64,000 bases of DNA from a bacterium (GTDB lineage: Bacteria; Bacillota_I; Bacilli_A; RF39; UBA660). Shown one piece after another: positions 1 through 64,000 of this stretch. The DNA lies in NCBI GenBank assembly GCA_963659735.1, contig CAVKUP010000001.1, positions 1,166 to 65,165 of the forward strand, given 5' to 3'. Both the position numbers and the translations under genes were made by a program. The notes under the pieces are model-generated. The model saw only the letters and a list, made by a program, of their open reading frames with translations, ran no database searches and was not told where the DNA came from. Each line of letters starts with the position of its first letter. Position 1 is the stretch's first letter.

Positions 1-635
1 TCGATTGAATCTGGTTCGTGGATTAATAGTATTTTGTAAATGGGTCCATTTTTTTCAAATGAATTTAAATAATCTATTGCAGATTTTAACTTATCATTTA
101 TGTTTGTTTTGTCATTTGTTGAGCTTGCTCCAGCTATAAGCATGTTAACATACCCTTTATTATATATTGTATCATATGTGTTATTTAAATCGGTAAATCC
201 ACCATTTTGTATTATACTAATCCATTCATCGAATTTTATATCATTTTCGCCACTAATCGCATATTTGCCTGATTGTGCGTTTATTTTATTTAGTTCATTT
301 GAAATTTCATTAGCCATGCTTGTTGTCATATTTATTTTTTTATCTATTAAATCACCGGTTAGAACTACTATGTCTGGTTTTTGCTCATTTATTTTTTTTA
401 CGAGTTTTTTAAGTTGTTTAAGATTAAATGTTTCACCGTAGTGTATATCAGATATTTGAACTATTTTAAAACCATTGAAGTTATCAGTAAGGTTGGTTAT
501 TGTTATTTTATATTCTTTTACAGTTATTAATTTTGGTTCAACGAAAAATCCATAAGCACACATTATAGATATAATAAAAATAATTAATAAAACTAATTTT
601 AGAAGGGAAAAATGTTTTTCTTTTTTCTTAGCCAT
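1..635 (-). CDS. Partial (3' truncated by window edge) membrane-anchored calcineurin-like metallophosphoesterase
   Basis: Minus-strand ORF not in the supplied track because it runs off the window. It starts with ATG (complement of cat at 633-635) behind a GGTGA RBS. Translation is MAKKKEKHFSLLKLVLLIIFIISIM..., then IVVLTGDLIDKK and ILLIHEP motifs typical of metallophosphoesterases. Confidence 0.7.
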   Translation of the reverse strand, partial: MAKKKEKHFSLLKLVLLIIFIISIMCAYGFFVEPKLITVKEYKITITNLTDNFNGFKIVQISDIHYGETFNLKQLKKLVKKINEQKPDIVVLTGDLIDKKINMTTSMANEISNELNKINAQSGKYAISGENDIKFDEWISIIQNGGFTDLNNTYDTIYNKGYVNMLIAGASSTNDKTNINDKLKSAIDYLNSFEKNGPIYKILLIHEPDSI

Positions 636-683
636 GTAATCACCTATAGTAATTTTAACATAAATAAAAAAAAGACAAAAGTC

Positions 684-1388
684 TTATGTAAAAATTAGTA
701 TGAATGTTTGCATAGCTATTATCATTCCATTATGCATGAAATGAAATCCCATTGACACAAAGATATTGTTTGTTTTTTTAAGCATGTAGGCAAAGGCAAA
801 GCCACAACTGCAGTAGGCAATTAGGTGCAGGGGAAATAGGTAATTTACTGGTGTTGTTAGTAGATGAAGGCCACCAAAGATTAAGCTTGATATTGTTATG
901 AATAAAAAATCATTTTTAAATATAGCTCTAAAGCTTAATCTAAATACTGTTTCTTCTATTATGGGTGCGAGTATGACGGCTGAGATAAATGTATAGATTG
1001 GATATAATTCAAACTCTGATCTGACTGCAGCTTCGTTGTTTGATATGCCTCCCCCTAATATGTTTATTATAGAGTTTGCTAGTAACATGAATATGAGTGC
1101 TAGTATGTAGTATTTTAAATATGTATTAAAGTATGTTAGATGGTTTTTTTTAATATCTTGATATGCTTTTTTGAATTCTTTTTCAAATATTGAATATATT
1201 AATATAAGTATAAGCATTTCTACACCTAAAGAGTATAATATTTTTGAAATGCTTGATAAATCTGATATATTTATGTGCAGTAGTATAAAAGGTAGACTTT
1301 GATATTTACTAAGTAAAAAGTAAATTAGTATCGCACTTAGACCTTTTATTATATATGTTATTTCATTTTTATCTGTTCTTGTTATCAT
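684..1388 (-). CDS. CPBP family intramembrane metalloprotease (CAAX protease/Abi family)
   Basis: Polytopic membrane protein with the family motifs EETVFRLSFR (EExxxR), FGGLHL (FxxxH) and HFMHNG (HxxxN). Confidence 0.8.
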   Translation of the reverse strand: MITRTDKNEITYIIKGLSAILIYFLLSKYQSLPFILLHINISDLSSISKILYSLGVEMLILILIYSIFEKEFKKAYQDIKKNHLTYFNTYLKYYILALIFMLLANSIINILGGGISNNEAAVRSEFELYPIYTFISAVILAPIIEETVFRLSFRAIFKNDFLFITISSLIFGGLHLLTTPVNYLFPLHLIAYCSCGFAFAYMLKKTNNIFVSMGFHFMHNGMIIAMQTFILIFT

Positions 1389-1460
1389 TTATATCACCAA
1401 ATTTATTATACTTAAATTTAGTGAAATTTTAAAGAAAAGTTTTAAATTATGTGTAAAGTA

Positions 1461-1469
1461 TGGTATAAT
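1461..1469 (+). promoter_or_regulatory. Extended -10 element (TGgTATAAT) of the probable rimP-nusA-infB operon promoter
   Basis: TATAAT at 1464-1469 preceded by TG at 1461-1462. The -35 is weak (tttaaa region). Confidence 0.5.
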
Positions 1470-1490
1470 CTTTTGTAGACGTGCAGAAAA

Positions 1491-1510
1491 AGAGTGGGGT
1501 GGCCCACTCT
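1491..1510 (+). promoter_or_regulatory. GC-rich perfect 8-bp hairpin in the nusA operon leader (candidate attenuator)
   Basis: agagtggg / gtgg loop / cccactct, exact reverse complement. It lies between the promoter and the rimP RBS (GGAGGTG at 1523-1529). Confidence 0.5.
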
Positions 1511-1532
1511 TTAATGTAGTTTTGGAGGTGTT

Positions 1533-1796
1533 ATGTTGGAAGATAAGATAAGAGGTTTATTAGAAAAGAAAATTAATGAGGCTGGATATATTTTAGATGA
1601 GGTATTTTATGGTAAGGAAGAAAATGTAAATACCTTAAGACTTGTTATTGATAAATCTGGTTTTATTAATGTTGGTGATTGTGTTAAGGTAAATGAAATT
1701 GTAAATCCAATATTAGATGAAAATGATCCAATTAGTGAAAGCTATGTTTTAGATGTTTGTTCTAAGGAAAAAGGAGATGATAGTGATGGACAGTAA
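1533..1796 (+). CDS. rimP: Ribosome maturation factor RimP, N-terminal-domain-only (short) form
   Basis: Precedes nusA as in the Firmicutes rimP-nusA-ylxR-infB operon. DPISESYVLDVCS matches the RimP N-domain. It ends at 87 aa, overlapping the nusA RBS. Confidence 0.6.
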   Translation: MLEDKIRGLLEKKINEAGYILDEVFYGKEENVNTLRLVIDKSGFINVGDCVKVNEIVNPILDENDPISESYVLDVCSKEKGDDSDGQ

Positions 1797-2940
1797 AAAG
1801 TTTTTATTAGCTGTTAATAATTTGTCAAAGGAAAAGGGTATTGATAAAGATACAATATTTGATGCAATGGAATTAGCTCTTACAAGTGCTTATAAGAAAA
1901 ATTATCATTCTCTTTCTAATGTCCGTGTTGACATTAATAGAGAAACTGGTGAGATAAAGATATTTTCATATAAGACTGTTGTTTTTAATGAAGAGTTTGA
2001 AAAGGAAGATGGAGTTTTAGAAAAAGAAATTATTACTGATGAAGATGGTAATGAGGAAGAGGTTGAAAAGGAATTTTATTTTGATGATAGAATTCATATA
2101 ACTTTGGAAGATGCTTTAAAGAAGGTTCCTGGTATTAAGATTGGTGATACTATTGAAAAGGAAGTTACTCCAAAGGATTTTGGTAGGGTTGCAGCTGCTA
2201 CTGCAAAACAGGTTGTTGTCCAAAAGATTAGAGAAGCTGAAAGAGAAATTATTAATGAGGAGTTTGCTGATAAGCAAGATGAGATGGTTACTGGTATAGT
2301 AGCTATGGAAGATCAAAGAAATTATTATGTTGATTTAGGTAGAACTCAAGGTATTTTACCTAAAAGTGAGATTATTCCGGGTGAGACTATTAAAATGTCA
2401 TCTAGTTTAAAGGTTTATATTACTAAGGTTGAAAATAATTCTAAGGGACCTTTAATTTTACTTTCTAGAAAACATTATGGTTTTGTTAAAAGATTATTTG
2501 AACTTGAAATACCTGAAATTAATGAGGGAATTATTTTAGTTTATAGTGTTGCTAGAGAAGCTGGTAATAGAACTAAGATTGCTGTTTATTCTGAGAATCC
2601 TAATGTTGATCCTGTTGGTTCTTGTATTGGTGAGAAAGGTAGTAGAATAAATCGTATTATTAATGAATTAAATGGTGAAAAAATCGATATTGTTAAATAT
2701 GAATCTGATGATAGTAGATTTATTGAAAATGCTTTAAGTCCTGCTCGCGATTTGCACGTTTTCATTACTGATGATAAAAAGAAGGAAGCTTTGGTTGTTG
2801 TTAATAATGAAAATCTTTCACTTGCTATTGGTAAGAAAGGTTTGAATGTTAGACTCGCTTCTAGATTAACTCATTATAAATTAGATGTTCAGACTACTGA
2901 ACAAGCTAAAGAAAATGGTATTAGTATTGTTGAGGATTAG
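1786..2940 (+). CDS. nusA: Transcription termination/antitermination factor NusA
   Basis: MDSKKFLLAVNNLSKEKGI... N-terminal domain, with S1 and KH (GEKGSRINRI; IGKKGLNVRLAS) motifs. AAGGAG RBS upstream of the ATG at 1786; the track ORF began at an upstream in-frame Met. Confidence 0.9.
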   Translation: MDSKKFLLAVNNLSKEKGIDKDTIFDAMELALTSAYKKNYHSLSNVRVDINRETGEIKIFSYKTVVFNEEFEKEDGVLEKEIITDEDGNEEEVEKEFYFDDRIHITLEDALKKVPGIKIGDTIEKEVTPKDFGRVAAATAKQVVVQKIREAEREIINEEFADKQDEMVTGIVAMEDQRNYYVDLGRTQGILPKSEIIPGETIKMSSSLKVYITKVENNSKGPLILLSRKHYGFVKRLFELEIPEINEGIILVYSVAREAGNRTKIAVYSENPNVDPVGSCIGEKGSRINRIINELNGEKIDIVKYESDDSRFIENALSPARDLHVFITDDKKKEALVVVNNENLSLAIGKKGLNVRLASRLTHYKLDVQTTEQAKENGISIVED

Positions 2941-2943
2941 TTT

Positions 2944-3201
2944 ATGAAGATGAAGAAAATACCAATGAGAATGTGCGTTGTTACAAGAGAAAAGTTGCCT
3001 AAGTATGAACTTATTAGGGTAGTTAAGACTGATGATGGTGTTATTGTTGATAAAACAGGAAAGGTTAATGGTAGAGGAGCTTATTTAAAAAAAGATAAAG
3101 AGGTATTTTTAAAAGCTAAAAATAGTAAAATATTAAATAGGCAATTGGAAACTACTGTTGATGATAAGGTGTTTGATGAATTAAATAGTTTATTAGATTA
3201 G
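2944..3201 (+). CDS. ylxR: YlxR/RnpM family (DUF448) RNA-binding protein
   Basis: MRMCVVTREKLPKYELIRVV motif; conserved position between nusA and infB. Confidence 0.8.
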   Translation: MKMKKIPMRMCVVTREKLPKYELIRVVKTDDGVIVDKTGKVNGRGAYLKKDKEVFLKAKNSKILNRQLETTVDDKVFDELNSLLD

Positions 3202-3218
3202 AAAGAAGGTGCTTAAGT

Positions 3219-5297
3219 ATGATGAGCGTGAGAGAATATGCGGAAGATATTAACCGTGATGTTTTAGAGGTTTTAGATAAATGTTTAGAGCTAGATATTG
3301 ATGTTAAAACGGCTGATGATGTGCTTGATGAGGAAGCTATTATTATGCTTGACAGTAGTTTTGATGAAATTAGTGAAGAGATGGAAGATGAAGAAATTGC
3401 TGAAGAGGTAGCTTTGGAAGAGAGCGGAATTGATTCTAAGAAAAAACCTAAAAAGGTTAAAAAGCCTGATAATAAGAAAGCATTTGCTCAAAAGAAAAAA
3501 GCAATGTATAAAAGTAAGGAAAAATTGCAAAGTAATGCACCTATAGATAATGATAATATTATTTTGTATAAAGAGAATATGACTATATCACAGCTTGCTA
3601 AAGATATGAATATTGCAGCTAGTGAACTTATTAAGAAATTATTTTCTTTAGGTTTGATGGTTAATATTAATAGTCCTGTTTCTTTTGAAAATGCAGAAAT
3701 TATTGTTTTAGATTATGGCAAAGAATTAAAGAAGGAATCTACTTTAGATGTAGCTAATTTTGAAGAATTTGAGGTAACTGATAGGGAAGAGGATTTAGTT
3801 ACTAGACCTGCTGTTGTTACTATTATGGGACATGTTGATCATGGTAAAACTACTTTACTTGATGCAATTAGAAAGACTAATGTTGCTGAAGGTGAGGCTG
3901 GAGGAATTACTCAAGCTATTAGTGCATATCAAGTTGAAAGAGATGGAAAAAAGATTACATTTATTGATACTCCTGGACATGCGGCTTTTACTGAAATGCG
4001 TGCTAGAGGTGCTAGTATAACTGATATTGTTATTATTATAGTAGCTGCTGATGATGGTGTTATGCCTCAAACTAGAGAAGCTATTGATCATGCTAAGGCA
4101 GCTGGCGTTCCTATTATTGTAGCTGTTAATAAGATGGATAAACCAGGTGCTAATCCTGATAAGGTTATGAATGAGATGGCTGAGGCTGGTCTTATGCCAG
4201 AACAGTGGGGTGGAGATGTTATATTTAGTCAAATTTCTGCTGTTAATGGCGATGGTATTGATGAGCTTTTAGAAAATATTTTGCTTGTTTCTGAAGTTAA
4301 TAATTATAGAGCTAATCCTAATCGTTATGCGATGGGTACGGTTGTTGAATCAAAGTTAGATAAACATTTAGGACCTATTGTTACTGTTTTGGTTCAAAAT
4401 GGTACTTTACGTTTAGGTGATCCTGTTGTTGTTGGTAGTTTTTTTGGTAAGGTAAGAACACTTCGTAATGATAAGGGTGAAGAGATTACAATGGCTTTAC
4501 CTAGTCAACCTGTTGAAATTACTGGTCTTAATGGTGTACCTTCAGCTGGTGATAAGTTTATGGCTTTTGAAAGTGAAAAGGAAGCTAAGGCAATTGCTGC
4601 TAAAAGGGCTATTCAAGCTAAAGAAAAAGAAAATAAAGCTAAAGCATCTGTTTCTTTGGATGATTTATTTGCTCAAATTGGTGAAGGTTTAAAAGAGATA
4701 AATGTTATTATTAAAGCTGATGTAAATGGTAGTAGTGAAGCTGTTAAAAATAGTTTACAGAAGATTGAAGTTGATGGAGTTAAGATAAATGTTATTAGAA
4801 GTAGTGTTGGTGGCATTACTGAAAGTGATATTGTTTTAGCTAAGGCTTCTAATGCTATTATTATTGGTTTTAATGTAAGACCTAGTAATATAATTAAAGA
4901 TAAAGCTAAAGCTGATGGCGTTGAAATTAGATTTTATAATATTATTTATAAAGCAGTTGAAGAGATGGAAAATGCTATGAAGGGTATGCTTGATCCTGAA
5001 TATGAAGAAAATGTTTTAGGGTCTGCTGAGATTAGACAAATATTTAAGTTTTCTAAGATTGGTAATATTGCGGGCTCTTTTATAACTGATGGTGCTGTCA
5101 GACGTGATAGTAATGCTAGAGTTATTCGTAATGGTGTTGTTATTTATGATGGTAAAATTGGTTCTTTACAACGTGAAAAAGATAGTGTTAAAGAAGTTAA
5201 AAAAGGTTATGAATGTGGTATTACTGTTGATAATTTTAATGATATTAAAGTTGGAGATATTATAGAAGCTTATGAAATGGTGGAGATTGCTAGATGA
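3219..5297 (+). CDS. infB: Translation initiation factor IF-2
   Basis: GTPase G1-G4 ([21 protein letters not shown]). Lys/Glu-rich N-terminal region. Operon position. Confidence 0.95.
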
Positions 5298-5632
5298 GTG
5301 TTAAAATAGAGAGAATTTCTGATGCTTTGATTGAACAGATTAGTTATATAATTGCTAATGAGGTAAAAAATGGTATTAAGTTTGTTACTATAACTGATGT
5401 AAAGGTTAGTGGTGATTTATCATTTGCCAAGGTATATTTTACGGTTTTGGATGAAAGCAAAAAAGATGAAGTTTTAAAAATTTTAAAAGAAGCTAGTGGT
5501 TTTATTAGACATGAACTCAGGGACAGAGTAGAGATTAGACAAATACCTGATTTGAAGTTTGTTTACGATGATACAATCGATCATGCTAAAAAAATTGAGG
5601 ATATTATCGAAAAATTACATGAAGATTGTTGA
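5294..5632 (+). CDS. rbfA: Ribosome-binding factor A
   Basis: Follows infB with a 4-nt overlap. KH-like RbfA sequence (FVTITDVKVSGDLSFAKVYF). Confidence 0.85.
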   Translation: MSVKIERISDALIEQISYIIANEVKNGIKFVTITDVKVSGDLSFAKVYFTVLDESKKDEVLKILKEASGFIRHELRDRVEIRQIPDLKFVYDDTIDHAKKIEDIIEKLHEDC

Positions 5633-5657
5633 CATGTATAGTAAATTTGTGTATAAT
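5629..5657 (+). promoter_or_regulatory. Sigma-A promoter of the infC-rpmI-rplT operon
   Basis: TTGACA at 5629-5634, exact 17-nt spacer, TATAAT at 5652-5657. Sits inside the rbfA stop region. Confidence 0.7.
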
Positions 5658-5659
5658 CT

Positions 5660-5777
5660 GTTGTGTAATTTGAAAAGGAAAGAAGAAGTGTCCACTTCTC
5701 ACCTGATTGCTTATAGGCGATGGGTAAATGCTGATGTTTATTAATGCAGGTGGATACTCTTTGTATTCACTTTTTTA
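5660..5777 (+). ncRNA. Probable L20-responsive leader RNA of the infC operon (cis-regulatory)
   Basis: About 120-nt untranslated leader between the promoter and infC. Its position matches the L20 autoregulatory leader of Firmicutes; the structure was not verified. Confidence 0.4.
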
Positions 5778-6320
5778 TTGGAGGTGTCTAGTATCGCAAA
5801 GGAAAAAGGTTTGTATATTAACGAACAAATACGAGCAAAGGAAGTTATGGTAATTGGTCCTAATGGTGAACAGTTAGGTGTTAAACCAATTAAAGATGCA
5901 CTTACTTTGGCTAATTATGCAGGATTTGATTTAGTACTTATGAATCCAGGTGGTAAACCACCAGTTTGTAAAATAATGGATTATAATCGTTATAAGTATG
6001 AAAGCAAGAAGAAACAAAAAGAGAACATGAAAAGACAACGTGAAGCTAATTTAGATATGAAAGAGTATAAATTATCTGTTACTATTGATGTTCATGATTT
6101 TAATACTAAACTTAAAAATGCAACTAAGTATTTAGAAAAAGGTCATAAGGTTAAGGTTAGTGTTAGATTTAAAGGTAGAGAAATTACTCATAGTAATTTG
6201 GGTAAAGAAGTTCTTATGCGTTTTGCAGAACAGGCAAAGGATGTTGCAATTATTGAACAAATGCCAAAACTTGAAGGTCGTATTATGGCATTGATACTTG
6301 CACCAAATAAGGAAAAATAG
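5778..6320 (+). CDS. infC: Translation initiation factor IF-3. The true start is probably the non-canonical ATC at 5793 rather than the TTG at 5778.
   Basis: INEQIRAKEVMVIGPNGEQLGV matches the IF-3 N-terminus. GGAGGTG (5780-5786) is an RBS that overlaps the TTG, and ATC lies 6 nt downstream. infC classically uses an atypical AUU/AUA-type start. Confidence 0.85.
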   Translation: MEVSSIAKEKGLYINEQIRAKEVMVIGPNGEQLGVKPIKDALTLANYAGFDLVLMNPGGKPPVCKIMDYNRYKYESKKKQKENMKRQREANLDMKEYKLSVTIDVHDFNTKLKNATKYLEKGHKVKVSVRFKGREITHSNLGKEVLMRFAEQAKDVAIIEQMPKLEGRIMALILAPNKEK

Positions 6321-6330
6321 GAGGAAGATT

Positions 6331-6531
6331 ATGGCTAAAATTAAAGCAAAATCACATAAAGGGTTATCAAAAGTTTTAAAGGTTAGAAAAAGTGGTTCAG
6401 TTAAATTTCAACCAGCTAACAAAAATCATAAGTTAACTCATAAGAGTAATCAATCAAGAAGAAGAAGACATCATGATTCAGGTTTAAGTATATCTGATAC
6501 AAGAAGATTAAAAGATTTAATTAATAAGTAA
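6331..6531 (+). CDS. rpmI: 50S ribosomal protein L35
   Basis: [26 protein letters not shown]... GGAGGAAG RBS. Confidence 0.9.
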
Positions 6532-6545
6532 AGGGAGGAATTAAA

Positions 6546-7100
6546 ATGAGAGTTAAAGGTGGAACTATTCATCGTGCTCGCCGTAAAAAAGCTTTGAAAC
6601 AAGCTAAAGGTTATTTCGGTAGTAAGCACAGATTATATAAAACAGCTAAAGAACAAGTTATGCATTCAGGAGCTTATGCTTATAGAGATAGAAAAAATAG
6701 AAAAAGAGATTTTAGAAAATTATGGGTTACTAGAATTAATGCGGCTTGCCGTTTAAATGAAATTAGTTATTCTAAATTTATTAGTGGTTTAAATAAAGCT
6801 AATATTGAAATTAATAGAAAGATGCTTGCTGAAATTGCTGTTGATGATCCAAAAGCATTTACTGAAATTGTTAATGCTGCTAAAGCTGCATTAGAAGGCA
6901 AGGAATATAAAGCAAAAGTTTCAAAAGAAGTAAAAAAAGAAGAAACTAAAAAAGAGACAGTTAAGAAAGAGGCTGTTAAAGAAGAAAAAACTGATTTATC
7001 TAAAATGACAGTTGCAGAACTTAAAAAATTAGCTAAAGAAAAAAATGTTGAAGGTTATTCTACAATGAAAAAAGCTGAGTTATTAGATGCTTTAAAATAG
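6546..7100 (+). CDS. rplT: 50S ribosomal protein L20 with an extra ~65-aa C-terminal Lys/Glu-rich linker plus Rho_N/SAP-like helix-hairpin
   Basis: The N-terminal 118 aa are canonical L20 ([15 protein letters not shown]...). The C-terminus ...[34 protein letters not shown] resembles the Rho N-terminal domain fold. Confidence 0.9.
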
Positions 7101-7128
7101 AATAACTTCTTTTTGTATTGGAGGGTTT

Positions 7129-7614
7129 ATGAGAAAGTTATACATTGATTTTGATGGGGTTATTTATAATTCTATTGATGTTTCTTATAAGATGGCAAAT
7201 GAGAAAAATATGAAAACTGAAAGAGAATTTTATTTGTTTTATAAGAATTTAGATTGGAAAGTTGTTTTGGAAAATTCTTGTGAGATTAATAATGCTTTTA
7301 GTAATATTAAAAAACTTAGCAAATTTTATGATGTTGCTATTTTAACTCATGTTGTTTCTTTGGATGAGGTTTTAGAAAAAGTAAATATAATAAGAAACCA
7401 TTTAGACGATATAAATATTATTTCGGTTCCAAAGTCTATTTCTAAAACTAAGATGGTGTGTGCTAAAGATGCCATTTTGGTTGATGATTATGTTCAGAAT
7501 TTGATTGAATGGAAAAATGCTGATGGAATTGGAATTAAATTTGATTTAGACATGGATGGAAAAGGTTTTCCTGTTATTGATAGGCTTGATAAAGTGGTAG
7601 AAATTTTAAAGTAG
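7129..7614 (+). CDS. HAD-superfamily 5'(3')-deoxyribonucleotidase-like protein
   Basis: N-terminal YIDFDGVIY (HAD motif I DxDGV). Confidence 0.5.
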   Translation: MRKLYIDFDGVIYNSIDVSYKMANEKNMKTEREFYLFYKNLDWKVVLENSCEINNAFSNIKKLSKFYDVAILTHVVSLDEVLEKVNIIRNHLDDINIISVPKSISKTKMVCAKDAILVDDYVQNLIEWKNADGIGIKFDLDMDGKGFPVIDRLDKVVEILK

Positions 7615-7669
7615 GTATGTACAAAATATAGTAAAAAATGTTATAATTGTTGTGCTTGGAGATGAGGAT

Positions 7670-8662
7670 ATGTTAGTATTAGCCAAAGCGGTTTTATCAA
7701 TTATGTTAGGTTTTTCCTTTTCAGTCGTTTTTGGCTATTTTGCTATTAAATGGCTAAAGAAAAAACATATAAGACAGCAAGTATCTAATAGTTTAGGTGA
7801 AAGACATAAGAAAAAAAACGGAACGCCAACTACTGGTGGAATAATATTTATTATTCCAACGGTTTTAATTATGATAGCTCTGGTGCTTACTGGAAAGATT
7901 GAATTTTCTACTAATTTATTTATTGTATTATTTGTGTTTATTGCGTATGCAATATTTGGATATGTTGATGATTATTTGATTATTAAAAGGCATAATAATG
8001 ATGGGCTTAGTATATTTTGGAAGCTTGTTTTACAAATTATTGTAGCTTTAATATTTTTCTATATGTTTTTAAGTAGTGGTAATGAGCCGGTTGTTGATAT
8101 TCATACGCTTGGTATTAAGATTAATTTAGGCTGGCTTTATGGAATGTTTTTACTATTTGTACTTGTAGGTAGTAGTAATGCTGTTAATATTACTGATGGA
8201 CTTGATGGACTTGCTGGTGGACTTTCAGCTATAGCATTTTTTGCTTTTGGTATTATTACTTGGGGTGCTGATTGGGCTGCTGGTAATGAAGAGGTTGCAA
8301 TATTTTGTTTTGTGCTTGTAGGTTCTTTAGTTGGATTTTTAGTTTATAATTGTTATCCTGCAAAAATATTTATGGGGGATACGGGTTCTTTATCTTTAGG
8401 TGCAGCACTCGCTACTGTAGCAATTATTACTAATCATGAGATTACGTTAATTATTGTGGCTGGAGTGTTTGTTTTGGAAACATTAAGTGTTATTGTGCAA
8501 TGGATTGCAATAAGTAAGTTTCATACTAAAGTTCTTTTGATGGCACCACTTCATCATCATTTTGAAAAGTTGGGTTGGAGTGAAGTTGATGTTGTTAGAT
8601 TATTTTGGTCAGCTGGTTTACTTTTAAGTATGGTAGCTATTGGCTTTGGTGTATGGATATAG
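7670..8662 (+). CDS. mraY: Phospho-N-acetylmuramoyl-pentapeptide transferase
   Basis: NGTPTTGGIIFI, NAVNITDGLDGLAGG and MAPLHHHFEKLGWSE motifs, collinear with B. subtilis MraY. It is not embedded in a dcw cluster here. Confidence 0.9.
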   Translation: MLVLAKAVLSIMLGFSFSVVFGYFAIKWLKKKHIRQQVSNSLGERHKKKNGTPTTGGIIFIIPTVLIMIALVLTGKIEFSTNLFIVLFVFIAYAIFGYVDDYLIIKRHNNDGLSIFWKLVLQIIVALIFFYMFLSSGNEPVVDIHTLGIKINLGWLYGMFLLFVLVGSSNAVNITDGLDGLAGGLSAIAFFAFGIITWGADWAAGNEEVAIFCFVLVGSLVGFLVYNCYPAKIFMGDTGSLSLGAALATVAIITNHEITLIIVAGVFVLETLSVIVQWIAISKFHTKVLLMAPLHHHFEKLGWSEVDVVRLFWSAGLLLSMVAIGFGVWI

Positions 8663-8678
8663 AAATTGGAGGAAGAAT

Positions 8679-9932
8679 ATGGCAAAATGTGAAAAAGAAA
8701 TTGAAATTACAATTGAAGGTAAGATTTGGGAAGAAGCTTTAGATAAGGCTTTTAATAAGGCAAATAAAAAAGCTAAGATTGATGGTTTTAGACCTGGTAA
8801 AGCTCCTAAGGATATTTTTATTAAAAAATATGGTATGGAGTCATTATATATGGATGCGGCTGATGAAGCTGCGGATGAAGCATATAAAAAATTATTAGTT
8901 GATAATAAGGAAGATATGGAGAAGATTGTTGCTCGTCCTGAGATGAATTTAACTCATGTTGATGATAAAAAAATTACTTTTAAATTTTTGTTAACTATGA
9001 GACCTGAAATTACTTTAGGAAAATATAAAGGTTTAGGTGTTAAAAAGGATAAAGTAGAAGCTAGTGCTGAAGAAATCAAACAATCTATTGACTCTATGCG
9101 TGAAAGATATGCTGAGGATGTATTAAAGGATGGTAAGATTGAAAATGGTGATGTAGCTGTTATTGATTTTGAAGGATTTATTGATGGTAAAGCTTTTGAT
9201 GGTGGAAAAGGCGAAAATTATTCTTTAAAGATTGGTAGTGGCACTTTTATTCCTGGATTTGAAGATCAATTGATTGGTTTAAAATCTGAAGATGAAAAGG
9301 ATGTTAAGGTTACTTTCCCTGAGGATTATCATGCTGAAGATTTAAAAGGTAAGGAAGCTTTATTTAAAGTTAAGGTTCATGAAGTTAAAGAAATTAAAGT
9401 TCCTGAGTTAGATAAAGAGTTTTTTGAAGATTTAGGTATGGAAGGAATTAATACTAAAGAAGAGTTAGAAGCTCAAATTTCTGAAAATATTTTAGCTCGT
9501 AAAGAAATGGATGCTGAAAATAAATATATGGATGATTTATTAGAGGCTGCTGCTAAGGATGTTAAGGTTGAAATTCCTGAAGCTATGATTGCTGAAGAGT
9601 TAGATAGAATGATTTCTCAATATGCTGAAAATTTAAAGATGCAAGGAATTAGTTTAGAACAATTTTATCAATTTACAAATTCAGATGAAACTGCTTTAAA
9701 AGATCAAATGAGACCTGAAGCTATTAAGAGAATTACTTATAGATTGATGCTTGAAGAGATTGCTGAGGCTGAGAAAATTGAAATTTCTGATGATGAAGCT
9801 AAGGAAGAGTCTAAAAAATTAGCTGAAAAATATCAAATGAAGGAAGATGATTTCTTAAAAACATTTGGTGGTTTGGAAATTGTTAAATATGATTTAAAAA
9901 TGCGTAAAGCTATGGAATTACTAAAGAAATAG
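8679..9932 (+). CDS. tig: Trigger factor
   Basis: The N-terminal ribosome-binding GFRPGKAPK motif marks trigger factor. Confidence 0.9.
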   Translation: MAKCEKEIEITIEGKIWEEALDKAFNKANKKAKIDGFRPGKAPKDIFIKKYGMESLYMDAADEAADEAYKKLLVDNKEDMEKIVARPEMNLTHVDDKKITFKFLLTMRPEITLGKYKGLGVKKDKVEASAEEIKQSIDSMRERYAEDVLKDGKIENGDVAVIDFEGFIDGKAFDGGKGENYSLKIGSGTFIPGFEDQLIGLKSEDEKDVKVTFPEDYHAEDLKGKEALFKVKVHEVKEIKVPELDKEFFEDLGMEGINTKEELEAQISENILARKEMDAENKYMDDLLEAAAKDVKVEIPEAMIAEELDRMISQYAENLKMQGISLEQFYQFTNSDETALKDQMRPEAIKRITYRLMLEEIAEAEKIEISDDEAKEESKKLAEKYQMKEDDFLKTFGGLEIVKYDLKMRKAMELLKK

Positions 9933-10016
9933 GGAAACTTATTTCTTTTTTGACATTAAAATTATAATTTTACAAGATTATATAAAAATGATATAATTAA
10001 TGAAAGGAGGAATAGA

Positions 10017-10667
10017 ATGAATAGTAAAATTTTACCAAAGGTATTTGGTTGGATGTTTTTAGGTTTATTATTAACTTTTGCGGTTGGATATTATGTTTCT
10101 TTAAATCCAGTTGCTATGTTGAAAATGATTGAAGGTAGTGGACTACTTGCAATTATAATTGTTGAACTTGTTGTTGTAGTTTTTTTAAGTCTAAGAATTC
10201 GACAAATGAGCCCTGTAACTGCTAAGATATGTTTTATGATTTATTCTGTATTAAATGGGTTGACATTTTCTTCAGTATTTCTTTATTATGAAATGTCATC
10301 TATAATATTTGTATTCTTAGTATCGGCTATAATTTTTGGATTGTTTGCGATTATAGGTGCGACAACTAAAATGGATTTGTCAAATATTGGAACATATTTA
10401 TTAATGGCTTTAATTGGTATTATAGTTTGTTCAATTTTGAATATTTTCTTTAAAAGTCAAGGATTTGATTTGGTTATTTCATCTATAACTGTAATTGTAT
10501 TTATTGGATTAACAGCATATGATGTTCAAAGAATTGGAAAAATGGATGATTTAGCTGTTATGAGTGAAGATAATTTAGCTATATTTGGTGCTTTACAATT
10601 ATATTTAGATTTCATTAATATTTTCTTAGAATTATTAAAATTATTTGGAAAAGCAAAAGATAATTAA
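10017..10667 (+). CDS. Bax inhibitor-1/YccA family membrane protein
   Basis: Seven-TM profile; typical BI-1 N- and C-termini. Confidence 0.75.
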   Translation: MNSKILPKVFGWMFLGLLLTFAVGYYVSLNPVAMLKMIEGSGLLAIIIVELVVVVFLSLRIRQMSPVTAKICFMIYSVLNGLTFSSVFLYYEMSSIIFVFLVSAIIFGLFAIIGATTKMDLSNIGTYLLMALIGIIVCSILNIFFKSQGFDLVISSITVIVFIGLTAYDVQRIGKMDDLAVMSEDNLAIFGALQLYLDFINIFLELLKLFGKAKDN

Positions 10668-10689
10668 AGGCTATGATTTAAGAGTAGTA

Positions 10690-10885
10690 ATAATTTGATA
10701 AAGTATAGAGAAAAAGTGGTTGGTGAAAACTTTTCTTTATCTGTTATGAACTTACTTATTAGCTTCTTGTGTGATAAGCATAAGACGTTTGACTGCGTTA
10801 CGGTATAGAGATAATAAAAATATTATGAAATAAGGTGGTACCGCGTTATATACGCCCTTATAATTTATAATATTTTTTTATATAA
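10690..10885 (+). promoter_or_regulatory. T-box riboswitch leader (Leu-type by context)
   Basis: Conserved T-box sequence AAGGTGGTACCGCG at 10832-10845, followed by a terminator-like element and a T-run just before the downstream RBS. Confidence 0.75.
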
Positions 10886-10896
10886 TAGGAGGATTT

Positions 10897-11250
10897 ATGA
10901 AGTATTTATTAACATTTTTATTTTGTTTTGTGTTTATTTATTTATTTTATTTTTTCATTGTAATTTTTAGAAAAAAAGGTTTTGAAAAATTTAAAACAAG
11001 TAAACAATTAGATTTTTTTAAGCAAGCTTATAAAATAGATTTTGATAAAGTTAATTTGAAACTATTCGCACATATACTTGCTTTATCAAACGCTTTTATA
11101 ATAGCTTTGACGTGCAGTATTATTGAAATTTTTGATAATTTTTTATTGAAAATGTGTATTGGATTTGTTATTTTATTACCACTTATGCTTTTGGTTTATA
11201 AGTTATTAAGTGTTGTTTTAAAGAAAATGGAGGTTAAAAAAGATGTATGA
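10897..11250 (+). CDS. Small hydrophobic membrane protein between the T-box and leuS
   Basis: Good RBS (AGGAGG). Three predicted TM helices. The stop overlaps the leuS start. Confidence 0.4.
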   Translation: MKYLLTFLFCFVFIYLFYFFIVIFRKKGFEKFKTSKQLDFFKQAYKIDFDKVNLKLFAHILALSNAFIIALTCSIIEIFDNFLLKMCIGFVILLPLMLLVYKLLSVVLKKMEVKKDV

Positions 11251-13630
11251 TATAAAAGAAATAGAAAATAAATGGCAAAAATATTGGGATGATAATAATA
11301 GTTTTGTGGCTAATACTTTAGATGATAAAAGAAAATATTATTTATTGGTAGAATTTCCTTACCCATCTGGTGCGGGTTTACATGTTGGACATGCTAGAAG
11401 TTATACTGCTTTAGATACTGTTGCTAGACAAAAAAGAATGGAAGGATATAATGTTTTATTTCCTATTGGTTGGGATGCTTTTGGTGCTCCTGCTGAACAA
11501 TATGCAATAAAAAATCATATTCATCCTAAAGATGCAGTTAAAGAAAACATAAAAACTTTTAAACAACAAATAAAAGAATTGGGTATTTCTTTTGATTGGA
11601 GTAGGGAATTTTCTACTACTGATCCTGAATATTATAAATGGACTCAATGGCAATTTTTAAAGTTTTATGAAAATGGTATGGCTTATAAGGCTAAGAAAAA
11701 TATTAATTGGTGTCCAAAGTGTAAAACAGGTTTATCTAATGAAGATTCTGCTGGCGGTGTTTGTGAAAGATGTGGTAGTAAGGTTGTTCAAAAGGAAAAA
11801 GAACAATGGATGCTTAGGATGAGTGATTATGCAGAAGATTTAATTACGGGACTTGATGATACTAATTTTAATAAAAGGGTTAAATTAGGACAAATAAATT
11901 GGATTGGTAAATCAACTGGAGCAGAAGTTAATTTTGAATTAAAAGATACTGATGAGGTGTTAAAAGTTTATACAACAAGACCTGATACTATTTTTGGGGC
12001 GACATTTATGGTTATTGCACCAGAACATCCTATTATTGAAAAATTAAAAGATAAAATTAATAATTTAGAGGAAGTTAAAAAATATCAAGAATATGCTTTA
12101 ACTAAAACAGAATTTGAAAGAACTGAACTTGCAAAAGAAAAAACGGGTGTTAAAATTGATGGTATTAAAGCAATAAATCCTTTTAGTAGTAAAGAAATTG
12201 AAATTTGGGCTTCTGATTATGTTATGATGAATTATGGTACGGGTGCAATTATGGCAGTTCCCGCACACGATGAACGTGATTATGAATTTGCTAAAAAGTT
12301 TAATATTGATATTATTCCTGTAATTGAAGGTGATAATCTTCCTTATACAGGTGATGGAAAATATATTAATTCTTCATTTTTAAATGGTATGGAAAATAAA
12401 AATGATGCTATTAATAAAATGATTGAAGAGATTGAAAAAAAACATATTGGTAATAGTAAGGTTAACTATCGTTTACAAGATTGGGTATTTTCTAGACAAA
12501 GATTTTGGGGAGAACCTATCCCACTTGTTTACTGTGAACATTGTGGTTGGGTAGCCGTTCCTTATGAAAAATTACCTGTATTACTTCCTGATGTTGCTAA
12601 TTATGAACCTACTGAGGATGGTGAAAGTCCACTTGCTGGAATCGATGAATGGGTAAATACTACTTGTCCTAAATGTGGAGGACACGCTAGAAGAGAAACT
12701 GATACAATGCCAAACTGGGCTGGTTCTTCATGGTATTTCTTAAGATATATGGATGCTCATAATGATAAAGAATTTGTTTCAAAAGAAGCATTAAATTATT
12801 GGGGTAAAGTTGATTGGTATGATGGTGGTATGGAGCACACAGCTCGTCATTTACTTTACGCTAGATTCTGGAATCAATTTTTATATAATATTAATCTTGT
12901 TCCTAATAAAGAACCAATTGATATAAGAACTTCACATGGAATGATTCTAGGACCTGATGGTGAAAAGATGAGTAAATCAAAGGGTAATGTAATTAATCCT
13001 CATGATATGGTCGAAGAGTATGGTGCAGATGCATTAAGACTTTATGAAATGTTTATTGGAGATTATGAAAAGGATGCAGCTTGGAGTACAAATAGTTTAA
13101 AAGGGTGTAAAAGATTTTTAGATAGAGTATGGAAAATTGGCGAAAGATTAAATAATAATGAAGGATATAGTAATGAAGCTTTAGCTCATAAAACTATAAA
13201 GAAAGTTACTAATGATATTAAATCTATGAAGTTTAATACGGCTATATCTTCTTTAATGATTCTTATGAATGAGTATGATAGTATGGAAAGTATTACTAAA
13301 GATGATTTAAGAGTTTTAGTTCATTTATTAAATCCATTCGCTCCTCATATTACTGAAGAGATTAATGATAAATATAAATTAGGTAATGTTTTATGTGAAA
13401 GTACTTGGCCTAGTTATGATGAGGAAAAAACAGTTGATCAAAGTTATGAACTTATTTTTCAAGTAAATGGTAAAGTTAGAGGCAAGGCTAATGTAGGCAT
13501 TGATACTACTAAAGAAAAGATGGAACAATTAGCTTTAGAAAATGAAAATGTTAGGAAGTTTACCGAAGACAAAAATATTGTAAAAGTTATCGTTATTCCA
13601 AATAGATTGGTTAATATTGTTGTAAAATGA
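11243..13630 (+). CDS. leuS: Leucyl-tRNA synthetase
   Basis: HVGHARSYT (HIGH) and KMSKSKGN (KMSKS) motifs; class Ia editing domain. Confidence 0.95.
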   Translation: MYDIKEIENKWQKYWDDNNSFVANTLDDKRKYYLLVEFPYPSGAGLHVGHARSYTALDTVARQKRMEGYNVLFPIGWDAFGAPAEQYAIKNHIHPKDAVKENIKTFKQQIKELGISFDWSREFSTTDPEYYKWTQWQFLKFYENGMAYKAKKNINWCPKCKTGLSNEDSAGGVCERCGSKVVQKEKEQWMLRMSDYAEDLITGLDDTNFNKRVKLGQINWIGKSTGAEVNFELKDTDEVLKVYTTRPDTIFGATFMVIAPEHPIIEKLKDKINNLEEVKKYQEYALTKTEFERTELAKEKTGVKIDGIKAINPFSSKEIEIWASDYVMMNYGTGAIMAVPAHDERDYEFAKKFNIDIIPVIEGDNLPYTGDGKYINSSFLNGMENKNDAINKMIEEIEKKHIGNSKVNYRLQDWVFSRQRFWGEPIPLVYCEHCGWVAVPYEKLPVLLPDVANYEPTEDGESPLAGIDEWVNTTCPKCGGHARRETDTMPNWAGSSWYFLRYMDAHNDKEFVSKEALNYWGKVDWYDGGMEHTARHLLYARFWNQFLYNINLVPNKEPIDIRTSHGMILGPDGEKMSKSKGNVINPHDMVEEYGADALRLYEMFIGDYEKDAAWSTNSLKGCKRFLDRVWKIGERLNNNEGYSNEALAHKTIKKVTNDIKSMKFNTAISSLMILMNEYDSMESITKDDLRVLVHLLNPFAPHITEEINDKYKLGNVLCESTWPSYDEEKTVDQSYELIFQVNGKVRGKANVGIDTTKEKMEQLALENENVRKFTEDKNIVKVIVIPNRLVNIVVK

Positions 13631-14289
13631 TTGACTTAAAGACTAATATTTGTATATTAAATCTTCCTTCAAAATTGGAATATAAATTAGTATCTTTAGG
13701 ACTTACTAAGCTTGGCTATGTTTTAAATTGTTTACCTGATGAATTATTAGCTTTAGGATTTGATTTTAATGAAGTTAATTTAATCGAAAGTGCATTAATA
13801 AAAAATAATATCGATCTTAGTGAATGTGATTTATTTAAATTTAATTTTGATGATTATCAAGAAGAACTTATTTTTAATCATAAAAGTTATTTTAAGGGAA
13901 GTAAGTTTGATATGTTAAGATACACTGATAATATTAATGTTGTTAATAAATTATATTATTTATATAAGTATTTACATGATGATTTAGATGTTTGTGATAA
14001 GCTTAAATTAAATAATTTTCTTTTGAGGCATAAAGGTATGACAATTTCAGAATTTCTTCAACTTGATGGTGAAGGTGAAGATGCTGTTGATCTTATTTGT
14101 AATATATTGGGTATGCCTTTAAGCAGTAATTTGGAATATACTGAAAAAAATAATAGAAAAAACGATATATTAAGTTATAATTATATTAACAGTGCTACAT
14201 TAGAATTATATAAAGATATGGCTTTAAAATCTACAGGGCACGATAAAGGCAATAACAACCATAAAGTGCTGGTATTTACAAACAAATAA
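13627..14289 (+). CDS. Hypothetical protein translationally coupled to leuS
   Basis: 4-nt overlap with leuS. No recognisable family. Confidence 0.35.
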   Translation: MIDLKTNICILNLPSKLEYKLVSLGLTKLGYVLNCLPDELLALGFDFNEVNLIESALIKNNIDLSECDLFKFNFDDYQEELIFNHKSYFKGSKFDMLRYTDNINVVNKLYYLYKYLHDDLDVCDKLKLNNFLLRHKGMTISEFLQLDGEGEDAVDLICNILGMPLSSNLEYTEKNNRKNDILSYNYINSATLELYKDMALKSTGHDKGNNNHKVLVFTNK

Positions 14290-14294
14290 AATTA

Positions 14295-14515
14295 TGATAT
14301 TATCTATTTAAATTGATGGTGAAAAATTTTAGTAGTTTTAAAAACTGGTAATAAGAAAGTTAGTGTTTGATGAAAACTAACCAGGGTTTTTAAAATGAAA
14401 TACAAATTTGGAGTCAAGTCGGTTAATCACCGTTATCTGATGAAAGAGCATATTAATACTATGAAATAAGGTGGTACCGCGAGCAATTCGTCCTTATAAT
14501 TCATGGTATTTTTTT
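14295..14515 (+). promoter_or_regulatory. T-box riboswitch leader (Tyr-type by context, candidate UAC specifier near 14401)
   Basis: AAGGTGGTACCGCG at 14468-14481. Terminator/antiterminator region ends in a T-run before the AGGAGG RBS. Confidence 0.75.
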
Positions 14516-14528
14516 AAGGAGGAATTAT

Positions 14529-15185
14529 ATGGAAATTGGAAAGTATATTGATCATACAAATTTAAAGATGGATGCTAAAGAAGAAGATATTACTAAATTA
14601 TGTAAAGAAGCTATTGATTATGGATTTGAAACTGTATGTGTTAATCCTTATTATGTTCCTTTAGCAGCTGATTTGCTTAAGGATAGTAATGTTGGAGTTT
14701 GTTGTGTTGTTGGTTTTCCACTTGGTATGAATACACCTAAGGTTAAATCATATGAGGCCATTGAAGCTATTGAAAATGGTGCGGATGAAATTGATATGGT
14801 TATTAATGTTGGAGCTTTAAAGGATAAAGACTATGGTTATGTTAAGAAAGAAATTGAAGAAGTTAGAGATAATATAGATGGTAAGACTTTAAAAGTTATT
14901 ATTGAAACTTCTTTATTAAAAAAAGAAGAAATTATTAAAATGACTGAAATTTGTAATGAAACTTATGTTAATTTTATTAAAACTAACACAGGTTTTGGTA
15001 AAAGAGGTGTTTCGGTTGAAGATGTAAAAATAATTCATGAACACAAGTCTGAAGTTTTAGAAATAAAAGCTAGTGGAGGCATTGAAACATTTAAACAAAT
15101 GACTGATTTGATTGATGCTGGTGCGAGTAGAATTGGATGTAGTAAAAGTGTTCAAATTATTAAAAACATGGAGGTTAAATTATGA
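14529..15185 (+). CDS. deoC: Deoxyribose-phosphate aldolase
   Basis: DHTNLK, VCVNPYYV, VVGFPLG and IKASGGI motifs of class I DERA. Confidence 0.85.
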   Translation: MEIGKYIDHTNLKMDAKEEDITKLCKEAIDYGFETVCVNPYYVPLAADLLKDSNVGVCCVVGFPLGMNTPKVKSYEAIEAIENGADEIDMVINVGALKDKDYGYVKKEIEEVRDNIDGKTLKVIIETSLLKKEEIIKMTEICNETYVNFIKTNTGFGKRGVSVEDVKIIHEHKSEVLEIKASGGIETFKQMTDLIDAGASRIGCSKSVQIIKNMEVKL

Positions 15186-16408
15186 AATTGTATGATGAAT
15201 TAAAATGGCGTGGACTTATTAAAGATGAAGCTGGAGATGATTTAGAAAAAAAATTAAATGAAGGTGGTATGACATTTTATATCGGAACAGATCCTACTGC
15301 TGATAGTCTTCATCTAGGACATTTATCTTCATTTTTAATTAGTAAAAGATTAGAAAAGGCAGGGCATCGGCCTATTTTATTAATCGGTGGAGCGACGGGT
15401 AGAATAGGCGATCCTAGACCAACTGAAGAAAGACCAATGAAAAGTGTTGAAGAAATTGAGTCTAATTTTAAAGCGTTGAAAAAACAAGTAACTGATTTAT
15501 TTGGATTTGATGTTGTTAATAATTATGATTGGTGTAAAGACATTAATTTTATTGATTTTTTAAGAGATTATGGTAAGTATTTTAATGTAAATTATATGCT
15601 TGATAAAGATATTATCAGAAGAAGATTAGATAGTGGTATTACTTTTACTGAGTTTTCTTATATGATTATGCAAGCTTTAGATTTTCTACATTTATATGAA
15701 ACTAAAAATTGTGTTATGCAATGTGCTGGCTCTGATCAATGGGGAAATATTACGGCTGGTATTGATTTGATTAGAAAAAAAACAGGTAAGGAAGTTTATG
15801 GATTTACTATGCCTTTAGTTACAGATAAAAATGGTAAAAAATTTGGCAAAAGTGAAGGTAACGCATTTTGGCTTGATAAAAATAAAACTTCTAGTTATGA
15901 AATTTATCAATATTTAGTTAATAGTGATGATGAGAAAGTAATTGATTATCTTAAAATATTTACATTTTTAACTAAAGAAGAAATTGAAGATATTGAAAGA
16001 AAGCATGAAGAAAAGCCTGAGGAAAGGCTTGCTCAAAAAACTTTAGCTATGGAAGTTATTACATTTTTACATGGAAAAGAAGAAGCTGATAATGCTAAAA
16101 AAATGAGTGAAGCATTATTTACTGGTAGAGTTAAAGATTTATCTAAAAATGAAATTAATAATATTTTTAAAGATGTTCCTAGGTTTGAATGTTTTGATGG
16201 AGAAAATATTATTGATCTTTTGGTAAATAGTAAAATATGTCAAAGCAAAAGAGAAGCTAGAGAATTTGTAAATGCTGGTAGTATTACAATAAATGAAGAA
16301 AAAATCACTAGTGAAAATTATGTAGTAAAATGCGATATGGCTATTGATGGTGATATTGTTGTTCTAAGAAGAGGTAAAAAGAAGTATTTTGTTGGTAAAA
16401 TTGGATAA
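15182..16408 (+). CDS. tyrS: Tyrosyl-tRNA synthetase
   Basis: HLGH (HIGH) and KFGKS (KMSKS) motifs; C-terminal S4 domain. 4-nt overlap with deoC. Confidence 0.95.
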   Translation: MKLYDELKWRGLIKDEAGDDLEKKLNEGGMTFYIGTDPTADSLHLGHLSSFLISKRLEKAGHRPILLIGGATGRIGDPRPTEERPMKSVEEIESNFKALKKQVTDLFGFDVVNNYDWCKDINFIDFLRDYGKYFNVNYMLDKDIIRRRLDSGITFTEFSYMIMQALDFLHLYETKNCVMQCAGSDQWGNITAGIDLIRKKTGKEVYGFTMPLVTDKNGKKFGKSEGNAFWLDKNKTSSYEIYQYLVNSDDEKVIDYLKIFTFLTKEEIEDIERKHEEKPEERLAQKTLAMEVITFLHGKEEADNAKKMSEALFTGRVKDLSKNEINNIFKDVPRFECFDGENIIDLLVNSKICQSKREAREFVNAGSITINEEKITSENYVVKCDMAIDGDIVVLRRGKKKYFVGKIG

Positions 16409-16440
16409 TAAAACCAAGAGGTTTAATCTCTTGGTTTTTA
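16409..16440. terminator. Bidirectional rho-independent terminator between convergent tyrS and a small minus-strand gene
   Basis: ccaagag-gtttaat-ctcttgg hairpin flanked by an A-run and a T-run. Confidence 0.75.
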
Positions 16441-16680
16441 CATCATTTGATAATTTGAACTGTTATAAGTACTATAATTATTTTTATTAATTATATTTTC
16501 TAGTCTGGTAATTCTTTGTTCTAAATTATTAATTTGATTGTTAATACTACTTAAATCATTAGCCATATAATTATTTCCTGGCATTGGTATCATTTGACCT
16601 GGCATTACTACACCCCCATAATTTGGAACCATTTGAGGATAAATAGGGTAAGCCATATTACAATCGCGATCTTTTTTCAA
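16438..16680 (-). CDS. Small hypothetical protein (Pro/Met/Asn-rich N-terminus, coiled-coil centre)
   Basis: 80-aa ORF between the tyrS terminator and the divergent trmB promoter region. Confidence 0.35.
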   Translation of the reverse strand: MKKDRDCNMAYPIYPQMVPNYGGVVMPGQMIPMPGNNYMANDLSSINNQINNLEQRITRLENIINKNNYSTYNSSNYQMM

Positions 16681-16758
16681 GTTAATTAACTCCTTTCAAT
16701 TTAATTATATGCTTTTGTTTATTTATGGTGATTATGTTATAATGTTAGAGGTGATAAA

Positions 16759-17400
16759 ATGCGATTAAAAAACATAAAAGGTGCGAAGGAAAAAATAAAT
16801 AAATCTAATTACATTATTCAAAATCCTGAAGAATATAAAGGGAAATTTAAAACACTATTTCAAAATAATAATCCAATTCATTTAGAAATTGGAATGGGAA
16901 AAGGTGATTTTATCATAGGTATGGCTATAAAATATCCTAATATTAATTTTATTGGTATAGAAAAATTTGATAGTGTTATTTTAAGAGCAACAGAAAAATT
17001 AGAAATGTTTGATTTAAAAAATTTAAAATTAATTAGATTTGATGCAACTGGGATAGAAAATATTTTTGATAAAGAAATAGATACAATATATTTAAATTTT
17101 TCTGATCCATGGCCTAAAAATAGGCATGAAGACAGAAGGCTTACAAGTGAGAAATTTTTAAAGCGATATGATTTAATATTTAAAGAAAATTATCATATAA
17201 TTCAAAAAACTGATAATAGAAAATTATTTGAATTTTCATTAAAATCTTATGTTGATTATAATTATAAAATAAGAAATATATCTTTAAATCTTCATGAAGA
17301 TGATTTTGATAATGTTGAAACAGAATATGAAAAACGTTTTGTTTCATTAGGGTTTCCTATTTATATGGTTGATGTGTACAAAACTTTACATGTAAAATAA
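16759..17400 (+). CDS. trmB: tRNA (guanine-N7)-methyltransferase
   Basis: HLEIGMGKGDF SAM-binding motif; TrmB length and architecture. Confidence 0.85.
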   Translation: MRLKNIKGAKEKINKSNYIIQNPEEYKGKFKTLFQNNNPIHLEIGMGKGDFIIGMAIKYPNINFIGIEKFDSVILRATEKLEMFDLKNLKLIRFDATGIENIFDKEIDTIYLNFSDPWPKNRHEDRRLTSEKFLKRYDLIFKENYHIIQKTDNRKLFEFSLKSYVDYNYKIRNISLNLHEDDFDNVETEYEKRFVSLGFPIYMVDVYKTLHVK

Positions 17401-17457
17401 AATTTTGTTTTGAAAAATGGGAAAAAATGTTATAATTTATAGTAAGCAGGTGTGTAT

Positions 17458-18057
17458 ATGAAGAAAAAAATTCTTTTAGGACTTATGACACTACTTCTAA
17501 CAGGCTGTAGTATTGTTAGAATTGATACAACTAAGATTGATAATATAGTTAATGTTGTTCTATCAAAGGAAAATACTTTATATAACCGTGTGGGAAGAGG
17601 ATATAAATATTACGTTCCAAGAGGCGTAACTTATATCGACAGTAGTGGTTCTAATGATAAGTTATATTCTAATGGCATTTATTATTACTTATATTTAGAT
17701 GAGATAAGTTATTATTATAAAAAGTCTGTTAATTATAAGGTTGATAATAGCAAATATTATTCAAGAAAAATTAATAATAAAGGAAATGTGGGATATTTAG
17801 AAATAACAAAGCAAAATGATTTATATTTAATTGTATTTGTATATAATTATGCTAAAATAGAAGCATTAGTACCTAAGGATGATATTAATGATACTGTTTT
17901 AAATAGTTCATACATTTTATCGACAATAAAATACAATAGTAAGATTGTAAAATTATCATTGGAAGACAATTTTTTAACTAATAAAGAGGAAAAATATAAT
18001 GTATTTAGTTCTAAAAAAGAAAATGAAAGTAGCTTTTTACGTTATGAGGAAAAGTAG
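17458..18057 (+). CDS. Putative lipoprotein
   Basis: MKKKILLGLMTLLLTGCS contains an L-T-G-C lipobox. Confidence 0.55.
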   Translation: MKKKILLGLMTLLLTGCSIVRIDTTKIDNIVNVVLSKENTLYNRVGRGYKYYVPRGVTYIDSSGSNDKLYSNGIYYYLYLDEISYYYKKSVNYKVDNSKYYSRKINNKGNVGYLEITKQNDLYLIVFVYNYAKIEALVPKDDINDTVLNSSYILSTIKYNSKIVKLSLEDNFLTNKEEKYNVFSSKKENESSFLRYEEK

Positions 18058-18069
18058 AGGTGTATAAAG

Positions 18070-18798
18070 ATGGGATTATTAGATAAATTTAAAAATTTAT
18101 TTACTGAAGAAGTAGAAGAACCAATAGAAAAGGAAGAAATTCAAAAAGAGGTTATAAGTGTTGAAATACCTTCACCTAAAGTTACACGTTCTGAAATTCA
18201 TGAAACAAAAGAAATAGAAAGTGAAGAAAATATTCAAGAAAGCGAGCATAAATTTCCTTTTTTTGATGATAATGATTTTGATACAATAGATGTTAAACCA
18301 AGGAAAAAAGAGGAGAAAAAAATTCAACCTAAAGAAGTTTATAATCCACCTAGGGAAGAAAAAAAATCTTTTAGACCTTCTCCAATAATTTCACCTGTTT
18401 ATGGTATTATTGATAAAGGTTATCAAAAAGATGAAACGTCTTCTAAGGGGGAAGTTCGTTCTTCATATTATAGTGCGAAAGAAGCAAATGTAGATGCGAT
18501 AAGGAATAAAGCATATGGTGGATTAGAATCAGACATTGAAACTACTTTATTCGGTGGTAATAGGGTATTATTTGATGAAAAAGAAGGTGATACTAAGCAG
18601 GCTGATGAGGATTTTTCTTCAAAGACTTTGGATGAAAAACCAAGACATTCAAATCCTAAAGAAAATGATTTAACTGATCTTTTAGAAGAGGAAATGGAAA
18701 AGCCCGCACAAGATGAGGAAAAAAAACAACCTAGAAAAATAAGTGATGAAGAATTATTTAGTTTAATTGATTCAATGTATGAGAAGGAGAATAAATAA
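18070..18798 (+). CDS. Acidic hypothetical protein
   Basis: Highly charged with low-complexity segments. No family recognised. Confidence 0.35.
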   Translation: MGLLDKFKNLFTEEVEEPIEKEEIQKEVISVEIPSPKVTRSEIHETKEIESEENIQESEHKFPFFDDNDFDTIDVKPRKKEEKKIQPKEVYNPPREEKKSFRPSPIISPVYGIIDKGYQKDETSSKGEVRSSYYSAKEANVDAIRNKAYGGLESDIETTLFGGNRVLFDEKEGDTKQADEDFSSKTLDEKPRHSNPKENDLTDLLEEEMEKPAQDEEKKQPRKISDEELFSLIDSMYEKENK

Positions 18799-19088
18799 TG
18801 ACATTAACATTAGCCGATACATATTCACTAATATTTTATACATTATTAATTGTATTAGTGATTGCATTAATTATTTTAGTTATCAACGCTATCAAAACGT
18901 TAGATAAAGTTGATAAATTTGTCGATGATATTAGTATGAAATCTAATAAATTGAATGGATTTTTTTCTATTATCGACAGTACTACTGATGCTGTTGTTGG
19001 ATTCAGTGATAGTATAGTTGGATTTTTTTCGACAGCAATTGGTAAAATTCTTAAAAGAAAGAGAGGAAAAGAAAGTGAAGAAGAGTAA
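18798..19088 (+). CDS. Small membrane protein
   Basis: One N-terminal TM helix. ATGA overlap with the upstream ORF. Confidence 0.35.
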   Translation: MTLTLADTYSLIFYTLLIVLVIALIILVINAIKTLDKVDKFVDDISMKSNKLNGFFSIIDSTTDAVVGFSDSIVGFFSTAIGKILKRKRGKESEEE

Positions 19089-19482
19089 TGGAATTGCAAA
19101 ATTTGCATTAGGTGCTGGTGTAGGAGCAGCTTTAGGTTTATTATTCGCACCTAAAAATGGTAAAGAAACAAGAGAAGATCTTAAGAAAATGTTAGATGAT
19201 TTAGTAATGAAAGTAAAAAATATTTCAGCAGATGATGTTAAAGAAACTGTTAATGAAAAAATTGAAGAAATAAAAGAGGGTTTAGCTAATTTAGATAAAG
19301 AAACAGTTTTAGCTGAGGCTAAAAAACAAGCAAAAAAATTACAAGAAGCTGCAGAAGAATTAGTTAACTATACAATTGAAAAAGGAACTCCAGTTGTTGA
19401 AAAATCAGCAAATGCTGTAAAGAAAAAAGTTATTGAAGTATCAAAAAGTGTCATTGCTAAATTAGAAAAAGAAAGTAAATAA
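19075..19482 (+). CDS. YtxH-like (DUF948) protein
   Basis: GAGVGAALGLLFAPKNGKETREDLKK is the YtxH signature. The likely start is the GTG at 19075; the track ORF began further upstream at 19018. Confidence 0.6.
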   Translation: MKKSNGIAKFALGAGVGAALGLLFAPKNGKETREDLKKMLDDLVMKVKNISADDVKETVNEKIEEIKEGLANLDKETVLAEAKKQAKKLQEAAEELVNYTIEKGTPVVEKSANAVKKKVIEVSKSVIAKLEKESK

Positions 19483-19507
19483 TCACATATGTGATTATTT
19501 TTTCAAA

Positions 19508-20086
19508 ATGAAAAGTAAAATAATGTTAAAAACTTTTTTCAAGGTAATGATTGGAGATAAAAAAGCGGTACAATGTGTAATTCCTAAAGCTTATTTTAAT
19601 AGTGTATGTGATATTGATTATAAAAAATTAAAAGAAAAAGGCATAACTTGTTTGTTATTTGATATTGATGGAACAATTGCTAAGGTTGATGATTTAAATA
19701 TTTCTTATGAAATAAAGCAATTATTTAGCAGTTTAAAAGAGTTTAAAATAATATTAATATCAAATAATGATTCGAAAAGGGTTTTGCCTGTTTCTAAAAC
19801 TTTAAATGTTCCTTCACTTTATTCAGCTAAAAAACCTACACAGCAGGCTTATGAAACTGCATTAAAAATGTTAAAAGTTAAAAAGGAAAATGCATGTATG
19901 ATAGGTGATCAAATATTAACTGATATTTTTGGAGCTAATAATTATGGTATATATTCAATATTAGTAAAGCAAATGTCTAATCAGAATAATTTACATACCA
20001 AAATTGCTCATATTCTTCAATGTTTGATGATAAAAAAATTAAGTAAGAAAAAGTTGTTTGAAAAGAATAAATTTTATATGAATTAA
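19508..20086 (+). CDS. YqeG-family HAD phosphatase (HAD-IIIA)
   Basis: LLFDIDGTIA and MIGDQILTDI motifs, collinear with B. subtilis YqeG. Confidence 0.75.
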   Translation: MKSKIMLKTFFKVMIGDKKAVQCVIPKAYFNSVCDIDYKKLKEKGITCLLFDIDGTIAKVDDLNISYEIKQLFSSLKEFKIILISNNDSKRVLPVSKTLNVPSLYSAKKPTQQAYETALKMLKVKKENACMIGDQILTDIFGANNYGIYSILVKQMSNQNNLHTKIAHILQCLMIKKLSKKKLFEKNKFYMN

Positions 20087-20148
20087 TTGTTTTCTATATA
20101 TCTATTTTATAAAAAATGTTATACTTATATTATGAAGGTAGGAATAAC

Positions 20149-20766
20149 ATGGACTTATGGCAATATGAAAGAAAATTATACGATAAAAATATAAATATAA
20201 TTGGTGGAACTGATGAGGCTGGAAGAGGTCCTTTATATGGGCCTGTAGTTGCAGCTTGTGTTGTTTTACCTAAAGATTTTAAATTAGATGGTTTAAATGA
20301 TTCAAAAAAACTATCAGAGAAAAAAAGAAATTTATTTTACGATTATATAATTAATAATACAGTATATGGTATTGGTATAGTTTCAAGCGAAGAAATTGAT
20401 GAAATAAATATTTATGAAGCAAGTAGAAAAGCAATGGTAATAGCTATAAAGGAAGTTCAAAAACAAATATCATTAGAGTTTGTTTTATCTGATGCTATGC
20501 CAATAGAAATTGATATTCCAGTAATGCCAATAATAAAAGGCGATGCTAAAAGTTATACAATAGCTGCGGCTAGTGTGATTGCTAAAGTAACGAGAGATAG
20601 GTTATTATATGAAGTTGATAAGAAATATCCACAATATGGATTTAAAAATCATAAGGGTTATCCGACTAAAAAGCATTTAGAAGCGATTAATAAATATGGA
20701 ATTATTGATGGGTACCGTAAAACATATGGACCTATAAAAAAATATTTAGAAACTGGTAAGTGTTAG
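20149..20766 (+). CDS. rnhB: Ribonuclease HII
   Basis: GTDEAGRGPLYGPVVAA catalytic motif. Confidence 0.85.
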   Translation: MDLWQYERKLYDKNINIIGGTDEAGRGPLYGPVVAACVVLPKDFKLDGLNDSKKLSEKKRNLFYDYIINNTVYGIGIVSSEEIDEINIYEASRKAMVIAIKEVQKQISLEFVLSDAMPIEIDIPVMPIIKGDAKSYTIAAASVIAKVTRDRLLYEVDKKYPQYGFKNHKGYPTKKHLEAINKYGIIDGYRKTYGPIKKYLETGKC

Positions 20767-20779
20767 TGGGTGTTATAAT

Positions 20780-20977
20780 ATGATTGTTAATAAAGACAAT
20801 AAAAATATTATTTTAAATGGAATTGTAAAAAGGGGTTTTAATCAAAATCCACAAGATTTAAAAATGAAGTTGCAATCAAAAATTGTAACTAATGCTTCAA
20901 ATAAAGAATCAGAAAAAACTTGCATAAAAAAAACGAATTTAAGGGATACTTATAATAAATTTAGAAATTTAAAATGA
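20780..20977 (+). CDS. Small basic hypothetical protein
   Basis: 65-aa ORF only. Weak support. Confidence 0.25.
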   Translation: MIVNKDNKNIILNGIVKRGFNQNPQDLKMKLQSKIVTNASNKESEKTCIKKTNLRDTYNKFRNLK

Positions 20978-21489
20978 AGATTAAAGTATTACCACTTGGT
21001 TTTTTACAAGCTAATTGTTATATTTTGGAAATAGATAATGAAATTATTATAATAGATCCTGCTGATGATTATGAGAAAATAAGGCAATATATTGGAGATA
21101 AAAAGTTATTAAAAATTTTAGTAACTCATTATCACGCTGATCATATAGGTGCATTAAAATATTTTGATGATTCTTTAATATTTAAAAATTTTGAAGAAAA
21201 AGAATATAAAATTGGTAAGTTTTCATTTGGAGTGATTTTTACAAAAGGGCATACATCAGATAGTGTAACTTATTATTTTCAGAATGAAAAATGTATGTTT
21301 ACGGGTGATTTTCTTTTTAAAAATTCAATAGGAAGAACAGATCTTTATACAGGAAATGATTTAGAAATGAAAAAAAGCTTAAATAAAATAATTAAATATT
21401 CAGATGATATAGTTATATATCCTGGTCATGGTGGTGCAACATCATTAAAATATGAAAAAGAGAATAATATTTTTTTAAGGAGGTTATAG
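20974..21489 (+). CDS. MBL-fold metallo-hydrolase
   Basis: VTHYHADHIG metal-binding motif. Confidence 0.75.
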   Translation: MKIKVLPLGFLQANCYILEIDNEIIIIDPADDYEKIRQYIGDKKLLKILVTHYHADHIGALKYFDDSLIFKNFEEKEYKIGKFSFGVIFTKGHTSDSVTYYFQNEKCMFTGDFLFKNSIGRTDLYTGNDLEMKKSLNKIIKYSDDIVIYPGHGGATSLKYEKENNIFLRRL

Positions 21490-21490
21490 A

Positions 21491-22360
21491 ATGTTTGAAG
21501 GGACTGGAAAATATTTTTTAATGATTTTTATAATATACTTAATTGTATTTTTGACTGTAAAAATTTGTTTGGGCAAAATATTTAAAAGTATGGGAATTGA
21601 TTCGTGGAAAGCCCATATACCTTTTTATAATCGTAAGGTGCTGATTAACAATTTGGATTTAAAAAAAGAAATTTTTTATAAAACGCTGATACCTTTTTTT
21701 AATTTGCATTATTATAAAATAATAATTGAAAGTCTTTTAAAAGCTTATAAATTAGATTCAAATGAAGCAATATATTTTATATTATTTCCAATGTATAAAT
21801 TTCCAGAGTTAATATATAAAAACCCTAAATTTATGCTTCATATGTACGATGATACTGAGGAATTTTTTAATGATCAAAACTTATTGTATAAGACTGAAAA
21901 AGTTGATGATAAATTAAATGATTTAGCAAATAATGAATATTTTAATCCTCAAAATACTGTTCAAAATCCATTTATGAATCTTTTAGATGTACAACAGGGT
22001 GAGATTAATAACCAAAAATCATCTGACTTTAGTACTCAAAATACTGTTCAAAATCCATTTATAAATGTTACTAATGATCAGAGTTTACAAAGTAGTATAA
22101 CGCCTTTAGCAAGTGCTGTTAATGGTCAAAATTTAAGTTTTCAAAAGGATAGGCTTGATAATGATACTGTTTTTACAAATCAAAATTTACAGCCTGATGA
22201 AAGAAAGGAAACTTTTATAAATGCACAAGAAGAAAAAGCTAAGAAGGAGGTCGCACCAATTTTTGTGGATGATGGTAAACCTAAAATTTGTCCAAAGTGT
22301 GGGACTAAGTTAGCTTCGACTGCCAGCACATGTTTTCTTTGTGGTACGAAACTTGATTAA
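21491..22360 (+). CDS. Membrane protein with an internal tandem repeat and a C-terminal zinc-ribbon (CPKCGTKL...CFLCGTKL)
   Basis: N-terminal TM helix. A 27-nt exact direct repeat encodes QNTVQNPF twice. CxxC...CxxC at the C-terminus. Confidence 0.4.
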   Translation: MFEGTGKYFLMIFIIYLIVFLTVKICLGKIFKSMGIDSWKAHIPFYNRKVLINNLDLKKEIFYKTLIPFFNLHYYKIIIESLLKAYKLDSNEAIYFILFPMYKFPELIYKNPKFMLHMYDDTEEFFNDQNLLYKTEKVDDKLNDLANNEYFNPQNTVQNPFMNLLDVQQGEINNQKSSDFSTQNTVQNPFINVTNDQSLQSSITPLASAVNGQNLSFQKDRLDNDTVFTNQNLQPDERKETFINAQEEKAKKEVAPIFVDDGKPKICPKCGTKLASTASTCFLCGTKLD

Positions 22361-22365
22361 ATACG

Positions 22366-22394
22366 TTGAAAATAATAAAAAAAATGTGTATAAT
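22366..22394 (+). promoter_or_regulatory. Sigma-A promoter for the valS T-box leader
   Basis: TTGAAA at 22366-22371, 17-nt spacer, TATAAT at 22389-22394. Confidence 0.6.
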
Positions 22395-22399
22395 TAAGT

Positions 22400-22620
22400 A
22401 AAAGCAATGACCAAGAGGAGTAGATATTAATTTGTTTGAAGAAAGTTAGTGGTCGATGTAAACTAATAACAAATAATATTGAAGGTAGCTTGTTAGCTGA
22501 TTTTTTGAAACTAAGTAGAAAAATACGTTTAAGGTGCGTTAAATCTTTAAGGTAAGTTTAACTTATGAATTAAGGTGGTACCACGTATTATCACGTCCTT
22601 ATATTAAGGACTTTTTTTTA
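22400..22620 (+). promoter_or_regulatory. T-box riboswitch leader (Val-type by context)
   Basis: AAGGTGGTACCACG at 22572-22585. Terminator hairpin gtcctta...taaggac plus T-run at 22596-22620. Confidence 0.75.
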
Positions 22621-22628
22621 TTGAAAGG

Positions 22629-25157
22629 ATGGATTATATGTTAGAAAAAAAATACAATCATAAAAAAGTTGAAGAAAACAAATATGAATATTGGTTAAAT
22701 AATGGATATTTTAAATGTGGTGATGAAACTAAAAAACCATATTCAATTATTTTGCCCCCACCAAATGTAACAGGTAAATTACACCTTGGGCATGCTTGGG
22801 ATGTTTCGATTCAAGATATCATAATTAGATATAAAAAAATGGAAGGATATGATTGTCTTTGGCTTCCTGGAATGGATCATGCTGCCATTGCAACAGAGGC
22901 AAAAGTTGTTAAAAGACTTAAGGATGAAGGAAAAAACAAAAATGAAATTGGTAGAGAAAATTTCATAAAAGAATGTTGGAGATGGACTAATGAACATTCA
23001 TCATTGATAAGAGAGCAATGGGCAAAATTAGGAATTGCATTAGATTATTCAAAAGAAAGATTTACCTTAGATGAGCAAATAGAAAAGGCAGTAAAAAAAG
23101 TATTTGTAGATTATTATAATAAAGGGTTAATTTATAGAGGCGAAAAAATAATAAATTGGGATCCAGTTGCTCAAACTGCACTTTCCAATGAAGAGGTTAT
23201 ATATTCAGAAGAAAAAAGTGCTTTTTATCATTTAAAATATAAAATAGAAAATTCAGATAAATATATAGATGTTGCAACAACAAGACCAGAAACATTATTT
23301 GGGGATACCGCCGTAGCTGTAAATGAAAATGATGAAAGATATAAAGATATAATAGGGAAAAATGTAATTTTGCCACTTGTAGGAAGAAAAATACCAGTAA
23401 TTGCAGATGAACATGCAGATATTACTAAAGGAACTGGTGCAGTTAAGATAACACCTGCTTCTGATCCAAATGATTTTGAAGTTGGAAACAGGCATAATTT
23501 AGAAAGAATAAATATTATGAATGATGATGCTACAATGAATGAAAATTGTGGTAAATATAAGGGTTTAACTAGAGAAAAATGTAGGGAAGAAGTAATAAAA
23601 CAACTTAAAGAAGAAGATTTATTAATTAAAATAGAACCGATAACACATGAAGTTGGACACTCAGAAAGGACTGGATCTTTAGTAGAACCTATGATTAAAA
23701 AACAATGGTTTGTTAAGATGAGACCACTTGCTGATAATGTATTAAAAAATCAAAAAGATGGTATAACAAAAGTACATTTTGTACCTTCAAATTATGAAAA
23801 AACGATGAATCATTGGATGGAAATAACCTATGATTGGTGTATTTCAAGACAATTATGGTGGGGTCATAGAATACCAGCTTGGTATAAAGATGATGAAATA
23901 TATGTTGGTATGGAAAAACCAGAAGGTGATGGATGGAAACAAGATGAAGATGTACTTGATACTTGGTTTTCTTCCGCACTTTGGCCTTTCGCAACACTAG
24001 GTTGGCCAGATAATACTAAATTATTAGAAAGATATTATCCTAATAATTGTTTGGTAACAGGATATGATATCATACCATTTTGGGTAAACAGAATGACCTT
24101 TCAAGGTGAAGAGTTATTAGGCAAAAGGCCATTTGAGTATTGCTTAATCCATGGATTAATTAGAGATAAACAAGGAAGAAAATTTAGTAAAAGTTTAGGA
24201 AATGGTATTGATCCGTTTGACATGATAGAATTATATGGAGCTGATTCATTGAGATACTATCTTGCAACAGATGTTGCTGCAGGAAAAGATATGCATTTTG
24301 ATGAAGATAAAATAAAAGCAACATGGAATTACATAAATAAAATATGGAATGCATCTAGGTTTGTTCTTTCAAATATAGAAGATTTAAAAGAAGTTTCGTT
24401 GGAAAACTTAAAAGAAGAAGATAAATGGATTTTAACAAAATTTGAAAAAACTGTTCAAAATGTAAAAAAATTTATGGATAAATTTCAATTTAATAATGCA
24501 GGAAATAATATATATGAATTTACTTGGAATTATTTTTGTGACTATTACATTGAAATGTCAAAATATTCAATAGAAACAAAAGAAACAAAATCAGTTTTAT
24601 ACTACGTTTTATCTGGAATATTAAAATTACTTCATCCATTTATGCCATATGTGACAGAAGAAATTTATCAAATGCTACCTATTAAAGAAACAAAATCAAT
24701 TATGATTTCAAAATATCCAAAATACAACAAAAACTATATATTTGAAAAAGAAGAAATCCTAATAGACGATAAAATAGAGTTTATAAAAGAATTTAGAAAC
24801 ATCAAGGCTAAAAATAACATGACAAAAGATTTAAAAATATTATTTGAAAATTCTGATGATTTAATTATAAAAGTATTAAGATTAGAAAATAATATAGTAA
24901 CTAAACCGTTAAACATTAAATCTTATCAAGTAATTTCAAAAAATATAAAAGCAACAATTTTCTTTGAAAAAGAAGAAACATTAGAAGATAAAAAAATAAA
25001 AAACAATCAAATAGAAGAATTAAAAAATAGTATTCAAAGAAGGGAAAAACTGCTTTCAAATGAAAATTATGTTAATAAAGCGCCTAAAAATATTGTTGAA
25101 TTAGATAGACAAAAACTTAAAGAAGAAAAAGATAAATTAAAAGAACTATTAAAATAA
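22629..25157 (+). CDS. valS: Valyl-tRNA synthetase
   Basis: HLGH and KFSKSLGN motifs; C-terminal coiled coil. Confidence 0.95.
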   Translation: MDYMLEKKYNHKKVEENKYEYWLNNGYFKCGDETKKPYSIILPPPNVTGKLHLGHAWDVSIQDIIIRYKKMEGYDCLWLPGMDHAAIATEAKVVKRLKDEGKNKNEIGRENFIKECWRWTNEHSSLIREQWAKLGIALDYSKERFTLDEQIEKAVKKVFVDYYNKGLIYRGEKIINWDPVAQTALSNEEVIYSEEKSAFYHLKYKIENSDKYIDVATTRPETLFGDTAVAVNENDERYKDIIGKNVILPLVGRKIPVIADEHADITKGTGAVKITPASDPNDFEVGNRHNLERINIMNDDATMNENCGKYKGLTREKCREEVIKQLKEEDLLIKIEPITHEVGHSERTGSLVEPMIKKQWFVKMRPLADNVLKNQKDGITKVHFVPSNYEKTMNHWMEITYDWCISRQLWWGHRIPAWYKDDEIYVGMEKPEGDGWKQDEDVLDTWFSSALWPFATLGWPDNTKLLERYYPNNCLVTGYDIIPFWVNRMTFQGEELLGKRPFEYCLIHGLIRDKQGRKFSKSLGNGIDPFDMIELYGADSLRYYLATDVAAGKDMHFDEDKIKATWNYINKIWNASRFVLSNIEDLKEVSLENLKEEDKWILTKFEKTVQNVKKFMDKFQFNNAGNNIYEFTWNYFCDYYIEMSKYSIETKETKSVLYYVLSGILKLLHPFMPYVTEEIYQMLPIKETKSIMISKYPKYNKNYIFEKEEILIDDKIEFIKEFRNIKAKNNMTKDLKILFENSDDLIIKVLRLENNIVTKPLNIKSYQVISKNIKATIFFEKEETLEDKKIKNNQIEELKNSIQRREKLLSNENYVNKAPKNIVELDRQKLKEEKDKLKELLK

Positions 25158-25654
25158 TTTTGTTTGTTACAGTTCGGACTAGGAAGTAAATAAAATTACT
25201 TTTTAGTCTTTTTTATTTCTCATTTTACTACAAATAATATAACAGACTATGTATAATATTAAATATGGAGGAATTATTAATGACTTCTAAATATATAAAT
25301 GATTTTTACAACAATTTGAGGATCTAAACTAAAAATTTAGATAAAACAAATAAAAAAATTCAAAATTATTATTAGAAATGGAAAGATTTAAAAATAACAA
25401 TAATAGAAACAGATTTAATTCATCTAAACAATCAAGGACATTTTTGGGCAAATAAATTAGAATAATTTATTAATTCAGGTAATATTGAAGAAAAAATATC
25501 AGAAATTTTTACAAAGTATAATAAAGAAATAATACATTGATAAAAAAATAGAAAGATTTGATAATGTGTTGTATCCTAATATATAAAAAACAAAATTTAG
25601 ATATATTAGGATTTTTAATAAAAAATTTTGAAGGTTGAACGTCTTATCATAAGA

Positions 25655-25685
25655 AAAAAGTGAATAAAACTCACTTTTTTTCTAG
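25655..25685 (+). terminator. Rho-independent terminator
   Basis: agtga-ataaaac-tcact hairpin followed by TTTTTT. Confidence 0.5.
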
Positions 25686-25802
25686 TGTCTTGACTGAACT
25701 GTAATTTTTGTTTGACATTTTACACTATCTTATTTAAAAAATATTGCTAAAAATATCAAAATATGATACGATTATATCAAGGTAAGTAGGGAGGTGAAAT
25801 AG

Positions 25803-26279
25803 ATGAGAAAAAATTCTAAAGGTTTTACGTTGGTTGAACTACTAGCTATCATTGTTATCTTAGCTATTATCGCCTTAATCACAACACCAGTTATTTTAAA
25901 TGTAATTGAAAATTCAAAATTAAATGCGGCTAAAGATAAAGCTTGGGGAACAATTGATGCTGTAAGAGTTGCTTATGCAACTGCACAAACAGATGAGCAA
26001 GAAATTAGTCTTCCTTATACTGTTAACTTTAACGGTACTAAGGCAGCATGTACAACTGGTAGTTCATGTGTAGGCTACATTGGTAGTACTGAAGTTAAAG
26101 CTAGTGGAGAAAATGCAACAGATGGTTCTGTAGTAATAGCTGAAGATGGTACAATGACTGCAACTTCATTAAAATTTGGAAATTACTATTGTAGTACAAT
26201 ATCTGGTAAAAAAGGCAAATTAAATGCTAACCAAATGTATTGTTCAAGAACATCAGATGATGTTACTCCAACTGCATAA
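25803..26279 (+). CDS. Type IV pilin/pseudopilin with canonical class III signal (KG|FTLVELL)
   Basis: MRKNSKGFTLVELLAIIVILAIIAL carries the prepilin peptidase motif G|FTL[IV]E. There is a C-terminal Cys pair. Confidence 0.7.
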   Translation: MRKNSKGFTLVELLAIIVILAIIALITTPVILNVIENSKLNAAKDKAWGTIDAVRVAYATAQTDEQEISLPYTVNFNGTKAACTTGSSCVGYIGSTEVKASGENATDGSVVIAEDGTMTATSLKFGNYYCSTISGKKGKLNANQMYCSRTSDDVTPTA

Positions 26280-26300
26280 GAGCGAAAGCTCTTTTTTTTA
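26279..26300 (+). terminator. Rho-independent terminator after the pilin gene
   Basis: agagc-gaaa-gctct plus T8. Confidence 0.7.
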
Positions 26301-26367
26301 TAATAAATTATCTATTGCACGTGTTTACTGTTTTATGATATATTATTATCATAAAGGGGTATGAAAT

Positions 26368-26817
26368 ATGGGTGCGATGAAAGAAGTCAATGAAGATACT
26401 AAAAGAATACAGATGATAGAATACGGACTAATAATATTAATGTTATTTATAATTTTAATAATATTAATGCCACCATTTACTAAAATAGTATCAACTACTA
26501 TGTATAATTCCGCAAAATTAAATACAGAAGGCACTATTTCAACTGTAAAGGATATGTATGCTTCTATTAATTTAAGAGATGATGTGGCTTTACCTTTTAC
26601 TGTTGAATATAAACATGGGAAATATACACTTTATGAAGACGGAAGAAAATATATAATTCCTAATACAGTTAAAATAAAAATTGAAGGAAAGCAAGCATCA
26701 AGTGGTAAAGTAGTAATAAATACAGATGGAGAGATAGAAGTTAAAAATTTAAAATTTGGTTTATATGCATGTAATCAAAAAGCTGGAAAAAACTTAGATT
26801 GCAAATTTTCTTGGTAA
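26368..26817 (+). CDS. Pilin paralogue with altered signal (KR|IQMIEYGLI; Arg at the -1 position)
   Basis: Aligns with the upstream pilin (K-G-F-T-L-V-E versus K-R-I-Q-M-I-E). Shares the C-terminal LKFG.Y.C disulfide-loop motif. Confidence 0.5.
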
Positions 26818-26863
26818 GTGGCACATTGCCTTTTTTTTTGATATAATTAAACTGGTGATTAAC

Positions 26864-28666
26864 ATGAATCAAAAAAACATCAGAAATTTTTCAATAATAG
26901 CTCATATAGATCATGGCAAAAGTACAATTGCCGATAGAATATTAGAACTAACAGGTGCTATTAGTGAAAGAGAAAAAAAAGATCAGTTATTAGATAGTAT
27001 GGACATTGAAAGAGAAAGGGGAATTACAATAAAATTAAATGCTGTTCAGCTTCATTATAATTATAAAAATGAAGATTATATAATGCATTTAATTGATACT
27101 CCAGGTCATGTCGATTTTTCATATGAAGTATCTAGAAGTTTAGCTGCTTGTGAGGGTGCTATATTAGTAGTAGATGCCGCACAGGGAATAGAAGCTCAAA
27201 CTCTTGCTAATGTATATTTAGCTATAGAAAACGATTTAAAAATAATTCCAGTAATAAATAAAATAGATCTTCCTAATGCAGATATTCCAAAAGTAAAAAA
27301 AGAGTTAGAAACATTAGGATTTAAAGAAGATGAAATAATTTTAACTAGTGCTAAAACAGGTCAAGGAATAAAAGAATTAATAGAAGCAGTAATTGAAAGA
27401 ATACCATCTCCAGAAGGAGAAAAAAATGATAAATTGAAAGCATTAGTATTTGATAGTCATTTTGATCCATATAAAGGTGTTGTGGTTTTAGTTAGAATTA
27501 AAAGTGGTAGTATTAAATTAAAAGATAGAATAAAATTCATGAAAGCAAATGCAGTCTATGAGGTAACAGAACTTGGTGTAAGTAATCCTCATTTAGAGTC
27601 AAAGAATTCTTTAACTTGTGGTGAAGTTGGTTATTTATGTGCTAGTATAAAAAGTATTAGTGACATTAAAGTAGGAGATACTATTACTTTAGAAAATAAT
27701 CCAGCTGAAGAAAGTCTTCCGGGTTATAAACCAATGAAACCAATGGTATTTTGTGGATTATATCCAATAGAAACAAATAAATATCCGGAGCTAAGGGAAG
27801 CTTTAGAAAAATTAAAGTTAAATGATTCTGCTTTGGAATTTGAACCAGAAACTTCAAAAGCTTTGGGATTTGGTTTTAGATGTGGTTTTCTAGGTTTACT
27901 TCATATGGAAATAATCCAGGAAAGATTAGAAAGAGAATTCAATTTAGATCATATTGCGACAAGCCCTTCTGTAATTTATAAAATAACAAAAACAGATAAT
28001 GAAGTAATTTATATTGATAGTCCAGCTAAAATGCCAGATAGGCAAAAAATAAAACAAATAGAAGAACCATATGTAAAAACAAATATATATGTTCCAACAA
28101 ATTATATAGGACCAATAATGGAACTATGTCAAAATAAAAGGGGAATATATATAAACATGGAATATATTAGTGAGACAAGAGTTAATATTCATTATGAAAT
28201 TCCTTTATCAGAAATAGTTTATAATTTTTTTGATAAATTAAAAAGTTCAACAAAAGGATATGCTTCATTTGATTATGAATTAATAGGTTATAAACCGAGC
28301 GATTTAGTTAAAATGGATATATTATTAAATGGTGAAGTAATTGATGCATTAAGTATAATTGTTCATAAAAATTTCGCATACTCAAGAGGAAAAGCAATAG
28401 TAGAAAAATTAAAAGAAATAATTCCAAGACAATTGTTTGAAGTGCCAATTCAATCAGTAATAGGTTCTAAAGTAATAGCTAGAGCTGATATAAAAGCTTT
28501 AAGAAAAAATGTTTTAGCAAAATGTTATGGTGGCGATATTACGAGGAAAAGAAAATTATTAGAAAAACAAAAAGAAGGCAAAAAAAGGATGAAAATGGTA
28601 GGTAATGTTGAACTTCCAAGTTCTGCATTCTTAGCGGTTTTGAAATTAGATGAAGAAGGTAAATAA
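26864..28666 (+). CDS. lepA: Elongation factor 4 (LepA)
   Basis: [17 protein letters not shown]1 motif; LepA-specific C-terminal domain. Confidence 0.95.
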
Positions 28667-29367
28667 TGCGTGAATTATATGTCAGTGAAGAGTTAAAAAA
28701 TTATAATTATGTAACTAGAAACACAAAAAATAACGTTTGTAAAATAATTGTTCCACCAACATCAGAAGAAATATTAGACCCTGATTTTAGTTATACTGAA
28801 TATGCTAATAATATAATTGAAATGAATTTTGATATGGATTGTGATGTGGATAGTTTAATATATGATTTTATGGATGATTCACAAACAAATAAATCTAATG
28901 AGGAAAAAGAATTAATACAAACATGTAGCAGATTATATGAAAATTTTGAAAATAGAATAAAACAAATGCAGAGTGAATATGAAGAAAAATTTATAAATGG
29001 TCAAATAGATGAAGAATATACGCAAATAATGAAAGTAATTGCTAAAGCATATTTTGATGCACTTAAGGATTTAGAAAATAATAAAATTAAAGATAATTCA
29101 AAGATGGGTTCTTTTATAAAAGATGAGGTACAAGCTGAAAGTACTTTGAGGATTGAAGCGTTTTCAAAAGGTGAAATTAAATTAGGACAACTTCATCCTG
29201 TTGATTTATCATCTTTAAGTAATATTCAACTGGGTTTAACAAAATTAGATTATGCAAAATTAAAACGTTATTTGTTTGCTAATTCAACTGAATATGAAAT
29301 GATTAATAAGGAAATTGGTCAATTATATGTAGAGATAAAAGATAGAAAAAAAGGAAAATGTTTATGA
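28666..29367 (+). CDS. Hypothetical protein
   Basis: Translationally coupled between lepA and hemW. No family recognised. Confidence 0.35.
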   Translation: MRELYVSEELKNYNYVTRNTKNNVCKIIVPPTSEEILDPDFSYTEYANNIIEMNFDMDCDVDSLIYDFMDDSQTNKSNEEKELIQTCSRLYENFENRIKQMQSEYEEKFINGQIDEEYTQIMKVIAKAYFDALKDLENNKIKDNSKMGSFIKDEVQAESTLRIEAFSKGEIKLGQLHPVDLSSLSNIQLGLTKLDYAKLKRYLFANSTEYEMINKEIGQLYVEIKDRKKGKCL

Positions 29368-30446
29368 GTGTTTATATTCATATTCCTTTTTGTTCATCAA
29401 TATGTTCTTACTGTGATTTTTGCAAACTTTTAAAAAATCAAAAGTGGATAGATGATTATTTATTATCTTTGGAAAAAGAAGTAGAATTAAATTACAAAGG
29501 CGAAAAAATAAATACTATTTATATAGGTGGTGGCACTCCAAGTGTACTTAATTTAAATCAATTAAAAAAACTATTTGAAATAATAGATGTATTTAATTTA
29601 AATGAAAATGTCGAAATAACTTTTGAATCTAACAGTGAAGATTTAACTTTAGATAAAATTTTATATTTGAAAAATAAAGTAAATAGGTTAAGTATAGGTG
29701 TTCAAACATTTAATAAAAATATTTTGAAATTATTAAATAGAAAATTAAATATTAATAATATTAAACAGGCATTTAGACATTTTAAAAACATAAATATTGA
29801 TTTAATGTATGGATTTAACAGGCAAACTTTAAATGATTTAGATAGTGATATTAATAAAATATTAAAACTAAACCCTACACATATTTCTATATATTGTTTA
29901 ATAATGGAAAAAAACACCAAATTATATATAAATAATTATCAACCACAATCTGATGATAATGAAAGAAAAATGTATGATTTTATAGTAAAAAAGTTAAAAG
30001 AAAATGGTTATAAACAATATGAATTTTCAAATTTTTCAAAAAAAAGTTATGAATCGAAACATAATTTAGTATATTGGAATAATGAAAGTTATTATGGCTT
30101 TGGTTTAGGGGCAGCTGGTTATTTAAATAATGTAAGATATGAAAATACTAGAAGTTTAACAAATTATTTAAAAGGAAATTATAAATTAGAATCTCATGTA
30201 CTTACTGTAGATGAAAAACTTCAAAATGAATTTATATTAGGTTTTAGAAAAATAAATGGTATAAATAAAAAAGAGTTTTTTCTAAAGTATAAAAAAAATA
30301 TAAAAGAGATTCAAAAGGTAGAAGAATTATTAAAAAATAAAATATTAAAAGAAAATGAAACAAATATATATATTAATCCTAAGTATATATATGTATCAAA
30401 TGAAATTTTATTAAATTTTATTGATATTTCTTTACACAAACATTAG
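29358..30446 (+). CDS. hemW: Radical SAM heme chaperone HemW (HemN-like)
   Basis: YIHIPFCSSICSYCDFC (CxxxCxxC) motif. Conserved lepA-hemW neighbourhood. Confidence 0.85.
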   Translation: MFMSVYIHIPFCSSICSYCDFCKLLKNQKWIDDYLLSLEKEVELNYKGEKINTIYIGGGTPSVLNLNQLKKLFEIIDVFNLNENVEITFESNSEDLTLDKILYLKNKVNRLSIGVQTFNKNILKLLNRKLNINNIKQAFRHFKNINIDLMYGFNRQTLNDLDSDINKILKLNPTHISIYCLIMEKNTKLYINNYQPQSDDNERKMYDFIVKKLKENGYKQYEFSNFSKKSYESKHNLVYWNNESYYGFGLGAAGYLNNVRYENTRSLTNYLKGNYKLESHVLTVDEKLQNEFILGFRKINGINKKEFFLKYKKNIKEIQKVEELLKNKILKENETNIYINPKYIYVSNEILLNFIDISLHKH

Positions 30447-30467
30447 TTTGTGATAATCTTATTATAG

Positions 30468-31049
30468 GTGATGAATATGAAAAATGCATTTGAAAAAGAA
30501 ATTACATTTATAAAAAATGAAAAATATAAAAAAGCGGCTGAGGAATTAATAAAATTACTGCCAGACTATTTTTATGAAGTGGCTGCAAGTTCTACTGGAA
30601 AATATCATCCATCTTTCGCCTTAAATGAGGGTGGCTTAGTAAGACATACTAAAGCAGCTGTTAAAATAGCTCATGAAATATTAGAAGATGATGTTATAGG
30701 TTATTCATTTACTAATGATGAAAAAGATTTAATGCTGATAGCACTAATAATGCATGATGGACTAAAACATGGCCTTACAAAAGAAAAATATGTGAGATTT
30801 GACCATCCTATTTTAATGGCTGATTATATTAAAGAAAATAAAGATAAATTATCACTTTCAGAAAATGAAGTAAACTTTATAGCAAGCGTAATTTCATCTC
30901 ATATGGGTAATTGGAATACCAATCCTTATAGTGATGTTGTTTTACCAGTTCCTAAAAATAAATATCAAAGATTTGTTCATATGTGTGATTTTCTTGCTAG
31001 TAGAAAATTTTTAGATATAAAATTTACTAATAATGAAATAGAGGAATAA
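30468..31049 (+). CDS. HD-domain phosphohydrolase
   Basis: H...HD motif (IMHDGLKHG). The start may be the ATG at 30477. Confidence 0.55.
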   Translation: MMNMKNAFEKEITFIKNEKYKKAAEELIKLLPDYFYEVAASSTGKYHPSFALNEGGLVRHTKAAVKIAHEILEDDVIGYSFTNDEKDLMLIALIMHDGLKHGLTKEKYVRFDHPILMADYIKENKDKLSLSENEVNFIASVISSHMGNWNTNPYSDVVLPVPKNKYQRFVHMCDFLASRKFLDIKFTNNEIEE

Positions 31050-31050
31050 T

Positions 31051-32067
31051 ATGGCTAAATGGGATAAAGAATATTTAAAATTATGTAAAGAAATATTGTC
31101 AAATGGATATGAAGTTGAAAATAGAACGGGAATAAATTCAATAAAAATTCCATCATATCACTTTCACTTTAATTTAGATGAGGAGTTCCCAATTTTAACA
31201 ACAAAACAATTATTTATAAGGCAGGCAGTTTTAGAAATGCTTTGGATTTATCAAGCACAAAGTAATGATGTTAGATGGCTTCAAGAAAGAAATGTTCATA
31301 TATGGGATGAGTGGGAAATAGATGAAGATGGAATTTACCGTATATATGAATCAGGAAAAATACCATATGATGAAAATAAAGAAGTTTCTGTTTTAGATGT
31401 TTATAGTATTCCAAAGCATCAGCACAATGATAATATGCAATTTAAAAAAATAGAAAATGATATAATGACTGCTAAAAGTTTAAAAAATGGTAGAAATATT
31501 AAAAAAGCAAAATTCTATGGAAAAAAATATGCTCATACAATTGGGACAGCATATGGTTATATTGTTGGAGAATTTCAATCAATTCAAAATTTGATTAATA
31601 ATTTAAAAGAAAATCAATCTGATAGAAGAAATGTTATTAGTCTTTGGCAAGATGATTATATAAATACCGCAGTTTTACCATCATGTGTTTGGTCTAGTGA
31701 ATGGGATGTTACAGATGGTAAATTAAATGCTTGGGTTCATCAACGTAGTTGTGATGTACCACTAGGTCTTCCATTTAATGTTACACAATATGCAGTATTA
31801 TTAAATATGCTCGCACAAGTTACAGATTTAACACCAGGAACCTTAGATTGGAGTGTTAAAGATGCACATATATATGTAAATCAAATTGATGGAATTAAAG
31901 AGCAAATACGTCGTGGTGAGAAGTTTGAAGATTTAAAAGCACCAGAGTTATGGCTTAATCCAGAAGTTAATGATTTTTTTAAATTTGATAATTCTAAAGA
32001 ATGTAAAGATGTTAAAGTGTTAAACTATAAACATCATGGAAAAATTAGATTTCCACTTGCTCAATGA
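31051..32067 (+). CDS. thyA: Thymidylate synthase (ThyA family, long and divergent: active-site LPSCVW instead of LPPCH)
   Basis: RRNVISLWQD and QRSCDVPLGLPFNVTQYAVL match the ThyA core. 338 aa. Adjacent folA. Confidence 0.75.
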   Translation: MAKWDKEYLKLCKEILSNGYEVENRTGINSIKIPSYHFHFNLDEEFPILTTKQLFIRQAVLEMLWIYQAQSNDVRWLQERNVHIWDEWEIDEDGIYRIYESGKIPYDENKEVSVLDVYSIPKHQHNDNMQFKKIENDIMTAKSLKNGRNIKKAKFYGKKYAHTIGTAYGYIVGEFQSIQNLINNLKENQSDRRNVISLWQDDYINTAVLPSCVWSSEWDVTDGKLNAWVHQRSCDVPLGLPFNVTQYAVLLNMLAQVTDLTPGTLDWSVKDAHIYVNQIDGIKEQIRRGEKFEDLKAPELWLNPEVNDFFKFDNSKECKDVKVLNYKHHGKIRFPLAQ

Positions 32068-32546
32068 AACTAAATGCAATAGCCGCAATTGGACAAAATA
32101 ATGAATTAGGAATAAATAATAGTCTTATATGGAAGTTAAAAGGTGATATGAAATTTTTTAAAGAAACTACTATAGGTCATACTATTATTATGGGAAGAAA
32201 GACTTTTGAATCATTACCATGTATGTTGCCTAATAGAAAACATATTGTATTAACTCATCAAGACATTTATATTCCTAATGTTGAAATATATCATAGCTCT
32301 TTAGAATTTATCAAAGAATATGAAAATTCTGATGAAGAAATTTTTAACATTGGAGGAGCATATACATATAAGGAATTATTAAAATATACAAGCAACATAT
32401 ATTTAACTGAAATAGAAGCAACAAGCATTGCGAACGCATATTTTCCACATTTTAACAAAGAAGAATATGAAAAACAAATTATTTGCTCAAACGAAGAAAA
32501 TAAAATAAAATATACGCATGTATTGTATAAAAGGAGAAATATATGA
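32064..32546 (+). CDS. folA: Dihydrofolate reductase
   Basis: AIAAIGQNNELG...IIMGRKTFESLP DHFR motifs. Confidence 0.85.
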   Translation: MKLNAIAAIGQNNELGINNSLIWKLKGDMKFFKETTIGHTIIMGRKTFESLPCMLPNRKHIVLTHQDIYIPNVEIYHSSLEFIKEYENSDEEIFNIGGAYTYKELLKYTSNIYLTEIEATSIANAYFPHFNKEEYEKQIICSNEENKIKYTHVLYKRRNI

Positions 32547-33229
32547 AAGGAAAATTAATTACAATTGAGGGAACTGATTGTTCAGGTAAAGAAACACAAA
32601 CGAATTTATTAATAAAAAAATTAAGAGAAGAAGGGTATCAAGTACAAAACTTTTCATTTCCAAATTATAATTCACCAACGGGAAAAATTATAGGAGGACC
32701 ATACTTAGGAAAAGAAAATTTTGATAAATGTTATTTTGAAGAAGGATCTACTAACGTTGATCCAAAAGTCGCATCACTTTATTATACGGCTGATAGAAAA
32801 TATAATATTGATAAAATAAATTTCTTATTAAATCAAGGATATAATGTTATTTTAGATAGATACATTTATTCTAATATGGCTCATCAAGGTGGAAAAATAG
32901 AAAATAAAACTGAAAGAAATGAAATGTATAACTGGTTAGATAAATTAGAATTTGATTTAATGGGATTACCAAAACCAGATTTAACTATATTTCTTCATAT
33001 GCCTGTATCAATAGCTGAAAAATTAAAGGCAAATAGAAAAGAGAAAGCTGATGGACATGAAAAAGATATCAATCATCTGAAAAATGCGGAACAAGCTTAT
33101 TTAGAACTTGCAAAAAAATATAAATTTGAAACTATAGAATGTTTTGAAAAAGAAAATCCTAAAAATATAGATGAAATTAGTGAACTAGTTTATAAAAAAG
33201 TTAAACCATTTATGAACAAAAGGGTATAA
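32543..33229 (+). CDS. tmk: Thymidylate kinase
   Basis: ITIEGTDCSGKETQ P-loop; DRY-like motif. Confidence 0.85.
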   Translation: MKGKLITIEGTDCSGKETQTNLLIKKLREEGYQVQNFSFPNYNSPTGKIIGGPYLGKENFDKCYFEEGSTNVDPKVASLYYTADRKYNIDKINFLLNQGYNVILDRYIYSNMAHQGGKIENKTERNEMYNWLDKLEFDLMGLPKPDLTIFLHMPVSIAEKLKANRKEKADGHEKDINHLKNAEQAYLELAKKYKFETIECFEKENPKNIDEISELVYKKVKPFMNKRV

Positions 33230-33255
33230 AATCCTTTTGTTTTTAATATATTTAG

Positions 33256-33866
33256 ATATGATAATTGCCCATAGAGCTAATGATAATATTCATAAAGAAA
33301 ATAGTATGGAAGCTATTTTAAATAGTTTAAGTAAAAATTATATTGATGGAATAGAAATTGATGTAAGATTAACTAAAGACAATCAATTAATTTTAAATCA
33401 CGATCCATTTTATAAAGGAAAATTAATAAAAAAAGAAAATTCAAACAAATTAAAAAAATTGGGTTTAAATACATTGAGTGAAGTATTAAATAAAATAAAA
33501 ACAGATAAAATAATAATGATAGAAATAAAGTGTGATAATGATATTAAAAAAATATCAAAAATAATAATGAAAACAATTTCAAAATATAATTTGAATATTT
33601 ACATTTGTTCATTTAATTATGAATTAATAAAATATTTAAAAGAAAATTATAAAATAAAATGTGGGTTAATTATAGGAATAAAAATAAATACAAAGTATAT
33701 AAACAATGAATTTGATTTTAATTCAATAAATTATTTAAATAATAAAGTATCAAATAAAGAAACTTTTAAATGGACGGTAAACAAATTAGAAAATATAAAA
33801 AATAAAAATGATAATTTTATAACAGACAACTGTAAATTAATATATGATTTTATAAAAAAGTCTTAA
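33256..33866 (+). CDS. Glycerophosphodiester phosphodiesterase family protein
   Basis: IIAHRAND...GIEIDVRLTKDNQLILNHD GDPD catalytic motifs. Confidence 0.6.
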
Positions 33867-34335
33867 CTTTTTCACTTAATATAAAGGCATTTTTATTGAT
33901 GTTTTTAATTGTAAAAAGTATTTTATCATTTTCTTTTCTAGGACATGTGATTATTAAAAATGTTTTATTATTATTTAATATTTTAAAAATTTCATAATCT
34001 TTTAAATTTTTAATAATATCATTCGCATCATCATTATTAACTTCCACCATAAATATATTTGTACCTAAAGCTATTTTTTCTTCTAATACACTACCACAAT
34101 ATGAACCAAAAAAAGAGCCTAGGGCAAAAGCGATTGCTTTAAATATATCTTTTTGTAAATTATATAAAACAGTTCCTGTTAAAATAATCCAAATTAAAGT
34201 AACAATAAATTGTAAAAAAGCGCCTAATTTTTTTTTGCCATTACTAACAACAATTAACCTTAATGTAGCTAATGCATCTTCTATAATTTTAAAAATAAAA
34301 ACTAATAAATAAGTTAATATATTCATATAGTTCAC
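33850..34335 (-). CDS. DUF2179-type small membrane protein
   Basis: Two TM helices plus a C-terminal YitT-like domain. Assignment uncertain. Confidence 0.45.
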   Translation of the reverse strand: MNYMNILTYLLVFIFKIIEDALATLRLIVVSNGKKKLGAFLQFIVTLIWIILTGTVLYNLQKDIFKAIAFALGSFFGSYCGSVLEEKIALGTNIFMVEVNNDDANDIIKNLKDYEIFKILNNNKTFLIITCPRKENDKILFTIKNINKNAFILSEKVKTFL

Positions 34336-34410
34336 CTAAAATTATTTTGAATTAAATTATTAAAACTATACTAATGTAAATCATATAATAATAAAAAAGG
34401 GGGATGATAT

Positions 34411-35070
34411 ATGAGTTATTCAAAAAAGATCAATGATATTTTAATTAAAGGAAAAAAGTGTAAAGAAAAGTATGGTAATGTTGGACCAACCGGACCGAAA
34501 GGAGATGCGGAAGGTATTAAAATAAGAAAAACAGAAACAATAGAACCTAATGAGGAGGCATCAGTTATAGATACATTAATAAATAAAACGCATATTTTAG
34601 ATTTTAAAATTCCAAAAGGAGATATTGGGCCAACCGGACCGCCTGGACCTTTACCGCGTAGTGTGTTTGGGTACAAATTTAGTGATGCAGGTAATGTCAT
34701 TAATTTAGAAGCAAATAAATTTAAAGAAGTTGAATTAAATCGAAATGGTGAAATAATTGGTATAGCAAATAAAGATAATGCTTTTAATGTAATTGATGAT
34801 GGTATATATAAAATAGAGTATTTTTTTTCAGCATCTTCTTCTATTCAAACCGCATTATTTACAGAGGTATGGTTAAATGGCGAATTTGTTGAAGGATCAG
34901 AAGTAAGCAAAGATGTTATTATAAATGATGATATAGATTTTCATAGTATAGCGGTTACTAGAGCTAAAAAAGGAGATATTATAAATTTAGTTGTTAAAAC
35001 AACAAAGGCATCCGTATTAACAACCGCACCAGATACTAATGCATATTTATTTATTTCAAAACTTGCTTAA
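34411..35070 (+). CDS. Protein with two short collagen-like G-X-Y runs and a C-terminal beta-rich globular domain (BclA/exosporium-like architecture)
   Basis: GPTGPKGDAEG and GDIGPTGPPGPLP triplet repeats, then a ~130-aa domain. Confidence 0.4.
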   Translation: MSYSKKINDILIKGKKCKEKYGNVGPTGPKGDAEGIKIRKTETIEPNEEASVIDTLINKTHILDFKIPKGDIGPTGPPGPLPRSVFGYKFSDAGNVINLEANKFKEVELNRNGEIIGIANKDNAFNVIDDGIYKIEYFFSASSSIQTALFTEVWLNGEFVEGSEVSKDVIINDDIDFHSIAVTRAKKGDIINLVVKTTKASVLTTAPDTNAYLFISKLA

Positions 35071-35106
35071 TATAAAAAAAGTGTTATAATTTAAGCGGGT
35101 GATAAA

Positions 35107-35565
35107 ATGAATATTGATTTAAATTTATTAAATACAAAAAACAGTATTGATATAAATGAAACAGTTCAATTTGATGAAAATGATTTAAAAAAAGCAGGCA
35201 TTTTAAAAATGGAAAAGGTAAATGTAAGCGGTAGAGTAACATGCCCTTATGATGAATATATGATAGACCTTGATATAAAAGGTAAAATGGTTCTTCCTAG
35301 TAGTTTAACTTTAGAACCAGTTGATTATCCATTTTCGATAAAAATAGAAGAAAATCTTTCAGAAATGTTAGAAAACTTTAAAAAAAATCAAAAAACTATT
35401 GATATTTTACCAATAATATGGGAAAATATATTAATGGAAATTCCCATTAAAGTCGTTAGCAAAAATGAAGAAAATATTAAAGCTAAAGGAAATGGTTGGG
35501 AACTTATAACTGATAGCGAAAAAGAAGGCAACCATAGCCTAGCTAAGTTAAAAGATTTATTATAG
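35107..35565 (+). CDS. yceD: YceD/DUF177 family protein (23S rRNA accumulation protein)
   Basis: Conserved yceD-rpmF pairing. The CPYDEY region matches DUF177. Confidence 0.75.
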   Translation: MNIDLNLLNTKNSIDINETVQFDENDLKKAGILKMEKVNVSGRVTCPYDEYMIDLDIKGKMVLPSSLTLEPVDYPFSIKIEENLSEMLENFKKNQKTIDILPIIWENILMEIPIKVVSKNEENIKAKGNGWELITDSEKEGNHSLAKLKDLL

Positions 35566-35576
35566 GAGGTGTTATC

Positions 35577-35765
35577 ATGGCCGTACCAGCAAGAAAAGTT
35601 AGTAAAACTAGTGGAAGAATGCGTCGTACCCATTATAAAATAAGTGCTAAAACTGTTACAGTATGCCCTAAATGTGGTGCACCAGTAAAACCACATCGCG
35701 TATGTAAAGAATGTGGGACTTATAAAGGTAAAGAAATAGTTGCTAAAAAAGAAACTGCTGAATAA
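35577..35765 (+). CDS. rpmF: 50S ribosomal protein L32
   Basis: MAVPARKVSKTSGRMRRTH...CPKCG...CKECG zinc ribbon. Confidence 0.9.
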   Translation: MAVPARKVSKTSGRMRRTHYKISAKTVTVCPKCGAPVKPHRVCKECGTYKGKEIVAKKETAE

Positions 35766-35775
35766 GCAGTTTTTA
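35748..35775. terminator. Terminator between convergent rpmF and the SEDS gene
   Basis: actgc-tgaataa-gcagt plus T-run. Confidence 0.5.
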
Positions 35776-36915
35776 ATTTGTATATCTCATATTTTCATTT
35801 GAAATATTAAATATCATTCCCATTGCAAGCATATAACTTAATAAACTTGAACCGCCATAACTGATAAAAGGTAATGTGATACCGGTTATTGGAAGTAAGC
35901 CAAAAGTCATTCCTATATTTTGAACTTGCTGATATATAAGCATACCAACAACTCCAGCAATGACGTATTTATTTATTAATTTATTGGTTTTTAAAGCTAA
36001 TGTGATTAATCTAATGTCAAAAATAGCAAGTAAGGAAAGTAAAATAATAGATCCAATAAAACCGAAATGACTTGAATATACTGCAAATATAAAATCTGTT
36101 TGTGCTTCTGGAAAGTAAATTGGGTTATTTGTTAAACCATGGCCAAAAAGTCCAGCCGATCCAATAGAACTTAAACTATTTTCAAGTTGATATCCACTTT
36201 GATTAGACCAATCTAATAATCTATCAACCCTTAAAAAGAAATTGGTTCCAAATATCTTAATAAATAAATCTTGGTTTAAAAAATAAATTCCTAAAACAAA
36301 TCCAACAGCAACAGCTGCAGCTGCAATAACTGCAATAAACCATCTATATCTAATTCCAGATATAAAAAGCATAACAAATGTAATTAATAAATAAATTAAA
36401 ACAACACCAGTATCTGGCTGCATAAATGTCAAAATACTTGGAGGCAAAATAACAAGAAGTACTTTTATTAAAAACATAAATTCTTCTCTAACACTTGGGT
36501 TTGGAAATTCTTCATTGAACTTAGAAATCATAGATGCATTTATAATAATTAAAATTATTTTCATAAATTCACTGGGTTGAATTGTACCAATTCCTTTTAT
36601 TTCGTACCAGCACACTGCGTTATTAATAGATTTTCCAAAGAAAAAAAGTCCGATTAATGAAATTATTCCCATAAAATATAAAAACCAGCTTATTCTATAT
36701 ATATAAGTATTTCCAATTGTCATAATTAGATAAACTAAAACAAATCCAACAATATACCATATAATTTGGTTTGTCATTAAATGACTCATAGTACTTGGCA
36801 AAATACTTTTAGCGCCATATAAAGTAATAATACTAATAAAAGCAAAAATCAAAATAGGAATTAAAATAGTTTTATCAAGTTTGTATTTAGAAATATTTTT
36901 CATTTTTATCACCAC
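35773..36915 (-). CDS. SEDS family peptidoglycan polymerase (FtsW/RodA/SpoVE)
   Basis: Ten-TM profile with a conserved C-terminal region (PLPFISYGGSS). Confidence 0.85.
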   Translation of the reverse strand: MVIKMKNISKYKLDKTILIPILIFAFISIITLYGAKSILPSTMSHLMTNQIIWYIVGFVLVYLIMTIGNTYIYRISWFLYFMGIISLIGLFFFGKSINNAVCWYEIKGIGTIQPSEFMKIILIIINASMISKFNEEFPNPSVREEFMFLIKVLLVILPPSILTFMQPDTGVVLIYLLITFVMLFISGIRYRWFIAVIAAAAVAVGFVLGIYFLNQDLFIKIFGTNFFLRVDRLLDWSNQSGYQLENSLSSIGSAGLFGHGLTNNPIYFPEAQTDFIFAVYSSHFGFIGSIILLSLLAIFDIRLITLALKTNKLINKYVIAGVVGMLIYQQVQNIGMTFGLLPITGITLPFISYGGSSLLSYMLAMGMIFNISNENMRYTN

Positions 36916-36982
36916 TAATATAATACACTAACTTAAAGAAAAAAACTAGTTAAATAATTGTAAAAAAATATAATTAAATCAT

Positions 36983-37010
36983 TGAAATTGAACATTGCTT
37001 TGATATAATT
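36983..37010 (+). promoter_or_regulatory. Sigma-A promoter for dusB
   Basis: TTGAAA at 36983-36988, 16-nt spacer, TATAAT at 37005-37010. Confidence 0.55.
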
Positions 37011-37033
37011 TATATATGGAAAAGAGGAGTAAT

Positions 37034-38023
37034 ATGTGGGAGATAGGTAATGTTAAGATAAAAAATAAAGTTGTTTTGGGACCTATGGCTGGTATTAGTA
37101 ATAGTGCATTTAGAAGAATTGCGAAGGAGATGGGATGCGGACTTATAGTGGCTGAAATGGTTAGTGATAAAGCTATATGTTACGGAAGTCAAAAAACGAT
37201 TGATATGCTTTATATGACTGATTTTGAAAGACCTATTTCCCAGCAAATTTTTGGTAGTGATGTATCATCTTTTGTAAAGGCAGCTAAATATATTGAAGAA
37301 AATATGCATCCAGATATTATTGATATTAATATGGGCTGTCCAGTTCCTAAGGTTGCTTTGTCTGCTCAAGCTGGAAGCGCTTTATTAAAAAATCCTGATA
37401 AAGTTTATGAAATAGTTAAAGAAGTTGTTAATAGTGTAAATATTCCAGTAACTGTAAAAATAAGAAGTGGTTGGGATAGTAATAGTATAAATGCTGCAGA
37501 AATTGCTAAAATATGTGAAAAAGCAGGAGCTCAAGCAATAACTATTCATGGAAGGACCAGAGCTCAAGGTTATAGTGGTAAAGCTGACTGGGGAATAATT
37601 AAAAAAGTTAAAGAAAGTGTTAGTATTCCTGTTATAGGTAATGGTGATATTAAAACAAAAGAAGATGCTAAAAGGATGCTTGATGAAACTGGTTGTGATG
37701 CTATTATGATAGCTAGAGCTGCTTTAGGTAATCCTTGGCTTTTAAAAGATATTATTAATTATTTAGATGGTAAAGACATTAATACTATTATTTCAAAACA
37801 AGATAGAATTGATATGATAAAAAAACATTTTAACTATTTGTTAGAAATAAAACCAGAAAAAGTTGCTTTATTAGAAATGCGTACTCAAGCAAGTTATTAT
37901 TTAAAAGGAGTAAATAATGCTTCTTTATATAAAACAAAATTATTTCAAACTAAAACTAAAGAGGAATTTTTAAAAATATTGGATGAATTTAGTAAAGAAG
38001 ATGTTATAATTAATAAGGAATAG
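37034..38023 (+). CDS. dusB: tRNA-dihydrouridine synthase
   Basis: [20 protein letters not shown] and catalytic Cys region of the Dus family. AGAGGAG RBS before the ATG at 37034. Confidence 0.85.
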
Positions 38024-38036
38024 AAAGTGTGATATT

Positions 38037-39008
38037 ATGAGTTTATTTAAAATGAATATATATAAACAAATTTATCAAAAAATAAAACAAGCAGATAAAA
38101 TAATAATAGCAAGACATGTCGGACCAGATCCTGACGCATTAGGTAGTTCACTAGGTTTAAAACAAATTATATTAGATAATTTTCCCGATAAAAAAGTATA
38201 TGTTATAGGTTCACCAGCGGCTAAATTTAGGTATATTGGTGAGTTAGATAAACTTCCTGAGGATTGGAATGATGCTTTATTAATAGTTACTGATACTCCA
38301 GATCATAGAAGAGTTGATGGAATAGATCCTAGAAGAATAAAGAATTCTATAAAAATTGATCATCATCCTTATGTAGAGACTATGTGTGAATTAGAATGGA
38401 TTGATGATAAGTCAACAAGTGCTTCACAAATGGTTTTAGAATTTGCTTTGAAAAATAAAATGAAAATATCTAAAACTGCAGGTGAAAGATTATATATTGG
38501 CTTAATTGCAGATACAAATAGATTTATGTTTTCATATACTAATTTTAAAACTTTTGATTTAGTAAGCAGGTTATTAAAATTAACTGATATTGATATTACT
38601 GAGATATACAATAATTTATATTTAAGACCTTATAAGGAAATAAAATTTCAAGGATATATGGCTGAGAATTATAAAATAACTCCAAATAAAGTTGGTTTTC
38701 TAATAATTAATGATGATATATTAAAAAAATATAATGTAGATGCGGCTACACCTGGTAATATGATAAATAGTTTTAATCATATAAATGAAATGCTTGTATG
38801 GGTTACGGCAACGTTAGATAAAGAATTAGATTCTTACCGAGTTTCTATAAGATCAAGAGGTCCTATAATTAATGAAGTGGCTGCTAATCATGGCGGTGGT
38901 GGTCATATGTTTGCTAGTGGCACAAGATTAAAAACTGAAGATGAAATAAATTCATTAATAAATGATTTAGATAAAGTTTCTAAAAAATATATTGAAAAAA
39001 GTCTATAA
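38037..39008 (+). CDS. nrnA: DHH-family bifunctional oligoribonuclease/pAp phosphatase NrnA
   Basis: ARHVGPDPDALGS, DHH-type motifs and the DHHA1 GGGH region (GGGGHMFASG). Confidence 0.8.
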   Translation: MSLFKMNIYKQIYQKIKQADKIIIARHVGPDPDALGSSLGLKQIILDNFPDKKVYVIGSPAAKFRYIGELDKLPEDWNDALLIVTDTPDHRRVDGIDPRRIKNSIKIDHHPYVETMCELEWIDDKSTSASQMVLEFALKNKMKISKTAGERLYIGLIADTNRFMFSYTNFKTFDLVSRLLKLTDIDITEIYNNLYLRPYKEIKFQGYMAENYKITPNKVGFLIINDDILKKYNVDAATPGNMINSFNHINEMLVWVTATLDKELDSYRVSIRSRGPIINEVAANHGGGGHMFASGTRLKTEDEINSLINDLDKVSKKYIEKSL

Positions 39009-39197
39009 TTATAGGCTTTTTCTGTAGTATGGATAATATGGATACGGATAGTATGGATATGGATAATAGTAGTTTTGGTTAGGTCTATAACCCTGCCAGA
39101 ATAATGGTGAAATAAGACCTCCAGTTATACCACCTAAAATAAAAGGCCCTAGGAATCTATTTTGATTCGGATAATTATATTGATACAATGAAATCAC
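39009..39197 (-). CDS. Small Tyr/Pro-repeat protein (YPYPYYPYPYYPYY tail), spore-coat-like composition
   Basis: 62-aa ORF. Low-complexity Y/P repeat. Confidence 0.3.
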   Translation of the reverse strand: MISLYQYNYPNQNRFLGPFILGGITGGLISPLFWQGYRPNQNYYYPYPYYPYPYYPYYRKSL

Positions 39198-39267
39198 CCC
39201 TTTAAATATTAATATGCTTTCAAATAAATTGTGATATTAATATTTAAATTAGAATATATTATTTTAG

Positions 39268-40116
39268 GTGATGCATATTAAAAAAATATTTCAATTTATT
39301 GGCATCTTAACTTTAATGGTAGGAAGTTTTATGTATACAGAAAAAGTTGGAATGACAGCTAAACAAACAGATCCACTACTTACTGAGATAAAAAGTAGGA
39401 AAGATGGTTATAAAGAAAATGCAATTGAAGCAATAATAAAGGATAATACAATTATTCCAGGCGTAAGTGGTAAGGAAGTAGATGTAGAAAAAAGTTATGA
39501 GAATATGAGCAAAATAGGATATTTTGATGATAAATTATTAGAATATAAAACATTAAAAGTAGAAAATACATTAGATAAAAATAAAGATAAATATATTATA
39601 AATGGTAATAATACTAAAAAGGAAGTAGCTTTAATATTTAAATTAAAAACAAATGATAATATAGAAAATATAATAAGGAAATTTGATGAGAAGGATTCTA
39701 AAGCAACTTTTTTTATTAATTCAAATTATTTAGAAGATAATCATAATCAAATAATAAGTTTAATTCAAAGTGGTTATACAATTGGTAATTTAGGTAATGA
39801 TGATTATACTGATAGTGATTTTGTATGGATTAAAACAATAATAACTAATATTGGCAGGCAAAAATATAATTATTGTTTTACTTTAAAACCTAATAAAAAA
39901 ACAATAAATATGTGTAAATTACATGATTCATATACTATAATGAATAATGTTATAGATTCATATCCACTTTCTAATGTTAAAAAAATATTATTTAAATCTA
40001 ATATAATTGTTTTCAGTATTAATAATTCTTTAAATGAACAAATTGAACTCATTATAAATTATATTAAATCAAAGGGATATAATTTAGTTTCTTTAGAACA
40101 TTTATTACAAGAATAA
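39268..40116 (+). CDS. Polysaccharide deacetylase (NodB)-like membrane-anchored protein, probably catalytically divergent
   Basis: N-terminal TM helix. ATFFINSNY...GYTIGN resembles NodB homology motifs. Confidence 0.4.
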   Translation: MMHIKKIFQFIGILTLMVGSFMYTEKVGMTAKQTDPLLTEIKSRKDGYKENAIEAIIKDNTIIPGVSGKEVDVEKSYENMSKIGYFDDKLLEYKTLKVENTLDKNKDKYIINGNNTKKEVALIFKLKTNDNIENIIRKFDEKDSKATFFINSNYLEDNHNQIISLIQSGYTIGNLGNDDYTDSDFVWIKTIITNIGRQKYNYCFTLKPNKKTINMCKLHDSYTIMNNVIDSYPLSNVKKILFKSNIIVFSINNSLNEQIELIINYIKSKGYNLVSLEHLLQE

Positions 40117-40197
40117 TATCTTCAAAATCCATAAAAATAAAGGGTTTATTATTTGTTTTTAAGGATTTTTTTGTTATAATTGATATTGGTGATAACA

Positions 40198-42105
40198 ATG
40201 GTAAAGTATGATGAGAACTCAATAAAAATATTAGAAGGCTTAGAGGCAGTAAGAAAAAGACCAGGAATGTATATTGGTTCTACTGATAAAAGGGGTCTTC
40301 ATCATTTAGTGTGGGAAATTGTTGATAATGGTATTGATGAGGTTATCAATGGTTTTGGTGATAGAATAATCGTTACGATGCATAAAGACGGTAGTATTAG
40401 TGTTGAAGATTTTGGTAGAGGGGTTCCTACTGGAATGCATGAAAGTGGCAAATCAACTCCAGAAGTTATTTATACTATTCTTCATGCGGGTGGTAAATTT
40501 GAAACATCTGGTTATAAAGTATCAGGTGGTCTTCATGGGGTAGGTGCTTCTGTAGTTAATGCATTAAGTAAATGGTTAGAGGTAAATATTAAAAGAGATG
40601 GAGCAGAATATTATATTAGTTTTAAAGATGGTGGTAAGTTAGATAAACAGTTAACTAAAATAGGTAAAACTAATAAAACGGGAACTAAAGTTCATTTTAT
40701 GCCTGATGATACAATATTTCAAACAACAACATTTTCATTTTCAACAATATGTGAAAGAATGCAAGAAAGTGCTTTTTTACTTAAAAATTTAACTGTTGAA
40801 GTTATTGATGAGATAACTGATAGAAAAGAAGTTTATCATTATGAAAAAGGTTTAAATTCTTTTGTTGAATATTTAAATACTGATAAAAAAATACTTCATA
40901 AACCATATGATTTTAATGGTTTTAAAGATGGAGTTAATGTTGAGGTAGCATTTCAATATACTGAAAGTTATTCAGAAAATATTATTTCATTTGTTAATAA
41001 TGTTAAAACAAGCGATGGTGGTACTCATGAGGTTGGATTTAAAACTGCAATAACTAGAGTGTTTAATGATTATGCTAAAGCAAATGGTTATTTAAAAGCA
41101 AAAGATAAAAATTTTGAAGGTCCTGATACAAGAGAAGGAATAACAGCAATTATAAGTCTTCAAATACCTGAAGAGTTATTGCAATTTGAAGGTCAAACGA
41201 AAGGTAAGTTAGGTACGCCTGTAGCTCGTACAATTGTAGATAGTATAACTACAGAAAAAATGCAATTTTTCTTAGAAGAAAATAAGGAAATAGCAACTAA
41301 AATATTAGAAAAAATGATAAAATCAAAACAGGTTAGAGAAGCTGCTAGAAAAGCAAGAGATGAAGCTAGAAATGGTAAGGGTAAAAATAGAAAAGAAAAA
41401 TCAATTAGTGATAAATTTACACCAGCTCAATCTAAAAACCCTAAAATAAATGAGTTATTTTTAGTCGAAGGAGATTCAGCAGGTGGATCTGCTAAACAAG
41501 GAAGAGATAGAAAATTCCAAGCAATTTTACCTTTAAGAGGTAAGGTTATAAATACTGAAAAGGCAAGTTTAACAGATGTTTTAGCTAATAATGAGATAAA
41601 TACTATGATTCAAACAATAGGTGCGGGAATAGGTAGTGATTTTAATATTAAAGATTGTAATTATGATAAGGTAATTATTATGACTGATGCTGATGATGAT
41701 GGGGCACATATTGCAATTTTATTGCTAACATTTTTCTACCGTTTTATGAAACCGTTAATTGAAAATGGTCATTTATATATTGCTATGCCACCACTTTATG
41801 CTTTAAAAAATGGTAATAAAATATATGGCTATTCTTGGACTGATGAAGAGGCTGAAGAAATTAGAAAAAAATACAAAGTAAAATTAGAAAAACAAAGATA
41901 CAAAGGTTTAGGAGAAATGAATGCTGAACAGCTTTGGGAAACAACAATGGACCCTGAAAGAAGAAATTTAATAAAGGTAAATTTAACTGATGCTTCACTT
42001 GCTGAAAGAAGAGTAAGTGTATTAATGGGAGATAATGTTGAACCTAGAAAACAATGGATTGAAGAAAATGTTGATTTTACTTTAGAAGATAATTATGCAA
42101 AGTAG
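40198..42105 (+). CDS. parE: Type IIA topoisomerase subunit B (ParE-like; GyrB not excluded)
   Basis: LEGLEAVRKRPGMYIGS, GHKL ATPase and TOPRIM (EGDSAGGS) motifs. Confidence 0.75.
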   Translation: MVKYDENSIKILEGLEAVRKRPGMYIGSTDKRGLHHLVWEIVDNGIDEVINGFGDRIIVTMHKDGSISVEDFGRGVPTGMHESGKSTPEVIYTILHAGGKFETSGYKVSGGLHGVGASVVNALSKWLEVNIKRDGAEYYISFKDGGKLDKQLTKIGKTNKTGTKVHFMPDDTIFQTTTFSFSTICERMQESAFLLKNLTVEVIDEITDRKEVYHYEKGLNSFVEYLNTDKKILHKPYDFNGFKDGVNVEVAFQYTESYSENIISFVNNVKTSDGGTHEVGFKTAITRVFNDYAKANGYLKAKDKNFEGPDTREGITAIISLQIPEELLQFEGQTKGKLGTPVARTIVDSITTEKMQFFLEENKEIATKILEKMIKSKQVREAARKARDEARNGKGKNRKEKSISDKFTPAQSKNPKINELFLVEGDSAGGSAKQGRDRKFQAILPLRGKVINTEKASLTDVLANNEINTMIQTIGAGIGSDFNIKDCNYDKVIIMTDADDDGAHIAILLLTFFYRFMKPLIENGHLYIAMPPLYALKNGNKIYGYSWTDEEAEEIRKKYKVKLEKQRYKGLGEMNAEQLWETTMDPERRNLIKVNLTDASLAERRVSVLMGDNVEPRKQWIEENVDFTLEDNYAK

Positions 42106-42112
42106 GTGAATT

Positions 42113-44623
42113 ATGGAAGAAGCAGTTAAAAAAATTTATGATTATTCATTAGAATATATTATGGGCGATAGCTTTGCAAGGTATGCTAAAGCAATTATTC
42201 AAGATAGAGCTTTACCTGATGTTAGAGATGGATTAAAACCGGTTCAAAGGCGTATTTTATATGGAATGTATAAAGATGGAAATACGTATGATAAGCCTAC
42301 TAAGAAATCAGCAAAAGCTGTTGGAAATATTATGGGTTTTTATCACCCACATGGTGATTCGAGTATTTATGATGCTTTAGTTAGAATGAGTCAGTGGTGG
42401 AAAAATAATTTATGTTATGTTGAGATGCAAGGTAATAATGGTTCTATGGATGGCGATGGTGCTGCTGCTATGCGTTATACTGAAGCAAGACTTTCTAAGG
42501 TGGCTGGTGAACTTTTAAAAGATATAAATAAAGATACCGTTTTAATGAGTTTAAACTATGATGATACTTTATTAGAACCAACAGTATTACCAGCGAAATA
42601 TCCTAATTTGCTTGTTAATGGTGCGACTGGTATTTCTGCGGGTTATGCTACTAATATACCGCCTCATAATTTAGGTGAAATAATTGATGCTACTATTAAA
42701 AGAATAGATGATCCTAACTGTACATTAGATGATATTTTAGATATCGTTAAAGGTCCAGATTTTCCAACTGGTGGTGTGGCTGAAGGATTAAAAGGAATAA
42801 AAGATGCATTTGAAAAAGGAAGAGGAAAAGTTAATGTTAGATGTAAGTATGAAATAACTGGTCCTAAAACTAAAAGACAAATTATTATTAGTGAAATTCC
42901 TTATGAAGTAAATAAAGCGGCTTTAGTTAAAAAAATAGATGATATTAGAATTGAGAAAAAAATAGATGGTATTTCTGAGGTTCGTGATGAAACTGATAGA
43001 AATGGTTTACAAATAGCAATTGATCTTAAAAAGGATTCTAATGAAGAGTTGATAATTAATTATTTACTTAAAAATACTGATATGATGGTTTCTTATAATT
43101 ATAATATGGTAGCTATTGTAAATCATAGACCAATGGTTTTAGGTATAATAGCTATATTAGATGCGTATATTGCTCATCAAAGGGAAGTTATTACAAGAAG
43201 AACTGAGTTTGATTTAAAATTGGCGCAAGCAAGAATGCATATTTTAGAAGGTTTAATTAAAGCTTTATCTATTTTAGATGAAGTTATTAAAGTGATTAGA
43301 TCATCTAAAAATAAAGCAGATGCTATTTTAAATTTACAAACAGAATTTGATTTTACACAAAAGCAAGCTGAAGCTATTGTTAATTTACAACTTTATAAAT
43401 TAACTAATACTGATGTAACTGAACTTGAAAAAGAGATGGAACAAAAGAAAAAAGAAATTGCTGTTTGGACTCAAATTTTAGAAAATGAAGATGCTTTAAA
43501 ACATGTTATGAAAACTGAGTTAAAATTAGTAAAAGAAGAATATGCTACTGAAAGAAAAACTGAAATAAAAGATGAAGTAACTGAAATTAAAATAGATACA
43601 ACATCTTTAATACCTAAAGAAGATTGTATCGTTGTAGTTACTAATGAAGGTTATGTTAAAAGAGTATCATTAAGAAGTTATTCTGCTTCTAATGATGAAA
43701 CTGGTTTAAAGGAAAATGATTATAAATTATCTATATATGAAGCAAATACAATGGATACATTATTATTATTTACCTCTTTAGGTAACTATCTTTATGTTCC
43801 AGTTTATGAACTTCCTGATTTAAAGTGGAAAGATTTAGGGAAACATATTAGTAATATAATTAAAATTAGTAGTGACGAAGATATTATTTATTCATATTTA
43901 ACTAAAGATTTTAAAGATAAAGTTAGTTTTTTAACGTTTACTAAAAATGGTATGGTTAAACAAACTAGTATTGATGTTATGCAAGTTCAAAGATATTCTA
44001 AACCAATTAATTTAATGAAATTAAAAGATAAAGATAAAGTTATATCTGCATGTATTTGTAAAGATGAAATCTTAGTTTCAACTTATAATGGACTTGGATT
44101 GAGATATCACTCTAGTGAAGTTCCTGTTACCGGTTTAAAAGGTAGTGGTGTTAAAGCAATTAATTTAAAAGATGATTATGTTATATCAGGATGTAGTTTT
44201 AATGATTCAGAATATGCTTTATTTGTAACTGATAAAGGAACTTTTAAAAGAGTTAGATTATCTGAATTTGATGTTATGACAAGAGCTAGGAAAGGATTAC
44301 TTGCAATAAGAGATGTTAAAACAAATCCTTATCATTTAATTTCTATGTTAGTTATTGATAATAAAAAAGAAGTTGGTATATTAACTGATGAAATTACTTA
44401 TCATAAGGCATCTACATTTCCAATATGTGATAGGTATCAAACTGGTTCTTTAGTTACTAAAGATAAAATTAAAAAAGTATTTATTAAAACAGATATGCTT
44501 TCTAAAGATGAATTAATGAATGAAAGTGTTCAAGAAGATGATCAAGAAGAAACGCAACTTTCTTTAGATCAAATTGATGAAAAAATACTTACAATTGATG
44601 ATTTTTTAAATAATGACTATTAA
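42113..44623 (+). CDS. parC: Type IIA topoisomerase subunit A (ParC-like; no GyrA-box QRRGGKG seen)
   Basis: The catalytic Tyr region AAMRYTEARL is present. The C-terminal domain lacks a GyrA box. Confidence 0.75.
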   Translation: MEEAVKKIYDYSLEYIMGDSFARYAKAIIQDRALPDVRDGLKPVQRRILYGMYKDGNTYDKPTKKSAKAVGNIMGFYHPHGDSSIYDALVRMSQWWKNNLCYVEMQGNNGSMDGDGAAAMRYTEARLSKVAGELLKDINKDTVLMSLNYDDTLLEPTVLPAKYPNLLVNGATGISAGYATNIPPHNLGEIIDATIKRIDDPNCTLDDILDIVKGPDFPTGGVAEGLKGIKDAFEKGRGKVNVRCKYEITGPKTKRQIIISEIPYEVNKAALVKKIDDIRIEKKIDGISEVRDETDRNGLQIAIDLKKDSNEELIINYLLKNTDMMVSYNYNMVAIVNHRPMVLGIIAILDAYIAHQREVITRRTEFDLKLAQARMHILEGLIKALSILDEVIKVIRSSKNKADAILNLQTEFDFTQKQAEAIVNLQLYKLTNTDVTELEKEMEQKKKEIAVWTQILENEDALKHVMKTELKLVKEEYATERKTEIKDEVTEIKIDTTSLIPKEDCIVVVTNEGYVKRVSLRSYSASNDETGLKENDYKLSIYEANTMDTLLLFTSLGNYLYVPVYELPDLKWKDLGKHISNIIKISSDEDIIYSYLTKDFKDKVSFLTFTKNGMVKQTSIDVMQVQRYSKPINLMKLKDKDKVISACICKDEILVSTYNGLGLRYHSSEVPVTGLKGSGVKAINLKDDYVISGCSFNDSEYALFVTDKGTFKRVRLSEFDVMTRARKGLLAIRDVKTNPYHLISMLVIDNKKEVGILTDEITYHKASTFPICDRYQTGSLVTKDKIKKVFIKTDMLSKDELMNESVQEDDQEETQLSLDQIDEKILTIDDFLNNDY

Positions 44624-44624
44624 A

Positions 44625-44649
44625 GCGAAGGAATAATTCTTCGTTTTTA
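44625..44649 (+). terminator. Rho-independent terminator after the topoisomerase pair
   Basis: cgaag-gaataatt-cttcg plus T5. Confidence 0.6.
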
Positions 44650-44718
44650 TTTGTTTGCTAAAATATAATTTTTTTGTTATAATTGTTACGGCTTTTAAAT
44701 TGAAAGAAAGGAGAAAAA

Positions 44719-46365
44719 ATGAGTAAAATAAAAATATTTGCTCTTGGCGGTTTAAATGAAAACGGTAAAAATATGTATGTTGTTGATGTAGATCATGATA
44801 TTTTTATATTTGACGCTGGATTAAAATACGCCGATGACAAAATGCTTGGAGTAGATTATATTATCCCAAGTTATGAATATATTAAGAAAAATAAAAAAAA
44901 TATTAAAGGAATTTTTATAACTCATGGTCATTATGATCATATGGGTGCTTTAACTGAAATTTTAAAAGAAATTCCTGATTTAAAAATTTATGGTACAACA
45001 TTTACCATGGAAATTATTAAAGATGAACTTTTAGCGGATAATTTAAGTATTAAAAATTTACATATTATTAAACCTCATAGAAAAATCAATTTTGGTAAAA
45101 ATAGTATTTTTCCAATTTCCCTAACGCATATGGTTCCAGATACTGTTGGTTATGTTTTGTATACACCAGATGGTGCGATATTCTATACGGGAAACTTTGT
45201 GTTTGATTCTACTATGTTAGGTGGTTATAAAACTGATATTGGTAAACTTGCTTATGTTGGTAAACAAGGTGTGTTATGTCTACTTTCTGAATCACTTTAT
45301 GCTGATAGAAAAGGCTTTACTTCACCTAATCATCGTACTGGTAAGGCTATTAGAGAAATACTTAATCGCTATAATGGAAGAATTTTATATAATATTTATC
45401 AAGCACAACTTTATAGAATTCAAGAATTATTTAATGAAATAAAAAATACTGATCGTAACGTGGTTATTATGGGTAAAAATTTAGAGTCTGTTATTTTAAA
45501 AGCTATTGATATGCATTATGTCGATTTTGATAAAAAAAGAATTTGTTCAATTAACCATGTTAAAGATGATAAAATTGTAGTTATAGTATCTGATGAAAGA
45601 GAAAAACCTTTTTCTAATTTAAAAAGAATTGTTAGAGGATATGATAAATTTGTTACAATTAATCCTGATGATACCATTGTTTTTGCTTCTCCAATTGAAG
45701 ATGGAATGGAAAGAACAGCTACTAAATTATTAGATGGAATAGCTAAAATAGGTGCAAATGTAATTGAACTATCTAAGAAAAAATACTTATCTCATCATGC
45801 TTCATCTGAAGATTTAATGTTAATGCTTGATTTAATGAAGCCAAAATATTATATGCCAGTTATTGGTGAATATCGTCATCAAGTTGCTAATGGCAATGTT
45901 GCTAAAGAAATAGGAATGGATGATGATCATATTTTACTTAAATTAAATGGTCAAGTTGCTTATTTTCAAAATGGTGAATTAATTGATAATAATTGGAAAG
46001 AATCAGTTGATGATATATTAATTGATGGTCAAGTAGCTGGTGATGTTGGTGAACTTGTTTTAAAAGATCGTGAACTTTTAAGTGACAGTGGTATTGTTAT
46101 TGTAACAGCCACATTAGATAAGCAAACAAAAGAAGTATTAGCTGGACCTGAAGTATTAACGCGTGGATTTATCTTTGTTAAAGATAATATTAATTTAATT
46201 AAAGATGCTAGTAATATTGCACTAGAAGTTATTAAAGAAAATACTAAATCTAATTACGTTGATTTTTCTAAAGTAAAACTTGGAATAAGGGATAAAGTTG
46301 GTAAATATTTCTATGAACAAACAGAGTGTAAACCAATGATATTAATTGTAATAGGGGAAGTGTAA
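44719..46365 (+). CDS. rnj: Ribonuclease J
   Basis: Beta-lactamase HxHxDH (THGHYDHMGAL), beta-CASP and C-terminal domains. Confidence 0.9.
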   Translation: MSKIKIFALGGLNENGKNMYVVDVDHDIFIFDAGLKYADDKMLGVDYIIPSYEYIKKNKKNIKGIFITHGHYDHMGALTEILKEIPDLKIYGTTFTMEIIKDELLADNLSIKNLHIIKPHRKINFGKNSIFPISLTHMVPDTVGYVLYTPDGAIFYTGNFVFDSTMLGGYKTDIGKLAYVGKQGVLCLLSESLYADRKGFTSPNHRTGKAIREILNRYNGRILYNIYQAQLYRIQELFNEIKNTDRNVVIMGKNLESVILKAIDMHYVDFDKKRICSINHVKDDKIVVIVSDEREKPFSNLKRIVRGYDKFVTINPDDTIVFASPIEDGMERTATKLLDGIAKIGANVIELSKKKYLSHHASSEDLMLMLDLMKPKYYMPVIGEYRHQVANGNVAKEIGMDDDHILLKLNGQVAYFQNGELIDNNWKESVDDILIDGQVAGDVGELVLKDRELLSDSGIVIVTATLDKQTKEVLAGPEVLTRGFIFVKDNINLIKDASNIALEVIKENTKSNYVDFSKVKLGIRDKVGKYFYEQTECKPMILIVIGEV

Positions 46366-46404
46366 GCTTTCCTTTTTTTGTTATATTTTATTGTAGGTGA
46401 TATC

Positions 46405-46715
46405 ATGAAAAAAGAGGGTTTGCTTTAATCGAATTACTTGCTGTAATTGTATTAAGTGTTGTATTATTAATTGCTGTTTCGAAATTGTTATAAGTTTAAA
46501 GCATTAAATGTAAGTAGCTATAATATGTTAAATGTAAAGAATAATGGTATGTATGGTAGTTGTAAGTAGTTTTGATACAAGTAAAGGATATGAATTATAA
46601 CACACCTAATCTAAAACAAGTTAATGCAGACTCAAAATGGACAACCACAAGTGCATCAACACCAAATATGTTTACTGGAAGTGGAATTTCATTCGTGATA
46701 ACAGGCAAGGGCTAG
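46405..46715 (+). pseudogene. Decayed pilin gene: ATG plus an A6 tract frameshift, then a canonical prepilin N-terminus (KRGFALIELLAVIV...) and internal stops
   Basis: Reading after the A-run in the -1 frame gives KRGFALIELLAVIVLSVVLLIAVSKLL*. A downstream frame gives ...ADSKWTTTSASTPNMFTGSGISFVITGKG*, resembling residues 40-75 of the 50386 ORF. Confidence 0.45.
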
Positions 46716-46740
46716 AGAATTAAGCTCTAGCTTTTTTGAT
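46708..46740 (+). terminator. Rho-independent terminator closing the pilin pseudogene
   Basis: gctagag-aattaa-gctctagc plus T6. Confidence 0.65.
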
Positions 46741-46775
46741 TTAAATATGTTATTATTTTTGAGGAAGTGATTGAT

Positions 46776-48182
46776 ATGGTAAAACCAGAATTAAAAGAAG
46801 CAAAAAAAAGAACTAAAAATTTAGTTAATATAAAAAGATATGAAATAGATGATAATTTAAAAACTTTAGGTAAGGGTAAGACATATTTTGTTAAAACATA
46901 TGGTTGTCAGATGAATGTTCATGATTCAGAAAATATAAAAGCCATTTTAGAACAAATGGGTTTTAAAGAAGAAGAAAGTATGGAAAAAGCTGATTTAATT
47001 TTATTAAATACTTGTGCGATTAGGGAAAATGCTCACAATAAAGTATTTGGTATGATTGGTAGAATTAAACATATGAAAGAAGAAAGGCCAAATATAATAG
47101 CGGGTGTTTGTGGTTGTATGGCACAGGAAGAAGTTGTTGTTAATGAAATATTAGATAAATATAATTGGCTTGATTTTGTATTTGGTACTCATAATATTTA
47201 TCAATTACCTGAAGTTTTAAATAATGCTTTAAATAAAAAGAAAATTGAAGTTGAAGTTTATAGCTGTGAAGGTGATATTATTGAAAATATGCCGGCTAAA
47301 AGGGATAGTAAATATAAGGCTTGGGTTAATATTATGTATGGTTGTGATAAATTTTGTACTTACTGTATTGTTCCTTATACTAGGGGAAAACAAAGAAGTA
47401 GAAGATTTGGCGATATTATAAGAGAAGTTAAGCAGTTAAAAGAAGAAGGTTATAAGGAAGTTACTTTATTAGGTCAAAATGTTAATGCATATGGTAAAGA
47501 TTTAAATTTAGAATATGATATGGCTGATTTATTGGAAGAGGTTGCTAAAATAGGGATTGAAAGGGTCAGATTTATTACATCTCATCCTTGGGATTTTACT
47601 GATAAAATGGTTGATATTATTGGAAAATATCCTAATATTATGCCTTATATTCATTTGCCTTTACAATCAGGTAGTAATAAGATTTTAAAATTAATGGGAA
47701 GAAGATATACAAAAGAATCTTATTTGGAATTATTTAAAAAAATAAAGACTATTCCTAATGTATCTGTTACAACTGATATTATTGTAGGTTTTCCTGGGGA
47801 AACTGAGGAAGATTTTAATGATACTTTATCAGTTGTTGATGAGTGTAAATATGATTCTGCTTTTACTTTTATATTTTCACCTAGGGAAGGAACTCCAGCG
47901 GCTAAGATGAACGATGATATACCTTTAGAAGAAAAGGAAAAAAGATTATATAAATTAAATGATTTAGTAAATAAATATGCTAAAGAAGCTAATGATAAGT
48001 ATAAAGATAAAGTGGTTAAGGTATTGTTAGAAAATGAAAGTGATAAAGATGGTATGCTTGCTGGTTATACTGAAACTATGAAATTAGTTAATGTTAAAGC
48101 TGATAAAAGTAAATTGGGTCAAATAGTAGATGTTAAGATTGTTAATGTTAAAACATGGAGTATGGATGGGGAAATAGCTTAG
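46776..48182 (+). CDS. miaB: tRNA-2-methylthio-N6-dimethylallyladenosine synthase
   Basis: MTTase N-domain, radical SAM CDKFCTYC motif and TRAM domain. GAGGAAG RBS. Confidence 0.9.
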   Translation: MVKPELKEAKKRTKNLVNIKRYEIDDNLKTLGKGKTYFVKTYGCQMNVHDSENIKAILEQMGFKEEESMEKADLILLNTCAIRENAHNKVFGMIGRIKHMKEERPNIIAGVCGCMAQEEVVVNEILDKYNWLDFVFGTHNIYQLPEVLNNALNKKKIEVEVYSCEGDIIENMPAKRDSKYKAWVNIMYGCDKFCTYCIVPYTRGKQRSRRFGDIIREVKQLKEEGYKEVTLLGQNVNAYGKDLNLEYDMADLLEEVAKIGIERVRFITSHPWDFTDKMVDIIGKYPNIMPYIHLPLQSGSNKILKLMGRRYTKESYLELFKKIKTIPNVSVTTDIIVGFPGETEEDFNDTLSVVDECKYDSAFTFIFSPREGTPAAKMNDDIPLEEKEKRLYKLNDLVNKYAKEANDKYKDKVVKVLLENESDKDGMLAGYTETMKLVNVKADKSKLGQIVDVKIVNVKTWSMDGEIA

Positions 48183-48250
48183 GGCTATTTTTCTATTGAA
48201 TTTTTTTGTTTATTTTGGTATTATTTATGTAAAGAGTAGGAGTTAATTAT

Positions 48251-49588
48251 ATGAAAAATTCTCAAAAAAGTTCAAGTAAGAAGAATAAAATATTAGATTT
48301 TATTCAAAATGTAGAGGACCGAGCTAATGATGCTTTAGAAGATAGTTTAATGGATGAAGATGCTAAAAATGATGGTAATGTTGTTTATAATGATATTGTT
48401 AAAAATTCTGTGCAAGCTAGTATGTCAAAATTGCCTTGGCTTATTGCACTATTTCTTATTTTAATAATTTCAATTACATTTGGTGTGATGTTTTTTAAAA
48501 GTAATCCTAAAACGTTATTTACGCAAACTGTTGATGGAATGTTTAGTTATTTAGAAAATAATATTAATGATAATGTTTATGATATAACTGATGGTAATAT
48601 TTATTTTGATTATGATGTTGTCACTAATTTAGAAACAGATGTTTTGAAAAATGAATTTAGTCATGTAAAATGGAATGCTGATTATGTTAAAGATAATTCT
48701 AAGGGTGCCTTTTATTTGGATTTAAAGACTAAATATGATGATTTTGATTTGCTTAAATTAAAGTTATATGGGGATAATTCTGATACTTATATTTATGCAC
48801 CTGATTTGTATGATAAGTATGTAAAGTTTAAAAATAATAAGATAAATTATTTGTTTAATAGTAATGATGCTAAGATAATTCTTGATGGGTTTAATCAAGC
48901 TATTGATAAATTAATTGCTGATGAAAAAATTTATAGTAATAAAGAATTATTAAATGTTAATGATAAGAATTTTAATGCGATTAAAACAAGATTTTTGATT
49001 GATGATAAAAATAGAGATAGGGTCTGTGAATCTTTTATTAATTCGTTAAAGGCTAATGATGAATTTGTAAGTTCTTTTTCAAAATTAAAGGGTGTTAAAA
49101 GTAGTAGTGTAAAGAAGTCGTTGGATAAGTATTTAATTAAGTTAAAACGTAAATTGAAAAAATATGGTAATTTAAATGTTGTGTTGTATACTGATAGTAA
49201 AACTAATGGTTTTCTTAAATTTGTACTTTTTGGTGAAAATGAAATGTTTAGTTTAATTAAGGGAGAAAATGATAAATTTTATTATGAAGTTAATAATGGC
49301 GAAAATAAAATAAATGGTGAATTTTCATTGGAGGTTAACGATAGCAAAACTAAGTATGTTTTTTATTTGATTTATAAGAAGAGTATTAATAATAGTGTTG
49401 TTTTTGAGGATAGATATAATTTGAAGTTTACTTGTAAAAAAGCAAATTATTTTAAAAAAGTTGATACTAGTGATAGTGTTGATGGTAATAAATTAGATGA
49501 TTTAACTAAAGCTCAAATTTATATGAATATTTCATCTAATTCAAATTTAAGTAGGATAATTAGTGAAATTAAATTAGCGCGAAGCTAA
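48251..49588 (+). CDS. Hypothetical single-pass membrane protein with a large extracytoplasmic domain
   Basis: TM helix at about residues 60-85. No family recognised. Confidence 0.4.
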   Translation: MKNSQKSSSKKNKILDFIQNVEDRANDALEDSLMDEDAKNDGNVVYNDIVKNSVQASMSKLPWLIALFLILIISITFGVMFFKSNPKTLFTQTVDGMFSYLENNINDNVYDITDGNIYFDYDVVTNLETDVLKNEFSHVKWNADYVKDNSKGAFYLDLKTKYDDFDLLKLKLYGDNSDTYIYAPDLYDKYVKFKNNKINYLFNSNDAKIILDGFNQAIDKLIADEKIYSNKELLNVNDKNFNAIKTRFLIDDKNRDRVCESFINSLKANDEFVSSFSKLKGVKSSSVKKSLDKYLIKLKRKLKKYGNLNVVLYTDSKTNGFLKFVLFGENEMFSLIKGENDKFYYEVNNGENKINGEFSLEVNDSKTKYVFYLIYKKSINNSVVFEDRYNLKFTCKKANYFKKVDTSDSVDGNKLDDLTKAQIYMNISSNSNLSRIISEIKLARS

Positions 49589-49641
49589 TTTTTTTGCATT
49601 TTTTTTATGTATAAGCATATCTTAAAGTGAGGGGTGATTAT

Positions 49642-50178
49642 GTGGCGGCATATAAAGAAATAGTAACTAAGGCAATTGTTGGTAAAGGGAAAAAACAGTT
49701 TAAAAATAATTATACTTTACAGGTTGAGAATAAACCAACAACTGTTTTAGGGTGCTGGGTTATAAATCATAAATTTAAGGGCTATAAGACAGGAAATAAG
49801 GTTGGGGTTGATGGTTCATTTGATATAAATATATGGTATTCTTATGATGATGATAGTAAAACGGCGGTTATTAATAAAAAAATTGAATATAATGATTTAT
49901 TTAATGTGAAAGTTAGGGAGAATGCTGATATATCAGATAATAATGATATTATTGTTAGAAGTTTAAAGCAACCTACGTGTTATGGTGTTGAAATTTTAAA
50001 TGATAAAACTATATCTTTTAATATTGAAAAGGAACTTGGGGTTGAAATTGTTGGTGAGGCTAAGGTAAAAATTGCTGTTGAAGAAGATGAGGATCCATGG
50101 GATGATATTGTTGATGATGTTGATGAAAGTACTTTAAAAGAGATTGATGAAAATGTATCGGATGATTATTTAAAGTAA
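49642..50178 (+). CDS. cotE: Outer spore coat morphogenetic protein CotE
   Basis: YKEIVTKAIVGKGKKQ, VLGCWVINHKF and DINIWYSY are collinear with B. subtilis CotE (YREIITKAVVAKGRKF; ILGGWIINHKY; DINVWYSY). Acidic C-terminus. Likely GTG start at 49642 after a GAGGGGTG RBS. Confidence 0.75.
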   Translation: MAAYKEIVTKAIVGKGKKQFKNNYTLQVENKPTTVLGCWVINHKFKGYKTGNKVGVDGSFDINIWYSYDDDSKTAVINKKIEYNDLFNVKVRENADISDNNDIIVRSLKQPTCYGVEILNDKTISFNIEKELGVEIVGEAKVKIAVEEDEDPWDDIVDDVDESTLKEIDENVSDDYLK

Positions 50179-50185
50179 TGGTATT

Positions 50186-50207
50186 GTGCGTGATGACGCA
50201 CTTTTTT
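50186..50207 (+). terminator. Rho-independent terminator after cotE
   Basis: gtgcgt-gatg-acgcac plus T6. Confidence 0.75.
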
Positions 50208-50385
50208 GATGTTTTGATATATTAAAATGAAGTGATTTTTTTGTGGTAGTTTATGGATGTTGAAGTTTACGGTAAATTTTTTTTGCTTAAATTGAGAATA
50301 ATTTTAGTATTGATAAGAGGTGTGAAATATGGTATATTTTTTATAGAGTAGTTGTACTACTTGAGTCTATAGAAAGGGTGATATA

Positions 50386-50946
50386 GTGGATAATAAACAT
50401 AAAAATGCTTTGATTGGTGCGTTACTTGCTGTTGTATTTGTTATGGCAGTTGGTTATGCAGCGTTTGCACAACAATTAACAATTAATGGTAGTGCCACAA
50501 TTACATCAAAATGGGATGTTCATATGACAAATGATGGTGCAACTGCAACTCCAAGTACAATTATGAATACTATGCCATCTGGTACTGTTAGTGTTGCTGA
50601 AGGTGGTTTAAGTGCTGATTTTACTGCAAGTTTAATTTCTCCTGGAGATAAAGTTACATTTGTTGTTCCAATTAAGAATGCTGGTACAATTGATGCTGTT
50701 TTAGATACTATTACTTTATCTAGTACTACTGCAGGAATGGCCATTGATAATACTGGTTTAACTGCTACAACAGCTGATGGTAGTATTAAATATACTGTAA
50801 CTAGTCCAAGCAAAAATACTTTAGCTAATACAACTGGTTCTGATACAATTACTATTGTTGCTGAATACGTTAACCAAGATAACCAAGGTAATGTTCAAAA
50901 TGTTACGGCTCAACTTACAGTAGTAATGAATTATGTTCAAGCATAG
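50386..50946 (+). CDS. Thr-rich secreted or anchored fibre-subunit-like protein with a pilin-derived N-terminal helix lacking G(-1) and E(+5)
   Basis: KN|ALIGALLAVVFVMAV aligns with the pseudogene RG|FALIELLAVIVLSVV. Beta-rich T/S composition. GTG start after an AAAGGGTGA RBS. Confidence 0.5.
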   Translation: MDNKHKNALIGALLAVVFVMAVGYAAFAQQLTINGSATITSKWDVHMTNDGATATPSTIMNTMPSGTVSVAEGGLSADFTASLISPGDKVTFVVPIKNAGTIDAVLDTITLSSTTAGMAIDNTGLTATTADGSIKYTVTSPSKNTLANTTGSDTITIVAEYVNQDNQGNVQNVTAQLTVVMNYVQA

Positions 50947-50965
50947 AGATTAGTAAATGATTTAG

Positions 50966-50988
50966 AAAGTCAGAAAATGACTTTTTTT
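50966..50988 (+). terminator. Strong rho-independent terminator after the 50386 gene
   Basis: aagtca-gaaaa-tgactt plus T7. Confidence 0.75.
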
Positions 50989-51062
50989 AATTTGTAATTA
51001 TATAATTTTGAGACATTTTTACAAGTTAAACATATTTTATGCTATCCAAAATAACTTTTTCT

Positions 51063-51090
51063 TTGCATTTAAAAAAAAATAAGATATAAT
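51063..51090 (+). promoter_or_regulatory. Candidate sigma-A promoter for the downstream locus
   Basis: TTGCAT at 51063-51068, 16-nt spacer, TATAAT at 51085-51090. Confidence 0.45.
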
Positions 51091-51120
51091 TATGTTATAG
51101 AATATAGAGGGGGCAATAAG

Positions 51121-52701
51121 ATGATTTTAAGAAAACCTTATGCATTTTTTATAAAGTATTTTAAATTATTTCATGCAATTATTGCTTTATTCATTGGTTT
51201 TTTACTTTATAAAAGCTTTACAGTTTATAATTTTTTCAATGTTTATATTGATGATTATAGTTCAGCGCTTACAAGTTTATCTCCAAGAACAATTATAAAC
51301 ATGTATACCTTTTTAACTATACTAATTGTAATAATTTTGACAATTGTTTTATTATCAGTAATGTTTTATAAAAAAAAGCCTAAATCTTTATACATTTATT
51401 CTTTTATTGCTTATATTGCATTACTAGTTTTATTTGGTATAACTTATCCAATCTTACGTGATATTAGTGGTGCAATATTGGATGTTCGTGTATCTAAAGC
51501 CTTAAGAGATTTTTATATGATGTCTTTAGTTATTCAAGCAATAAGTTTAGTTTTATTTATAGTAAGAGCAACTGGTTTTGACATTAAAAGGTTTGATTTT
51601 GGTACAGATTTGCAACAACTTGATATTAATGAAAAAGATAGTGAAGAAATAGAAGTTGCTTTAGAGTTTGATAAAAATAAAACTCAACGTAAAATTAGAA
51701 GTATATTTAGAAATTTTAAATATGTATATGGTGAAAACAAGTTTATAATCAATACAGTTGGTTTAATATTGATTGTAATATTAGGTTTTAATATTTATGT
51801 TAATATAACAGTTTATAAAGCTAAATATAATCAAGGAACTGCTTTTGAAGCTAGTAATATAACCTTAAATGTAAGAGATTCTTATTTAACAAAGCTTAAT
51901 TCCTCAGGAGAGGCATTAACAAGTGATGAAATACTTGTTTTAAAACTGGACATTAAAAGTCAAATTGATAATAATACATTAAATACGGGTCTTGCTACTG
52001 TATTAATTGAAGGAAAATCATATAGTCAAAATAATGAATATGCGAAAGAATTGACAGACCTTGGTGAAGCTTATACAAATCAAACTTTAGATTCAGAATA
52101 TCATAGTTATATTTTAGCGTTCAATATTCCAGAAAAAGATATTGATAAAAAAATGACATTTAAATTTAATGATGATGTTAGTTACATCAAAGGAGAAATT
52201 GGTGCAAAAAATATTTATGTTAAATTAAATCCAATTAATTTAGATAAAAAAATTAAAACAATAAGCAATAAAATGGGTGAACAGCAAAATTATGACGATA
52301 GTATTTTAGAAAGTGCGGATTTAAAAATAAATAGTTATGAAATAAATAATCAGTTTAAATCTGAATATAAATACTGCTATAGCATTAATAAATGTATAGA
52401 TTCATATGAATACATAACTCCAAGTGCAACTGGAAATTATTTTAAAACTTTAATTAAAATTAATGGAGAATTTAATACTGATAATACACAAATAAATAAT
52501 GTGATAATATTTATGAATACATTTGGGACAATTAATTATAAAATAAATGATACTTGGAAAAGTGAAAAAATAAATTCTTCTTCTTTAAAATCAAACTTTG
52601 ATGGATTTTATTTAGAAGTTCCATATGACATTAAAGATGCTACAGAGGTAAATTTTGTATTTAATATACGTAATTTATCTTATAAATATACTTTAAAGTA
52701 A
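51121..52701 (+). CDS. Polytopic membrane protein (4-5 N-terminal TM helices plus a sixth around residue 210) with a ~300-aa extracytoplasmic C-terminal domain
   Basis: AGAGGGGG RBS. No family recognised. Confidence 0.4.
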   Translation: MILRKPYAFFIKYFKLFHAIIALFIGFLLYKSFTVYNFFNVYIDDYSSALTSLSPRTIINMYTFLTILIVIILTIVLLSVMFYKKKPKSLYIYSFIAYIALLVLFGITYPILRDISGAILDVRVSKALRDFYMMSLVIQAISLVLFIVRATGFDIKRFDFGTDLQQLDINEKDSEEIEVALEFDKNKTQRKIRSIFRNFKYVYGENKFIINTVGLILIVILGFNIYVNITVYKAKYNQGTAFEASNITLNVRDSYLTKLNSSGEALTSDEILVLKLDIKSQIDNNTLNTGLATVLIEGKSYSQNNEYAKELTDLGEAYTNQTLDSEYHSYILAFNIPEKDIDKKMTFKFNDDVSYIKGEIGAKNIYVKLNPINLDKKIKTISNKMGEQQNYDDSILESADLKINSYEINNQFKSEYKYCYSINKCIDSYEYITPSATGNYFKTLIKINGEFNTDNTQINNVIIFMNTFGTINYKINDTWKSEKINSSSLKSNFDGFYLEVPYDIKDATEVNFVFNIRNLSYKYTLK

Positions 52702-52739
52702 ATTAATTATATGCTATAATATGTTAGGAGGATAGGAAA

Positions 52740-53363
52740 GTGAAACAAGTTAAATATTTGATTTTTACCTTGATATGCACATTCGTATTTCCAATGATTT
52801 CTCATGGAGAATGTAATTATCAAAGACAAGCGGAACTTTCAAGAATTGCTAGTAATGTTAAAATAAATTATAACTATACGGTAAGTGATACAAGTAATCT
52901 ACAATTTGTCATAAACATTACTAATTTAACTGATGATATTTATTTGTTACAAGATGGTTTAAATATTATATCTGGCACTGGAGAAAAACAAATAAGTGTG
53001 GATTATGGTAACTCTGTTAAATATGACATTTATTCTAATGATTCTTCTTGTAAAGGTGAATACTTACTTACAAAATATATTACTATACCTACCGTTAATT
53101 CATTTGCGGATACTAATTTATGTAAAACTAATCCAAATTTCAAATATTGTCAAAGATGGGGAAGTTATTCTATTAGTTATGATGAATTATTAAATCAATT
53201 TAATTTATATAAAAAAAAATCAGAAAAAAAGAGTGATAGTAAAAATGACACATTTCAAATTTTAATTGATTATTTTAATAATAATAAATTTATGCTTGCG
53301 TTTTTTGGAATAGTTATTGTTTGTACAATCATTTATTATATATTTAACAAGAAAAAGATGTGA
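52740..53363 (+). CDS. Cys-containing secreted protein with signal peptide and C-terminal TM anchor
   Basis: GTG start after an AGGAGG RBS. Signal peptide ...PMISHG|E. C-terminal FMLAFFGIVIVCTIIYYIF TM helix. Confidence 0.4.
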   Translation: MKQVKYLIFTLICTFVFPMISHGECNYQRQAELSRIASNVKINYNYTVSDTSNLQFVINITNLTDDIYLLQDGLNIISGTGEKQISVDYGNSVKYDIYSNDSSCKGEYLLTKYITIPTVNSFADTNLCKTNPNFKYCQRWGSYSISYDELLNQFNLYKKKSEKKSDSKNDTFQILIDYFNNNKFMLAFFGIVIVCTIIYYIFNKKKM

Positions 53364-53371
53364 GGGATATT

Positions 53372-56185
53372 ATGAAAAAATTAAAAAAAATATTTGCTTT
53401 TATAATTATAAGCTTATCTATTTTTCCTGTGCTTGTGTTTGCTGTAGAAAGTGGGGGTACTGGTGAGAGTGGAGGTCAATCAAATACTGGTTATGGTGGC
53501 CAAGCTGCTTGTGGATATTTTAGTAATTTTGATCCCCCTATTAATTTCGCTAACACGGGAGCTGGATATAAAACATTTTCTGCATATAAGTTTGATCTAG
53601 TTTATAAAACTAAAAATGGCAAACGTGAAATTTTAAAAACTGTAGTTACATATGATGATTATTCATGGGCTACTCGAGGCTATTATTATACTAGAGTTGG
53701 ACCATCTATTGATAGATATGTTGCAGCCCTTAAATCGGTTTATGGTAGTGGTAATGTAATATATAAAACATCTGGTGGGGATAATACGCTTTTTGGTTTG
53801 GCTCGCAAACTTTCAAAGGGCGATACAATTGATAGGCTTTTTAACAATAATAAGTTAACAGAATATAATCTAATAAAAAATTATATAACAAGTACTGATG
53901 GTTTTGGCGTTTCTGCAAAAGATTTACAACGTCCTCAGGATACTAACCCCGGCAACTTTGATTCTTATGGTTACAGAATACTTATTCAAAAAATACAACT
54001 TTATGATACTTGTGATGAGGCTGCTACTTTTGACGCAGGTTATGGCACTAAGGGAGATGCTGCTTTGTCGGCACCAAGAAAAGAAGCTGCAAATGCAGAT
54101 TCCGCACTTATGAAAAATTTAAAAAATAGTATCGGTTGGGCAACGGCTAATTATCAAGTTGAAATGTCATCTGTAGTTCATGTTGGTAGTACTGAACTAT
54201 GGACAACAAAAGATGATATTGGTATTAGTAAAGCAAACAATAACGATGTAAATACACTTAAAGGTACAAATTATAATTGTAGTGCTGGTGACAGTGCTTG
54301 TATGAGAAGATGGGGAGTGGCAATTAGAAATTTGAGAAGTACATTTGCTGATGAAAATAACGGCTTAGGCTATAATATTTTGTGGTTTGCGACTGATGCC
54401 TTCGCTAGCGATTATTCAATTGATGCGGCATGTGTTAATTGTAATAGTAAAATTTCTGATAATAAATCTTATTTTATTCAAGATACGACTAATTGGACAG
54501 CCATAAAAAATAGTAAAGGATATTTAGAAGGTAGTAGTGAAGATTATGCAAAGAATGTACAAAAATATTTTTACAAAAAGGAAAATGGTTTTCCAGATAC
54601 ATACTGTAGAGAAGAATATACAGTTAAGTTTCCAAATGCTAATAATACGATTCAAGTCGCAACTGGTAGATATTTTTTGTTAAATGCATCTGATGAAGAT
54701 GAAAAAAAATACTCTGCAATCCCTAATTTTAAACCAATTTCAGTTACAAAAACGAGAATTTGTAAAGGTGGTAACTTAGAAAAATTCAAAAATGCATCTG
54801 AAGGCAGTTTCAAAAATACTGGAAAAGTTTATTTTAAATACATAGAAAATTATAATGGTAGTAAGTATACAATGAGCCAAAAACAAGAACTAAAAGCTAA
54901 TAGTGACTCTAAGGTCACGTCAACTATTAATGGTGATACACTTACAATGTCTATTACAAAAACATACACTTTACCTACTGACTTTTATAGATATGTAAGA
55001 AAAAAAGATGGCCTATCTGTTAAACAAATAACAAATGACCAAAAAGATAGTGGTGAATATGAGGATATAGGAATTTCTAATTTACCCGTTTCATTTAATA
55101 ATTATAGTTCTTATGCTGGAGATGTTAAATTGTCTTATGAATTACCATCTCATAATGAAGATCCATATACATATATAAAAGCTGCTTATGAAGCAGGTAA
55201 TGGTGCTAATAATTATTTTAAATCTAAGAACAATGAATTTAATAATATTTATAAAAAGTATTCTAATAATCAAACAATGACTGATGAAGAAAAAAGCGAT
55301 TTAACTCAAAGTGCTTGTGCGAAAATGTATGGTTATGGGACAAGTGGATTTAATGAATGTGCTAAAAAAAGGCAGACAAACAAAATAGGTGATACTGATT
55401 CAAATTGTTATACTATTAATAAACAAATTGATTCAAATCAATCAACTAGTGGATATTCTTGTATAGTTAGTAGTCCTAACAAATGCCGTTATGACAAGAG
55501 TACAGGAAAGTTTTATAACAGTGCTGGTAAAGAAATATCTGAAACTGATTATAACAGTGGTAAATGTGATTCTGATGATGGCGGAACTGATGGCGGTGGA
55601 ACGTGTAAAATAGTTTATAATCATAAAACTGATTCAACTGATTATTATGGACCTAATGGTGAAAAAGTAAGTAAAGATGAATATAATAAACTTTGTCCAT
55701 GTCCAAGCTCTTGCGAATATGGATGCTGTCCATCTGGAGAATGTGCTCCTATGCCAAGAAAGAATGGTATGATTGTCTGCCCTATAGGTGGCAAAAGAGT
55801 TATTTATAGAACAATTGATTTAATACAGCCATTTCCAGGTCAAAGTTCAACAAATAGAGCAACCGGAAGTAACTGGTGTTCATATGACATTAAAACGCAA
55901 AAGATAAATTGTAAATGGAATAACAATGTTTCTAAAACTTACATTTTAAATGAAGGTAAAACAATACATAGTGACAACCATGTTTTGTATCAAGTAACTT
56001 TAGATTCTAAAACTATTAGTAATGTAAGGAACTATAACAAAAAAAATAAATATGATGATTTCACTTTAAAATGTAAAAATAATGGTAAAGCTTGTATCAG
56101 TACATTCTTAAAAGAGGTAGTATCTACAACAGGGAAATGTGCAAATAAAAGTACTGCAAGTCAATTTAACAGTTGTAATAGTTAG
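53372..56185 (+). CDS. Large (about 937 aa) Cys-rich secreted protein with Gly-rich N-terminus. Candidate pilus-associated adhesin or substrate.
   Basis: Signal peptide MKKLKKIFAFIIISLSIFPVLVFA. About 40 Cys, concentrated in the C-terminal half (CPCPSSCEYGCCPSGECAP). No sortase motif. Confidence 0.5.
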   Translation: MKKLKKIFAFIIISLSIFPVLVFAVESGGTGESGGQSNTGYGGQAACGYFSNFDPPINFANTGAGYKTFSAYKFDLVYKTKNGKREILKTVVTYDDYSWATRGYYYTRVGPSIDRYVAALKSVYGSGNVIYKTSGGDNTLFGLARKLSKGDTIDRLFNNNKLTEYNLIKNYITSTDGFGVSAKDLQRPQDTNPGNFDSYGYRILIQKIQLYDTCDEAATFDAGYGTKGDAALSAPRKEAANADSALMKNLKNSIGWATANYQVEMSSVVHVGSTELWTTKDDIGISKANNNDVNTLKGTNYNCSAGDSACMRRWGVAIRNLRSTFADENNGLGYNILWFATDAFASDYSIDAACVNCNSKISDNKSYFIQDTTNWTAIKNSKGYLEGSSEDYAKNVQKYFYKKENGFPDTYCREEYTVKFPNANNTIQVATGRYFLLNASDEDEKKYSAIPNFKPISVTKTRICKGGNLEKFKNASEGSFKNTGKVYFKYIENYNGSKYTMSQKQELKANSDSKVTSTINGDTLTMSITKTYTLPTDFYRYVRKKDGLSVKQITNDQKDSGEYEDIGISNLPVSFNNYSSYAGDVKLSYELPSHNEDPYTYIKAAYEAGNGANNYFKSKNNEFNNIYKKYSNNQTMTDEEKSDLTQSACAKMYGYGTSGFNECAKKRQTNKIGDTDSNCYTINKQIDSNQSTSGYSCIVSSPNKCRYDKSTGKFYNSAGKEISETDYNSGKCDSDDGGTDGGGTCKIVYNHKTDSTDYYGPNGEKVSKDEYNKLCPCPSSCEYGCCPSGECAPMPRKNGMIVCPIGGKRVIYRTIDLIQPFPGQSSTNRATGSNWCSYDIKTQKINCKWNNNVSKTYILNEGKTIHSDNHVLYQVTLDSKTISNVRNYNKKNKYDDFTLKCKNNGKACISTFLKEVVSTTGKCANKSTASQFNSCNS

Positions 56186-56195
56186 GAGGTAAAAC

Positions 56196-56597
56196 ATGAA
56201 AGAGTCATTTTGGGGTATATTTGTTGTGTTTCTAGGTATTACGTCAATATTTTTCATAGTTTTATTTCAAAACTTAACTAATACTGATGAACACAACTCA
56301 CAACTTTTAAAAGAAGTTACAGAAGCTGCAATGTGGGATGCATTTGATTATTCTGCATATAGAACTAATGGAACAGTAAGAATAAACAGAGAAAAGTTTG
56401 TAGAAAACTTCGTTAGAAGATATGCAGAAAGTGCAAGTAAATCAAGACAATATGAAATAAAATTTTACGATGTAAATGAACAACCGCCTAAGGTTAGTTT
56501 AAGCGTTACCAGTGGAGTTGTTGGTGTTAATGGTAGCACTGAAGTTACATTTAATTTAAAAAATAGTATTGATGCTATTTTAGAAACACCATATTAA
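56196..56597 (+). CDS. Pseudopilin-like protein with short leader MKESFWG|hydrophobic
   Basis: AGGAGG RBS. N-terminal TM helix directly after a 7-aa leader ending in Gly. Confidence 0.45.
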   Translation: MKESFWGIFVVFLGITSIFFIVLFQNLTNTDEHNSQLLKEVTEAAMWDAFDYSAYRTNGTVRINREKFVENFVRRYAESASKSRQYEIKFYDVNEQPPKVSLSVTSGVVGVNGSTEVTFNLKNSIDAILETPY

Positions 56598-56617
56598 AGA
56601 AGAAAAGAGGAGATAAA

Positions 56618-57676
56618 ATGGATAATTTAGCAATGACATTTAAAAGATTTTTAAAAAATAAAAATGTAGTTACTATTATTGGGGTAGTAATAATACTAAT
56701 TTTACTTTATGTAGGCTATAGTACTCAAATCAACAAAGCTGTTGAACCAGTTGAGATCCCTGTGGCTACTCAAACTATTCAGCCAAGAACTGAAATTACT
56801 GATGACATGGTTAAGCTTATTGATATGCCAAATGTATCGTTAAGTGATAATGTTATTAGATCTAAAGCACAAATTGTAGGAAAATATTCCAATGTTAATT
56901 CAGTAATACCTGAGGGAAGTATGTTTTATACTGATACGGTAATTAGTAAAGATGAACTTCCAGATGCGGCATTTACTAAAGTTAAATCTGGAGAAGTAGT
57001 TTATAATTTCCCAGTTGATATGGAAAGCACTTATGGAAATTCAATTTTCCCTGGAAATAAAATTGACATCTACATGAAAGTTGGAGATGGAACAGATGAA
57101 AAAATTATGCTTGGTAAATTAATAGAAAATGTAGAAGTACTTGCTGTAAAAGATTCTTCAGGTAAGGCAGTATTTGAAAACACAAGTGAAGAAAGAACAC
57201 CAGCAATGCTTATATTTGGATTAAAAAGTAAACTTTATACTTTACTAAAAAAAGCATCATACATGGATAGTTTAGGTGTAGAATTGTATCCAGTACCACA
57301 CGGAAGTAAAGTTGATACAACGGGAACAACTGAAGCATCTACACAAGAATTAGTAGATTATATTGAGGCTCATTCAATTAGCTTAGCTGAAACTGAAAGT
57401 ACAAATACAACGGATGAATTATTACCTACAGTAAAAGAAACAGGAGGAACTCCAAATACTGTAACAATCACATTCCCTAGTGGATGTAATAAAACATATA
57501 CATGTTCATATATAAAAGATAATGGTAAAACAGTTAAAGTAACTAAAACAACTCAAGATTTAATTTATACAACTAATGGTACATTAATTGCTACAGTAAC
57601 AGAGAAAGATGGTACAACTCATGTTTTAACAACTAATATTCCACTTACTAATTCAACTACTACAACAGGACAATAG
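56618..57676 (+). CDS. cpaB: CpaB/RcpC-like Flp pilus assembly protein (SAF domain)
   Basis: N-terminal TM helix, then a SAF-type segment QPRTEITDDMVKLIDMPNVSL...IVGKYSNVNSVIPEGSMFYTDTVISKDE. Thr-rich C-terminus. Confidence 0.65.
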   Translation: MDNLAMTFKRFLKNKNVVTIIGVVIILILLYVGYSTQINKAVEPVEIPVATQTIQPRTEITDDMVKLIDMPNVSLSDNVIRSKAQIVGKYSNVNSVIPEGSMFYTDTVISKDELPDAAFTKVKSGEVVYNFPVDMESTYGNSIFPGNKIDIYMKVGDGTDEKIMLGKLIENVEVLAVKDSSGKAVFENTSEERTPAMLIFGLKSKLYTLLKKASYMDSLGVELYPVPHGSKVDTTGTTEASTQELVDYIEAHSISLAETESTNTTDELLPTVKETGGTPNTVTITFPSGCNKTYTCSYIKDNGKTVKVTKTTQDLIYTTNGTLIATVTEKDGTTHVLTTNIPLTNSTTTTGQ

Positions 57677-57678
57677 TT

Positions 57679-59145
57679 ATGAATAATGTTTTTGACCAAA
57701 TAGATTTTGGGGCACTAAAACCTTATTTGGAAGATGATGATATAACTGATATTTCTTATGATAATGGTGGACAAATACATTTAAAAACCTTATCTAAAGG
57801 AATATTTAGAATAGAAAATCCAGCAATTAATAATGCATTTATGGAAAAGCTAGCGTTTCAATGTTCAAATGTTATGGGAAAAACTTTTAACATGGCGCAT
57901 CCATTTCTGGATGCTGAAAGTGCAGAGTTACGTTTAGCTTTTATCCATGAATCAGTTTCATCAAATGGGATAGCTTGTGTTTTACGTAAAACACCAGCTA
58001 AAATACGTTTGCAAAAAGAAAAAATAGTTGCTGACAGATATGTTGAATTAGATATAATTGATTTTTTAGAACAATGTGTTTTAGGCCACTGTAATATTAT
58101 TGTATGTGGTGAAACAGGTTCTGGTAAAACGGAACTTGTAAAATATTTGGCTAGTAAGATAGCTGAAAATGAAAAAATTATTACAATTGAAGATACATTG
58201 GAATTACATTTGGATAAAATTTTTCCACATCGTGATGTAGTTTCACTTAAAACTAATAACATCGCATCTTATACTGATATTTTGGAAGCATGTATGAGAC
58301 AAAATCCTAAATGGATTTTACTATCAGAGGTTCGTAGTGCTGAAGCTGTATTAGCTGTTCGTAACTCTATATCATCTGGTCACTATATTTTATCAACAAT
58401 ACATGCTGATAAGGCTGTTTCCATTCCAAACCGTATGTACAGTTTATTAGAAACAAATCAAGATTTAGATCAATTTATGAGTTCTATTTGTAGATATGTT
58501 CAAATTGGAATATATGTTAGAGGTTATCAAGATAAAGCTACTAAACGTTTTAAAAGGGAAATTGCTGAAGTTACAGAATTTTATGTAACAAGTGATACTA
58601 ATGAAGCAAAACATAATATCATTTATAGAAAAGGTGCTGACGGTAAAGTTATTAGAAATAATCCAAGCCCATATTTAATAGATTACCTAGAAGTTCAGGG
58701 AGTATTCTTACCTAAAGAATTACAAAATATGGCTGGTGATACGTATGTTACTAATGATTCAATGAAAAATAGTATTGAAGGTAATTCTGAAAATATTGAT
58801 AAAACATTTGAAGGTAATGAAAATAATTCAATTGATACTTATTTAAAAACTTCTACAAATGCTGTGCAAATAAATGAAATTAATTCAAATATTTCTACAG
58901 AAAATACATCAAGTATTTTTCAAAATGAAGTTAGTTTAAATAGTTCTGCAGATAATGTTATGTCAAATGTTTCTGTGAACAGTCAATCAAATGATTCCAT
59001 AAACATTGATAATAGTTTTAGTTCAAACATTCCTGTAGAAAATCATATACATGATATTTCTATGAATGAAAATGCAAACAATTCTGTGAATAATTTTGTA
59101 CATGATACTTCAAGTATAAATAATACAGAAAATTTATTTGAATAG
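57679..59145 (+). CDS. tadA: CpaF/TadA-family type II/IV secretion ATPase with an unusual about 130-aa Asn/Ser-rich C-terminal tail
   Basis: Walker A CGETGSGKTE, Walker B WILLSEVR, His-box region. VirB11/TadA-type N-domain. Confidence 0.85.
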   Translation: MNNVFDQIDFGALKPYLEDDDITDISYDNGGQIHLKTLSKGIFRIENPAINNAFMEKLAFQCSNVMGKTFNMAHPFLDAESAELRLAFIHESVSSNGIACVLRKTPAKIRLQKEKIVADRYVELDIIDFLEQCVLGHCNIIVCGETGSGKTELVKYLASKIAENEKIITIEDTLELHLDKIFPHRDVVSLKTNNIASYTDILEACMRQNPKWILLSEVRSAEAVLAVRNSISSGHYILSTIHADKAVSIPNRMYSLLETNQDLDQFMSSICRYVQIGIYVRGYQDKATKRFKREIAEVTEFYVTSDTNEAKHNIIYRKGADGKVIRNNPSPYLIDYLEVQGVFLPKELQNMAGDTYVTNDSMKNSIEGNSENIDKTFEGNENNSIDTYLKTSTNAVQINEINSNISTENTSSIFQNEVSLNSSADNVMSNVSVNSQSNDSINIDNSFSSNIPVENHIHDISMNENANNSVNNFVHDTSSINNTENLFE

Positions 59146-59155
59146 GAGGAGCAAT

Positions 59156-60061
59156 ATGACATTTTTAATATTTTTAATAGTTTTAATAATAGCTATATTT
59201 ATTGTACTATATCGAAATAATAGTAATTCTAATAATGTTTACAAGTTTCTTAATAAACAAGTTGGTGTAATTTACGATAAGTACGCTCCTTATTCATTTA
59301 AAGTGGTTAGGGAAAAAGTTAAGGAATTAGGTCAAGAATATACTCCCAGACAGTATACAATTCAAATAATTGTATTTGCAGTAGGAGCAGCAGTTGTTAC
59401 ATATTTATATTTTTATAATATTGTTATTTCTTTAGTATATGCTGTAATTGCTGTATCTATTATTCCTTATTTAACTTATTTAAGATGTAAAAGATTATAT
59501 AGTGAATTTATATTTGAACAAATTCAAGTATATACAACTAATACAATTATGGAATTTGCTACTACTCAGTCTTTTGTTAAAGCATTGGAAGGTGTATATG
59601 CCTCAGATGTTTTAGAAGATCCGGTTAAAGCAGATGTTAAAATGATGATTGACATGGCTTATGAAAATGGTACTATTGATCAATCTTTAAATTATATGAA
59701 TAGTAAATATGATTATTATATTGTAAGAAATATGCATCAATTATTCTTACAAATTACTAATGAAGGTTCAAGAGATGCAGGTGAATCTTTAGAAAACATG
59801 AGTCAAGATATTGATATGCTTGTAGAAGGAGTTTATAGAGATAGAATTGATAGAGCAGCTTTCCATAAAAAATTCTTACAATTTGGTATTATTTTATACT
59901 TAATGGTTATGCTTGTTCAATTTATGTTAGGCTTAGAAACATATAATGAAATGTTAGAAAGCTGGTGGGTAAAATTACTTTTACACGGTATTATATGGCT
60001 TAATACGTATTTCATTTTATCAGGTGAAAAATATTATAATGAAGATGTGGGGGCGGAATAA
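59156..60061 (+). CDS. TadB-like polytopic membrane platform protein (T2SS-F type)
   Basis: AGGAGGAG RBS before the ATG at 59156. TM helices flank a central cytoplasmic domain. Position directly after tadA. Confidence 0.55.
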   Translation: MTFLIFLIVLIIAIFIVLYRNNSNSNNVYKFLNKQVGVIYDKYAPYSFKVVREKVKELGQEYTPRQYTIQIIVFAVGAAVVTYLYFYNIVISLVYAVIAVSIIPYLTYLRCKRLYSEFIFEQIQVYTTNTIMEFATTQSFVKALEGVYASDVLEDPVKADVKMMIDMAYENGTIDQSLNYMNSKYDYYIVRNMHQLFLQITNEGSRDAGESLENMSQDIDMLVEGVYRDRIDRAAFHKKFLQFGIILYLMVMLVQFMLGLETYNEMLESWWVKLLLHGIIWLNTYFILSGEKYYNEDVGAE

Positions 60062-60855
60062 TGAGTATAGGATTAACATTTATAATAATTGCAATTATTC
60101 TTATATTTTTACTTGAATATAATAATCATTTTAGCTCAAACAAATTCATAAGAGAAACAGAGCCTTACTTTAGAACTTTAATGGAAGATGACTATGATTT
60201 TCTACTTAAAGTAAGATATGGTGGCGACGTTGATGTTAATAAAATGTATGGGCTTAGAGTACGTAATGGAATTGTTACTATAATTTTTTGTTTATTTATA
60301 TTTATGTCTAAATTAACTTTTGCTTATATATTACTTTCATTACTACTGGGTTTTGGAATGTTTAAGTTATCATATATGCAATTGAATAGTTATTATAAGC
60401 AAAATTTACATAAAATTAATTTAATGTTACCTTACTATTTAAAGGGACTAGAAATTTTAGTTCAGCACTACACAGTTCCAGTCGCACTTTCCAGATCAAT
60501 AGAAACAGCACCTGAAATTTTTAAATCTGGTTTAAGAAAATTGGTTGCTAAAATTGATGCTGGTGATGCTTCTGTTCAACCGTATATGGACTTTGCTCAT
60601 GAATATCCAGTTAGAGATTCTATGAGAATGATGAGGCTTCTTTATAGATTGGGTTTAGGTAGTCAAGAAAACAAACAAGAACAGTTATTAATGTTTTCAA
60701 GAACCATTTCAACTTTACAAAATAAGGCACGTGAACAAAAGTATAAAGAACGTTTAGAAAAAATGGAAAATAAAACAATGATTATGCTATTTGGTACTGG
60801 TGGAGGTATCTTAGGATTCTTACTTTTAGCTATGATGATGATGATGAACTTTTAG
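60061..60855 (+). CDS. TadC-like polytopic membrane platform protein
   Basis: Translationally coupled. Topology similar to the preceding ORF. Confidence 0.55.
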   Translation: MSIGLTFIIIAIILIFLLEYNNHFSSNKFIRETEPYFRTLMEDDYDFLLKVRYGGDVDVNKMYGLRVRNGIVTIIFCLFIFMSKLTFAYILLSLLLGFGMFKLSYMQLNSYYKQNLHKINLMLPYYLKGLEILVQHYTVPVALSRSIETAPEIFKSGLRKLVAKIDAGDASVQPYMDFAHEYPVRDSMRMMRLLYRLGLGSQENKQEQLLMFSRTISTLQNKAREQKYKERLEKMENKTMIMLFGTGGGILGFLLLAMMMMMNF

Positions 60856-60938
60856 TGTAAAGTAAGGAAAATATATAGAAAGTTTAATTTATATGTGTTA
60901 TAATTTAGTTAATAATGAAGATAAGGAGGTGTTAATAT

Positions 60939-61175
60939 ATGAAGGAAGCTGCTGGTGAAGCAAACTTAACAGTTGTTGCTATTATTTTAATTGGTGTTGT
61001 TGTTGCAGTGGTTACTCCACTTGTTTCTAATTTAATGAGCTCTACAGCAAAAAAAGCTTGTTGTACAGATGCTGGAGGTGTTTGGAAAGGTGGCTCTTGC
61101 CAAGCAGGAAGTAGTTCCTACAGTGCACAAGATTATAATACTTGTGTTAATAATTCTACTAAAAATGCTAAATAA
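60939..61175 (+). CDS. Small Flp-sized pilin-like protein, leader MKEAAG|EANLTVVAIILIGVV, Cys-rich C-terminus
   Basis: 78 aa. AGGAGGTG RBS. TM helix, then KKACCTDAGG...GSCQAG...CVNN. Followed by a terminator. Confidence 0.5.
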   Translation: MKEAAGEANLTVVAIILIGVVVAVVTPLVSNLMSSTAKKACCTDAGGVWKGGSCQAGSSSYSAQDYNTCVNNSTKNAK

Positions 61176-61178
61176 TAT

Positions 61179-61202
61179 GCTTGCTTAAAAGCAAGTTTTT
61201 CT
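61179..61202 (+). terminator. Terminator/attenuator after the small pilin-like gene
   Basis: cttgc-ttaaaa-gcaag plus T5. Confidence 0.6.
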
Positions 61203-61224
61203 TAGTATAAATGGGGTGAGGTAA

Positions 61225-61722
61225 ATGCGTGAAAGTATAGGAAGTACATTTTTATATAATATAATCATACTATTTGTAATAATTGTTATTGGTTTACTTT
61301 CAGCTACTATAAGTTATTATAAAGCATTTAAAGTTAATGAAAGATTACTTTATTCTATAGATAAATTTGAAGGGTATAATAAATCTTCAAAAAATGAAAT
61401 GGAACAGTATTTGTCATCTGTTGGATATTCATATGAAGAAACTGGTCAAAAAGAGTGTGCAAAAAGTAAAAACGGTGGCACTTTAATTATGTCAACGACT
61501 TCAAAATATTTATATTGTGTTTATTATCACAAAGATGATAGAGGACTAAAGGAAGAAAATATAATCAATGGTGATGAGGAACCAATATATTATAATTATA
61601 GTATTACAAGTTATATATATGTTGATTTGCCTATTGCTGGTAAATTTAAAGTTCCTGTTTATACTAAAGGAGAGAGAATATATAATTTCTCAGATCATCA
61701 AAGTCAGGGGGATAAGATATGA
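61225..61722 (+). CDS. TadE-like minor pilin/pseudopilin paralogue 1 (leader MRESIG|STFLY...)
   Basis: N-terminal TM helix. Shares YKAFKV, YCVY and D[LV]PI[AV]G[KD]F motifs with the next ORF. Confidence 0.45.
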   Translation: MRESIGSTFLYNIIILFVIIVIGLLSATISYYKAFKVNERLLYSIDKFEGYNKSSKNEMEQYLSSVGYSYEETGQKECAKSKNGGTLIMSTTSKYLYCVYYHKDDRGLKEENIINGDEEPIYYNYSITSYIYVDLPIAGKFKVPVYTKGERIYNFSDHQSQGDKI

Positions 61723-62207
61723 AAGAAGCGATTGCTAATGCTGGGGTATTTAATCTTGTAATTATATTTGTAATTATTTTACTAGCATTCTTTGTTGGTT
61801 CGCTTTCTTATTCTAAGGCTTTTAAAGTAAAAAATAAGATTGTTGAAGAAATTGAAAAAGATCAAGAATATGTAGTAACAGGAAAAAATTCTACCGAAGT
61901 AAGAGTAGAACAATGGTTAAAAAATATTGGATATAGAGTAAATACTACTAATCAGTCAAATGCAGCTTTATGTGACAGTAAAGTTAGTGGAAATGGTGGT
62001 TCTGCTGGAGTTTTAGTTAACAAAAATAGCAATTATCAATACTGTGTATATGAATTCAATACATGTGAACAAAATTCTGATAAATCAAAATGTGGTAAAT
62101 ATTATAAAGTAATTGCTTATATGTATTTTGATGTTCCAATTGTTGGAGATTTTTTAAAGATTCCTATTAAAGGGGAAACAATGATATTTAATGAAGTCCA
62201 TAGTTAG
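61719..62207 (+). CDS. TadE-like minor pilin/pseudopilin paralogue 2 (leader MKEAIANAG|VFNLV...)
   Basis: Paralogue of the 61225 ORF, with an overlapping start/stop. Confidence 0.45.
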   Translation: MKEAIANAGVFNLVIIFVIILLAFFVGSLSYSKAFKVKNKIVEEIEKDQEYVVTGKNSTEVRVEQWLKNIGYRVNTTNQSNAALCDSKVSGNGGSAGVLVNKNSNYQYCVYEFNTCEQNSDKSKCGKYYKVIAYMYFDVPIVGDFLKIPIKGETMIFNEVHS

Positions 62208-62219
62208 GAGGCGAATTAA

Positions 62220-63227
62220 ATGAATGTAATAATTGTAAATAAATATCGTGATGCACTTGTCAATTTAGATATTGATATTATAAAAAAATTAGATGGTGAA
62301 TTTACTGTAGAAGAAATTGTCAAAACATTTCAATCATTTTATTTTAATAAGATGATTTTAGATATTACAGCTTTAAAGAATTATAAAAATATTAAAACAT
62401 TACAAGAACTTTCTTTATCCTTAGATATGGATAAATTAATTTTACTTTTAGATGGTTCTGCTGAAACATCTAATCCTGAATATTTGTCAGACTTAATATC
62501 TATGAGAATTTATAATTTTACAATGAATGTTGAGGGCGTTAAATGGCTATATGAACACCCTAATAGTTACCGTGACGTCGCACAATATCATCAATTGGAT
62601 ACGACACACGAAACAACTTATTCACAACCTGCAACGAATGTTACATACACTGAAATTAGAAAGACATCTATTATATCATTTAAAGATGTAACTTCGGGAG
62701 CAGGGGCAACGACTCTTACATATATTGCAAAAAAACAGCTTGCTAAAAATTATAATGTTGTTGCTATTGAGGTAGATAAACATGACTTTATGTATTATGA
62801 TGAAGATAAAATGTTTAGTGTTTCAAATAATGAATTAGGTAACACCATTTCAAAATACAATGGAATGGATGTTATATTAATTGATGCTAATAAAAGTACA
62901 GCGGCTGAAGGATTGGCTACCGAAAATATTTATCTAATAGAGCCATCAAAAATAAAATTAAATAAATTATTAGCTCGTGATTCTAAAGCGTTTGAAAAAT
63001 GTAAAAATAAAAAAATAGTTTTAAATCAGTGCATGTTGGATGAAAAAGATGTGTCTGATTTTGAAATGGAACTTGGTCTCGATGTTTTTTATAAAATGCC
63101 ACCTTTAAATGACCAAAGTGATGAAAATAAAGCATTAAATAATTTTTTAGTAAAGCTTGGGTTTTATAAACAGGGTAATGTTGATAGTGTTGGAGATAAA
63201 AAGGGTATTATGGGTTTATTTAAATAA
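62220..63227 (+). CDS. TadZ/CpaE-like protein: N-terminal receiver-like domain plus a ParA/MinD-fold domain with degenerate Walker A (TSGAGATT)
   Basis: IISFKDVTSGAGATTLTYIAK aligns with the MinD IVVTSGKGGVGKTT box, but both Lys are lost. Confidence 0.55.
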   Translation: MNVIIVNKYRDALVNLDIDIIKKLDGEFTVEEIVKTFQSFYFNKMILDITALKNYKNIKTLQELSLSLDMDKLILLLDGSAETSNPEYLSDLISMRIYNFTMNVEGVKWLYEHPNSYRDVAQYHQLDTTHETTYSQPATNVTYTEIRKTSIISFKDVTSGAGATTLTYIAKKQLAKNYNVVAIEVDKHDFMYYDEDKMFSVSNNELGNTISKYNGMDVILIDANKSTAAEGLATENIYLIEPSKIKLNKLLARDSKAFEKCKNKKIVLNQCMLDEKDVSDFEMELGLDVFYKMPPLNDQSDENKALNNFLVKLGFYKQGNVDSVGDKKGIMGLFK

Positions 63228-63255
63228 CCTCTTTACACTTTTTTATTTTGTTTTA

Positions 63256-63284
63256 TTGACAAACAAAACAAATAATTGTATATT
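63256..63284 (+). promoter_or_regulatory. Candidate promoter for the tandem small-protein genes
   Basis: TTGACA at 63256-63261, 17-nt spacer, TATATT at 63279-63284. Confidence 0.4.
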
Positions 63285-63313
63285 TATTATATAAGTTAAG
63301 AGGAGGAAAAATT

Positions 63314-63664
63314 ATGAATTTATTTAATACATTAGCGTACTGTGATAGTGTAATTACTGGAGGAATTCCTGATGGAATTGGTAACATTGTTCATTTAGTT
63401 GTTAGAGCTATTCAAGTTGCTGTTCCAATTTTATTAATTATATGGGGAATGCTTGATTTTGCTAAAGCTATTATTGGACAAAAAGAAGATGATATTAAAG
63501 CTGGACAAAAAATCTTTGTCAAAAGGTTAATTGCTGCTGTTGTAGTATTCCTAGTAGTTACTATTGTTCAACTTGTTATCAATTTAGCTGCTAGTATTGG
63601 TGGAACTAGTAATGAAGCGTCAACTGCATGGGATTGTGCAAGTGAATTAATAAATGGTAAATAA
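63314..63664 (+). CDS. Small two-TM membrane protein, paralogue A
   Basis: AGAGGAGG RBS. ...VPILLIIWGMLDFAKAI... hydrophobic hairpin. Confidence 0.35.
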   Translation: MNLFNTLAYCDSVITGGIPDGIGNIVHLVVRAIQVAVPILLIIWGMLDFAKAIIGQKEDDIKAGQKIFVKRLIAAVVVFLVVTIVQLVINLAASIGGTSNEASTAWDCASELINGK

Positions 63665-63676
63665 TATAGGAAAGTA

Positions 63677-64000
63677 GGAACTGCTATGAATTTAATAAGT
63701 TTATTGGATGTTGCAAACTCTACATTATGTGAAGGAATATTAGTTCCAAATACTTTGTTTAATGCAGTTGCAACAATTATAAAGGGCATTAAAATTGTTG
63801 TACCTATACTACTTGTTATATGGGGAATGCTTGATTTTACGAAATCAGTTGTTGCAAAAAAAGAAGAGGATATAAAAAAATACCAAAAGGCATTTGTATC
63901 TCGTCTTATTTCTGCTTTAGTTGTATTTTTAATAGTATTTGTTGTTCAACTTGCTGTTAATTTAGTTTCTGGGGTTGAAGATAAATCTAACGAAGATGGT
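63677..64000 (+). CDS. Small two-TM membrane protein, paralogue B (runs off the window)
   Basis: MNLISLLDVANSTLCEGIL...VPILLVIWGMLDFTKSV... is clearly paralogous to the 63314 ORF. Confidence 0.35.

What the first reader, a model, noticed from the sequence alone, without database searches (positions are those of the whole stretch)
50386..50988. Pilin-derived Thr-rich protein whose class III signal has lost Gly(-1) and Glu(+5)
The N-terminus KHKN|ALIGALLAVVFVMAVGYAAF aligns residue-for-residue with the canonical prepilin helix of the nearby pseudogene (RG|FALIELLAVIVLSVV). Gly(-1) is replaced by Asn and the invariant Glu by Gly/Ala, leaving a possible signal-peptidase-I site (VGYA|AF). The rest is Thr/Ser-rich and beta-strand-like, as in fibre subunits. 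The gene has its own strong terminator, suggesting high independent expression. This may be a pilin re-routed to Sec secretion, or a non-processed anchor.
Basis: seen in the sequence. Interest (0 to 1): 0.65.

Follow-up and report, generated by a model that had tools for sequence, protein, structure and literature searches.

The report
TasA/AbpX-like fibre subunit, not a pilin
The gene encodes a small secreted beta-sandwich protein from an unannotated but very large family in uncultured gut Bacilli; it is most likely a TasA/AbpX-type fibre subunit cut by a dedicated signal peptidase, and it is not a degenerate type IV pilin.

Summary
The ORF is real: 50386-50946, + strand, 186 aa, Thr/Ser-rich and all-beta after one N-terminal helix. 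The claimed pilin relationship is not supported.

The family profile instead aligns with the archaeal fibre protein AbpX (hhalign 92.7%, 146 columns) and more weakly with TasA (83%). Both alignments put target GYA|AF on their cleavage sites (TYA|QW, TWA|AF).

In 57 of 76 genome loci, and in every conspecific contig found, family genes sit directly upstream of an archaeal/SipW-type signal peptidase I with about ten membrane helices, followed by DUF5305. They occur in tandem arrays of 1-10 copies. This matches the published AbpX-like locus.

Residues 1-45 (signal plus presumed donor strand) are nearly invariant through purifying selection.

Best reading: Sec export, cleavage after Ala25, then donor-strand polymerisation. 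Polymerisation is inferred, not shown.

In this window the peptidase and DUF5305 genes are missing. Collinearity with conspecific contigs stops at 50989 and an unrelated Tad-like cluster follows. This is either a rearrangement or an assembly mis-join.

It is a new member of a known kind, of modest interest.

The parts
50310..50338 (+). Promoter-like site (TTGATA, 17-nt spacer, TG-TATATT) upstream of the gene and downstream of the cotE terminator (50186-50201).
   Evidence: Consensus scan. The number of sites found is not above the shuffle expectation, so this is suggestive only.
50386..50946 (+). Coding sequence of the 186-aa AbpX/TasA-like subunit precursor (GTG start, TAG stop). An AGGGTG ribosome-binding site lies at 50375-50380.
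   Evidence: There were 527 homologues in the word-indexed search. The exhaustive search gave 7922 cluster representatives at E<=1e-3, part of which are giant DUF11-repeat proteins.
50386..50460 (+). Sec-type signal peptide, residues 1-25. The n-region is MDNKHKN, the h-region ALIGALLAVVFVMAV and the c-region GYA. Cleavage is predicted after Ala25.
   Evidence: hhalign places Y24-A25|A26-F27 on AbpX Y53-A54|Q55-W56 and on TasA W26-A27|A28-F29. The TasA fibre chain 8aur_A starts at AFNDIK. There is a single hydrophobic segment at residues 9-27. Cleavage itself is inferred.
50461..50517 (+). N-terminal extension of the mature protein (AFAQQLTINGSATITSKWD), the presumed donor strand.
   Evidence: No secondary structure in either AF2 model; pLDDT of the extension is 61-72 in the full-length model and 67-87 in the mature-only model, against 95-98 for most of the core. 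It is nearly invariant in 155 copies: A1 155/155, F2 153, L6 155, W18 140. It aligns with the AbpX donor strand QWSETLSLSATISTGSLD. The donor-strand role is inferred.
50518..50943 (+). Beta-sandwich core, residues 45-186. It includes the conserved PGD...N.G hairpin (residues 86-100, 50641-50685).
   Evidence: AF2 mature-only model has pLDDT 92.7 and pTM 0.84. P86, D88, N98, G100 and A104 are invariant in the 41-sequence alignment. Weak hits to AbpX and TasA and to DUF11/CARDB.
50964..50988 (+). Terminator-like hairpin (AGAAAGTCA-GAAAA-TGACTTTTT) with a T-run. It is conserved in conspecific contigs, where the peptidase gene follows.
   Evidence: The consensus scan does not detect it.
50990..51047 (.). 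Breakpoint. Collinearity with conspecific contigs that carry the peptidase and DUF5305 genes ends at 50989. Homology with conspecific contigs that carry the Tad-like cluster starts at 51048.
   Evidence: A 38-mer from the junction is absent from the JGI metagenomes and from all fetched loci.

Best explanation
The gene encodes the precursor of a small secreted beta-sandwich subunit. It belongs to the AbpX-like branch of the TasA superfamily of extracellular fibre and biofilm-matrix proteins.

Proposed mechanism:
1. The N-terminal 25 residues are a Sec signal peptide.
2. A dedicated archaeal/ER-type (SipW-like) signal peptidase I with about ten membrane helices removes it after Ala25 (GYA|AF). 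A DUF5305 membrane protein is thought to assist.
3. The freed N-terminal extension (AFAQQLTINGSATITSKWD), with invariant Phe2, Leu6 and Trp18, inserts as a donor beta-strand into the next subunit. This builds a non-covalent fibre, possibly mixed with paralogues encoded elsewhere.

Shown here: homology to AbpX and TasA, the alignment of the cleavage motif, the operon context in relatives, and purifying selection on residues 1-45. Inferred: cleavage, polymerisation, and the biological role (adhesion or matrix).

In this particular window the peptidase and DUF5305 genes do not follow the gene. Processing would have to occur in trans, from a copy located outside the window.
For: 1. Sequence homology
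- hhalign of the 94-member family profile against the AbpX precursor gives probability 92.7%, E 4.3e-7 and 146 aligned columns. The alignment spans the signal h-region, cleavage site, donor strand, PGD hairpin and most of the core.
- Against a 34-member TasA/CalY profile it gives 83.4%, E 8.5e-6. A reversed control gives P 0.3.
- In PDB profile searches the hits that recur with both family profiles are AbpX (9sj2, 9rhp) and TasA (5of1, 8aur). They are the best hits for the 94-member profile and rank just below a glucanotransferase (5x7g) for the 41-member one.
- The best Foldseek hit of the mature model is the TasA fibre 8aur_A (probability 0.99, E 0.012). Other donor-strand pilins follow.
- Peptidase_M73 is hit by 11 of 41 members, and the SipW-dependent families TIGR04089 and TIGR04090 by 4 of 41.

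2. Genomic context
- In 57 of 76 genome loci the last family copy is followed, at a median of 183 bp and on the same strand, by the S26 peptidase and then DUF5305. Ten of the other 19 loci are cut by contig ends. The remaining 9 come from genomes that have a peptidase-linked array elsewhere.
- The peptidase scores 92 bits on TIGR02228 (cut-off 51.85) and has about 9-10 hydrophobic segments.
- This is the locus type described for AbpX-like systems in preprint 10.64898/2026.01.04.697558.
- DUF5305 appears in only four papers in the library, all on TasA-superfamily pili.
- All conspecific contigs examined show CotE, then the target, then S26, then DUF5305: the shown places of the 23 contigs read for P0121, 2 contigs for P0122, and L009.

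3. Conservation of the N-terminus
- In residues 1-45 the majority residue has frequency 0.81, against 0.44 in the rest of the protein.
- Synonymous-site identity between paralogues in the same array is equal in the two parts (0.60 against 0.59). The conservation is therefore selection on the protein, not gene conversion.

4. Structure prediction
- In the AF2 monomer the extension is unstructured, as reported for AbpX.
Against: - Similarity to TasA proper is limited. For the mature parts alone hhalign gives 50.8% over only 33 columns, the PGD hairpin.
- No Foldseek hit reaches E<=1e-3, and TM-scores are at most 0.41.
- The target itself is below threshold for every Pfam and NCBIfam model.
- The same hairpin gives more numerous weak hits to DUF11/CARDB than to Peptidase_M73.
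- The acidic donor-strand residue at position 4, conserved in AbpX homologues, is Gln or Thr in nearly all of the 155 copies and never acidic.
- Neither the peptidase nor DUF5305 is encoded anywhere in the 64-kb window.
- No multimer prediction or experiment was possible, so cleavage and donor-strand assembly are untested.
Confidence: 0.75

Rival explanations
1. Degenerate type IV pilin. The N-terminal helix descends from a class III prepilin signal that lost Gly(-1) and Glu(+5). It is either retained as a helix or processed by another route.
For: The N-terminus is a short basic stretch followed by a helix of about 20 hydrophobic residues, and it is conserved as strongly as pilin helices are. 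True pilin genes and a pilin remnant occur in the window. In this window a Tad-like cluster lies directly downstream.
Against: N_methyl hits 0 of 41 and 0 of 94 members, and nothing at E<=10 for the isolated 48-aa N-terminus. The same model finds the window's pilin (8e-8), the 29-aa remnant (8.9e-6) and the 657-aa pilin of L086 (1.2e-8). The adjacency to the Tad-like cluster is unique to this window; in conspecific contigs that cluster lies elsewhere. No family locus examined is tied to pilus machinery: the one CpaB-like tblastn hit among the genome loci (L082) is a short Cys motif shared with a family member's C-terminal extension. No Peptidase_A24 hit was found among the proteins encoded at 48251-63664.
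Confidence: 0.03
2. Membrane-anchored surface protein. The hydrophobic N-terminus is an uncleaved signal-anchor that holds a DUF11/CARDB-type Ig-like domain on the cell surface, and no fibre is formed.
For: The most frequent weak domain hits are DUF11/CARDB (22 and 13 of 41 members in Pfam; TIGR01451 in 29 of 41). The core domain recurs as 13-34 repeats in giant proteins. The h-region is unusually conserved for a disposable signal. In this window no cognate peptidase is encoded.
Against: The tight and widespread coupling to a dedicated signal peptidase I is hard to explain if the signal is not cut. The GYA|AF motif aligns with the cleavage sites of AbpX and TasA. TasA signal peptides are equally conserved. 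The invariant region extends 20 residues beyond the membrane segment into an amphipathic extension that is unstructured in the models.
Confidence: 0.12
3. Spore-surface component. The gene lies next to cotE, and TasA was first described as spore coat-associated protein N, so the protein could be a spore coat or appendage subunit rather than a vegetative matrix fibre.
For: CotE (Pfam E 1.4e-48) is the upstream neighbour, here and in all conspecific contigs. TasA chains are deposited as 'spore coat-associated protein N'.
Against: In most other lineages the arrays lie next to argS, not cotE, so the adjacency is lineage-specific. A terminator and a separate promoter-like site lie between cotE and the gene. 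This rival concerns where the fibre is used, not the molecular mechanism.
Confidence: 0.1

Closest known systems
AbpX of Pyrodictium abyssi and AbpX-like loci of Bacillota and Chloroflexota (PDB 9sj2, 9rhp; preprint 10.64898/2026.01.04.697558)
   Same: Profile-to-sequence homology over 146 columns at 92.7%. The cleavage motif is Y-A|x-aromatic. The N-terminal extension is unstructured in the monomer. Both have the PGD/PGA...N.G hairpin and an acidic pI. The locus type in relatives matches: several AbpX-like paralogues, a signal peptidase I with about ten membrane helices (TIGR02228), and DUF5305.
   Different: Only about 22% identity. There is no acidic residue at donor-strand position 4, which is the Ca2+ ligand in AbpX. 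D+E content is 7.5%, against about 15%. There is no Cys, whereas AbpX is disulfide-bonded. The signal is 25 aa, against 54 aa. The hosts are uncultured gut Bacilli with 1.3-1.5 Mb genomes. Arrays reach 10 copies. In this window the peptidase and DUF5305 genes are absent.
TasA / CalY (Pfam Peptidase_M73) with SipW of Bacillus
   Same: Conserved signal ending in aromatic-Ala|Ala-Phe, aligned in register. Both have the PGD...N.G hairpin. Both are associated with an ER/archaeal-type signal peptidase. The TasA fibre 8aur is the best fold hit.
   Different: The target is below the Peptidase_M73 threshold, while all 34 TasA controls pass. The mature protein is 161 aa, against about 234 aa. There are about 27 extra residues between the AF motif and the first core strand. 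No TapA-like gene is present. Homology of the mature parts covers only 33 columns.
Tat-dependent bundling pili ('tafi') of haloarchaea
   Same: Donor-strand fibres of the TasA superfamily whose loci also contain DUF5305.
   Different: Tafi subunits use the Tat pathway. The target has a Sec-type signal with no twin-arginine motif (sequence).
Type IV pilins (Pfam N_methyl, class III signal)
   Same: A short basic N-terminus followed by a conserved hydrophobic helix; the protein is a fibre subunit.
   Different: No G|F...E motif and no N_methyl match. There is no association with pilus ATPase, platform or prepilin peptidase genes in relatives. The predicted cut is at the C-terminal end of the helix, not the N-terminal end.
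DUF11 / CARDB Ig-like repeat domains of surface proteins
   Same: Shares the PGD...N.G beta-hairpin. Many weak hits. The family profile matches repeats in giant proteins.
   Different: The target is a single domain, has its own conserved signal and N-terminal extension, and is coupled to a peptidase operon. No member was shown here to reach a curated threshold.

Membership tests
Type IV pilin / class III signal (Pfam PF07963 N_methyl) | N-terminal motif G|[FM]xxxE followed by a hydrophobic helix, detectable with the N_methyl model | tested here: not met
   0 of 41 and 0 of 94 members hit N_methyl, and the isolated 48-aa N-terminus gives nothing at E<=10. Positive controls: window pilin 8e-8, 29-aa remnant 8.9e-6, L086 pilin 1.2e-8. 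The sequence has Asn at -1 and Gly at +5.
Type IV pilin / class III signal (Pfam PF07963 N_methyl) | Genomic association with a prepilin peptidase and pilus assembly ATPase/platform genes | tested here: not met
   In 57 of 76 genome loci, and in all conspecific contigs found, the downstream neighbours are S26 and DUF5305. The Tad-like cluster is adjacent only in this window. No Peptidase_A24 hit among the proteins encoded at 48251-63664.
AbpX-like branch of the TasA superfamily | Sequence or profile homology to AbpX across the jelly-roll core | tested here: met
   hhalign of the family profile against the AbpX precursor: 92.7%, E 4.3e-7, 146 columns. hmmsearch against the PDB hits AbpX at E 0.005-0.04, in the top three with both family profiles.
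AbpX-like branch of the TasA superfamily | Dedicated signal peptidase I with about ten membrane helices (TIGR02228) encoded in the locus | tested here: inconclusive
   Met in relatives: 57 of 76 loci and all conspecific contigs found; TIGR02228 at 92 bits against a cut-off of 51.85; about 9-10 hydrophobic segments. Not met in the window itself, which has no S26 homologue in 64 kb.
AbpX-like branch of the TasA superfamily | DUF5305 accessory membrane protein in the locus | tested here: inconclusive
   PF17231 lies directly after S26 in relatives. It is absent from the window.
AbpX-like branch of the TasA superfamily | Amphipathic N-terminal donor strand with an aromatic residue at mature position 2 | tested here: met
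   Phe2 in 153 of 155 copies, with alternating L6, I8, A12, I14, W18, V20. The extension is unstructured in the monomer models. This assumes cleavage after Ala25.
AbpX-like branch of the TasA superfamily | Conserved acidic residue at donor-strand position 4 (Ca2+ site) | tested here: not met
   Position 4 is Gln (86), Thr (66), Ser (2) or Ala (1) in 155 copies, and never Asp or Glu.
AbpX-like branch of the TasA superfamily | Polymerisation by donor-strand complementation | not testable with these tools
   Only single-chain prediction was available. This needs a multimer prediction or an experiment.
TasA / camelysin proper (Pfam PF12389 Peptidase_M73) | Score above the Pfam gathering threshold | tested here: not met
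   The target has no hit at E<=1. 11 of 41 members give weak hits, the best at 2.2e-5. All 34 TasA controls hit.
TasA / camelysin proper (Pfam PF12389 Peptidase_M73) | SipW-type signal ending in aromatic-Ala|Ala-Phe | tested here: met
   hhalign aligns VG--YAAF with GGGTWAAF. The TasA fibre chain starts at AFNDIK. The signal-only comparison alone is weak, P 0.025.
DUF11 / CARDB repeat domain | Score above a curated threshold for PF01345, PF07705 or TIGR01451 | tested here: not met
   The target scores 12 bits on CARDB against a cut-off of 22.7, E 0.26. Other members give sub-threshold or borderline hits, the best at 1.8e-6.

The most novel reading that the evidence does not exclude
Arrays of up to ten paralogues share an almost invariant signal and donor strand but have divergent cores. 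They could co-assemble interchangeably into mixed, Ca2+-independent donor-strand fibres. This would give uncultured, reduced-genome gut Bacilli a way to vary their surface. In this strain the cognate peptidase and DUF5305 module would have been displaced by a mobile Tad-like island, leaving an orphan subunit.
Probability: 0.2. Interest if true: 0.55.

Novelty: new member of a known kind. Interest (0 to 1): 0.33.

Why it matters
The result gives a functional hypothesis to an unnamed protein family. The profile matches thousands of cluster representatives, although part of them are giant DUF11-repeat proteins. No curated Pfam or NCBIfam model names the window protein, and other members give only weak hits. 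The family is abundant in uncultured human and animal gut Bacilli (CAG:822 and Candidatus Coprosoma relatives) with 1.3-1.5 Mb genomes. It extends the recently defined AbpX/TasA donor-strand matrix systems, with their peptidase of about ten membrane helices and DUF5305, into this group. The near-invariant 45-residue N-terminus would make a good seed for a family model. It also corrects an attractive but wrong reading, a pilin with a decayed signal, that rested on the generic similarity of hydrophobic helices.

Tried and rejected
- Pfam and NCBIfam on the target alone gave nothing usable; the only hit was CARDB at E 0.26.
- The look-up of encoding contigs with the exact window protein found no record. 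Close cluster members had to be used instead.
- A word-indexed search with a 92-aa AbpX fragment found nothing. The AbpX precursor was taken from the preprint supplement and corrected against the PDB alignment.
- A link between the family and Tad pili was considered, because of the downstream cluster and a CpaB-like tblastn hit in L082. It was rejected. The L082 hit is a short Cys motif shared with the C-terminal extension of a long family member, and the Tad-like cluster lies elsewhere in conspecific contigs.
- Gene conversion as the cause of the invariant N-terminus was rejected, because synonymous-site identity is equal in the two parts of the gene.
- A search for any signal peptidase in the window (S26 tblastn, SipS recalled from memory, SGSMxP motif) was negative.
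- An exact-match scan of the JGI metagenomes for the junction 38-mer was negative. Whether the junction is a mis-join or a real rearrangement remains open.

Full report
**Observation**

The window has 27% G+C. It encodes a 186-aa ORF at 50386-50946 on the + strand, with a GTG start and a TAG stop. The part after residue 25 is 18% Thr and 8.7% Ser, has no Cys and has pI 4.1. AlphaFold2, run with a 41-sequence alignment, gives a helix at residues 3-25 and then an all-beta domain (mean pLDDT 87).

The 'nearby pseudogene' is real. The fragment HEKRGFALIELLAVIVLSVV... at about 46404-46490 hits Pfam N_methyl at E 8.9e-6. Comparison with conspecific contigs shows that it is what remains after a deletion of about 1.8 kb inside a 657-aa gene. 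That gene encodes a pilin N-terminus fused to DUF285/LRR repeats.

**The pilin reading does not hold**

In 36 of 90 long reading frames of the window, some 23-mer scores at least as well against the pilin helix. The genuine pilin at 25803 scores 54.
- The N_methyl model hits none of 41 and none of 94 family members, and gives nothing at E<=10 for the isolated 48-residue N-terminus. It does find the window's pilin (8e-8), the 29-aa remnant (8.9e-6) and the intact 657-aa pilin of L086 (1.2e-8).

**What the family looks like**

- The word-indexed search found 527 homologues, all without any functional name (the few names given are 'hypothetical protein') and mostly 180-195 aa.
- The exhaustive HMM search found 7922 cluster representatives at E<=1e-3 and 3674 at E<=1e-10. 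These include giant proteins in which the core domain recurs 13-34 times.
- Residues 1-45 are almost invariant, with the consensus M-E-x-KHKN-ALIGALLAVVFVMAVGYA-AFAQQLTINGxAxITSxWDVH. Over 155 copies the majority residue has frequency 0.81 there, against 0.44 in the rest of the protein.
- Between paralogues of one array, identity at four-fold synonymous sites is the same in the first 45 codons (0.60) as in the rest (0.59). The conservation is therefore purifying selection on the protein, not recent gene conversion.
- P86, D88, N98, G100 and A104 are invariant in the 41-sequence alignment and form a PGD...N.G hairpin.

**Homology**

- hmmsearch of the family profile against PDB sequences gives AbpX (9sj2, E 0.005; 9rhp, E 0.03) and TasA (5of1, 8aur; E 0.07-0.1) among the top five hits; a cycloisomaltooligosaccharide glucanotransferase (5x7g) ranks first. 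A broader 94-member profile again finds AbpX first and TasA next.
- hhalign of the 94-member profile against the AbpX precursor gives 92.7% probability, E 4.3e-7 and 146 aligned columns (target 9-163 against AbpX 36-190). The AbpX sequence came from the preprint supplement and was corrected against the PDB alignment.
- Against a 34-member TasA/CalY profile hhalign gives 83.4%, E 8.5e-6 and 79 columns.
- Controls: the mature parts alone give 50.8% over the 33-column hairpin, the signal parts alone give P 0.025, and a reversed TasA profile gives P 0.3.
- Both alignments put target Y24-A25|A26-F27 on the cleavage sites. In AbpX this is Y-A|Q-W, and the recombinant mature protein starting there forms the solved fibril. 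In TasA it is W-A|A-F, and the fibre chain 8aur_A starts at AFNDIK.
- Weak family hits point the same way: Peptidase_M73 in 11 of 41 members (best 2.2e-5), and the SipW-dependent families TIGR04090 and TIGR04089 in 4 of 41.
- The hairpin also attracts DUF11/CARDB models, and more often (22 and 13 of 41). TasA controls hit Peptidase_M73 in 34 of 34 cases and DUF11/CARDB almost never. The core is thus closer to generic DUF11-type sandwiches than TasA proper is.
- A mature-only AF2 model is confident (pLDDT 92.7, pTM 0.84). Mature residues 1-19 have no secondary structure and lower pLDDT than the core (67-87 against 95-98). The preprint describes the AbpX monomer in the same way.
- The best Foldseek hit of that model is the TasA fibre (probability 0.99, but E 0.012 and TM 0.41). 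Chaperone-usher pilins and AbpA follow. This is suggestive but not conclusive.

**Genomic context, the strongest evidence**

I fetched 76 loci from species-representative genomes. These are uncultured Bacilli, Firmicutes bacterium CAG:822 and Candidatus Coprosoma, and three closed MAGs among them are 1.3-1.5 Mb.

- In 57 of the 76 loci the family genes form same-strand arrays of 1-10 copies. A roughly 380-aa Peptidase_S26 protein follows at a median of 183 bp, and a DUF5305 protein follows that.
- Ten of the remaining 19 loci are cut by contig ends.
- The other 9 are real orphan sites, and each belongs to a genome that also has a peptidase-linked array.
- The peptidase passes TIGR02228, the archaeal/SipW-type signal peptidase I model, at 92 bits against a cut-off of 51.85. 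Its catalytic domain follows about 255 residues containing roughly nine hydrophobic segments, and one more lies at the C-terminus.
- This matches the AbpX-like locus described in preprint 10.64898/2026.01.04.697558: AbpX-like major and minor subunits, a signal peptidase I with ten membrane helices, and a DUF5305 accessory protein, found in Thermoproteota, Bacillota and Chloroflexota.
- DUF5305 is mentioned in only four papers in the library, all on TasA-superfamily pili.

**The local situation in the window**

Conspecific contigs have proteins at least 90% identical and DNA 93-96% identical. They show ParC, RNase J, the 657-aa pilin, MiaB, a 445-aa protein, CotE, the target, S26 and DUF5305, followed by a T4SS-like cluster.

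The window is collinear with them up to 50989, just past the hairpin. From 51048 it continues with a Tad-like cluster. In 24 other contigs that cluster sits in a different context, behind a gene whose C-terminal fragment is rich in EGRA-type repeats.

No S26 or DUF5305 homologue exists anywhere in the 64 kb. The 58-bp junction is unique. I cannot tell a true rearrangement from a MAG mis-join. Either way, the adjacency of the target to pilus-like genes is accidental.

The hairpin at 50964-50988 is conserved in front of the peptidase gene in conspecific contigs. It is weak. It fits a partial terminator that keeps subunit expression above peptidase expression better than it fits a sign of autonomy; this is an inference.

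**Mechanism**

Inferred steps:
1. Sec export.
2. Cleavage after Ala25 by the dedicated SipW-like peptidase. In this strain it would have to act in trans, if it is present at all.
3. Exposure of the invariant amphipathic extension: A1, F2, L6, I8, A12, I14, W18, V20.
4. Insertion of that extension as a donor strand into the next subunit.

Unlike AbpX homologues, position 4 of the strand is never acidic, and D+E content is 7.5%. Ca2+-dependent strand docking is therefore not expected.

Long family members (315-553 aa) that carry the same N-terminus plus C-terminal extensions may be tip or adhesin subunits; this is speculation.

**Verdict**

The object is a new member of a known kind of system. 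Interest is modest. The family is large, unannotated and restricted to poorly known gut Bacilli, but its architecture was described in 2026 for AbpX-like systems.

Noticed in passing
window 46404-46715: Pilin pseudogene. Only the first roughly 75 bp (KRGFALIELLAVIV..., N_methyl E 8.9e-6) and the last roughly 100 bp remain of a 657-aa gene. In conspecific contigs (L086 4358-6331) that gene is intact and encodes a type IV pilin N-terminus fused to DUF285 and LRR repeats.
   Followed up: yes
window 50990-51047: Unique 58-bp junction. Upstream the window is collinear with contigs carrying the target, S26 and DUF5305. Downstream it is collinear with contigs carrying the Tad-like cluster in another context. 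This is either a strain-specific rearrangement or a MAG mis-join, and it was not resolved.
   Followed up: partly
window 51121-63664: Co-oriented Tad-like cluster. It encodes a 526-aa polytopic protein, a 207-aa protein, a 941-aa Cys-rich secreted protein, DUF5411, an RcpC/CpaB-like protein, a T2SSE ATPase with a long low-complexity tail, two polytopic proteins without Pfam hits, a 78-aa hydrophobic Cys-rich protein, two paralogous proteins of about 163 aa with MKE..G N-termini, a 335-aa protein, and a 116-aa protein with a weak T4SS_pilin hit. No prepilin peptidase was detected.
   Followed up: partly
L086 13051-20561 (conspecific contig): In conspecific strains the target, S26 and DUF5305 genes are followed by a T4SS-like or conjugation-like set (TraC-like, VirB4/TraG-like ATPase, Amidase_5). 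The region downstream of this locus therefore seems to be a variable, mobile-element-prone site.
   Followed up: no
L082 7500-12688; window 57400-57676: Long family members (315-553 aa) carry the same invariant N-terminus plus C-terminal extensions. One extension shares a short Cys motif (TVTI.FP.GC...YTCSYIKD) with the C-terminus of the window's CpaB-like protein.
   Followed up: partly
proteins P0131-P0133, P0135 and others: Giant proteins of 2300-6900 aa contain 13-34 repeats that match the core of the family profile (profile positions about 60-165). The beta-sandwich is thus also used as a repeat module in very large surface proteins.
   Followed up: no
window 25803-26279: An intact, solitary type IV pilin-like gene (KGFTLVELLAIIV; N_methyl E 8e-8) lies between valS and lepA. 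No pilus machinery is encoded nearby.
   Followed up: partly
window 49627-50178; L005 4533-4739: Sporulation genes occur in this group of uncultured Bacilli: CotE in the window (Pfam E 1.4e-48) and SSPI in relatives. The three closed MAGs of the group are only 1.3-1.5 Mb.
   Followed up: no
window 50520-50813 (- strand): A 97-aa antisense ORF lies inside the target gene, and similar antisense ORFs occur in homologous genes (L009, L010, L082). It is probably a by-product of the codon composition of this Thr/Ala/Val-rich gene rather than a real gene.
   Followed up: no

Follow-up and report, generated by a model that had tools for sequence, protein, structure and literature searches.

The window, by which we mean the whole 64,000-nt stretch of DNA analysed here, carries three co-oriented genes, A, B and C, followed by a set of putative type IV filament (T4F) core genes (Table 1). 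The three open reading frames had been proposed in an initial annotation and we confirmed them in the sequence. Downstream of the preceding gene, a weak hairpin with a T-run leads to the promoter candidate of gene A. The intergenic gaps A/B, B/C and C/DUF5411 are 38, 8 and 10 nt, with a ribosome-binding site at each. When the forward strand was scanned for terminator-like sites from 51121 to 61179, none was found between gene A and the T4F genes, and the first such hairpin directly follows the 78-aa pilin candidate.

It had also been claimed that the start of C overlaps the stop of B within an ATGTGA sequence, implying coupling. We found that ATGTGA (53358-53363) is the last Met codon of B plus its stop codon. 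The ATG of C at 53372 lies beyond this stop, behind a GAGGG ribosome-binding site, and the sole overlapping start for C is an alternative GTG at 53360. The spacing of the three genes is tight but free of overlap, and the overlap argument for coupling is wrong for the ATG start.

Since full-length homologue clusters number in the tens to hundreds for each of the three, we take A, B and C to be genuine genes and not chance ORFs. For C this is also indicated by 937 codons staying open in DNA of 27% GC. Searches of HMM families and folds gave no match of the three proteins to Tad components, as the initial annotation had suggested, or to any other family. No known unrelated family was found by structure or HMM search, so that reading was not refuted. 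Judged by these searches, A, B and C are outside every described family and completely uncharacterised.

Table 1. Features of the locus (a slash marks the end of a leader).
Feature	Position	Strand	Description
Promoter candidate	51062-51090	+	Sigma-70-like, TTTGCA-17-TATAAT, upstream of gene A; pattern match only (consensus scan and sequence reading)
Gene A, 526 aa	51121-52701	+	5 TM helices and two predicted extracellular beta-sandwich domains
Gene B, 207 aa	52740-53363	+	Predicted type I membrane protein (alignment of homologues)
Gene C, 937 aa	53372-56185	+	Sec signal peptide, Gly-rich linker, variable N-terminal part, conserved core, Cys-rich C-terminal region
DUF5411 protein, 133 aa	56196-56597	+	Pfam PF17424, E 5.6e-54; pilin-like N-terminus MKESFWG/hydrophobic helix (N-terminal alignment)
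CpaB/RcpC-like protein, 352 aa	56618-57676	+	N-terminal TM helix, conserved C-terminal Cys pair
T2SSE-family secretion ATPase, 488 aa	57679-59145	+	Pfam T2SSE, E 3e-28; variable Asn/Ser-rich C-terminal tail
Polytopic membrane protein, 301 aa	59156-60061	+	Platform-like (TadB-like) by position and topology only; gene call in locus L001
Polytopic membrane protein, 264 aa	60061-60855	+	Platform-like (TadC-like) by position only; alignment made
Flp-sized pilin candidate, 78 aa	60939-61175	+	Invariant N-terminus MKEAAG/EANLTVVAIILIGV, 4 conserved Cys
Terminator-like hairpin	61179-61196		
Pseudopilin-like gene, 165 aa	61225-61722	+	N-terminus MRESIG/ then hydrophobic helix; conserved Cys pair
Pseudopilin-like gene, 162 aa	61719-62207	+	N-terminus MKEAIANAG/ then hydrophobic helix; conserved Cys pair
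Cytoplasmic protein, 335 aa	62220-63227	+	TadZ-like solely by position and degenerate P-loop-like SGAGATT
Two-TM protein, 116 aa	63314-63664	+	2-4 paralogues in related loci

Features of proteins A, B and C

Hydropathy and an AlphaFold model (pLDDT 81) place a bundle of four TM helices at residues ~16-155 of A and TM5 at 206-232, with the N-terminus in and the C-terminus out. The initial annotation had described a polytopic bundle, a sixth TM helix and an outer domain of ~300 aa. We recovered the bundle, the extra helix and the outer domain (~295 aa), but the helices number five (4+1), not six. The beta-sandwich domains span residues 233-370 and 379-524, and the extracellular part holds an invariant Cys419/Cys425 pair. 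Hardly any variation is seen in the cytoplasmic N-terminus, MILRKPYAFFIKYFK. Conservation is 95% in the first 15 residues, 73% in a conserved acidic cytoplasmic loop (156-205) and ~62% in the remainder. In the model the sandwiches resemble the MPT63/YjhA/YcdA (DUF4352-type) domains found in Gram-positive surface proteins and lipoproteins, whereas in A they are fused to a 5-TM membrane domain. A had no Pfam match at E ≤ 0.1 and hence none to DUF4352.

As described before, B has a signal peptide (consensus ending HA/EC), cysteines and a C-terminal TM anchor, the last followed by a basic tail. Its ectodomain of ~155 aa contains invariant C25, C104, C128, C137 and W140. B matched neither sequence families nor the PDB.

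The Sec signal peptide of C ends VFA/VE and is followed by a Gly-rich mature N-terminus. Residues ~40-320 are variable, while a conserved core of mixed alpha/beta type spans 321-700; the conservation score is 0.22-0.27 at residues 241-320 against 0.5-0.7 from 321 onward. The Cys-rich C-terminal region has 20 Cys in residues 649-935 and the motif VIYRTIDLxxPFPG, and was modelled with low confidence (pLDDT 34-60). The signal peptide, the Gly-rich N-terminus and the CPCPSSCEYGCCPSGECAP cluster (residues 775-793) had been noted correctly in this secreted protein, but the count of about 40 Cys had to be lowered to 28. This is 3.0% of the residues compared to 1.0% in the rest of the window, and 24 of the 28 recur in 82% or more of the 40 homologues compared. 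An LPXTG motif, a TM anchor and a pilin-type N-terminus were looked for in C and none was found. Many representatives in the profile search share just the C-terminal 250-600 positions while their N-terminal parts differ, and one locus carries two C paralogues that are 44% identical.

The downstream filament genes

Downstream of C, the initial annotation had placed a "Tad-like core". This held for the T2SSE ATPase, the DUF5411 protein and, at the borderline, the CpaB/RcpC-like protein, but the putative TadB, TadC and TadZ equivalents had no HMM match. The CpaB-like protein matched Pfam RcpC with 28.7 bits against a cut-off of 28.8, as well as SAF, and TIGR03177 with E 1e-10, below that model's cut-off; its orthologue in locus L037 matches RcpC. 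The nearest solved structures to the ATPase are FlaI, Archaeoglobus GspE and CpaF, and its NCBIfam matches were all below their cut-offs. The 301-aa membrane protein is extremely conserved (85% mean column identity) and gave no match in Pfam or the PDB. When aligned to the 264-aa protein by hhalign, the similarity was weak (E 0.003, probability 10%).

Four proteins of the locus have a short leader ending in Gly, followed by a hydrophobic helix. The 165-aa and 162-aa pseudopilin-like proteins matched no family, and the 335-aa protein had no match in Pfam, NCBIfam or the PDB. Paralogues of the 116-aa protein gave faint matches to T4SS_pilin (PF18895) and to the Mbov_0395 family (pilin-like, conjugal transfer), and the one in locus L005 matches NF045848, NF045889 and NF045849. 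We infer filament formation and do not read it directly from the genes, since the locus holds no recognisable prepilin peptidase and its pilin-like N-termini lack both the Flp "EY" and the classical "GFTLxE" motifs.

Gene order and conservation

We compared gene order in about 30 uncultured gut Bacilli, 28 loci of which had enough flanking sequence. The order A-B-C-DUF5411-CpaB-ATPase-two membrane proteins-pilin was kept in 27 of these 28 informative loci, with A and B upstream of C and DUF5411, CpaB and the ATPase downstream, and it persisted at identities as low as 28-33%. Three far more distant C homologues (1053-1342 aa, 28-35% identity) showed an unchanged gene order. The lone exception is a second, stand-alone B-C pair in the MAG UMGS841 (L024), which is surrounded by housekeeping genes and accompanied by neither A nor the core, and L032 is probably a further such pair. 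Given this near-perfect co-occurrence, with the order kept even in distant versions, the comparison indicates that A, B and C are dedicated parts of the Tad-like locus. We propose that the hosts are uncultured, small-genome, monoderm gut Bacilli (RF39/CAG-822, "Candidatus Coprosoma" and relatives) in which the machine is vertically inherited.

The genes upstream of the trio in the window are present only in L001, whose proteins are identical to those of the window. In L005 that position is taken by a glycosyltransferase and a DNA glycosylase. Two lineages carry spore-surface genes close upstream, namely CotE in the window and a BclA_C protein in L037. Genes for wall synthesis (FtsW/RodA and a family-4 glycosyltransferase) are also present in the window.

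Measured against the window, the median identity of the ATPase is 86%, that of the platform-like proteins 89% and 87%, that of DUF5411 82% and that of CpaB 76%; A reaches 54%, B 41% and C 37%. No other genes of the locus evolve as fast as B and C. Such a gradient is typical of what would be an inside-to-outside arrangement. In every extracytoplasmic product that contains Cys (A, B, C, the CpaB-like protein, the pilin and the two pseudopilin-like proteins), the conserved Cys are even in number; the DUF5411 protein has zero.

Discussion

We tentatively favour, at a probability of roughly 0.45, that a divergent type IV filament machine of Tad/archaeal type has A, B and C as envelope subunits specific to the lineage. 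A would be the machine's transmembrane scaffold, a role favoured by the nearly invariant cytoplasmic N-terminus. This terminus and the acidic loop may make contact with a partner in the cytoplasm (the ATPase or the 335-aa protein), while the two Ig-like ectodomains would extend into the wall zone, in a role comparable to that of the PilN/PilO or CpaB alignment proteins. B would be the membrane-anchored partner that holds or docks C after its export by Sec, and C the distal, surface-exposed component. About 12 conserved Cys pairs, in the form of disulfides or metal sites, may stabilise C. The N-terminal part, which evolves fast, would face outward as an adhesin, following the tip-adhesin logic of PilY1/PilC of type IVa pili with an unrelated fold. 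With its conserved C-terminal half C could attach to the machine or pilus by way of B, of the neighbouring DUF5411 and other minor pilins, or of both; this docking is a guess, since the Cys-rich part, where C is most conserved, was modelled at low confidence. The fastest evolution in the locus, the variable N-terminal and conserved C-terminal parts of C, the C paralogues and the lone B-C pair indirectly favour B and C as anchor or partner plus exposed adhesin-like protein. The lone B-C pairs could equally mean that B and C act independently of the machine.

It is rather unlikely that C, held by B, is a structural element of the wall zone. In that case it would act as a collar or conduit, rich in disulfides, through the monoderm peptidoglycan or surface layer, with A as membrane base, and would functionally stand in for the secretin and alignment complex of the diderm Tad. 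The conservation of C from residue 321 to its end and the 24 conserved Cys suggest a rigid extracellular structure. Extracellular domains on both A and the CpaB-like protein, the wall-synthesis genes and the strict one-to-one synteny with the core are in line with this. However, B and C evolve far faster than any core part (37-41% versus 76-89%), and we recognised no oligomeric ring-forming fold. The fast evolution, the highly variable N-terminal third, the paralogues and the stand-alone cassettes are typical of exposed ligand-binding proteins and not of stoichiometric conduit subunits, which weakens this explanation.

Of the roles suggested in the initial annotation (tip adhesin, anchoring complex or secreted cargo), secreted cargo is the least favoured for C, since a Sec signal peptide of its own takes C out of the cell and monoderms lack a second membrane to cross, making another translocation step needless. 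More doubtful than the collar, the cargo role would require a short pseudopilus that releases or pushes C, passed on by B as a membrane-bound holding partner, off the cell surface, in a type II secretion-like device. The Sec signal peptide of C together with its missing covalent or TM anchor would fit, the additional B-C or C copies look like alternative substrates, and the DUF5411/CpaF operon of Clostridia was classed as "secretion-related" (Miller et al. 2022, PMC9523054). Yet family and fold searches of C revealed no toxin, enzyme or effector domain, and the hairpin behind the gene of the 78-aa pilin is what one would expect of a filament subunit made in large amounts. That the three proteins function apart from the filament, for example in the surface layer, spore surface or wall, and only share an operon with the Tad-like genes appears quite improbable. 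Order and tight spacing are kept where C is only 28-35% identical, the upstream neighbours are not conserved and the most conserved parts of A are cytoplasmic, pointing to a partner inside the cell, even if L024 has a B-C pair without the core, CotE or BclA_C genes lie nearby and A, B and C all lack a pilin-type N-terminus.

Comparison with known systems

PilY1/PilC are tip-associated adhesins of type IVa pili in Pseudomonas, Neisseria and Myxococcus. C resembles them in logic only, as a large (~100 kDa) non-pilin protein with a Sec signal, encoded beside minor-pilin-like genes, whose N-terminal part varies while the C-terminal part is conserved and which exists in paralogous copies. In contrast to them, C is Cys-rich, shares no sequence or fold similarity with them and has no Pfam match. 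To our knowledge PilY1 has no dedicated single-pass membrane partner, whereas C is paired with B.

A DUF5411/CpaF "membrane machinery" operon was predicted in Roseburia, Ruminococcus and Eubacterium (Miller et al. 2022, PMC9523054). Like our locus, it is a mostly unannotated Firmicutes operon that encodes a DUF5411 protein and a CpaF-type ATPase and is predicted to be secretion- or pilus-related. It differs in having a single 434-aa PilC-like platform and a 478-aa internalin-like protein, and it occurs in a different class, Clostridia. Its gene list contains nothing matching the 526-aa, 207-aa or ~900-aa Cys-rich proteins.

The locus also resembles the Tad/Flp systems (type IVc, for example Caulobacter Cpa, Aggregatibacter Tad and the monoderm Bifidobacterium breve Tad). 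The locus shares with them a T2SSE ATPase closest to CpaF, FlaI and archaeal GspE, a CpaB/RcpC-like protein, two separate polytopic membrane genes after the ATPase, a small Flp-sized pilin with larger pseudopilin-like proteins that have short Gly-ending leaders, and a cytoplasmic gene in the TadZ position. Unlike Tad/Flp, it has no TadV peptidase, its pilin lacks the Flp G/XXXXEY motif, and the models for T2SSF, ParA and TadZ find neither the platform-like proteins nor the TadZ-like one. Secretin and pilotin genes are absent, as expected in a monoderm. To the described Tad systems, the locus adds A, B, C, DUF5411 and the 2-TM T4SS_pilin-like proteins.

Layout and genomic setting of the A-B-C genes

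The envelope-protein genes A, B and C head the Tad-like locus, and the gene calls placed all three where the initial annotation had described them. The same calls were obtained on an identical 11-kb metagenomic contig. The start of C had been thought to overlap the stop of B through ATGTGA, which turned out to be a misreading: this ATG is the last codon of B and TGA is its stop, while the ATG of C lies 8 nt beyond that stop with a GAGGG ribosome-binding site in front. The spacers in the A-B-C-DUF5411 stretch measure 38, 8 and 10 nt, and no + strand terminator-like site was found through the operon before 61179, just past the gene of the 78-aa pilin. The short spacers and the lack of an earlier terminator fit a single transcript from a promoter-like site ahead of A. 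The terminator-like hairpin inside the operon, immediately 3' of the 78-aa pilin gene, is the layout expected if the major pilin transcript exceeds those of the downstream genes.

Positions of features in the window and in related loci
Feature	Location	Positions	Strand	Remark
Classical type IV pilin gene	window	25803-26279	+	sequence, Pfam
Second small pilin-like ORF	window	26368-26817	+	
BclA_C-like gene	window	34411-35070		below cut-off
445-aa ORF	window	48251-49588	+
CotE	window	49627-50178
186-aa protein	window	50386-50946	+
Promoter-like site	window	51062-51090	+	consensus match only
Gene A	window	51121-52701	+	526 aa
Gene B	window	52740-53363	+	207 aa
Gene C	window	53372-56185	+	937 aa, counted from ATG
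ATPase	window	57679-59145	+
Terminator-like hairpin	window	61179-61196	+
Two-TM protein	window	63314-63664	+	operon end
Two-TM paralogues	locus L005	19634-22065		operon end
Two-TM paralogues	locus L037	13623-15574		operon end
BclA_C	locus L037	263-739

The window has a GC content of ~27% and a strongly positive GC skew, and the + strand carries almost all genes. Most genes around A-B-C are housekeeping genes (NusA, IF2, IF3, L20, trigger factor, Leu-, Tyr- and Val-tRNA synthetases, LepA, ThyA, DHFR, FtsW/RodA, GyrB, GyrA, RNase J, MiaB and CotE), so the DNA is chromosomal rather than plasmid or phage. A mobile-element or phage origin was rejected since protein C gave no tblastn match in plasmid and phage collections, and the housekeeping surroundings agree with this.

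Some neighbours deserve mention. The 445-aa ORF between MiaB and CotE has no Pfam or NCBIfam match. The 186-aa protein encoded between cotE and A shows a hydrophobic N-terminal segment (...VGYAAFAQQLTINGSATI) and the motif ...SPGDKVTFVVPIKNAGTIDAVL; judged by sequence and without HMM support, it recalls the SipW-dependent fibre proteins of the TasA/camelysin type. Outside the window its gene was found only at locus L001, where the proteins are identical, and it is absent upstream of A in other species. Genes of spore-coat or exosporium type stand immediately upstream of the Tad-like locus in two cases, CotE in the window and BclA_C in L037. Such genes suggest spore formation in this lineage, but their adjacency to the locus is probably coincidental, since other species have different upstream neighbours.

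Co-inheritance with the filament locus

Scanning genomes with the alignment of C yielded 33 loci, almost all from uncultured gut Bacilli. The sources include complete MAG chromosomes of 1.3-1.5 Mb, Candidatus Coprosoma, Firmicutes CAG:822 and the 'uncultured Tenericutes' UMGS841; Coprosoma corresponds to the GTDB genus CAG-822 of the order RF39 (PMC8035907). Four loci (L002, L011, L018 and L027) are low-GC Bacilli loci in MAGs labelled Sphaerochaetaceae, Oscillospiraceae or Muribaculaceae, which probably reflects mis-binning and contamination in public MAGs.

The order A-B-C-DUF5411-CpaB-ATPase-membrane-membrane-pilin-165-162-335-116 (numbers are protein lengths) was kept throughout. DUF5411, CpaB and the ATPase followed C in 27 of the 28 loci with enough downstream sequence, and A and B preceded it in 27 of the 28 with enough upstream sequence, which bears out the expected co-occurrence with a Tad-like ATPase locus. 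Upstream of A the neighbours are not conserved, so the unit begins with A. In RF39-type gut Bacilli, A, B and C are thus inherited together with a divergent filament locus of Tad/archaeal type and form an integral part of it.

Searching 1.84 billion representatives with a profile of C brought up 1406 relatives. Many of them match solely the C-terminal 250-600 profile positions and differ in their N-terminal parts. Three distant proteins of this sort (1053-1342 aa, 28-35% identical) occur in the same A-B-C-DUF5411-RcpC setting. Further copies were also seen. B-C reads as a mobile pair: a second copy lies amid nucleoside-metabolism genes of the MAG UMGS841, where A and the core are missing, and a B-C pair in L032 appears similarly placed. 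In addition, L036 holds two C paralogues in one locus that are 44% identical.

The median identity to the window protein was 89% for the first platform-like protein (301 aa), 87% for the second (264 aa), 86% for the ATPase, 82% for DUF5411 and 76% for the CpaB-like protein, and it fell to 54% for A, 41% for B and 37% for C. Evolution is fastest in the large exposed parts, while the membrane and cytoplasmic parts are almost frozen. The position of the locus in a housekeeping region of the chromosome, together with a core 76-89% identical across species, suggests an important function.

Features of proteins A, B and C

Hydropathy and the AlphaFold model of A (pLDDT 81.4) gave concordant layouts, with a membrane bundle of four helices, an acidic, poorly ordered loop (168-186) and a fifth TM helix. 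In the model two beta-sandwiches follow (residues 233-370 and 379-524), which have the Ig-like fold of MPT63/YjhA (DUF4352/MPT63-like). The bundle, a further TM helix and the outer domains were thus correctly anticipated, but the helices number five and the proposed sixth was not found. By the positive-inside rule and an invariant extracellular Cys419/Cys425 pair, the N-terminus faces the cytoplasm and the C-terminal domains lie outside the cell. Conservation peaks in the cytoplasmic stretches (95% over the first 15 residues, 73% in the loop 156-205), which suggests a cytoplasmic partner. A is polytopic and has no class III signal peptide of pilin type. We also considered A as the missing prepilin peptidase and rejected it, since it has no A24 match and no GXGD motif, and its conserved Asp residues are predicted to be extracellular.

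For B, the signal peptide, the cysteines and the C-terminal TM anchor were all confirmed in the sequence and the homologue alignment. The signal peptide ends at HG/EC in the window and at HA/EC in the family consensus. The ectodomain has four invariant Cys and one invariant Trp and is followed by the C-terminal TM helix with a basic tail.

C has a Sec-type signal peptide (VFA/VE), a Gly-rich linker in its N-terminal part and the CPCPSSCEYGCCPSGECAP cluster, as had been noted from the sequence, but it contains 28 Cys and not about 40. This is still 3.0% of residues, compared with 1.0% in the remaining window genes. In at least 82% of homologues (n=40), 24 of the 28 are kept, and almost all conserved Cys fall within residues 321-937. 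This part mostly scores ~0.5-0.7 for conservation, with two stretches below 0.4 within 681-760, and residues 241-320 are poorly conserved (0.22-0.27). The protein ends in ...SQFNSCNS with no hydrophobic segment. A regex scan of A, B and C gave no LPXTG-like motif, and C as a sortase-anchored LPXTG adhesin was discarded. The same holds for C as a pilin-like TadG, given its Sec-type signal peptide in place of a pilin-type leader. Neither B nor C has a short Gly-ending leader before a hydrophobic helix (class III); both signal peptides are classical Sec-type, with an n-region and an h-region.

Conserved Cys occur in even numbers in every Cys-containing extracytoplasmic product of the locus (51121-56185 and 56196-63664), and DUF5411 has none. 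The even counts imply extracellular disulfides or metal sites. Cysteines of this sort are uncommon in exported Firmicutes proteins, and their presence implies an extracytoplasmic route of oxidative folding or metal loading in this lineage. The scanned ORFs of the window included no Dsb- or VKOR-like gene.

Pfam, NCBIfam and PHROGs gave no usable match for A, B or C; the single hit of B, Vhr1 at 17 bits, was under the cut-off and was dismissed. Profiles of the three proteins found nothing among PDB sequences, and Foldseek of the C fold against the PDB returned nothing at E<=0.001. Hydrolase, vWA, lectin, propeller and peptidase A24 features were absent by Pfam, NCBIfam, PHROGs and motif scan, as were lytic domains (NlpC/P60, amidase, lysozyme-like, LytM) by Pfam, NCBIfam, PHROG or fold match. 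None of the three was therefore assigned by HMM or fold searches to a known unrelated family such as a wall hydrolase. Full-length homologues of each are numerous and carry neither a Pfam domain nor an informative name, and the literature searched on DUF5411, RFN20/RF39 pili and monoderm Tad systems held no description of them. A, B and C are real, conserved protein families that had not been described before.

The core genes are Tad-like and very divergent

C is followed by DUF5411 (Pfam E 5.6e-54), a borderline CpaB/RcpC-like protein, a T2SSE ATPase, two polytopic membrane proteins and the 78-aa pilin candidate, and further down by two pseudopilin-like proteins, a 335-aa cytoplasmic protein and a two-TM protein. 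The ATPase matched Pfam T2SSE (E 3e-28), and its nearest solved structures are FlaI, Archaeoglobus GspE and CpaF; against the NCBIfam subfamily models (VirB11, TrbB, TadA-type, FlaI) it scored far under all cut-offs. The CpaB-like protein reached 28.7 bits for RcpC (cut-off 28.8) and 41 bits for TIGR03177 (cut-off 71), and its orthologue in L037 gave an unmarked RcpC match. DUF5411 and the 78-, 165- and 162-aa proteins have a short Gly-ending leader before a hydrophobic helix, and these leaders are invariant across species.

Other Tad hallmarks were missing. Neither membrane protein matched Pfam or NCBIfam, including the T2SSF domain of TadB/TadC, a profile of the first found nothing among PDB sequences, and hhalign aligned the two only weakly (E 0.003, probability 10%). 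The labels TadB and TadC fit by position and topology only. The 78-aa pilin (MKEAAG/EANLTVV) lacks the EY of the Flp motif G/XXXXEY. No TadZ/CpaE with an atypical receiver and a ParA/MinD-like part was recognised, as the 335-aa protein and its profile matched no Pfam, NCBIfam or PDB sequence. Among Pfam-scanned window ORFs of at least ~110 aa there was no peptidase A24 match, as a TadV prepilin peptidase would give; one may lie elsewhere in the genome. Since the TadB, TadC and TadZ labels lack HMM support and the locus has no prepilin peptidase, 'Tad-like' is a fair term for a locus that has diverged strongly within the Tad/archaeal branch of type IV filaments.

At a long distance from the Tad-like locus the window also carries a classical type IV pilin gene (MRKNSKG/FTLVELLAIIVILAII, Pfam N_methyl E 8e-8), and a second small pilin-like ORF stands beside it. 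The organism thus probably encodes elsewhere a prepilin peptidase of PilD/ComC type and another filament system. The ATPase has a long Asn/Ser-rich low-complexity C-terminal tail (residues ~345-488). Its orthologues range from 388 to 559 aa in total length with a very variable tail, and they share 76-97% identity over the catalytic part. At the end of the operon stand 2-4 paralogous two-TM proteins, some of them with Cys-rich N-terminal extensions. They match faintly T4SS_pilin (PF18895) and the pilin-like conjugal transfer proteins Mbov_0395/0396 of a Mycoplasma ICE, which would be an odd partner for a Tad-like ATPase.

Proposed roles of the envelope module

A, B and C are the only large extracellular parts of the locus and belong to no described family, which makes them the obvious candidates for the machine's binding function. 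A may be a transmembrane scaffold linking the wall zone to a partner in the cytoplasm, with B as the membrane-bound partner of C and C as the distal exposed component. The conserved, Cys-stabilised C-terminal half of C would dock to the machine or filament, and ligand binding would fall to its variable N-terminal part. The initial annotation had named a tip adhesin, an anchoring complex or secreted cargo. Neither of the findings that would speak against these candidate roles, a known unrelated family or a lack of Tad co-occurrence, was obtained.

C could also form a wall-spanning collar or be the cargo of a secretion-like pseudopilus, or A-B-C could function independently of the filament. All three seem less likely in view of the pattern of evolutionary rates, the paralogues, the Sec signal of C in a monoderm and the strict synteny.

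A bolder reading goes further, and we hold it tentatively, at a probability of about one in five. The locus would be a distinct, undescribed class of type IV filament machine that marks RF39-type small-genome gut Bacilli. Its envelope module would be without counterpart in Tad, Com, type IVa/b or archaeal systems, and C would serve as a tip adhesin, stabilised by disulfides or metal, for attachment to host cells or partner microbes. Widespread in the gut of humans, poultry, ruminants and other animals, the RF39/CAG-822-type Bacilli are uncultured bacteria with small genomes. If the reading is true, C would be a key lifestyle determinant of these metabolically dependent bacteria and would offer a way to culture or target them.

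Comparison with known systems

How single-membrane filaments traverse the wall, anchor there and carry adhesins is poorly understood, and A, B and C would widen the known range of accessory proteins of type IV filaments in single-membrane bacteria. The role proposed for C follows the same working logic as the PilY1/PilC tip adhesins; however, C does not belong to that family, as it lacks the C-terminal PilY1/PilC beta-propeller domain. In the literature searched DUF5411 is mentioned once, as part of a 'membrane machinery' predicted by computation for Roseburia, Ruminococcus and Eubacterium (PMC9523054). The composition of that Clostridia operon differs, and its gene list holds no equivalents of A, B and C. 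The tad locus of Bulleidia, a reduced-genome member of the Bacillota, also differs from the window locus and has a more canonical make-up (PMC12786226).

Follow-up and report, generated by a model that had tools for sequence, protein, structure and literature searches.

Four proteins with a shared MKE..G start as probable subunits of a Tad-like pilus, so far uncharacterised, in low-GC gut Bacillota

Results

The gene cluster studied here, from a gut bacterium that is uncultured, lies on the forward strand of the window, by which we mean the whole 64-kb stretch of DNA that was analysed. Its features are listed below; a slash within a protein start follows the putative leader.

51121..56185, + strand: B (526 aa, 5 TM), C (207 aa) and D (941 aa, secreted), conserved upstream cluster genes
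56196..56597, + strand: E, 133 aa, DUF5411 protein, pilin-like module, start MKESFWG/IFVVFLG
56618..57676, + strand: F, 352 aa, CpaB/RcpC-like bitopic protein
57679..59145, + strand: G, 488 aa, secretion ATPase of the FlaI/archaeal GspE/CpaF(TadA) group (PF00437 T2SSE, 99 bits)
59138..60061, + strand: H, 307 aa, about 4 TM, immediately behind the ATPase where TadB would stand, candidate platform protein
60061..60855, + strand: I, 264 aa, about 4 TM, where TadC would stand, another candidate platform protein
60876..60904, + strand: promoter-like site with TG-extended -10, just 5' of the J gene, a consensus-scan pattern match only
60939..61175, + strand: J, 78 aa, Flp-sized candidate major pilin, start MKEAAG/EANLTVVAIILIG
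61179..61196, + strand: terminator-like hairpin and T-run, just 3' of the J gene
61225..61722, + strand: K, 165 aa, minor-pilin-like, start MRESIG/STFLYN, then a hydrophobic helix
61719..62207, + strand: L, 162 aa, paralogue of K, start MKEAIA/NAGVFN, small residue Ala6
62220..63227, + strand: M, 335 aa, cytoplasmic, conserved at the cluster end in the position of TadZ/CpaE in Tad loci
63314..63664, + strand: N, 116 aa, 2 TM, first of several paralogues weakly like a Gram-positive T4SS (VirB2-like) pilin

The ATPase G finds its best PDB matches in FlaI (4ii7), archaeal GspE (2oap) and CpaF (8rkd), and ends in a low-complexity, Asn/Ser-rich tail. F may be a CpaB/RcpC-type protein, with matches to the RcpC (PF16976, 28.7 bits, cut-off 28.8) and CpaB models (TIGR03177, E = 1e-10, 41 bits, cut-off 71) that fall just under the curated thresholds. 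Neither H nor I matched T2SSF or anything else in Pfam, NCBIfam and the PDB, similarity to TadB or TadC was not detectable, and hhalign detected no paralogy between the two; on synteny only, they would be the platform proteins. M is conserved in 66 + 23 loci and had no match among Pfam and PDB sequences and no detectable similarity to TadZ; our guess, from its position and a degenerate P-loop-like SGAGATT, is that it could be TadZ-like. N resembles PF18895 at E = 0.035, longer paralogues of relatives reaching 1.3e-5 to 2.5e-4, and its family has 147 matches in 64 loci; the next paralogue begins near 63686 and is cut by the window end, and this second copy appears in locus L001. Family searches with B, C and D gave no matches. 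The C protein carries a signal peptide and a C-terminal TM, and C together with a large secreted D-like protein stands 5' of DUF5411 even in distant variants.

The cluster keeps its gene order across 80 genomes as well as in distant metagenomic variants. T4SS genes lie next to it in relatives, namely those for a VirB2-like pilin, TrbL/VirB6, a VirB4-like ATPase, a CHAP/SpoIID hydrolase and VirD4. One such locus (L161) holds DUF5411, the CpaB-like gene and one K/L gene after VirB4, the hydrolase and VirD4, and is devoid of G, H, I, J and M. Since E, J, K and L stand beside a CpaB-like protein, an ATPase of the FlaI/CpaF type and two polytopic proteins, the cluster would encode a type IV filament system of the Tad-like kind in low-GC gut Bacillota.

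The ORFs of these four small, putatively membrane-anchored proteins start at 56196 (MKESFWGIFVVFLG), 60939 (MKEAAGEANLTVVAIIL), 61225 (MRESIGSTFLYNIIIL) and 61719 (MKEAIANAGVFNLVIIF), and the ORF list thus bears out the N-termini that the original prediction had read there. Their consensus start is Met-Lys/Arg-Glu-Ser/Ala-x-Gly, over six to seven residues. A six-frame scan of the 64-kb window for M[KR][ED][SAG] followed in frame by at least 36 open codons returned exactly four sites, E, J, K and L, each with a strongly hydrophobic stretch behind it; across about 160 related loci (22–37% GC, all from Bacilli-like low-GC lineages), 291 of the 385 ORFs of the four families begin with the motif, against 0 of 1991 other ORFs. 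The codons for residues 2–4 differ among the four genes (E, AAA GAG TCA; J, AAG GAA GCT; K, CGT GAA AGT; L, AAA GAA GCG), and the conservation is therefore at the protein level. Each ATG is preceded by a Shine-Dalgarno sequence (AGGAGG, AAGGAGG, GGGGTGAGG and GGGGGA, respectively), independent gene calls in public data place the starts of homologues at the same residue, and the motif persists among hundreds of sequences that diverge to about 41% identity. The shared MKE..G start is real, far above chance, and restricted to the four families both in the window and in the related loci.

Direct reading confirms that, counted from the proposed Gly, all four proteins lack Glu at +5 and Tyr at +6, and none of them matched the N_methyl, Flp, TadE or archaeal class III signal models, J in particular matching neither Flp, N_methyl nor Class_IIIsignal. 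The start thus fits neither type IVa nor Flp pilins, as had been proposed. Position 3 is acidic in 79 of 80 J proteins, in 188 of 261 DUF5411 proteins and in most of 246 K/L proteins (Glu 204, Asp 13).

Alignment of homologues places a small residue at position 6, or 7 in DUF5411, which is Gly in 76–99% of sequences by family and otherwise mostly Ala, Ser or Thr. Position 6 is Gly in 79/80 members of the J family and Gly, Ala or Ser in 204, 32 and 8 of the 246 K/L sequences; DUF5411 position 7 is Gly in 199, Ala in 21, Ser in 16 and Thr in 14 of 261. In a few family members, Ser or Thr, and even Leu or Ile, occupy this place. The original prediction would have been refuted by homologues in which no Gly is conserved ahead of the helix, and these counts do not refute it. 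L and K are 33% identical (BLASTP, E = 2e-25) with a gapless N-terminus, and the gapless alignment of the two paralogues with 250 homologues fixes the conserved small residue of both at position 6. Gly9 of L, which had been taken as the end of its leader, is rejected, as relatives have Met, Phe, Asn, Leu or Val there; the homologous residue is Ala6, and Gly6 is present in more distant L homologues. A leader-final Gly hence stands for E, J and K and not for L, and the variable spacer of one to four residues that had been read into the motif is an artefact of choosing Gly9. What the four proteins do have in common is a short conserved N-terminal peptide whose last residue is small, with a hydrophobic helix behind it.

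The leader of prepilins "invariably ends with Gly or Ala" (Pelicic 2023, PMC10191384), and Gly > Ala > Ser/Thr at a fixed position is the pattern expected at -1 of a prepilin peptidase site. The leader itself is unusual. Mean entropy is about 0.95 bit at positions 1–6 of K/L versus about 2.0 at positions 7–11, and about 1.05 in the DUF5411 leader versus 2.1 in the residues after it, which is the reverse of classical prepilins. MKE[SA] is moreover anchored to residue 1 while the small residue stands at 6 or 7, so that the conserved part keeps no constant distance from the putative scissile bond. A generalist peptidase needing only Gly at -1 would not explain a conserved leader, and this leaves room for a retained N-terminus. 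By sequence reading, the leader is net neutral and J, K and L are more positive on the flank after the helix, a charge pattern that gives little backing to the N-in topology that would be required.

E and K have AlphaFold models with the pilin "lollipop" form, a helix of about 47 N-terminal residues plus a beta-sheet, and the structural neighbours include pilins and pseudopilins, among them Streptococcus sanguinis PilB for K. DUF5411 matches from residue 1 in 146/149 cluster representatives, and 133 of the 149 carry extra sequence after the module; this cargo of relatives, of adhesin, hydrolase or pretoxin type, includes Big_2, Listeria-Bacteroides repeats, Peptidase_M15 and PT-HINT pretoxin, and the copy in the window is the bare 133-aa module. 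The pattern M[KR][EDQ][SAG]x[GAS] fits 112/120 K homologues, and both K and L have a strongly basic segment, SYSKAFKVKNK, just past the helix. J starts with MKEA[AS]GE in 120/120 homologues; among 80 unique ones, the first 12 residues are nearly invariant and the C-terminus, which contains Cys, varies, a combination typical of pilins. None of its 867 database relatives is named or has a Pfam domain. The promoter-like and terminator-like signals that flank J would be typical of an over-expressed major pilin gene within an operon and, with its size and position, suggest that J is the major subunit.

A prepilin peptidase, sought as an A24-like or GxGD polytopic protein, was not found in the 64-kb window, in agreement with the original prediction; nor was one found at a distance of up to 10 kb from the cluster in some 160 related loci, where all other components are tightly clustered. 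The dedicated or relaxed-specificity peptidase that had been deduced from the signal thus gains no direct support. Type IV filament loci without a peptidase gene are ordinary, as systems frequently have such an enzyme in common or encoded at another site (Denise et al. 2019, PMC6668835). The same window encodes a canonical prepilin:

25803-26279: prepilin with start MRKNSKG/FTLVE (PF07963; TIGR02532 above cut-off)

Its presence means that the organism very probably has a prepilin peptidase somewhere in its genome, and cleavage of the E, J, K and L leaders is regarded here as putative.

Discussion

How could one N-terminal peptide come to mark four proteins of a single cluster? We think it probable that E, J, K and L are filament subunits of a Tad-like machine, with a family-specific class III-like signal that is cleaved by a peptidase encoded elsewhere. 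The proposal of four pilin-type substrates is strengthened by the type IV pilin-like architecture modelled for E and K and by the Tad-like assembly cluster; cleavage of the leader is its putative part.

Another view, which we hold to be unlikely, is that the M-K/R-E peptide is retained as the mature N-terminus of leaderless pilins, with no need of a prepilin peptidase. Glu3 would then take the role of classical Glu5 by neutralising Lys2 or the N-terminus of a neighbour in the filament core, and the Gly would be a helix hinge. Such pilins would fit the stronger conservation of positions 1–6/7 over what follows, a motif tied to residue 1 and not to the small residue (6 versus 7), and an acidic residue 3 common to four families, as cleavage would leave an acidic residue near the N-terminus of J only; however, Glu3 is Ala in some J homologues in which Gly6-Glu7 is still invariant, about 20% of DUF5411 members have Trp, Lys or Gln in its place, and the G>A>S/T preference at one position is predicted by a peptidase site and not required by a hinge. 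Lysine at position 2 prevents excision of the initiator Met under the methionine aminopeptidase rule, and the Met would accordingly be kept, and as the net charge of the peptide is zero, its removal might not be needed for the helix to leave the membrane. The roughly 160 clusters with no peptidase gene in or near them agree with a retained peptide, yet the canonical prepilin makes a peptidase in this genome probable, and processing of prepilins is needed by all characterised type IV filaments (Pelicic 2023, PMC10191384).

Rather doubtful, too, is that E, K and L, and perhaps J, are non-polymerising bitopic signal-anchors, forming either a scaffold near the membrane or a part that spans the cell wall, in the Tad-like machine or in the neighbouring, conjugation-like T4SS, with the shared N-terminus serving to dock a cytoplasmic partner that they have in common, for instance the ATPase or M. 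The T4SS genes beside the cluster in relatives, and L161 with its DUF5411, CpaB-like and K/L genes in the absence of G, H, I, J and M, argue for such a role, and SYSKAFKVKNK of K/L could even favour N-out by the positive-inside rule. A helix of about 47 residues with a sheet is nevertheless pilin architecture, J combines the size of Flp with an invariant helix and a variable tail, and a pilin plus two pseudopilins follow the ATPase and two platform-position genes as in tad loci; fusions of DUF5411 to surface cargo such as Big_2, Listeria-Bacteroides repeats or PT-HINT in addition need C-out and display away from the membrane. That there is no signal at all, the motif reflecting AT-rich codon bias or a translation-initiation preference with a coincidental Gly, would suit a genome of 27% GC, as MK starts and Lys-Glu after Met are common in low-GC Firmicutes. 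This reading is effectively refuted by the window scan with its four sites only, by the counts over about 160 loci (none among the other ORFs), by the differing codons, CGT for Arg and GAG/GAA for Glu included, and by family alignments that reach to about 41% identity.

With the Tad/Flp (type IVc) systems, such as Aggregatibacter tad, Caulobacter cpa and the monoderm versions in Bifidobacterium and Micrococcus, the cluster shares a CpaF/TadA-FlaI group ATPase, a CpaB/RcpC-like protein, and an order in which two polytopic genes after the ATPase precede a very small pilin gene and a pair of paralogues of pseudopilin size. A secretin is absent, in line with a monoderm host, and in Tad systems too the peptidase can be encoded outside the locus. 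In contrast to Tad/Flp, J lacks both a Flp (PF04964) match and the G/xxxxEY signal, E, K and L lack a TadE (PF07811) match, H and I one to T2SSF and M one to TadZ/ParA, the leader is a fixed, conserved hexa- or heptapeptide, Tad systems offer no counterparts of B, C, D and N, and T4SS genes adjoin the cluster in relatives. Archaeal type IV pili, among them the EppA-dependent Epd pili, and the archaellum are similar in the ATPase, for which FlaI is the best PDB match, and in short signals that do without Glu+5 and accept small residues other than Gly at -1. J also has an invariant polar Glu+1 right after the Gly, where Epd pilins have Gln+1. These systems differ in a basic residue at -2 and a Class_IIIsignal match, both absent here, and in that our host is bacterial and has a CpaB-like component.

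The ComG pseudopilus of Bacilli shares the monoderm host, a peptidase encoded elsewhere, and very short, net-neutral leaders that can contain Glu. ComGC of B. subtilis starts with MNEKG/FTLVE, so a short neutral leader that contains Glu has a precedent. The FTLxE N_methyl motif of Com pilins, however, is present in the prepilin at 25803 and in none of E, J, K and L, and the best matches of G are not ComGA-like. DUF5411, as an N-terminal pilin-like module with cargo, recalls modular type IV pilins such as PilB/PilC of S. sanguinis; it differs in having no N_methyl motif, in cargo that includes PT-HINT of the polymorphic-toxin type, and in the bare copy of the window. Similar in content is a predicted "secretion-related" operon of Roseburia, Ruminococcus and Eubacterium that contains CpaF, PilC/GspF and DUF5411 (Miller et al. 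2022, PMC9523054), likewise a conserved gut Firmicutes operon with a CpaF-type ATPase and DUF5411 that was recognised only computationally; neither the shared N-terminal motif nor pilin-like substrates were described there. By its description, that operon has a recognisable PilC/GspF platform protein whereas H and I are unrecognisable, and the loci considered here are all low-GC (22–37%) and Bacilli-like.

In conclusion, we propose an archaeal/type IVc-related machine of low-GC, spore-forming gut Bacillota whose filament would consist of J as the Flp-sized major pilin, with the paralogues K and L and the DUF5411 protein E as minor pilins. Each subunit would carry the fixed peptide M-[KR]-[ED]-[SAG]-hydrophobic-(W)-[G>A>S], six residues long or seven in DUF5411, ahead of a hydrophobic stretch of about 20 residues that would form the N-terminal half of the helix of about 47. 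Once the subunit is inserted in the membrane, the peptide would most likely lie at the cytoplasmic face, where an A24-type prepilin peptidase encoded elsewhere in the genome most likely cuts after the small residue, and G, the ATPase, would then drive extraction and polymerisation of the subunits together with the CpaB-like F and the polytopic H and I. The four proteins thus seem to be subunits of a Tad-like pilus that is so far uncharacterised, with a start signal unlike those of the described pilin classes.

Results

The chromosome segment that contains the cluster has 27% GC and comes from a spore-forming Bacillota organism; gyrB/gyrA and the genes for RNase J, MiaB and CotE are located shortly upstream of the pilus cluster region. 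From 51121 to the window end all genes are on the + strand and tightly packed:

51121-56185, +, upstream genes of the cluster: B (526 aa, 5 TM), C (207 aa) and D (941 aa, secreted)
56196-56597, +, E: 133 aa, DUF5411
F, +: CpaB/RcpC-like, 352 aa
G, +: ATPase, 488 aa
H and I, +: polytopic, 307 aa and 264 aa
60939-61175, +, J: candidate major pilin, 78 aa
61225-61722, +, K: 165 aa
61719-62207, +, L: 162 aa
M, +: cytoplasmic, 335 aa
N, +: VirB2-like, 116 aa; a second N-like gene runs past the window end

The order C-D-E-F-G-H-I-J-K(-L)-M-N is conserved in 80 species-level genomes and in far more divergent metagenomic variants. The cluster is widespread in low-GC gut Bacillota, with 174 confirmed matches among GTDB species-representative genomes, 80 loci of which were examined. 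The nearest public loci all come from uncultured gut “Bacilli” MAGs with genomes of ~1.3-1.5 Mb, for instance Firmicutes bacterium CAG:822, Candidatus Faecisoma and Candidatus Coprosoma, the last placed by NCBI in Bacillota incertae sedis. Several low-GC contigs with a Bacilli-type cluster (L004, L026, L030, L034, L040, L047 and others) were deposited as Sphaerochaetaceae, Muribaculaceae, Bacteroidaceae, Oscillospiraceae or Vescimonas bins, and are probably mis-binned. Directly upstream of the cluster is a gene for a 186-aa protein (50386-50946, +) with the N-terminus MDNKHKNALIGALLAVVFVMAVGYAAFAQQ, reminiscent of the SipW-type signals of TasA/camelysin; this protein has no HMM match and is poorly conserved, with matches in 2 loci only.

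E, J, K and L share the start M-[KR]-[ED]-[SAG]-x-[GAS], followed by a hydrophobic helix. Their N-termini stand as originally predicted: a Shine-Dalgarno sequence precedes every start codon, and independent public gene calls for homologues of the four genes use the same start Met. In the six-frame translation of the window, M[KR][ED][SAG] with at least 36 open codons is found at 4 sites only, which are these four genes, each with a very hydrophobic 15-mer after the motif. In a set of 160 related loci, 291 of the 385 ORFs assigned to the four families begin with the motif, and none of the 1991 other ORFs does. The codons for residues 2-4 differ among the four genes, which argues that the constraint acts on the protein level.

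Aligning homologues, the check proposed with the prediction, reveals a conserved small residue before the helix in all four families. Searching 1.8 billion cluster representatives for DUF5411 yielded 569 clusters (50% identity), and in 261 unique N-termini M1 is invariant, accompanied by K2 (218), E3 (188), S/A/T4 (260), W6 (226), G7 (199; A 21, S 16, T 14) and G14 (257). The small pilin J has 867 relatives. In the aligned J homologues, residues 1-12, MKEA[AST]GEA[NS][LM]TV, are near-invariant and the C-terminal half is freely variable; a 51-aa variant still reads MKAATGETTLTI. K and L are paralogues (33% identity, E = 2e-25) whose N-termini align without gaps, and position 6 in 246 K/L sequences is Gly in 204, Ala in 32 and Ser in 8, distant variants reading MR[ED][AS][FIV]GG. 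The gapless alignment corrects one detail of the prediction, as Gly9 of L, taken there as the leader end, is not the homologous site, which is Ala6. With this correction the variable spacer of one to four residues dissolves, and the element becomes a fixed hexapeptide (heptapeptide in DUF5411) that ends in a small residue. Within the hydrophobic N-terminal segment, residue 12 of K and L (61258-61260 and 61752-61754) is polar, being Asn in 207 of 246 sequences and Lys, Gln, Tyr or Gly in distant variants; Flp carries its Glu5-Tyr6 at about this place (+6 from the putative cleavage site).

A class III signal consists of a short hydrophilic or neutral leader with Gly/Ala at its end, followed by 20-25 mainly hydrophobic residues that form the N-terminal half of the long alpha-helix of a lollipop-shaped pilin, and Glu+5 of the mature pilin is frequent, though not obligatory (Pelicic 2023, PMC10191384). 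The four proteins have leaders of 6 or 7 residues, with Gly/Ala at position 6 in 79 of 80 J and 236 of 246 K/L sequences and at position 7 in 220 of 261 DUF5411 proteins; the remainder across families is mostly Ser/Thr. The hydrophobic helix is present both as hydrophobic stretches in the sequences and in the AlphaFold2 helices of E and K. Glu+5 is lacking, the residue at +5 being F in E, T in J, Y in K and F in L (counted from Ala6), and J instead carries an invariant Glu+1.

The sequence models of known pilin families bear out the earlier claim that these signals are neither type IVa nor Flp. At E <= 0.1, none of the four proteins matches N_methyl (PF07963 / TIGR02532, G|FTLxE), and K, L and E do not match TadE-like (PF07811). 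J does not match Flp/Fap (PF04964), reading EANLTV after Gly6 and not G|xxxxEY, and the archaeal class III signal model (DUF361, PF04021) has no match either, the -2 residue being A, I or W and not basic. PF17424 (DUF5411) matches the 56196 gene only (182 bits vs a cut-off of 30; residues 1-132 on profile positions 1-133). As a positive control, a canonical prepilin in the window (25803-26279, +; MRKNSKG|FTLVELL) is recovered by PF07963 (E = 8e-8) and TIGR02532 (19.1 bits vs a cut-off of 16.3). This prepilin gene is isolated, flanked by ValS (22629-25157) and LepA (26855-28666) and without pilus assembly genes in its vicinity.

In confident AlphaFold2 models built with the family alignments, residues 2-48 of E (pLDDT 87) form a helix, followed by a three-stranded sheet, and K (pLDDT 84) has helices spanning 2-47 and 53-66 together with an antiparallel sheet. 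Both are predicted to adopt the “lollipop” fold of type IV pilins. J has the size of Flp, and its gene has its own promoter-like site and terminator-like hairpin; major pilin genes often have their own promoter and terminator signals. DUF5411 is mostly an N-terminal module, as just 16 of the 149 representatives do not exceed 160 aa, and its C-terminal cargo includes Big_2, Listeria-Bacteroides repeats, ALK/LTK glycine-rich, Peptidase_M15 and PT-HINT pretoxin domains (such fusions among relatives of 56196-56597 are P0177, P0203, P0165, P0162, P0129 and P0157). Modular pilins and polymorphic toxins have this same architecture. PT-HINT is a hallmark of polymorphic toxins, and at the level of domain composition its presence suggests pilus-borne effectors. 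An orphan DUF5411-Peptidase_M15 gene (L165:10001-13793) lies away from any assembly cluster and adjoins a Metallophos/Rce1-like pair; the same pair is found at the left end of the window (Rce1-like 684-1388, -; Metallophos beside it in the related locus L084).

The nearest known counterparts of the assembly machine, in function and gene order, are Tad/type IVc pili with their archaeal relatives. G matches T2SSE with 99 bits and its PDB neighbours are FlaI, archaeal GspE and CpaF, which makes it a TadA/CpaF-type ATPase in a grouping by HMM and PDB neighbours that does not separate the Tad from the archaeal clade. The G C-terminus (about 58730-59145) is an Asn/Ser-rich low-complexity tail of ~140 residues, highly variable in length in relatives, where G is 360 to 523 aa long. 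F scores just below the curated thresholds of RcpC/CpaB (PF16976, 28.7 bits, cut-off 28.8; TIGR03177, 41 bits, cut-off 71). At E <= 1, neither H, I and 23 diverse H homologues match T2SSF, as TadB/TadC would, nor do M and 16 homologues match ParA, CbiA or TadZ_N. I and M have no PDB match, hhalign detects no paralogy between H and I, and at sequence level H, I and M have no significant similarity in Pfam, NCBIfam and PDB by hmmsearch or hhalign. By position and topology, H and I are candidate platform proteins and M is a candidate TadZ-like protein. Only two features agree with the known systems, namely the ATPase and, for the subunits, the general class III signal definition with a pilin-like fold; the Flp, TadE, N_methyl, T2SSF and TadZ models found nothing, and there is no peptidase at the locus.

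The shared signal was proposed to imply a dedicated or relaxed-specificity prepilin peptidase encoded outside the window, and the window indeed holds none, its polytopic ORFs being Rce1-like, MraY-type glycosyltransferase, Bax1-I and FtsW. We searched the flanks by clustering all polytopic ORFs, with Pfam and with active-site-motif regexes. Up to 10 kb from the cluster, neither the 80 genome loci nor the 80 distant metagenomic loci yielded an A24-type protein, and there is no TadV/CpaA peptidase in the window or the flanks of the ~160 loci. The recurrent polytopic ORFs around the 80 genome loci are Na/Ca exchanger, CbiQ, Gate, Rce1-like, ABC-2, holin and MntP, and the regexes G.GD.[KR] and [GAS].[GAS]D.[KR] retrieved nothing relevant from the polytopic ORFs of all 160 loci. 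B, H and I were considered as cryptic aspartyl peptidases and rejected, as they have no GxGD-type motif and B is absent in distant variants.

VirB2-like paralogues of N always follow gene M (147 matches in 64 loci). They are 2-3-TM proteins resembling a Gram-positive T4SS pilin (PF18895, VirB2-like), some of them with a long domain at the N-terminus that is secreted. T4SS (conjugation-type) genes directly adjoin the Tad-like cluster in more distant relatives and comprise VirB2-like paralogues, TrbL/VirB6, a 2-TM protein of VirB3 size, a VirB4-like ATPase, a cell-wall hydrolase (CHAP+SpoIID) and the coupling protein VirD4:

Window 63314-63664 and about 63686 onward: VirB2-like paralogues
L009:17068-18819 and L116:16520-17921: VirB2-like paralogues
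L116:17935-20326, L142:18068-20065, L161:1-7534 and L169:17530-19655: T4SS genes beside the cluster

In L161, DUF5411, the CpaB-like gene and one K/L gene come after the T4SS genes, without ATPase G, H, I, J and M. Close relatives of the window retain only the VirB2-like N paralogues of the T4SS genes.

Discussion

Is the leader removed? We consider it probable, judging from the sequences, that it is cleaved by a peptidase encoded elsewhere, shared or dedicated. The preference G>A>S/T at one fixed position right before the helix is what is expected of a -1 site, and pilins are processed in all known type IV filaments (Pelicic 2023, PMC10191384). Peptidases are sometimes shared between systems, MSH loci occur without one and tadV can be a loner (Denise et al. 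2019, PMC6668835), so that a locus without a peptidase is not remarkable alone. The canonical prepilin at 25803-26279 implies, moreover, that a PilD/ComC-type peptidase is present elsewhere in the genome. A signal peptidase I cut of J after ...SSTA|KK was also considered and rejected, as homologues do not conserve its positions -1 and -3.

Several observations speak against cleavage or are left unexplained by it, and lend some weight to the unlikely alternative that the leader is retained and never cut off. Conservation of the leader is about double that of the next five or six residues, the reverse of classical prepilins; MKE[SA] is fixed to residue 1, yet the small residue is at 6 or 7; the peptide is net neutral; and J, K and L are more positive after the helix than before it. 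Cleavage would leave an acidic residue near the N-terminus in J only (Glu+1), whereas Glu/Asp3 of the uncleaved proteins is common to all four families. If the leader were retained, Glu3 could replace the classical charge pair of Glu5 and the N-terminal amine in all four subunit families, and the short net-neutral start may let the helix exit the membrane without processing. By extension, the DUF5411 module would in this way present adhesins and PT-HINT pretoxins on a pilus connected to a Gram-positive T4SS apparatus. A scaffold role outside any filament appears quite improbable to us beside the predicted pilin folds, and chance as the origin of a start found in none of the 1991 other ORFs deserves essentially no weight.

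The system itself has been glimpsed computationally before, as operons of CpaF, PilC/GspF and DUF5411 in gut Clostridia were described as an uncharacterised secretion-related system, with neither substrates nor an N-terminal motif described there (Miller et al. 2022, PMC9523054). The Clostridia (Roseburia-type) variant was not reached via divergent DUF5411 proteins, which led to short contigs or more low-GC loci. Literature searches on the lineage and pili, and on Tad and conjugation in Firmicutes, gave nothing specific. To our knowledge, neither the conserved leader common to the four proteins nor their pilin nature has been described before.

Type IV filaments are found via pilin signal motifs (N_methyl, Flp, TadE), all of which miss this cluster; the signature M-[KR]-[ED]-[SAG]-x-[GAS] at residue 1 with a hydrophobic helix makes its subunits findable. 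If the hexapeptide is cleaved, it would define a new class of prepilin peptidase substrates with unusually strong leader constraints. If it is retained, processing would no longer hold as a rule for all type IV pilins, and the four proteins would be the first type IV filament subunits whose assembly needs no prepilin peptidase. The fusion of DUF5411 to adhesin, cell-wall hydrolase and pretoxin domains, together with the T4SS neighbours in relatives, suggests a role in adhesion or contact-dependent delivery in abundant uncultured gut bacteria.
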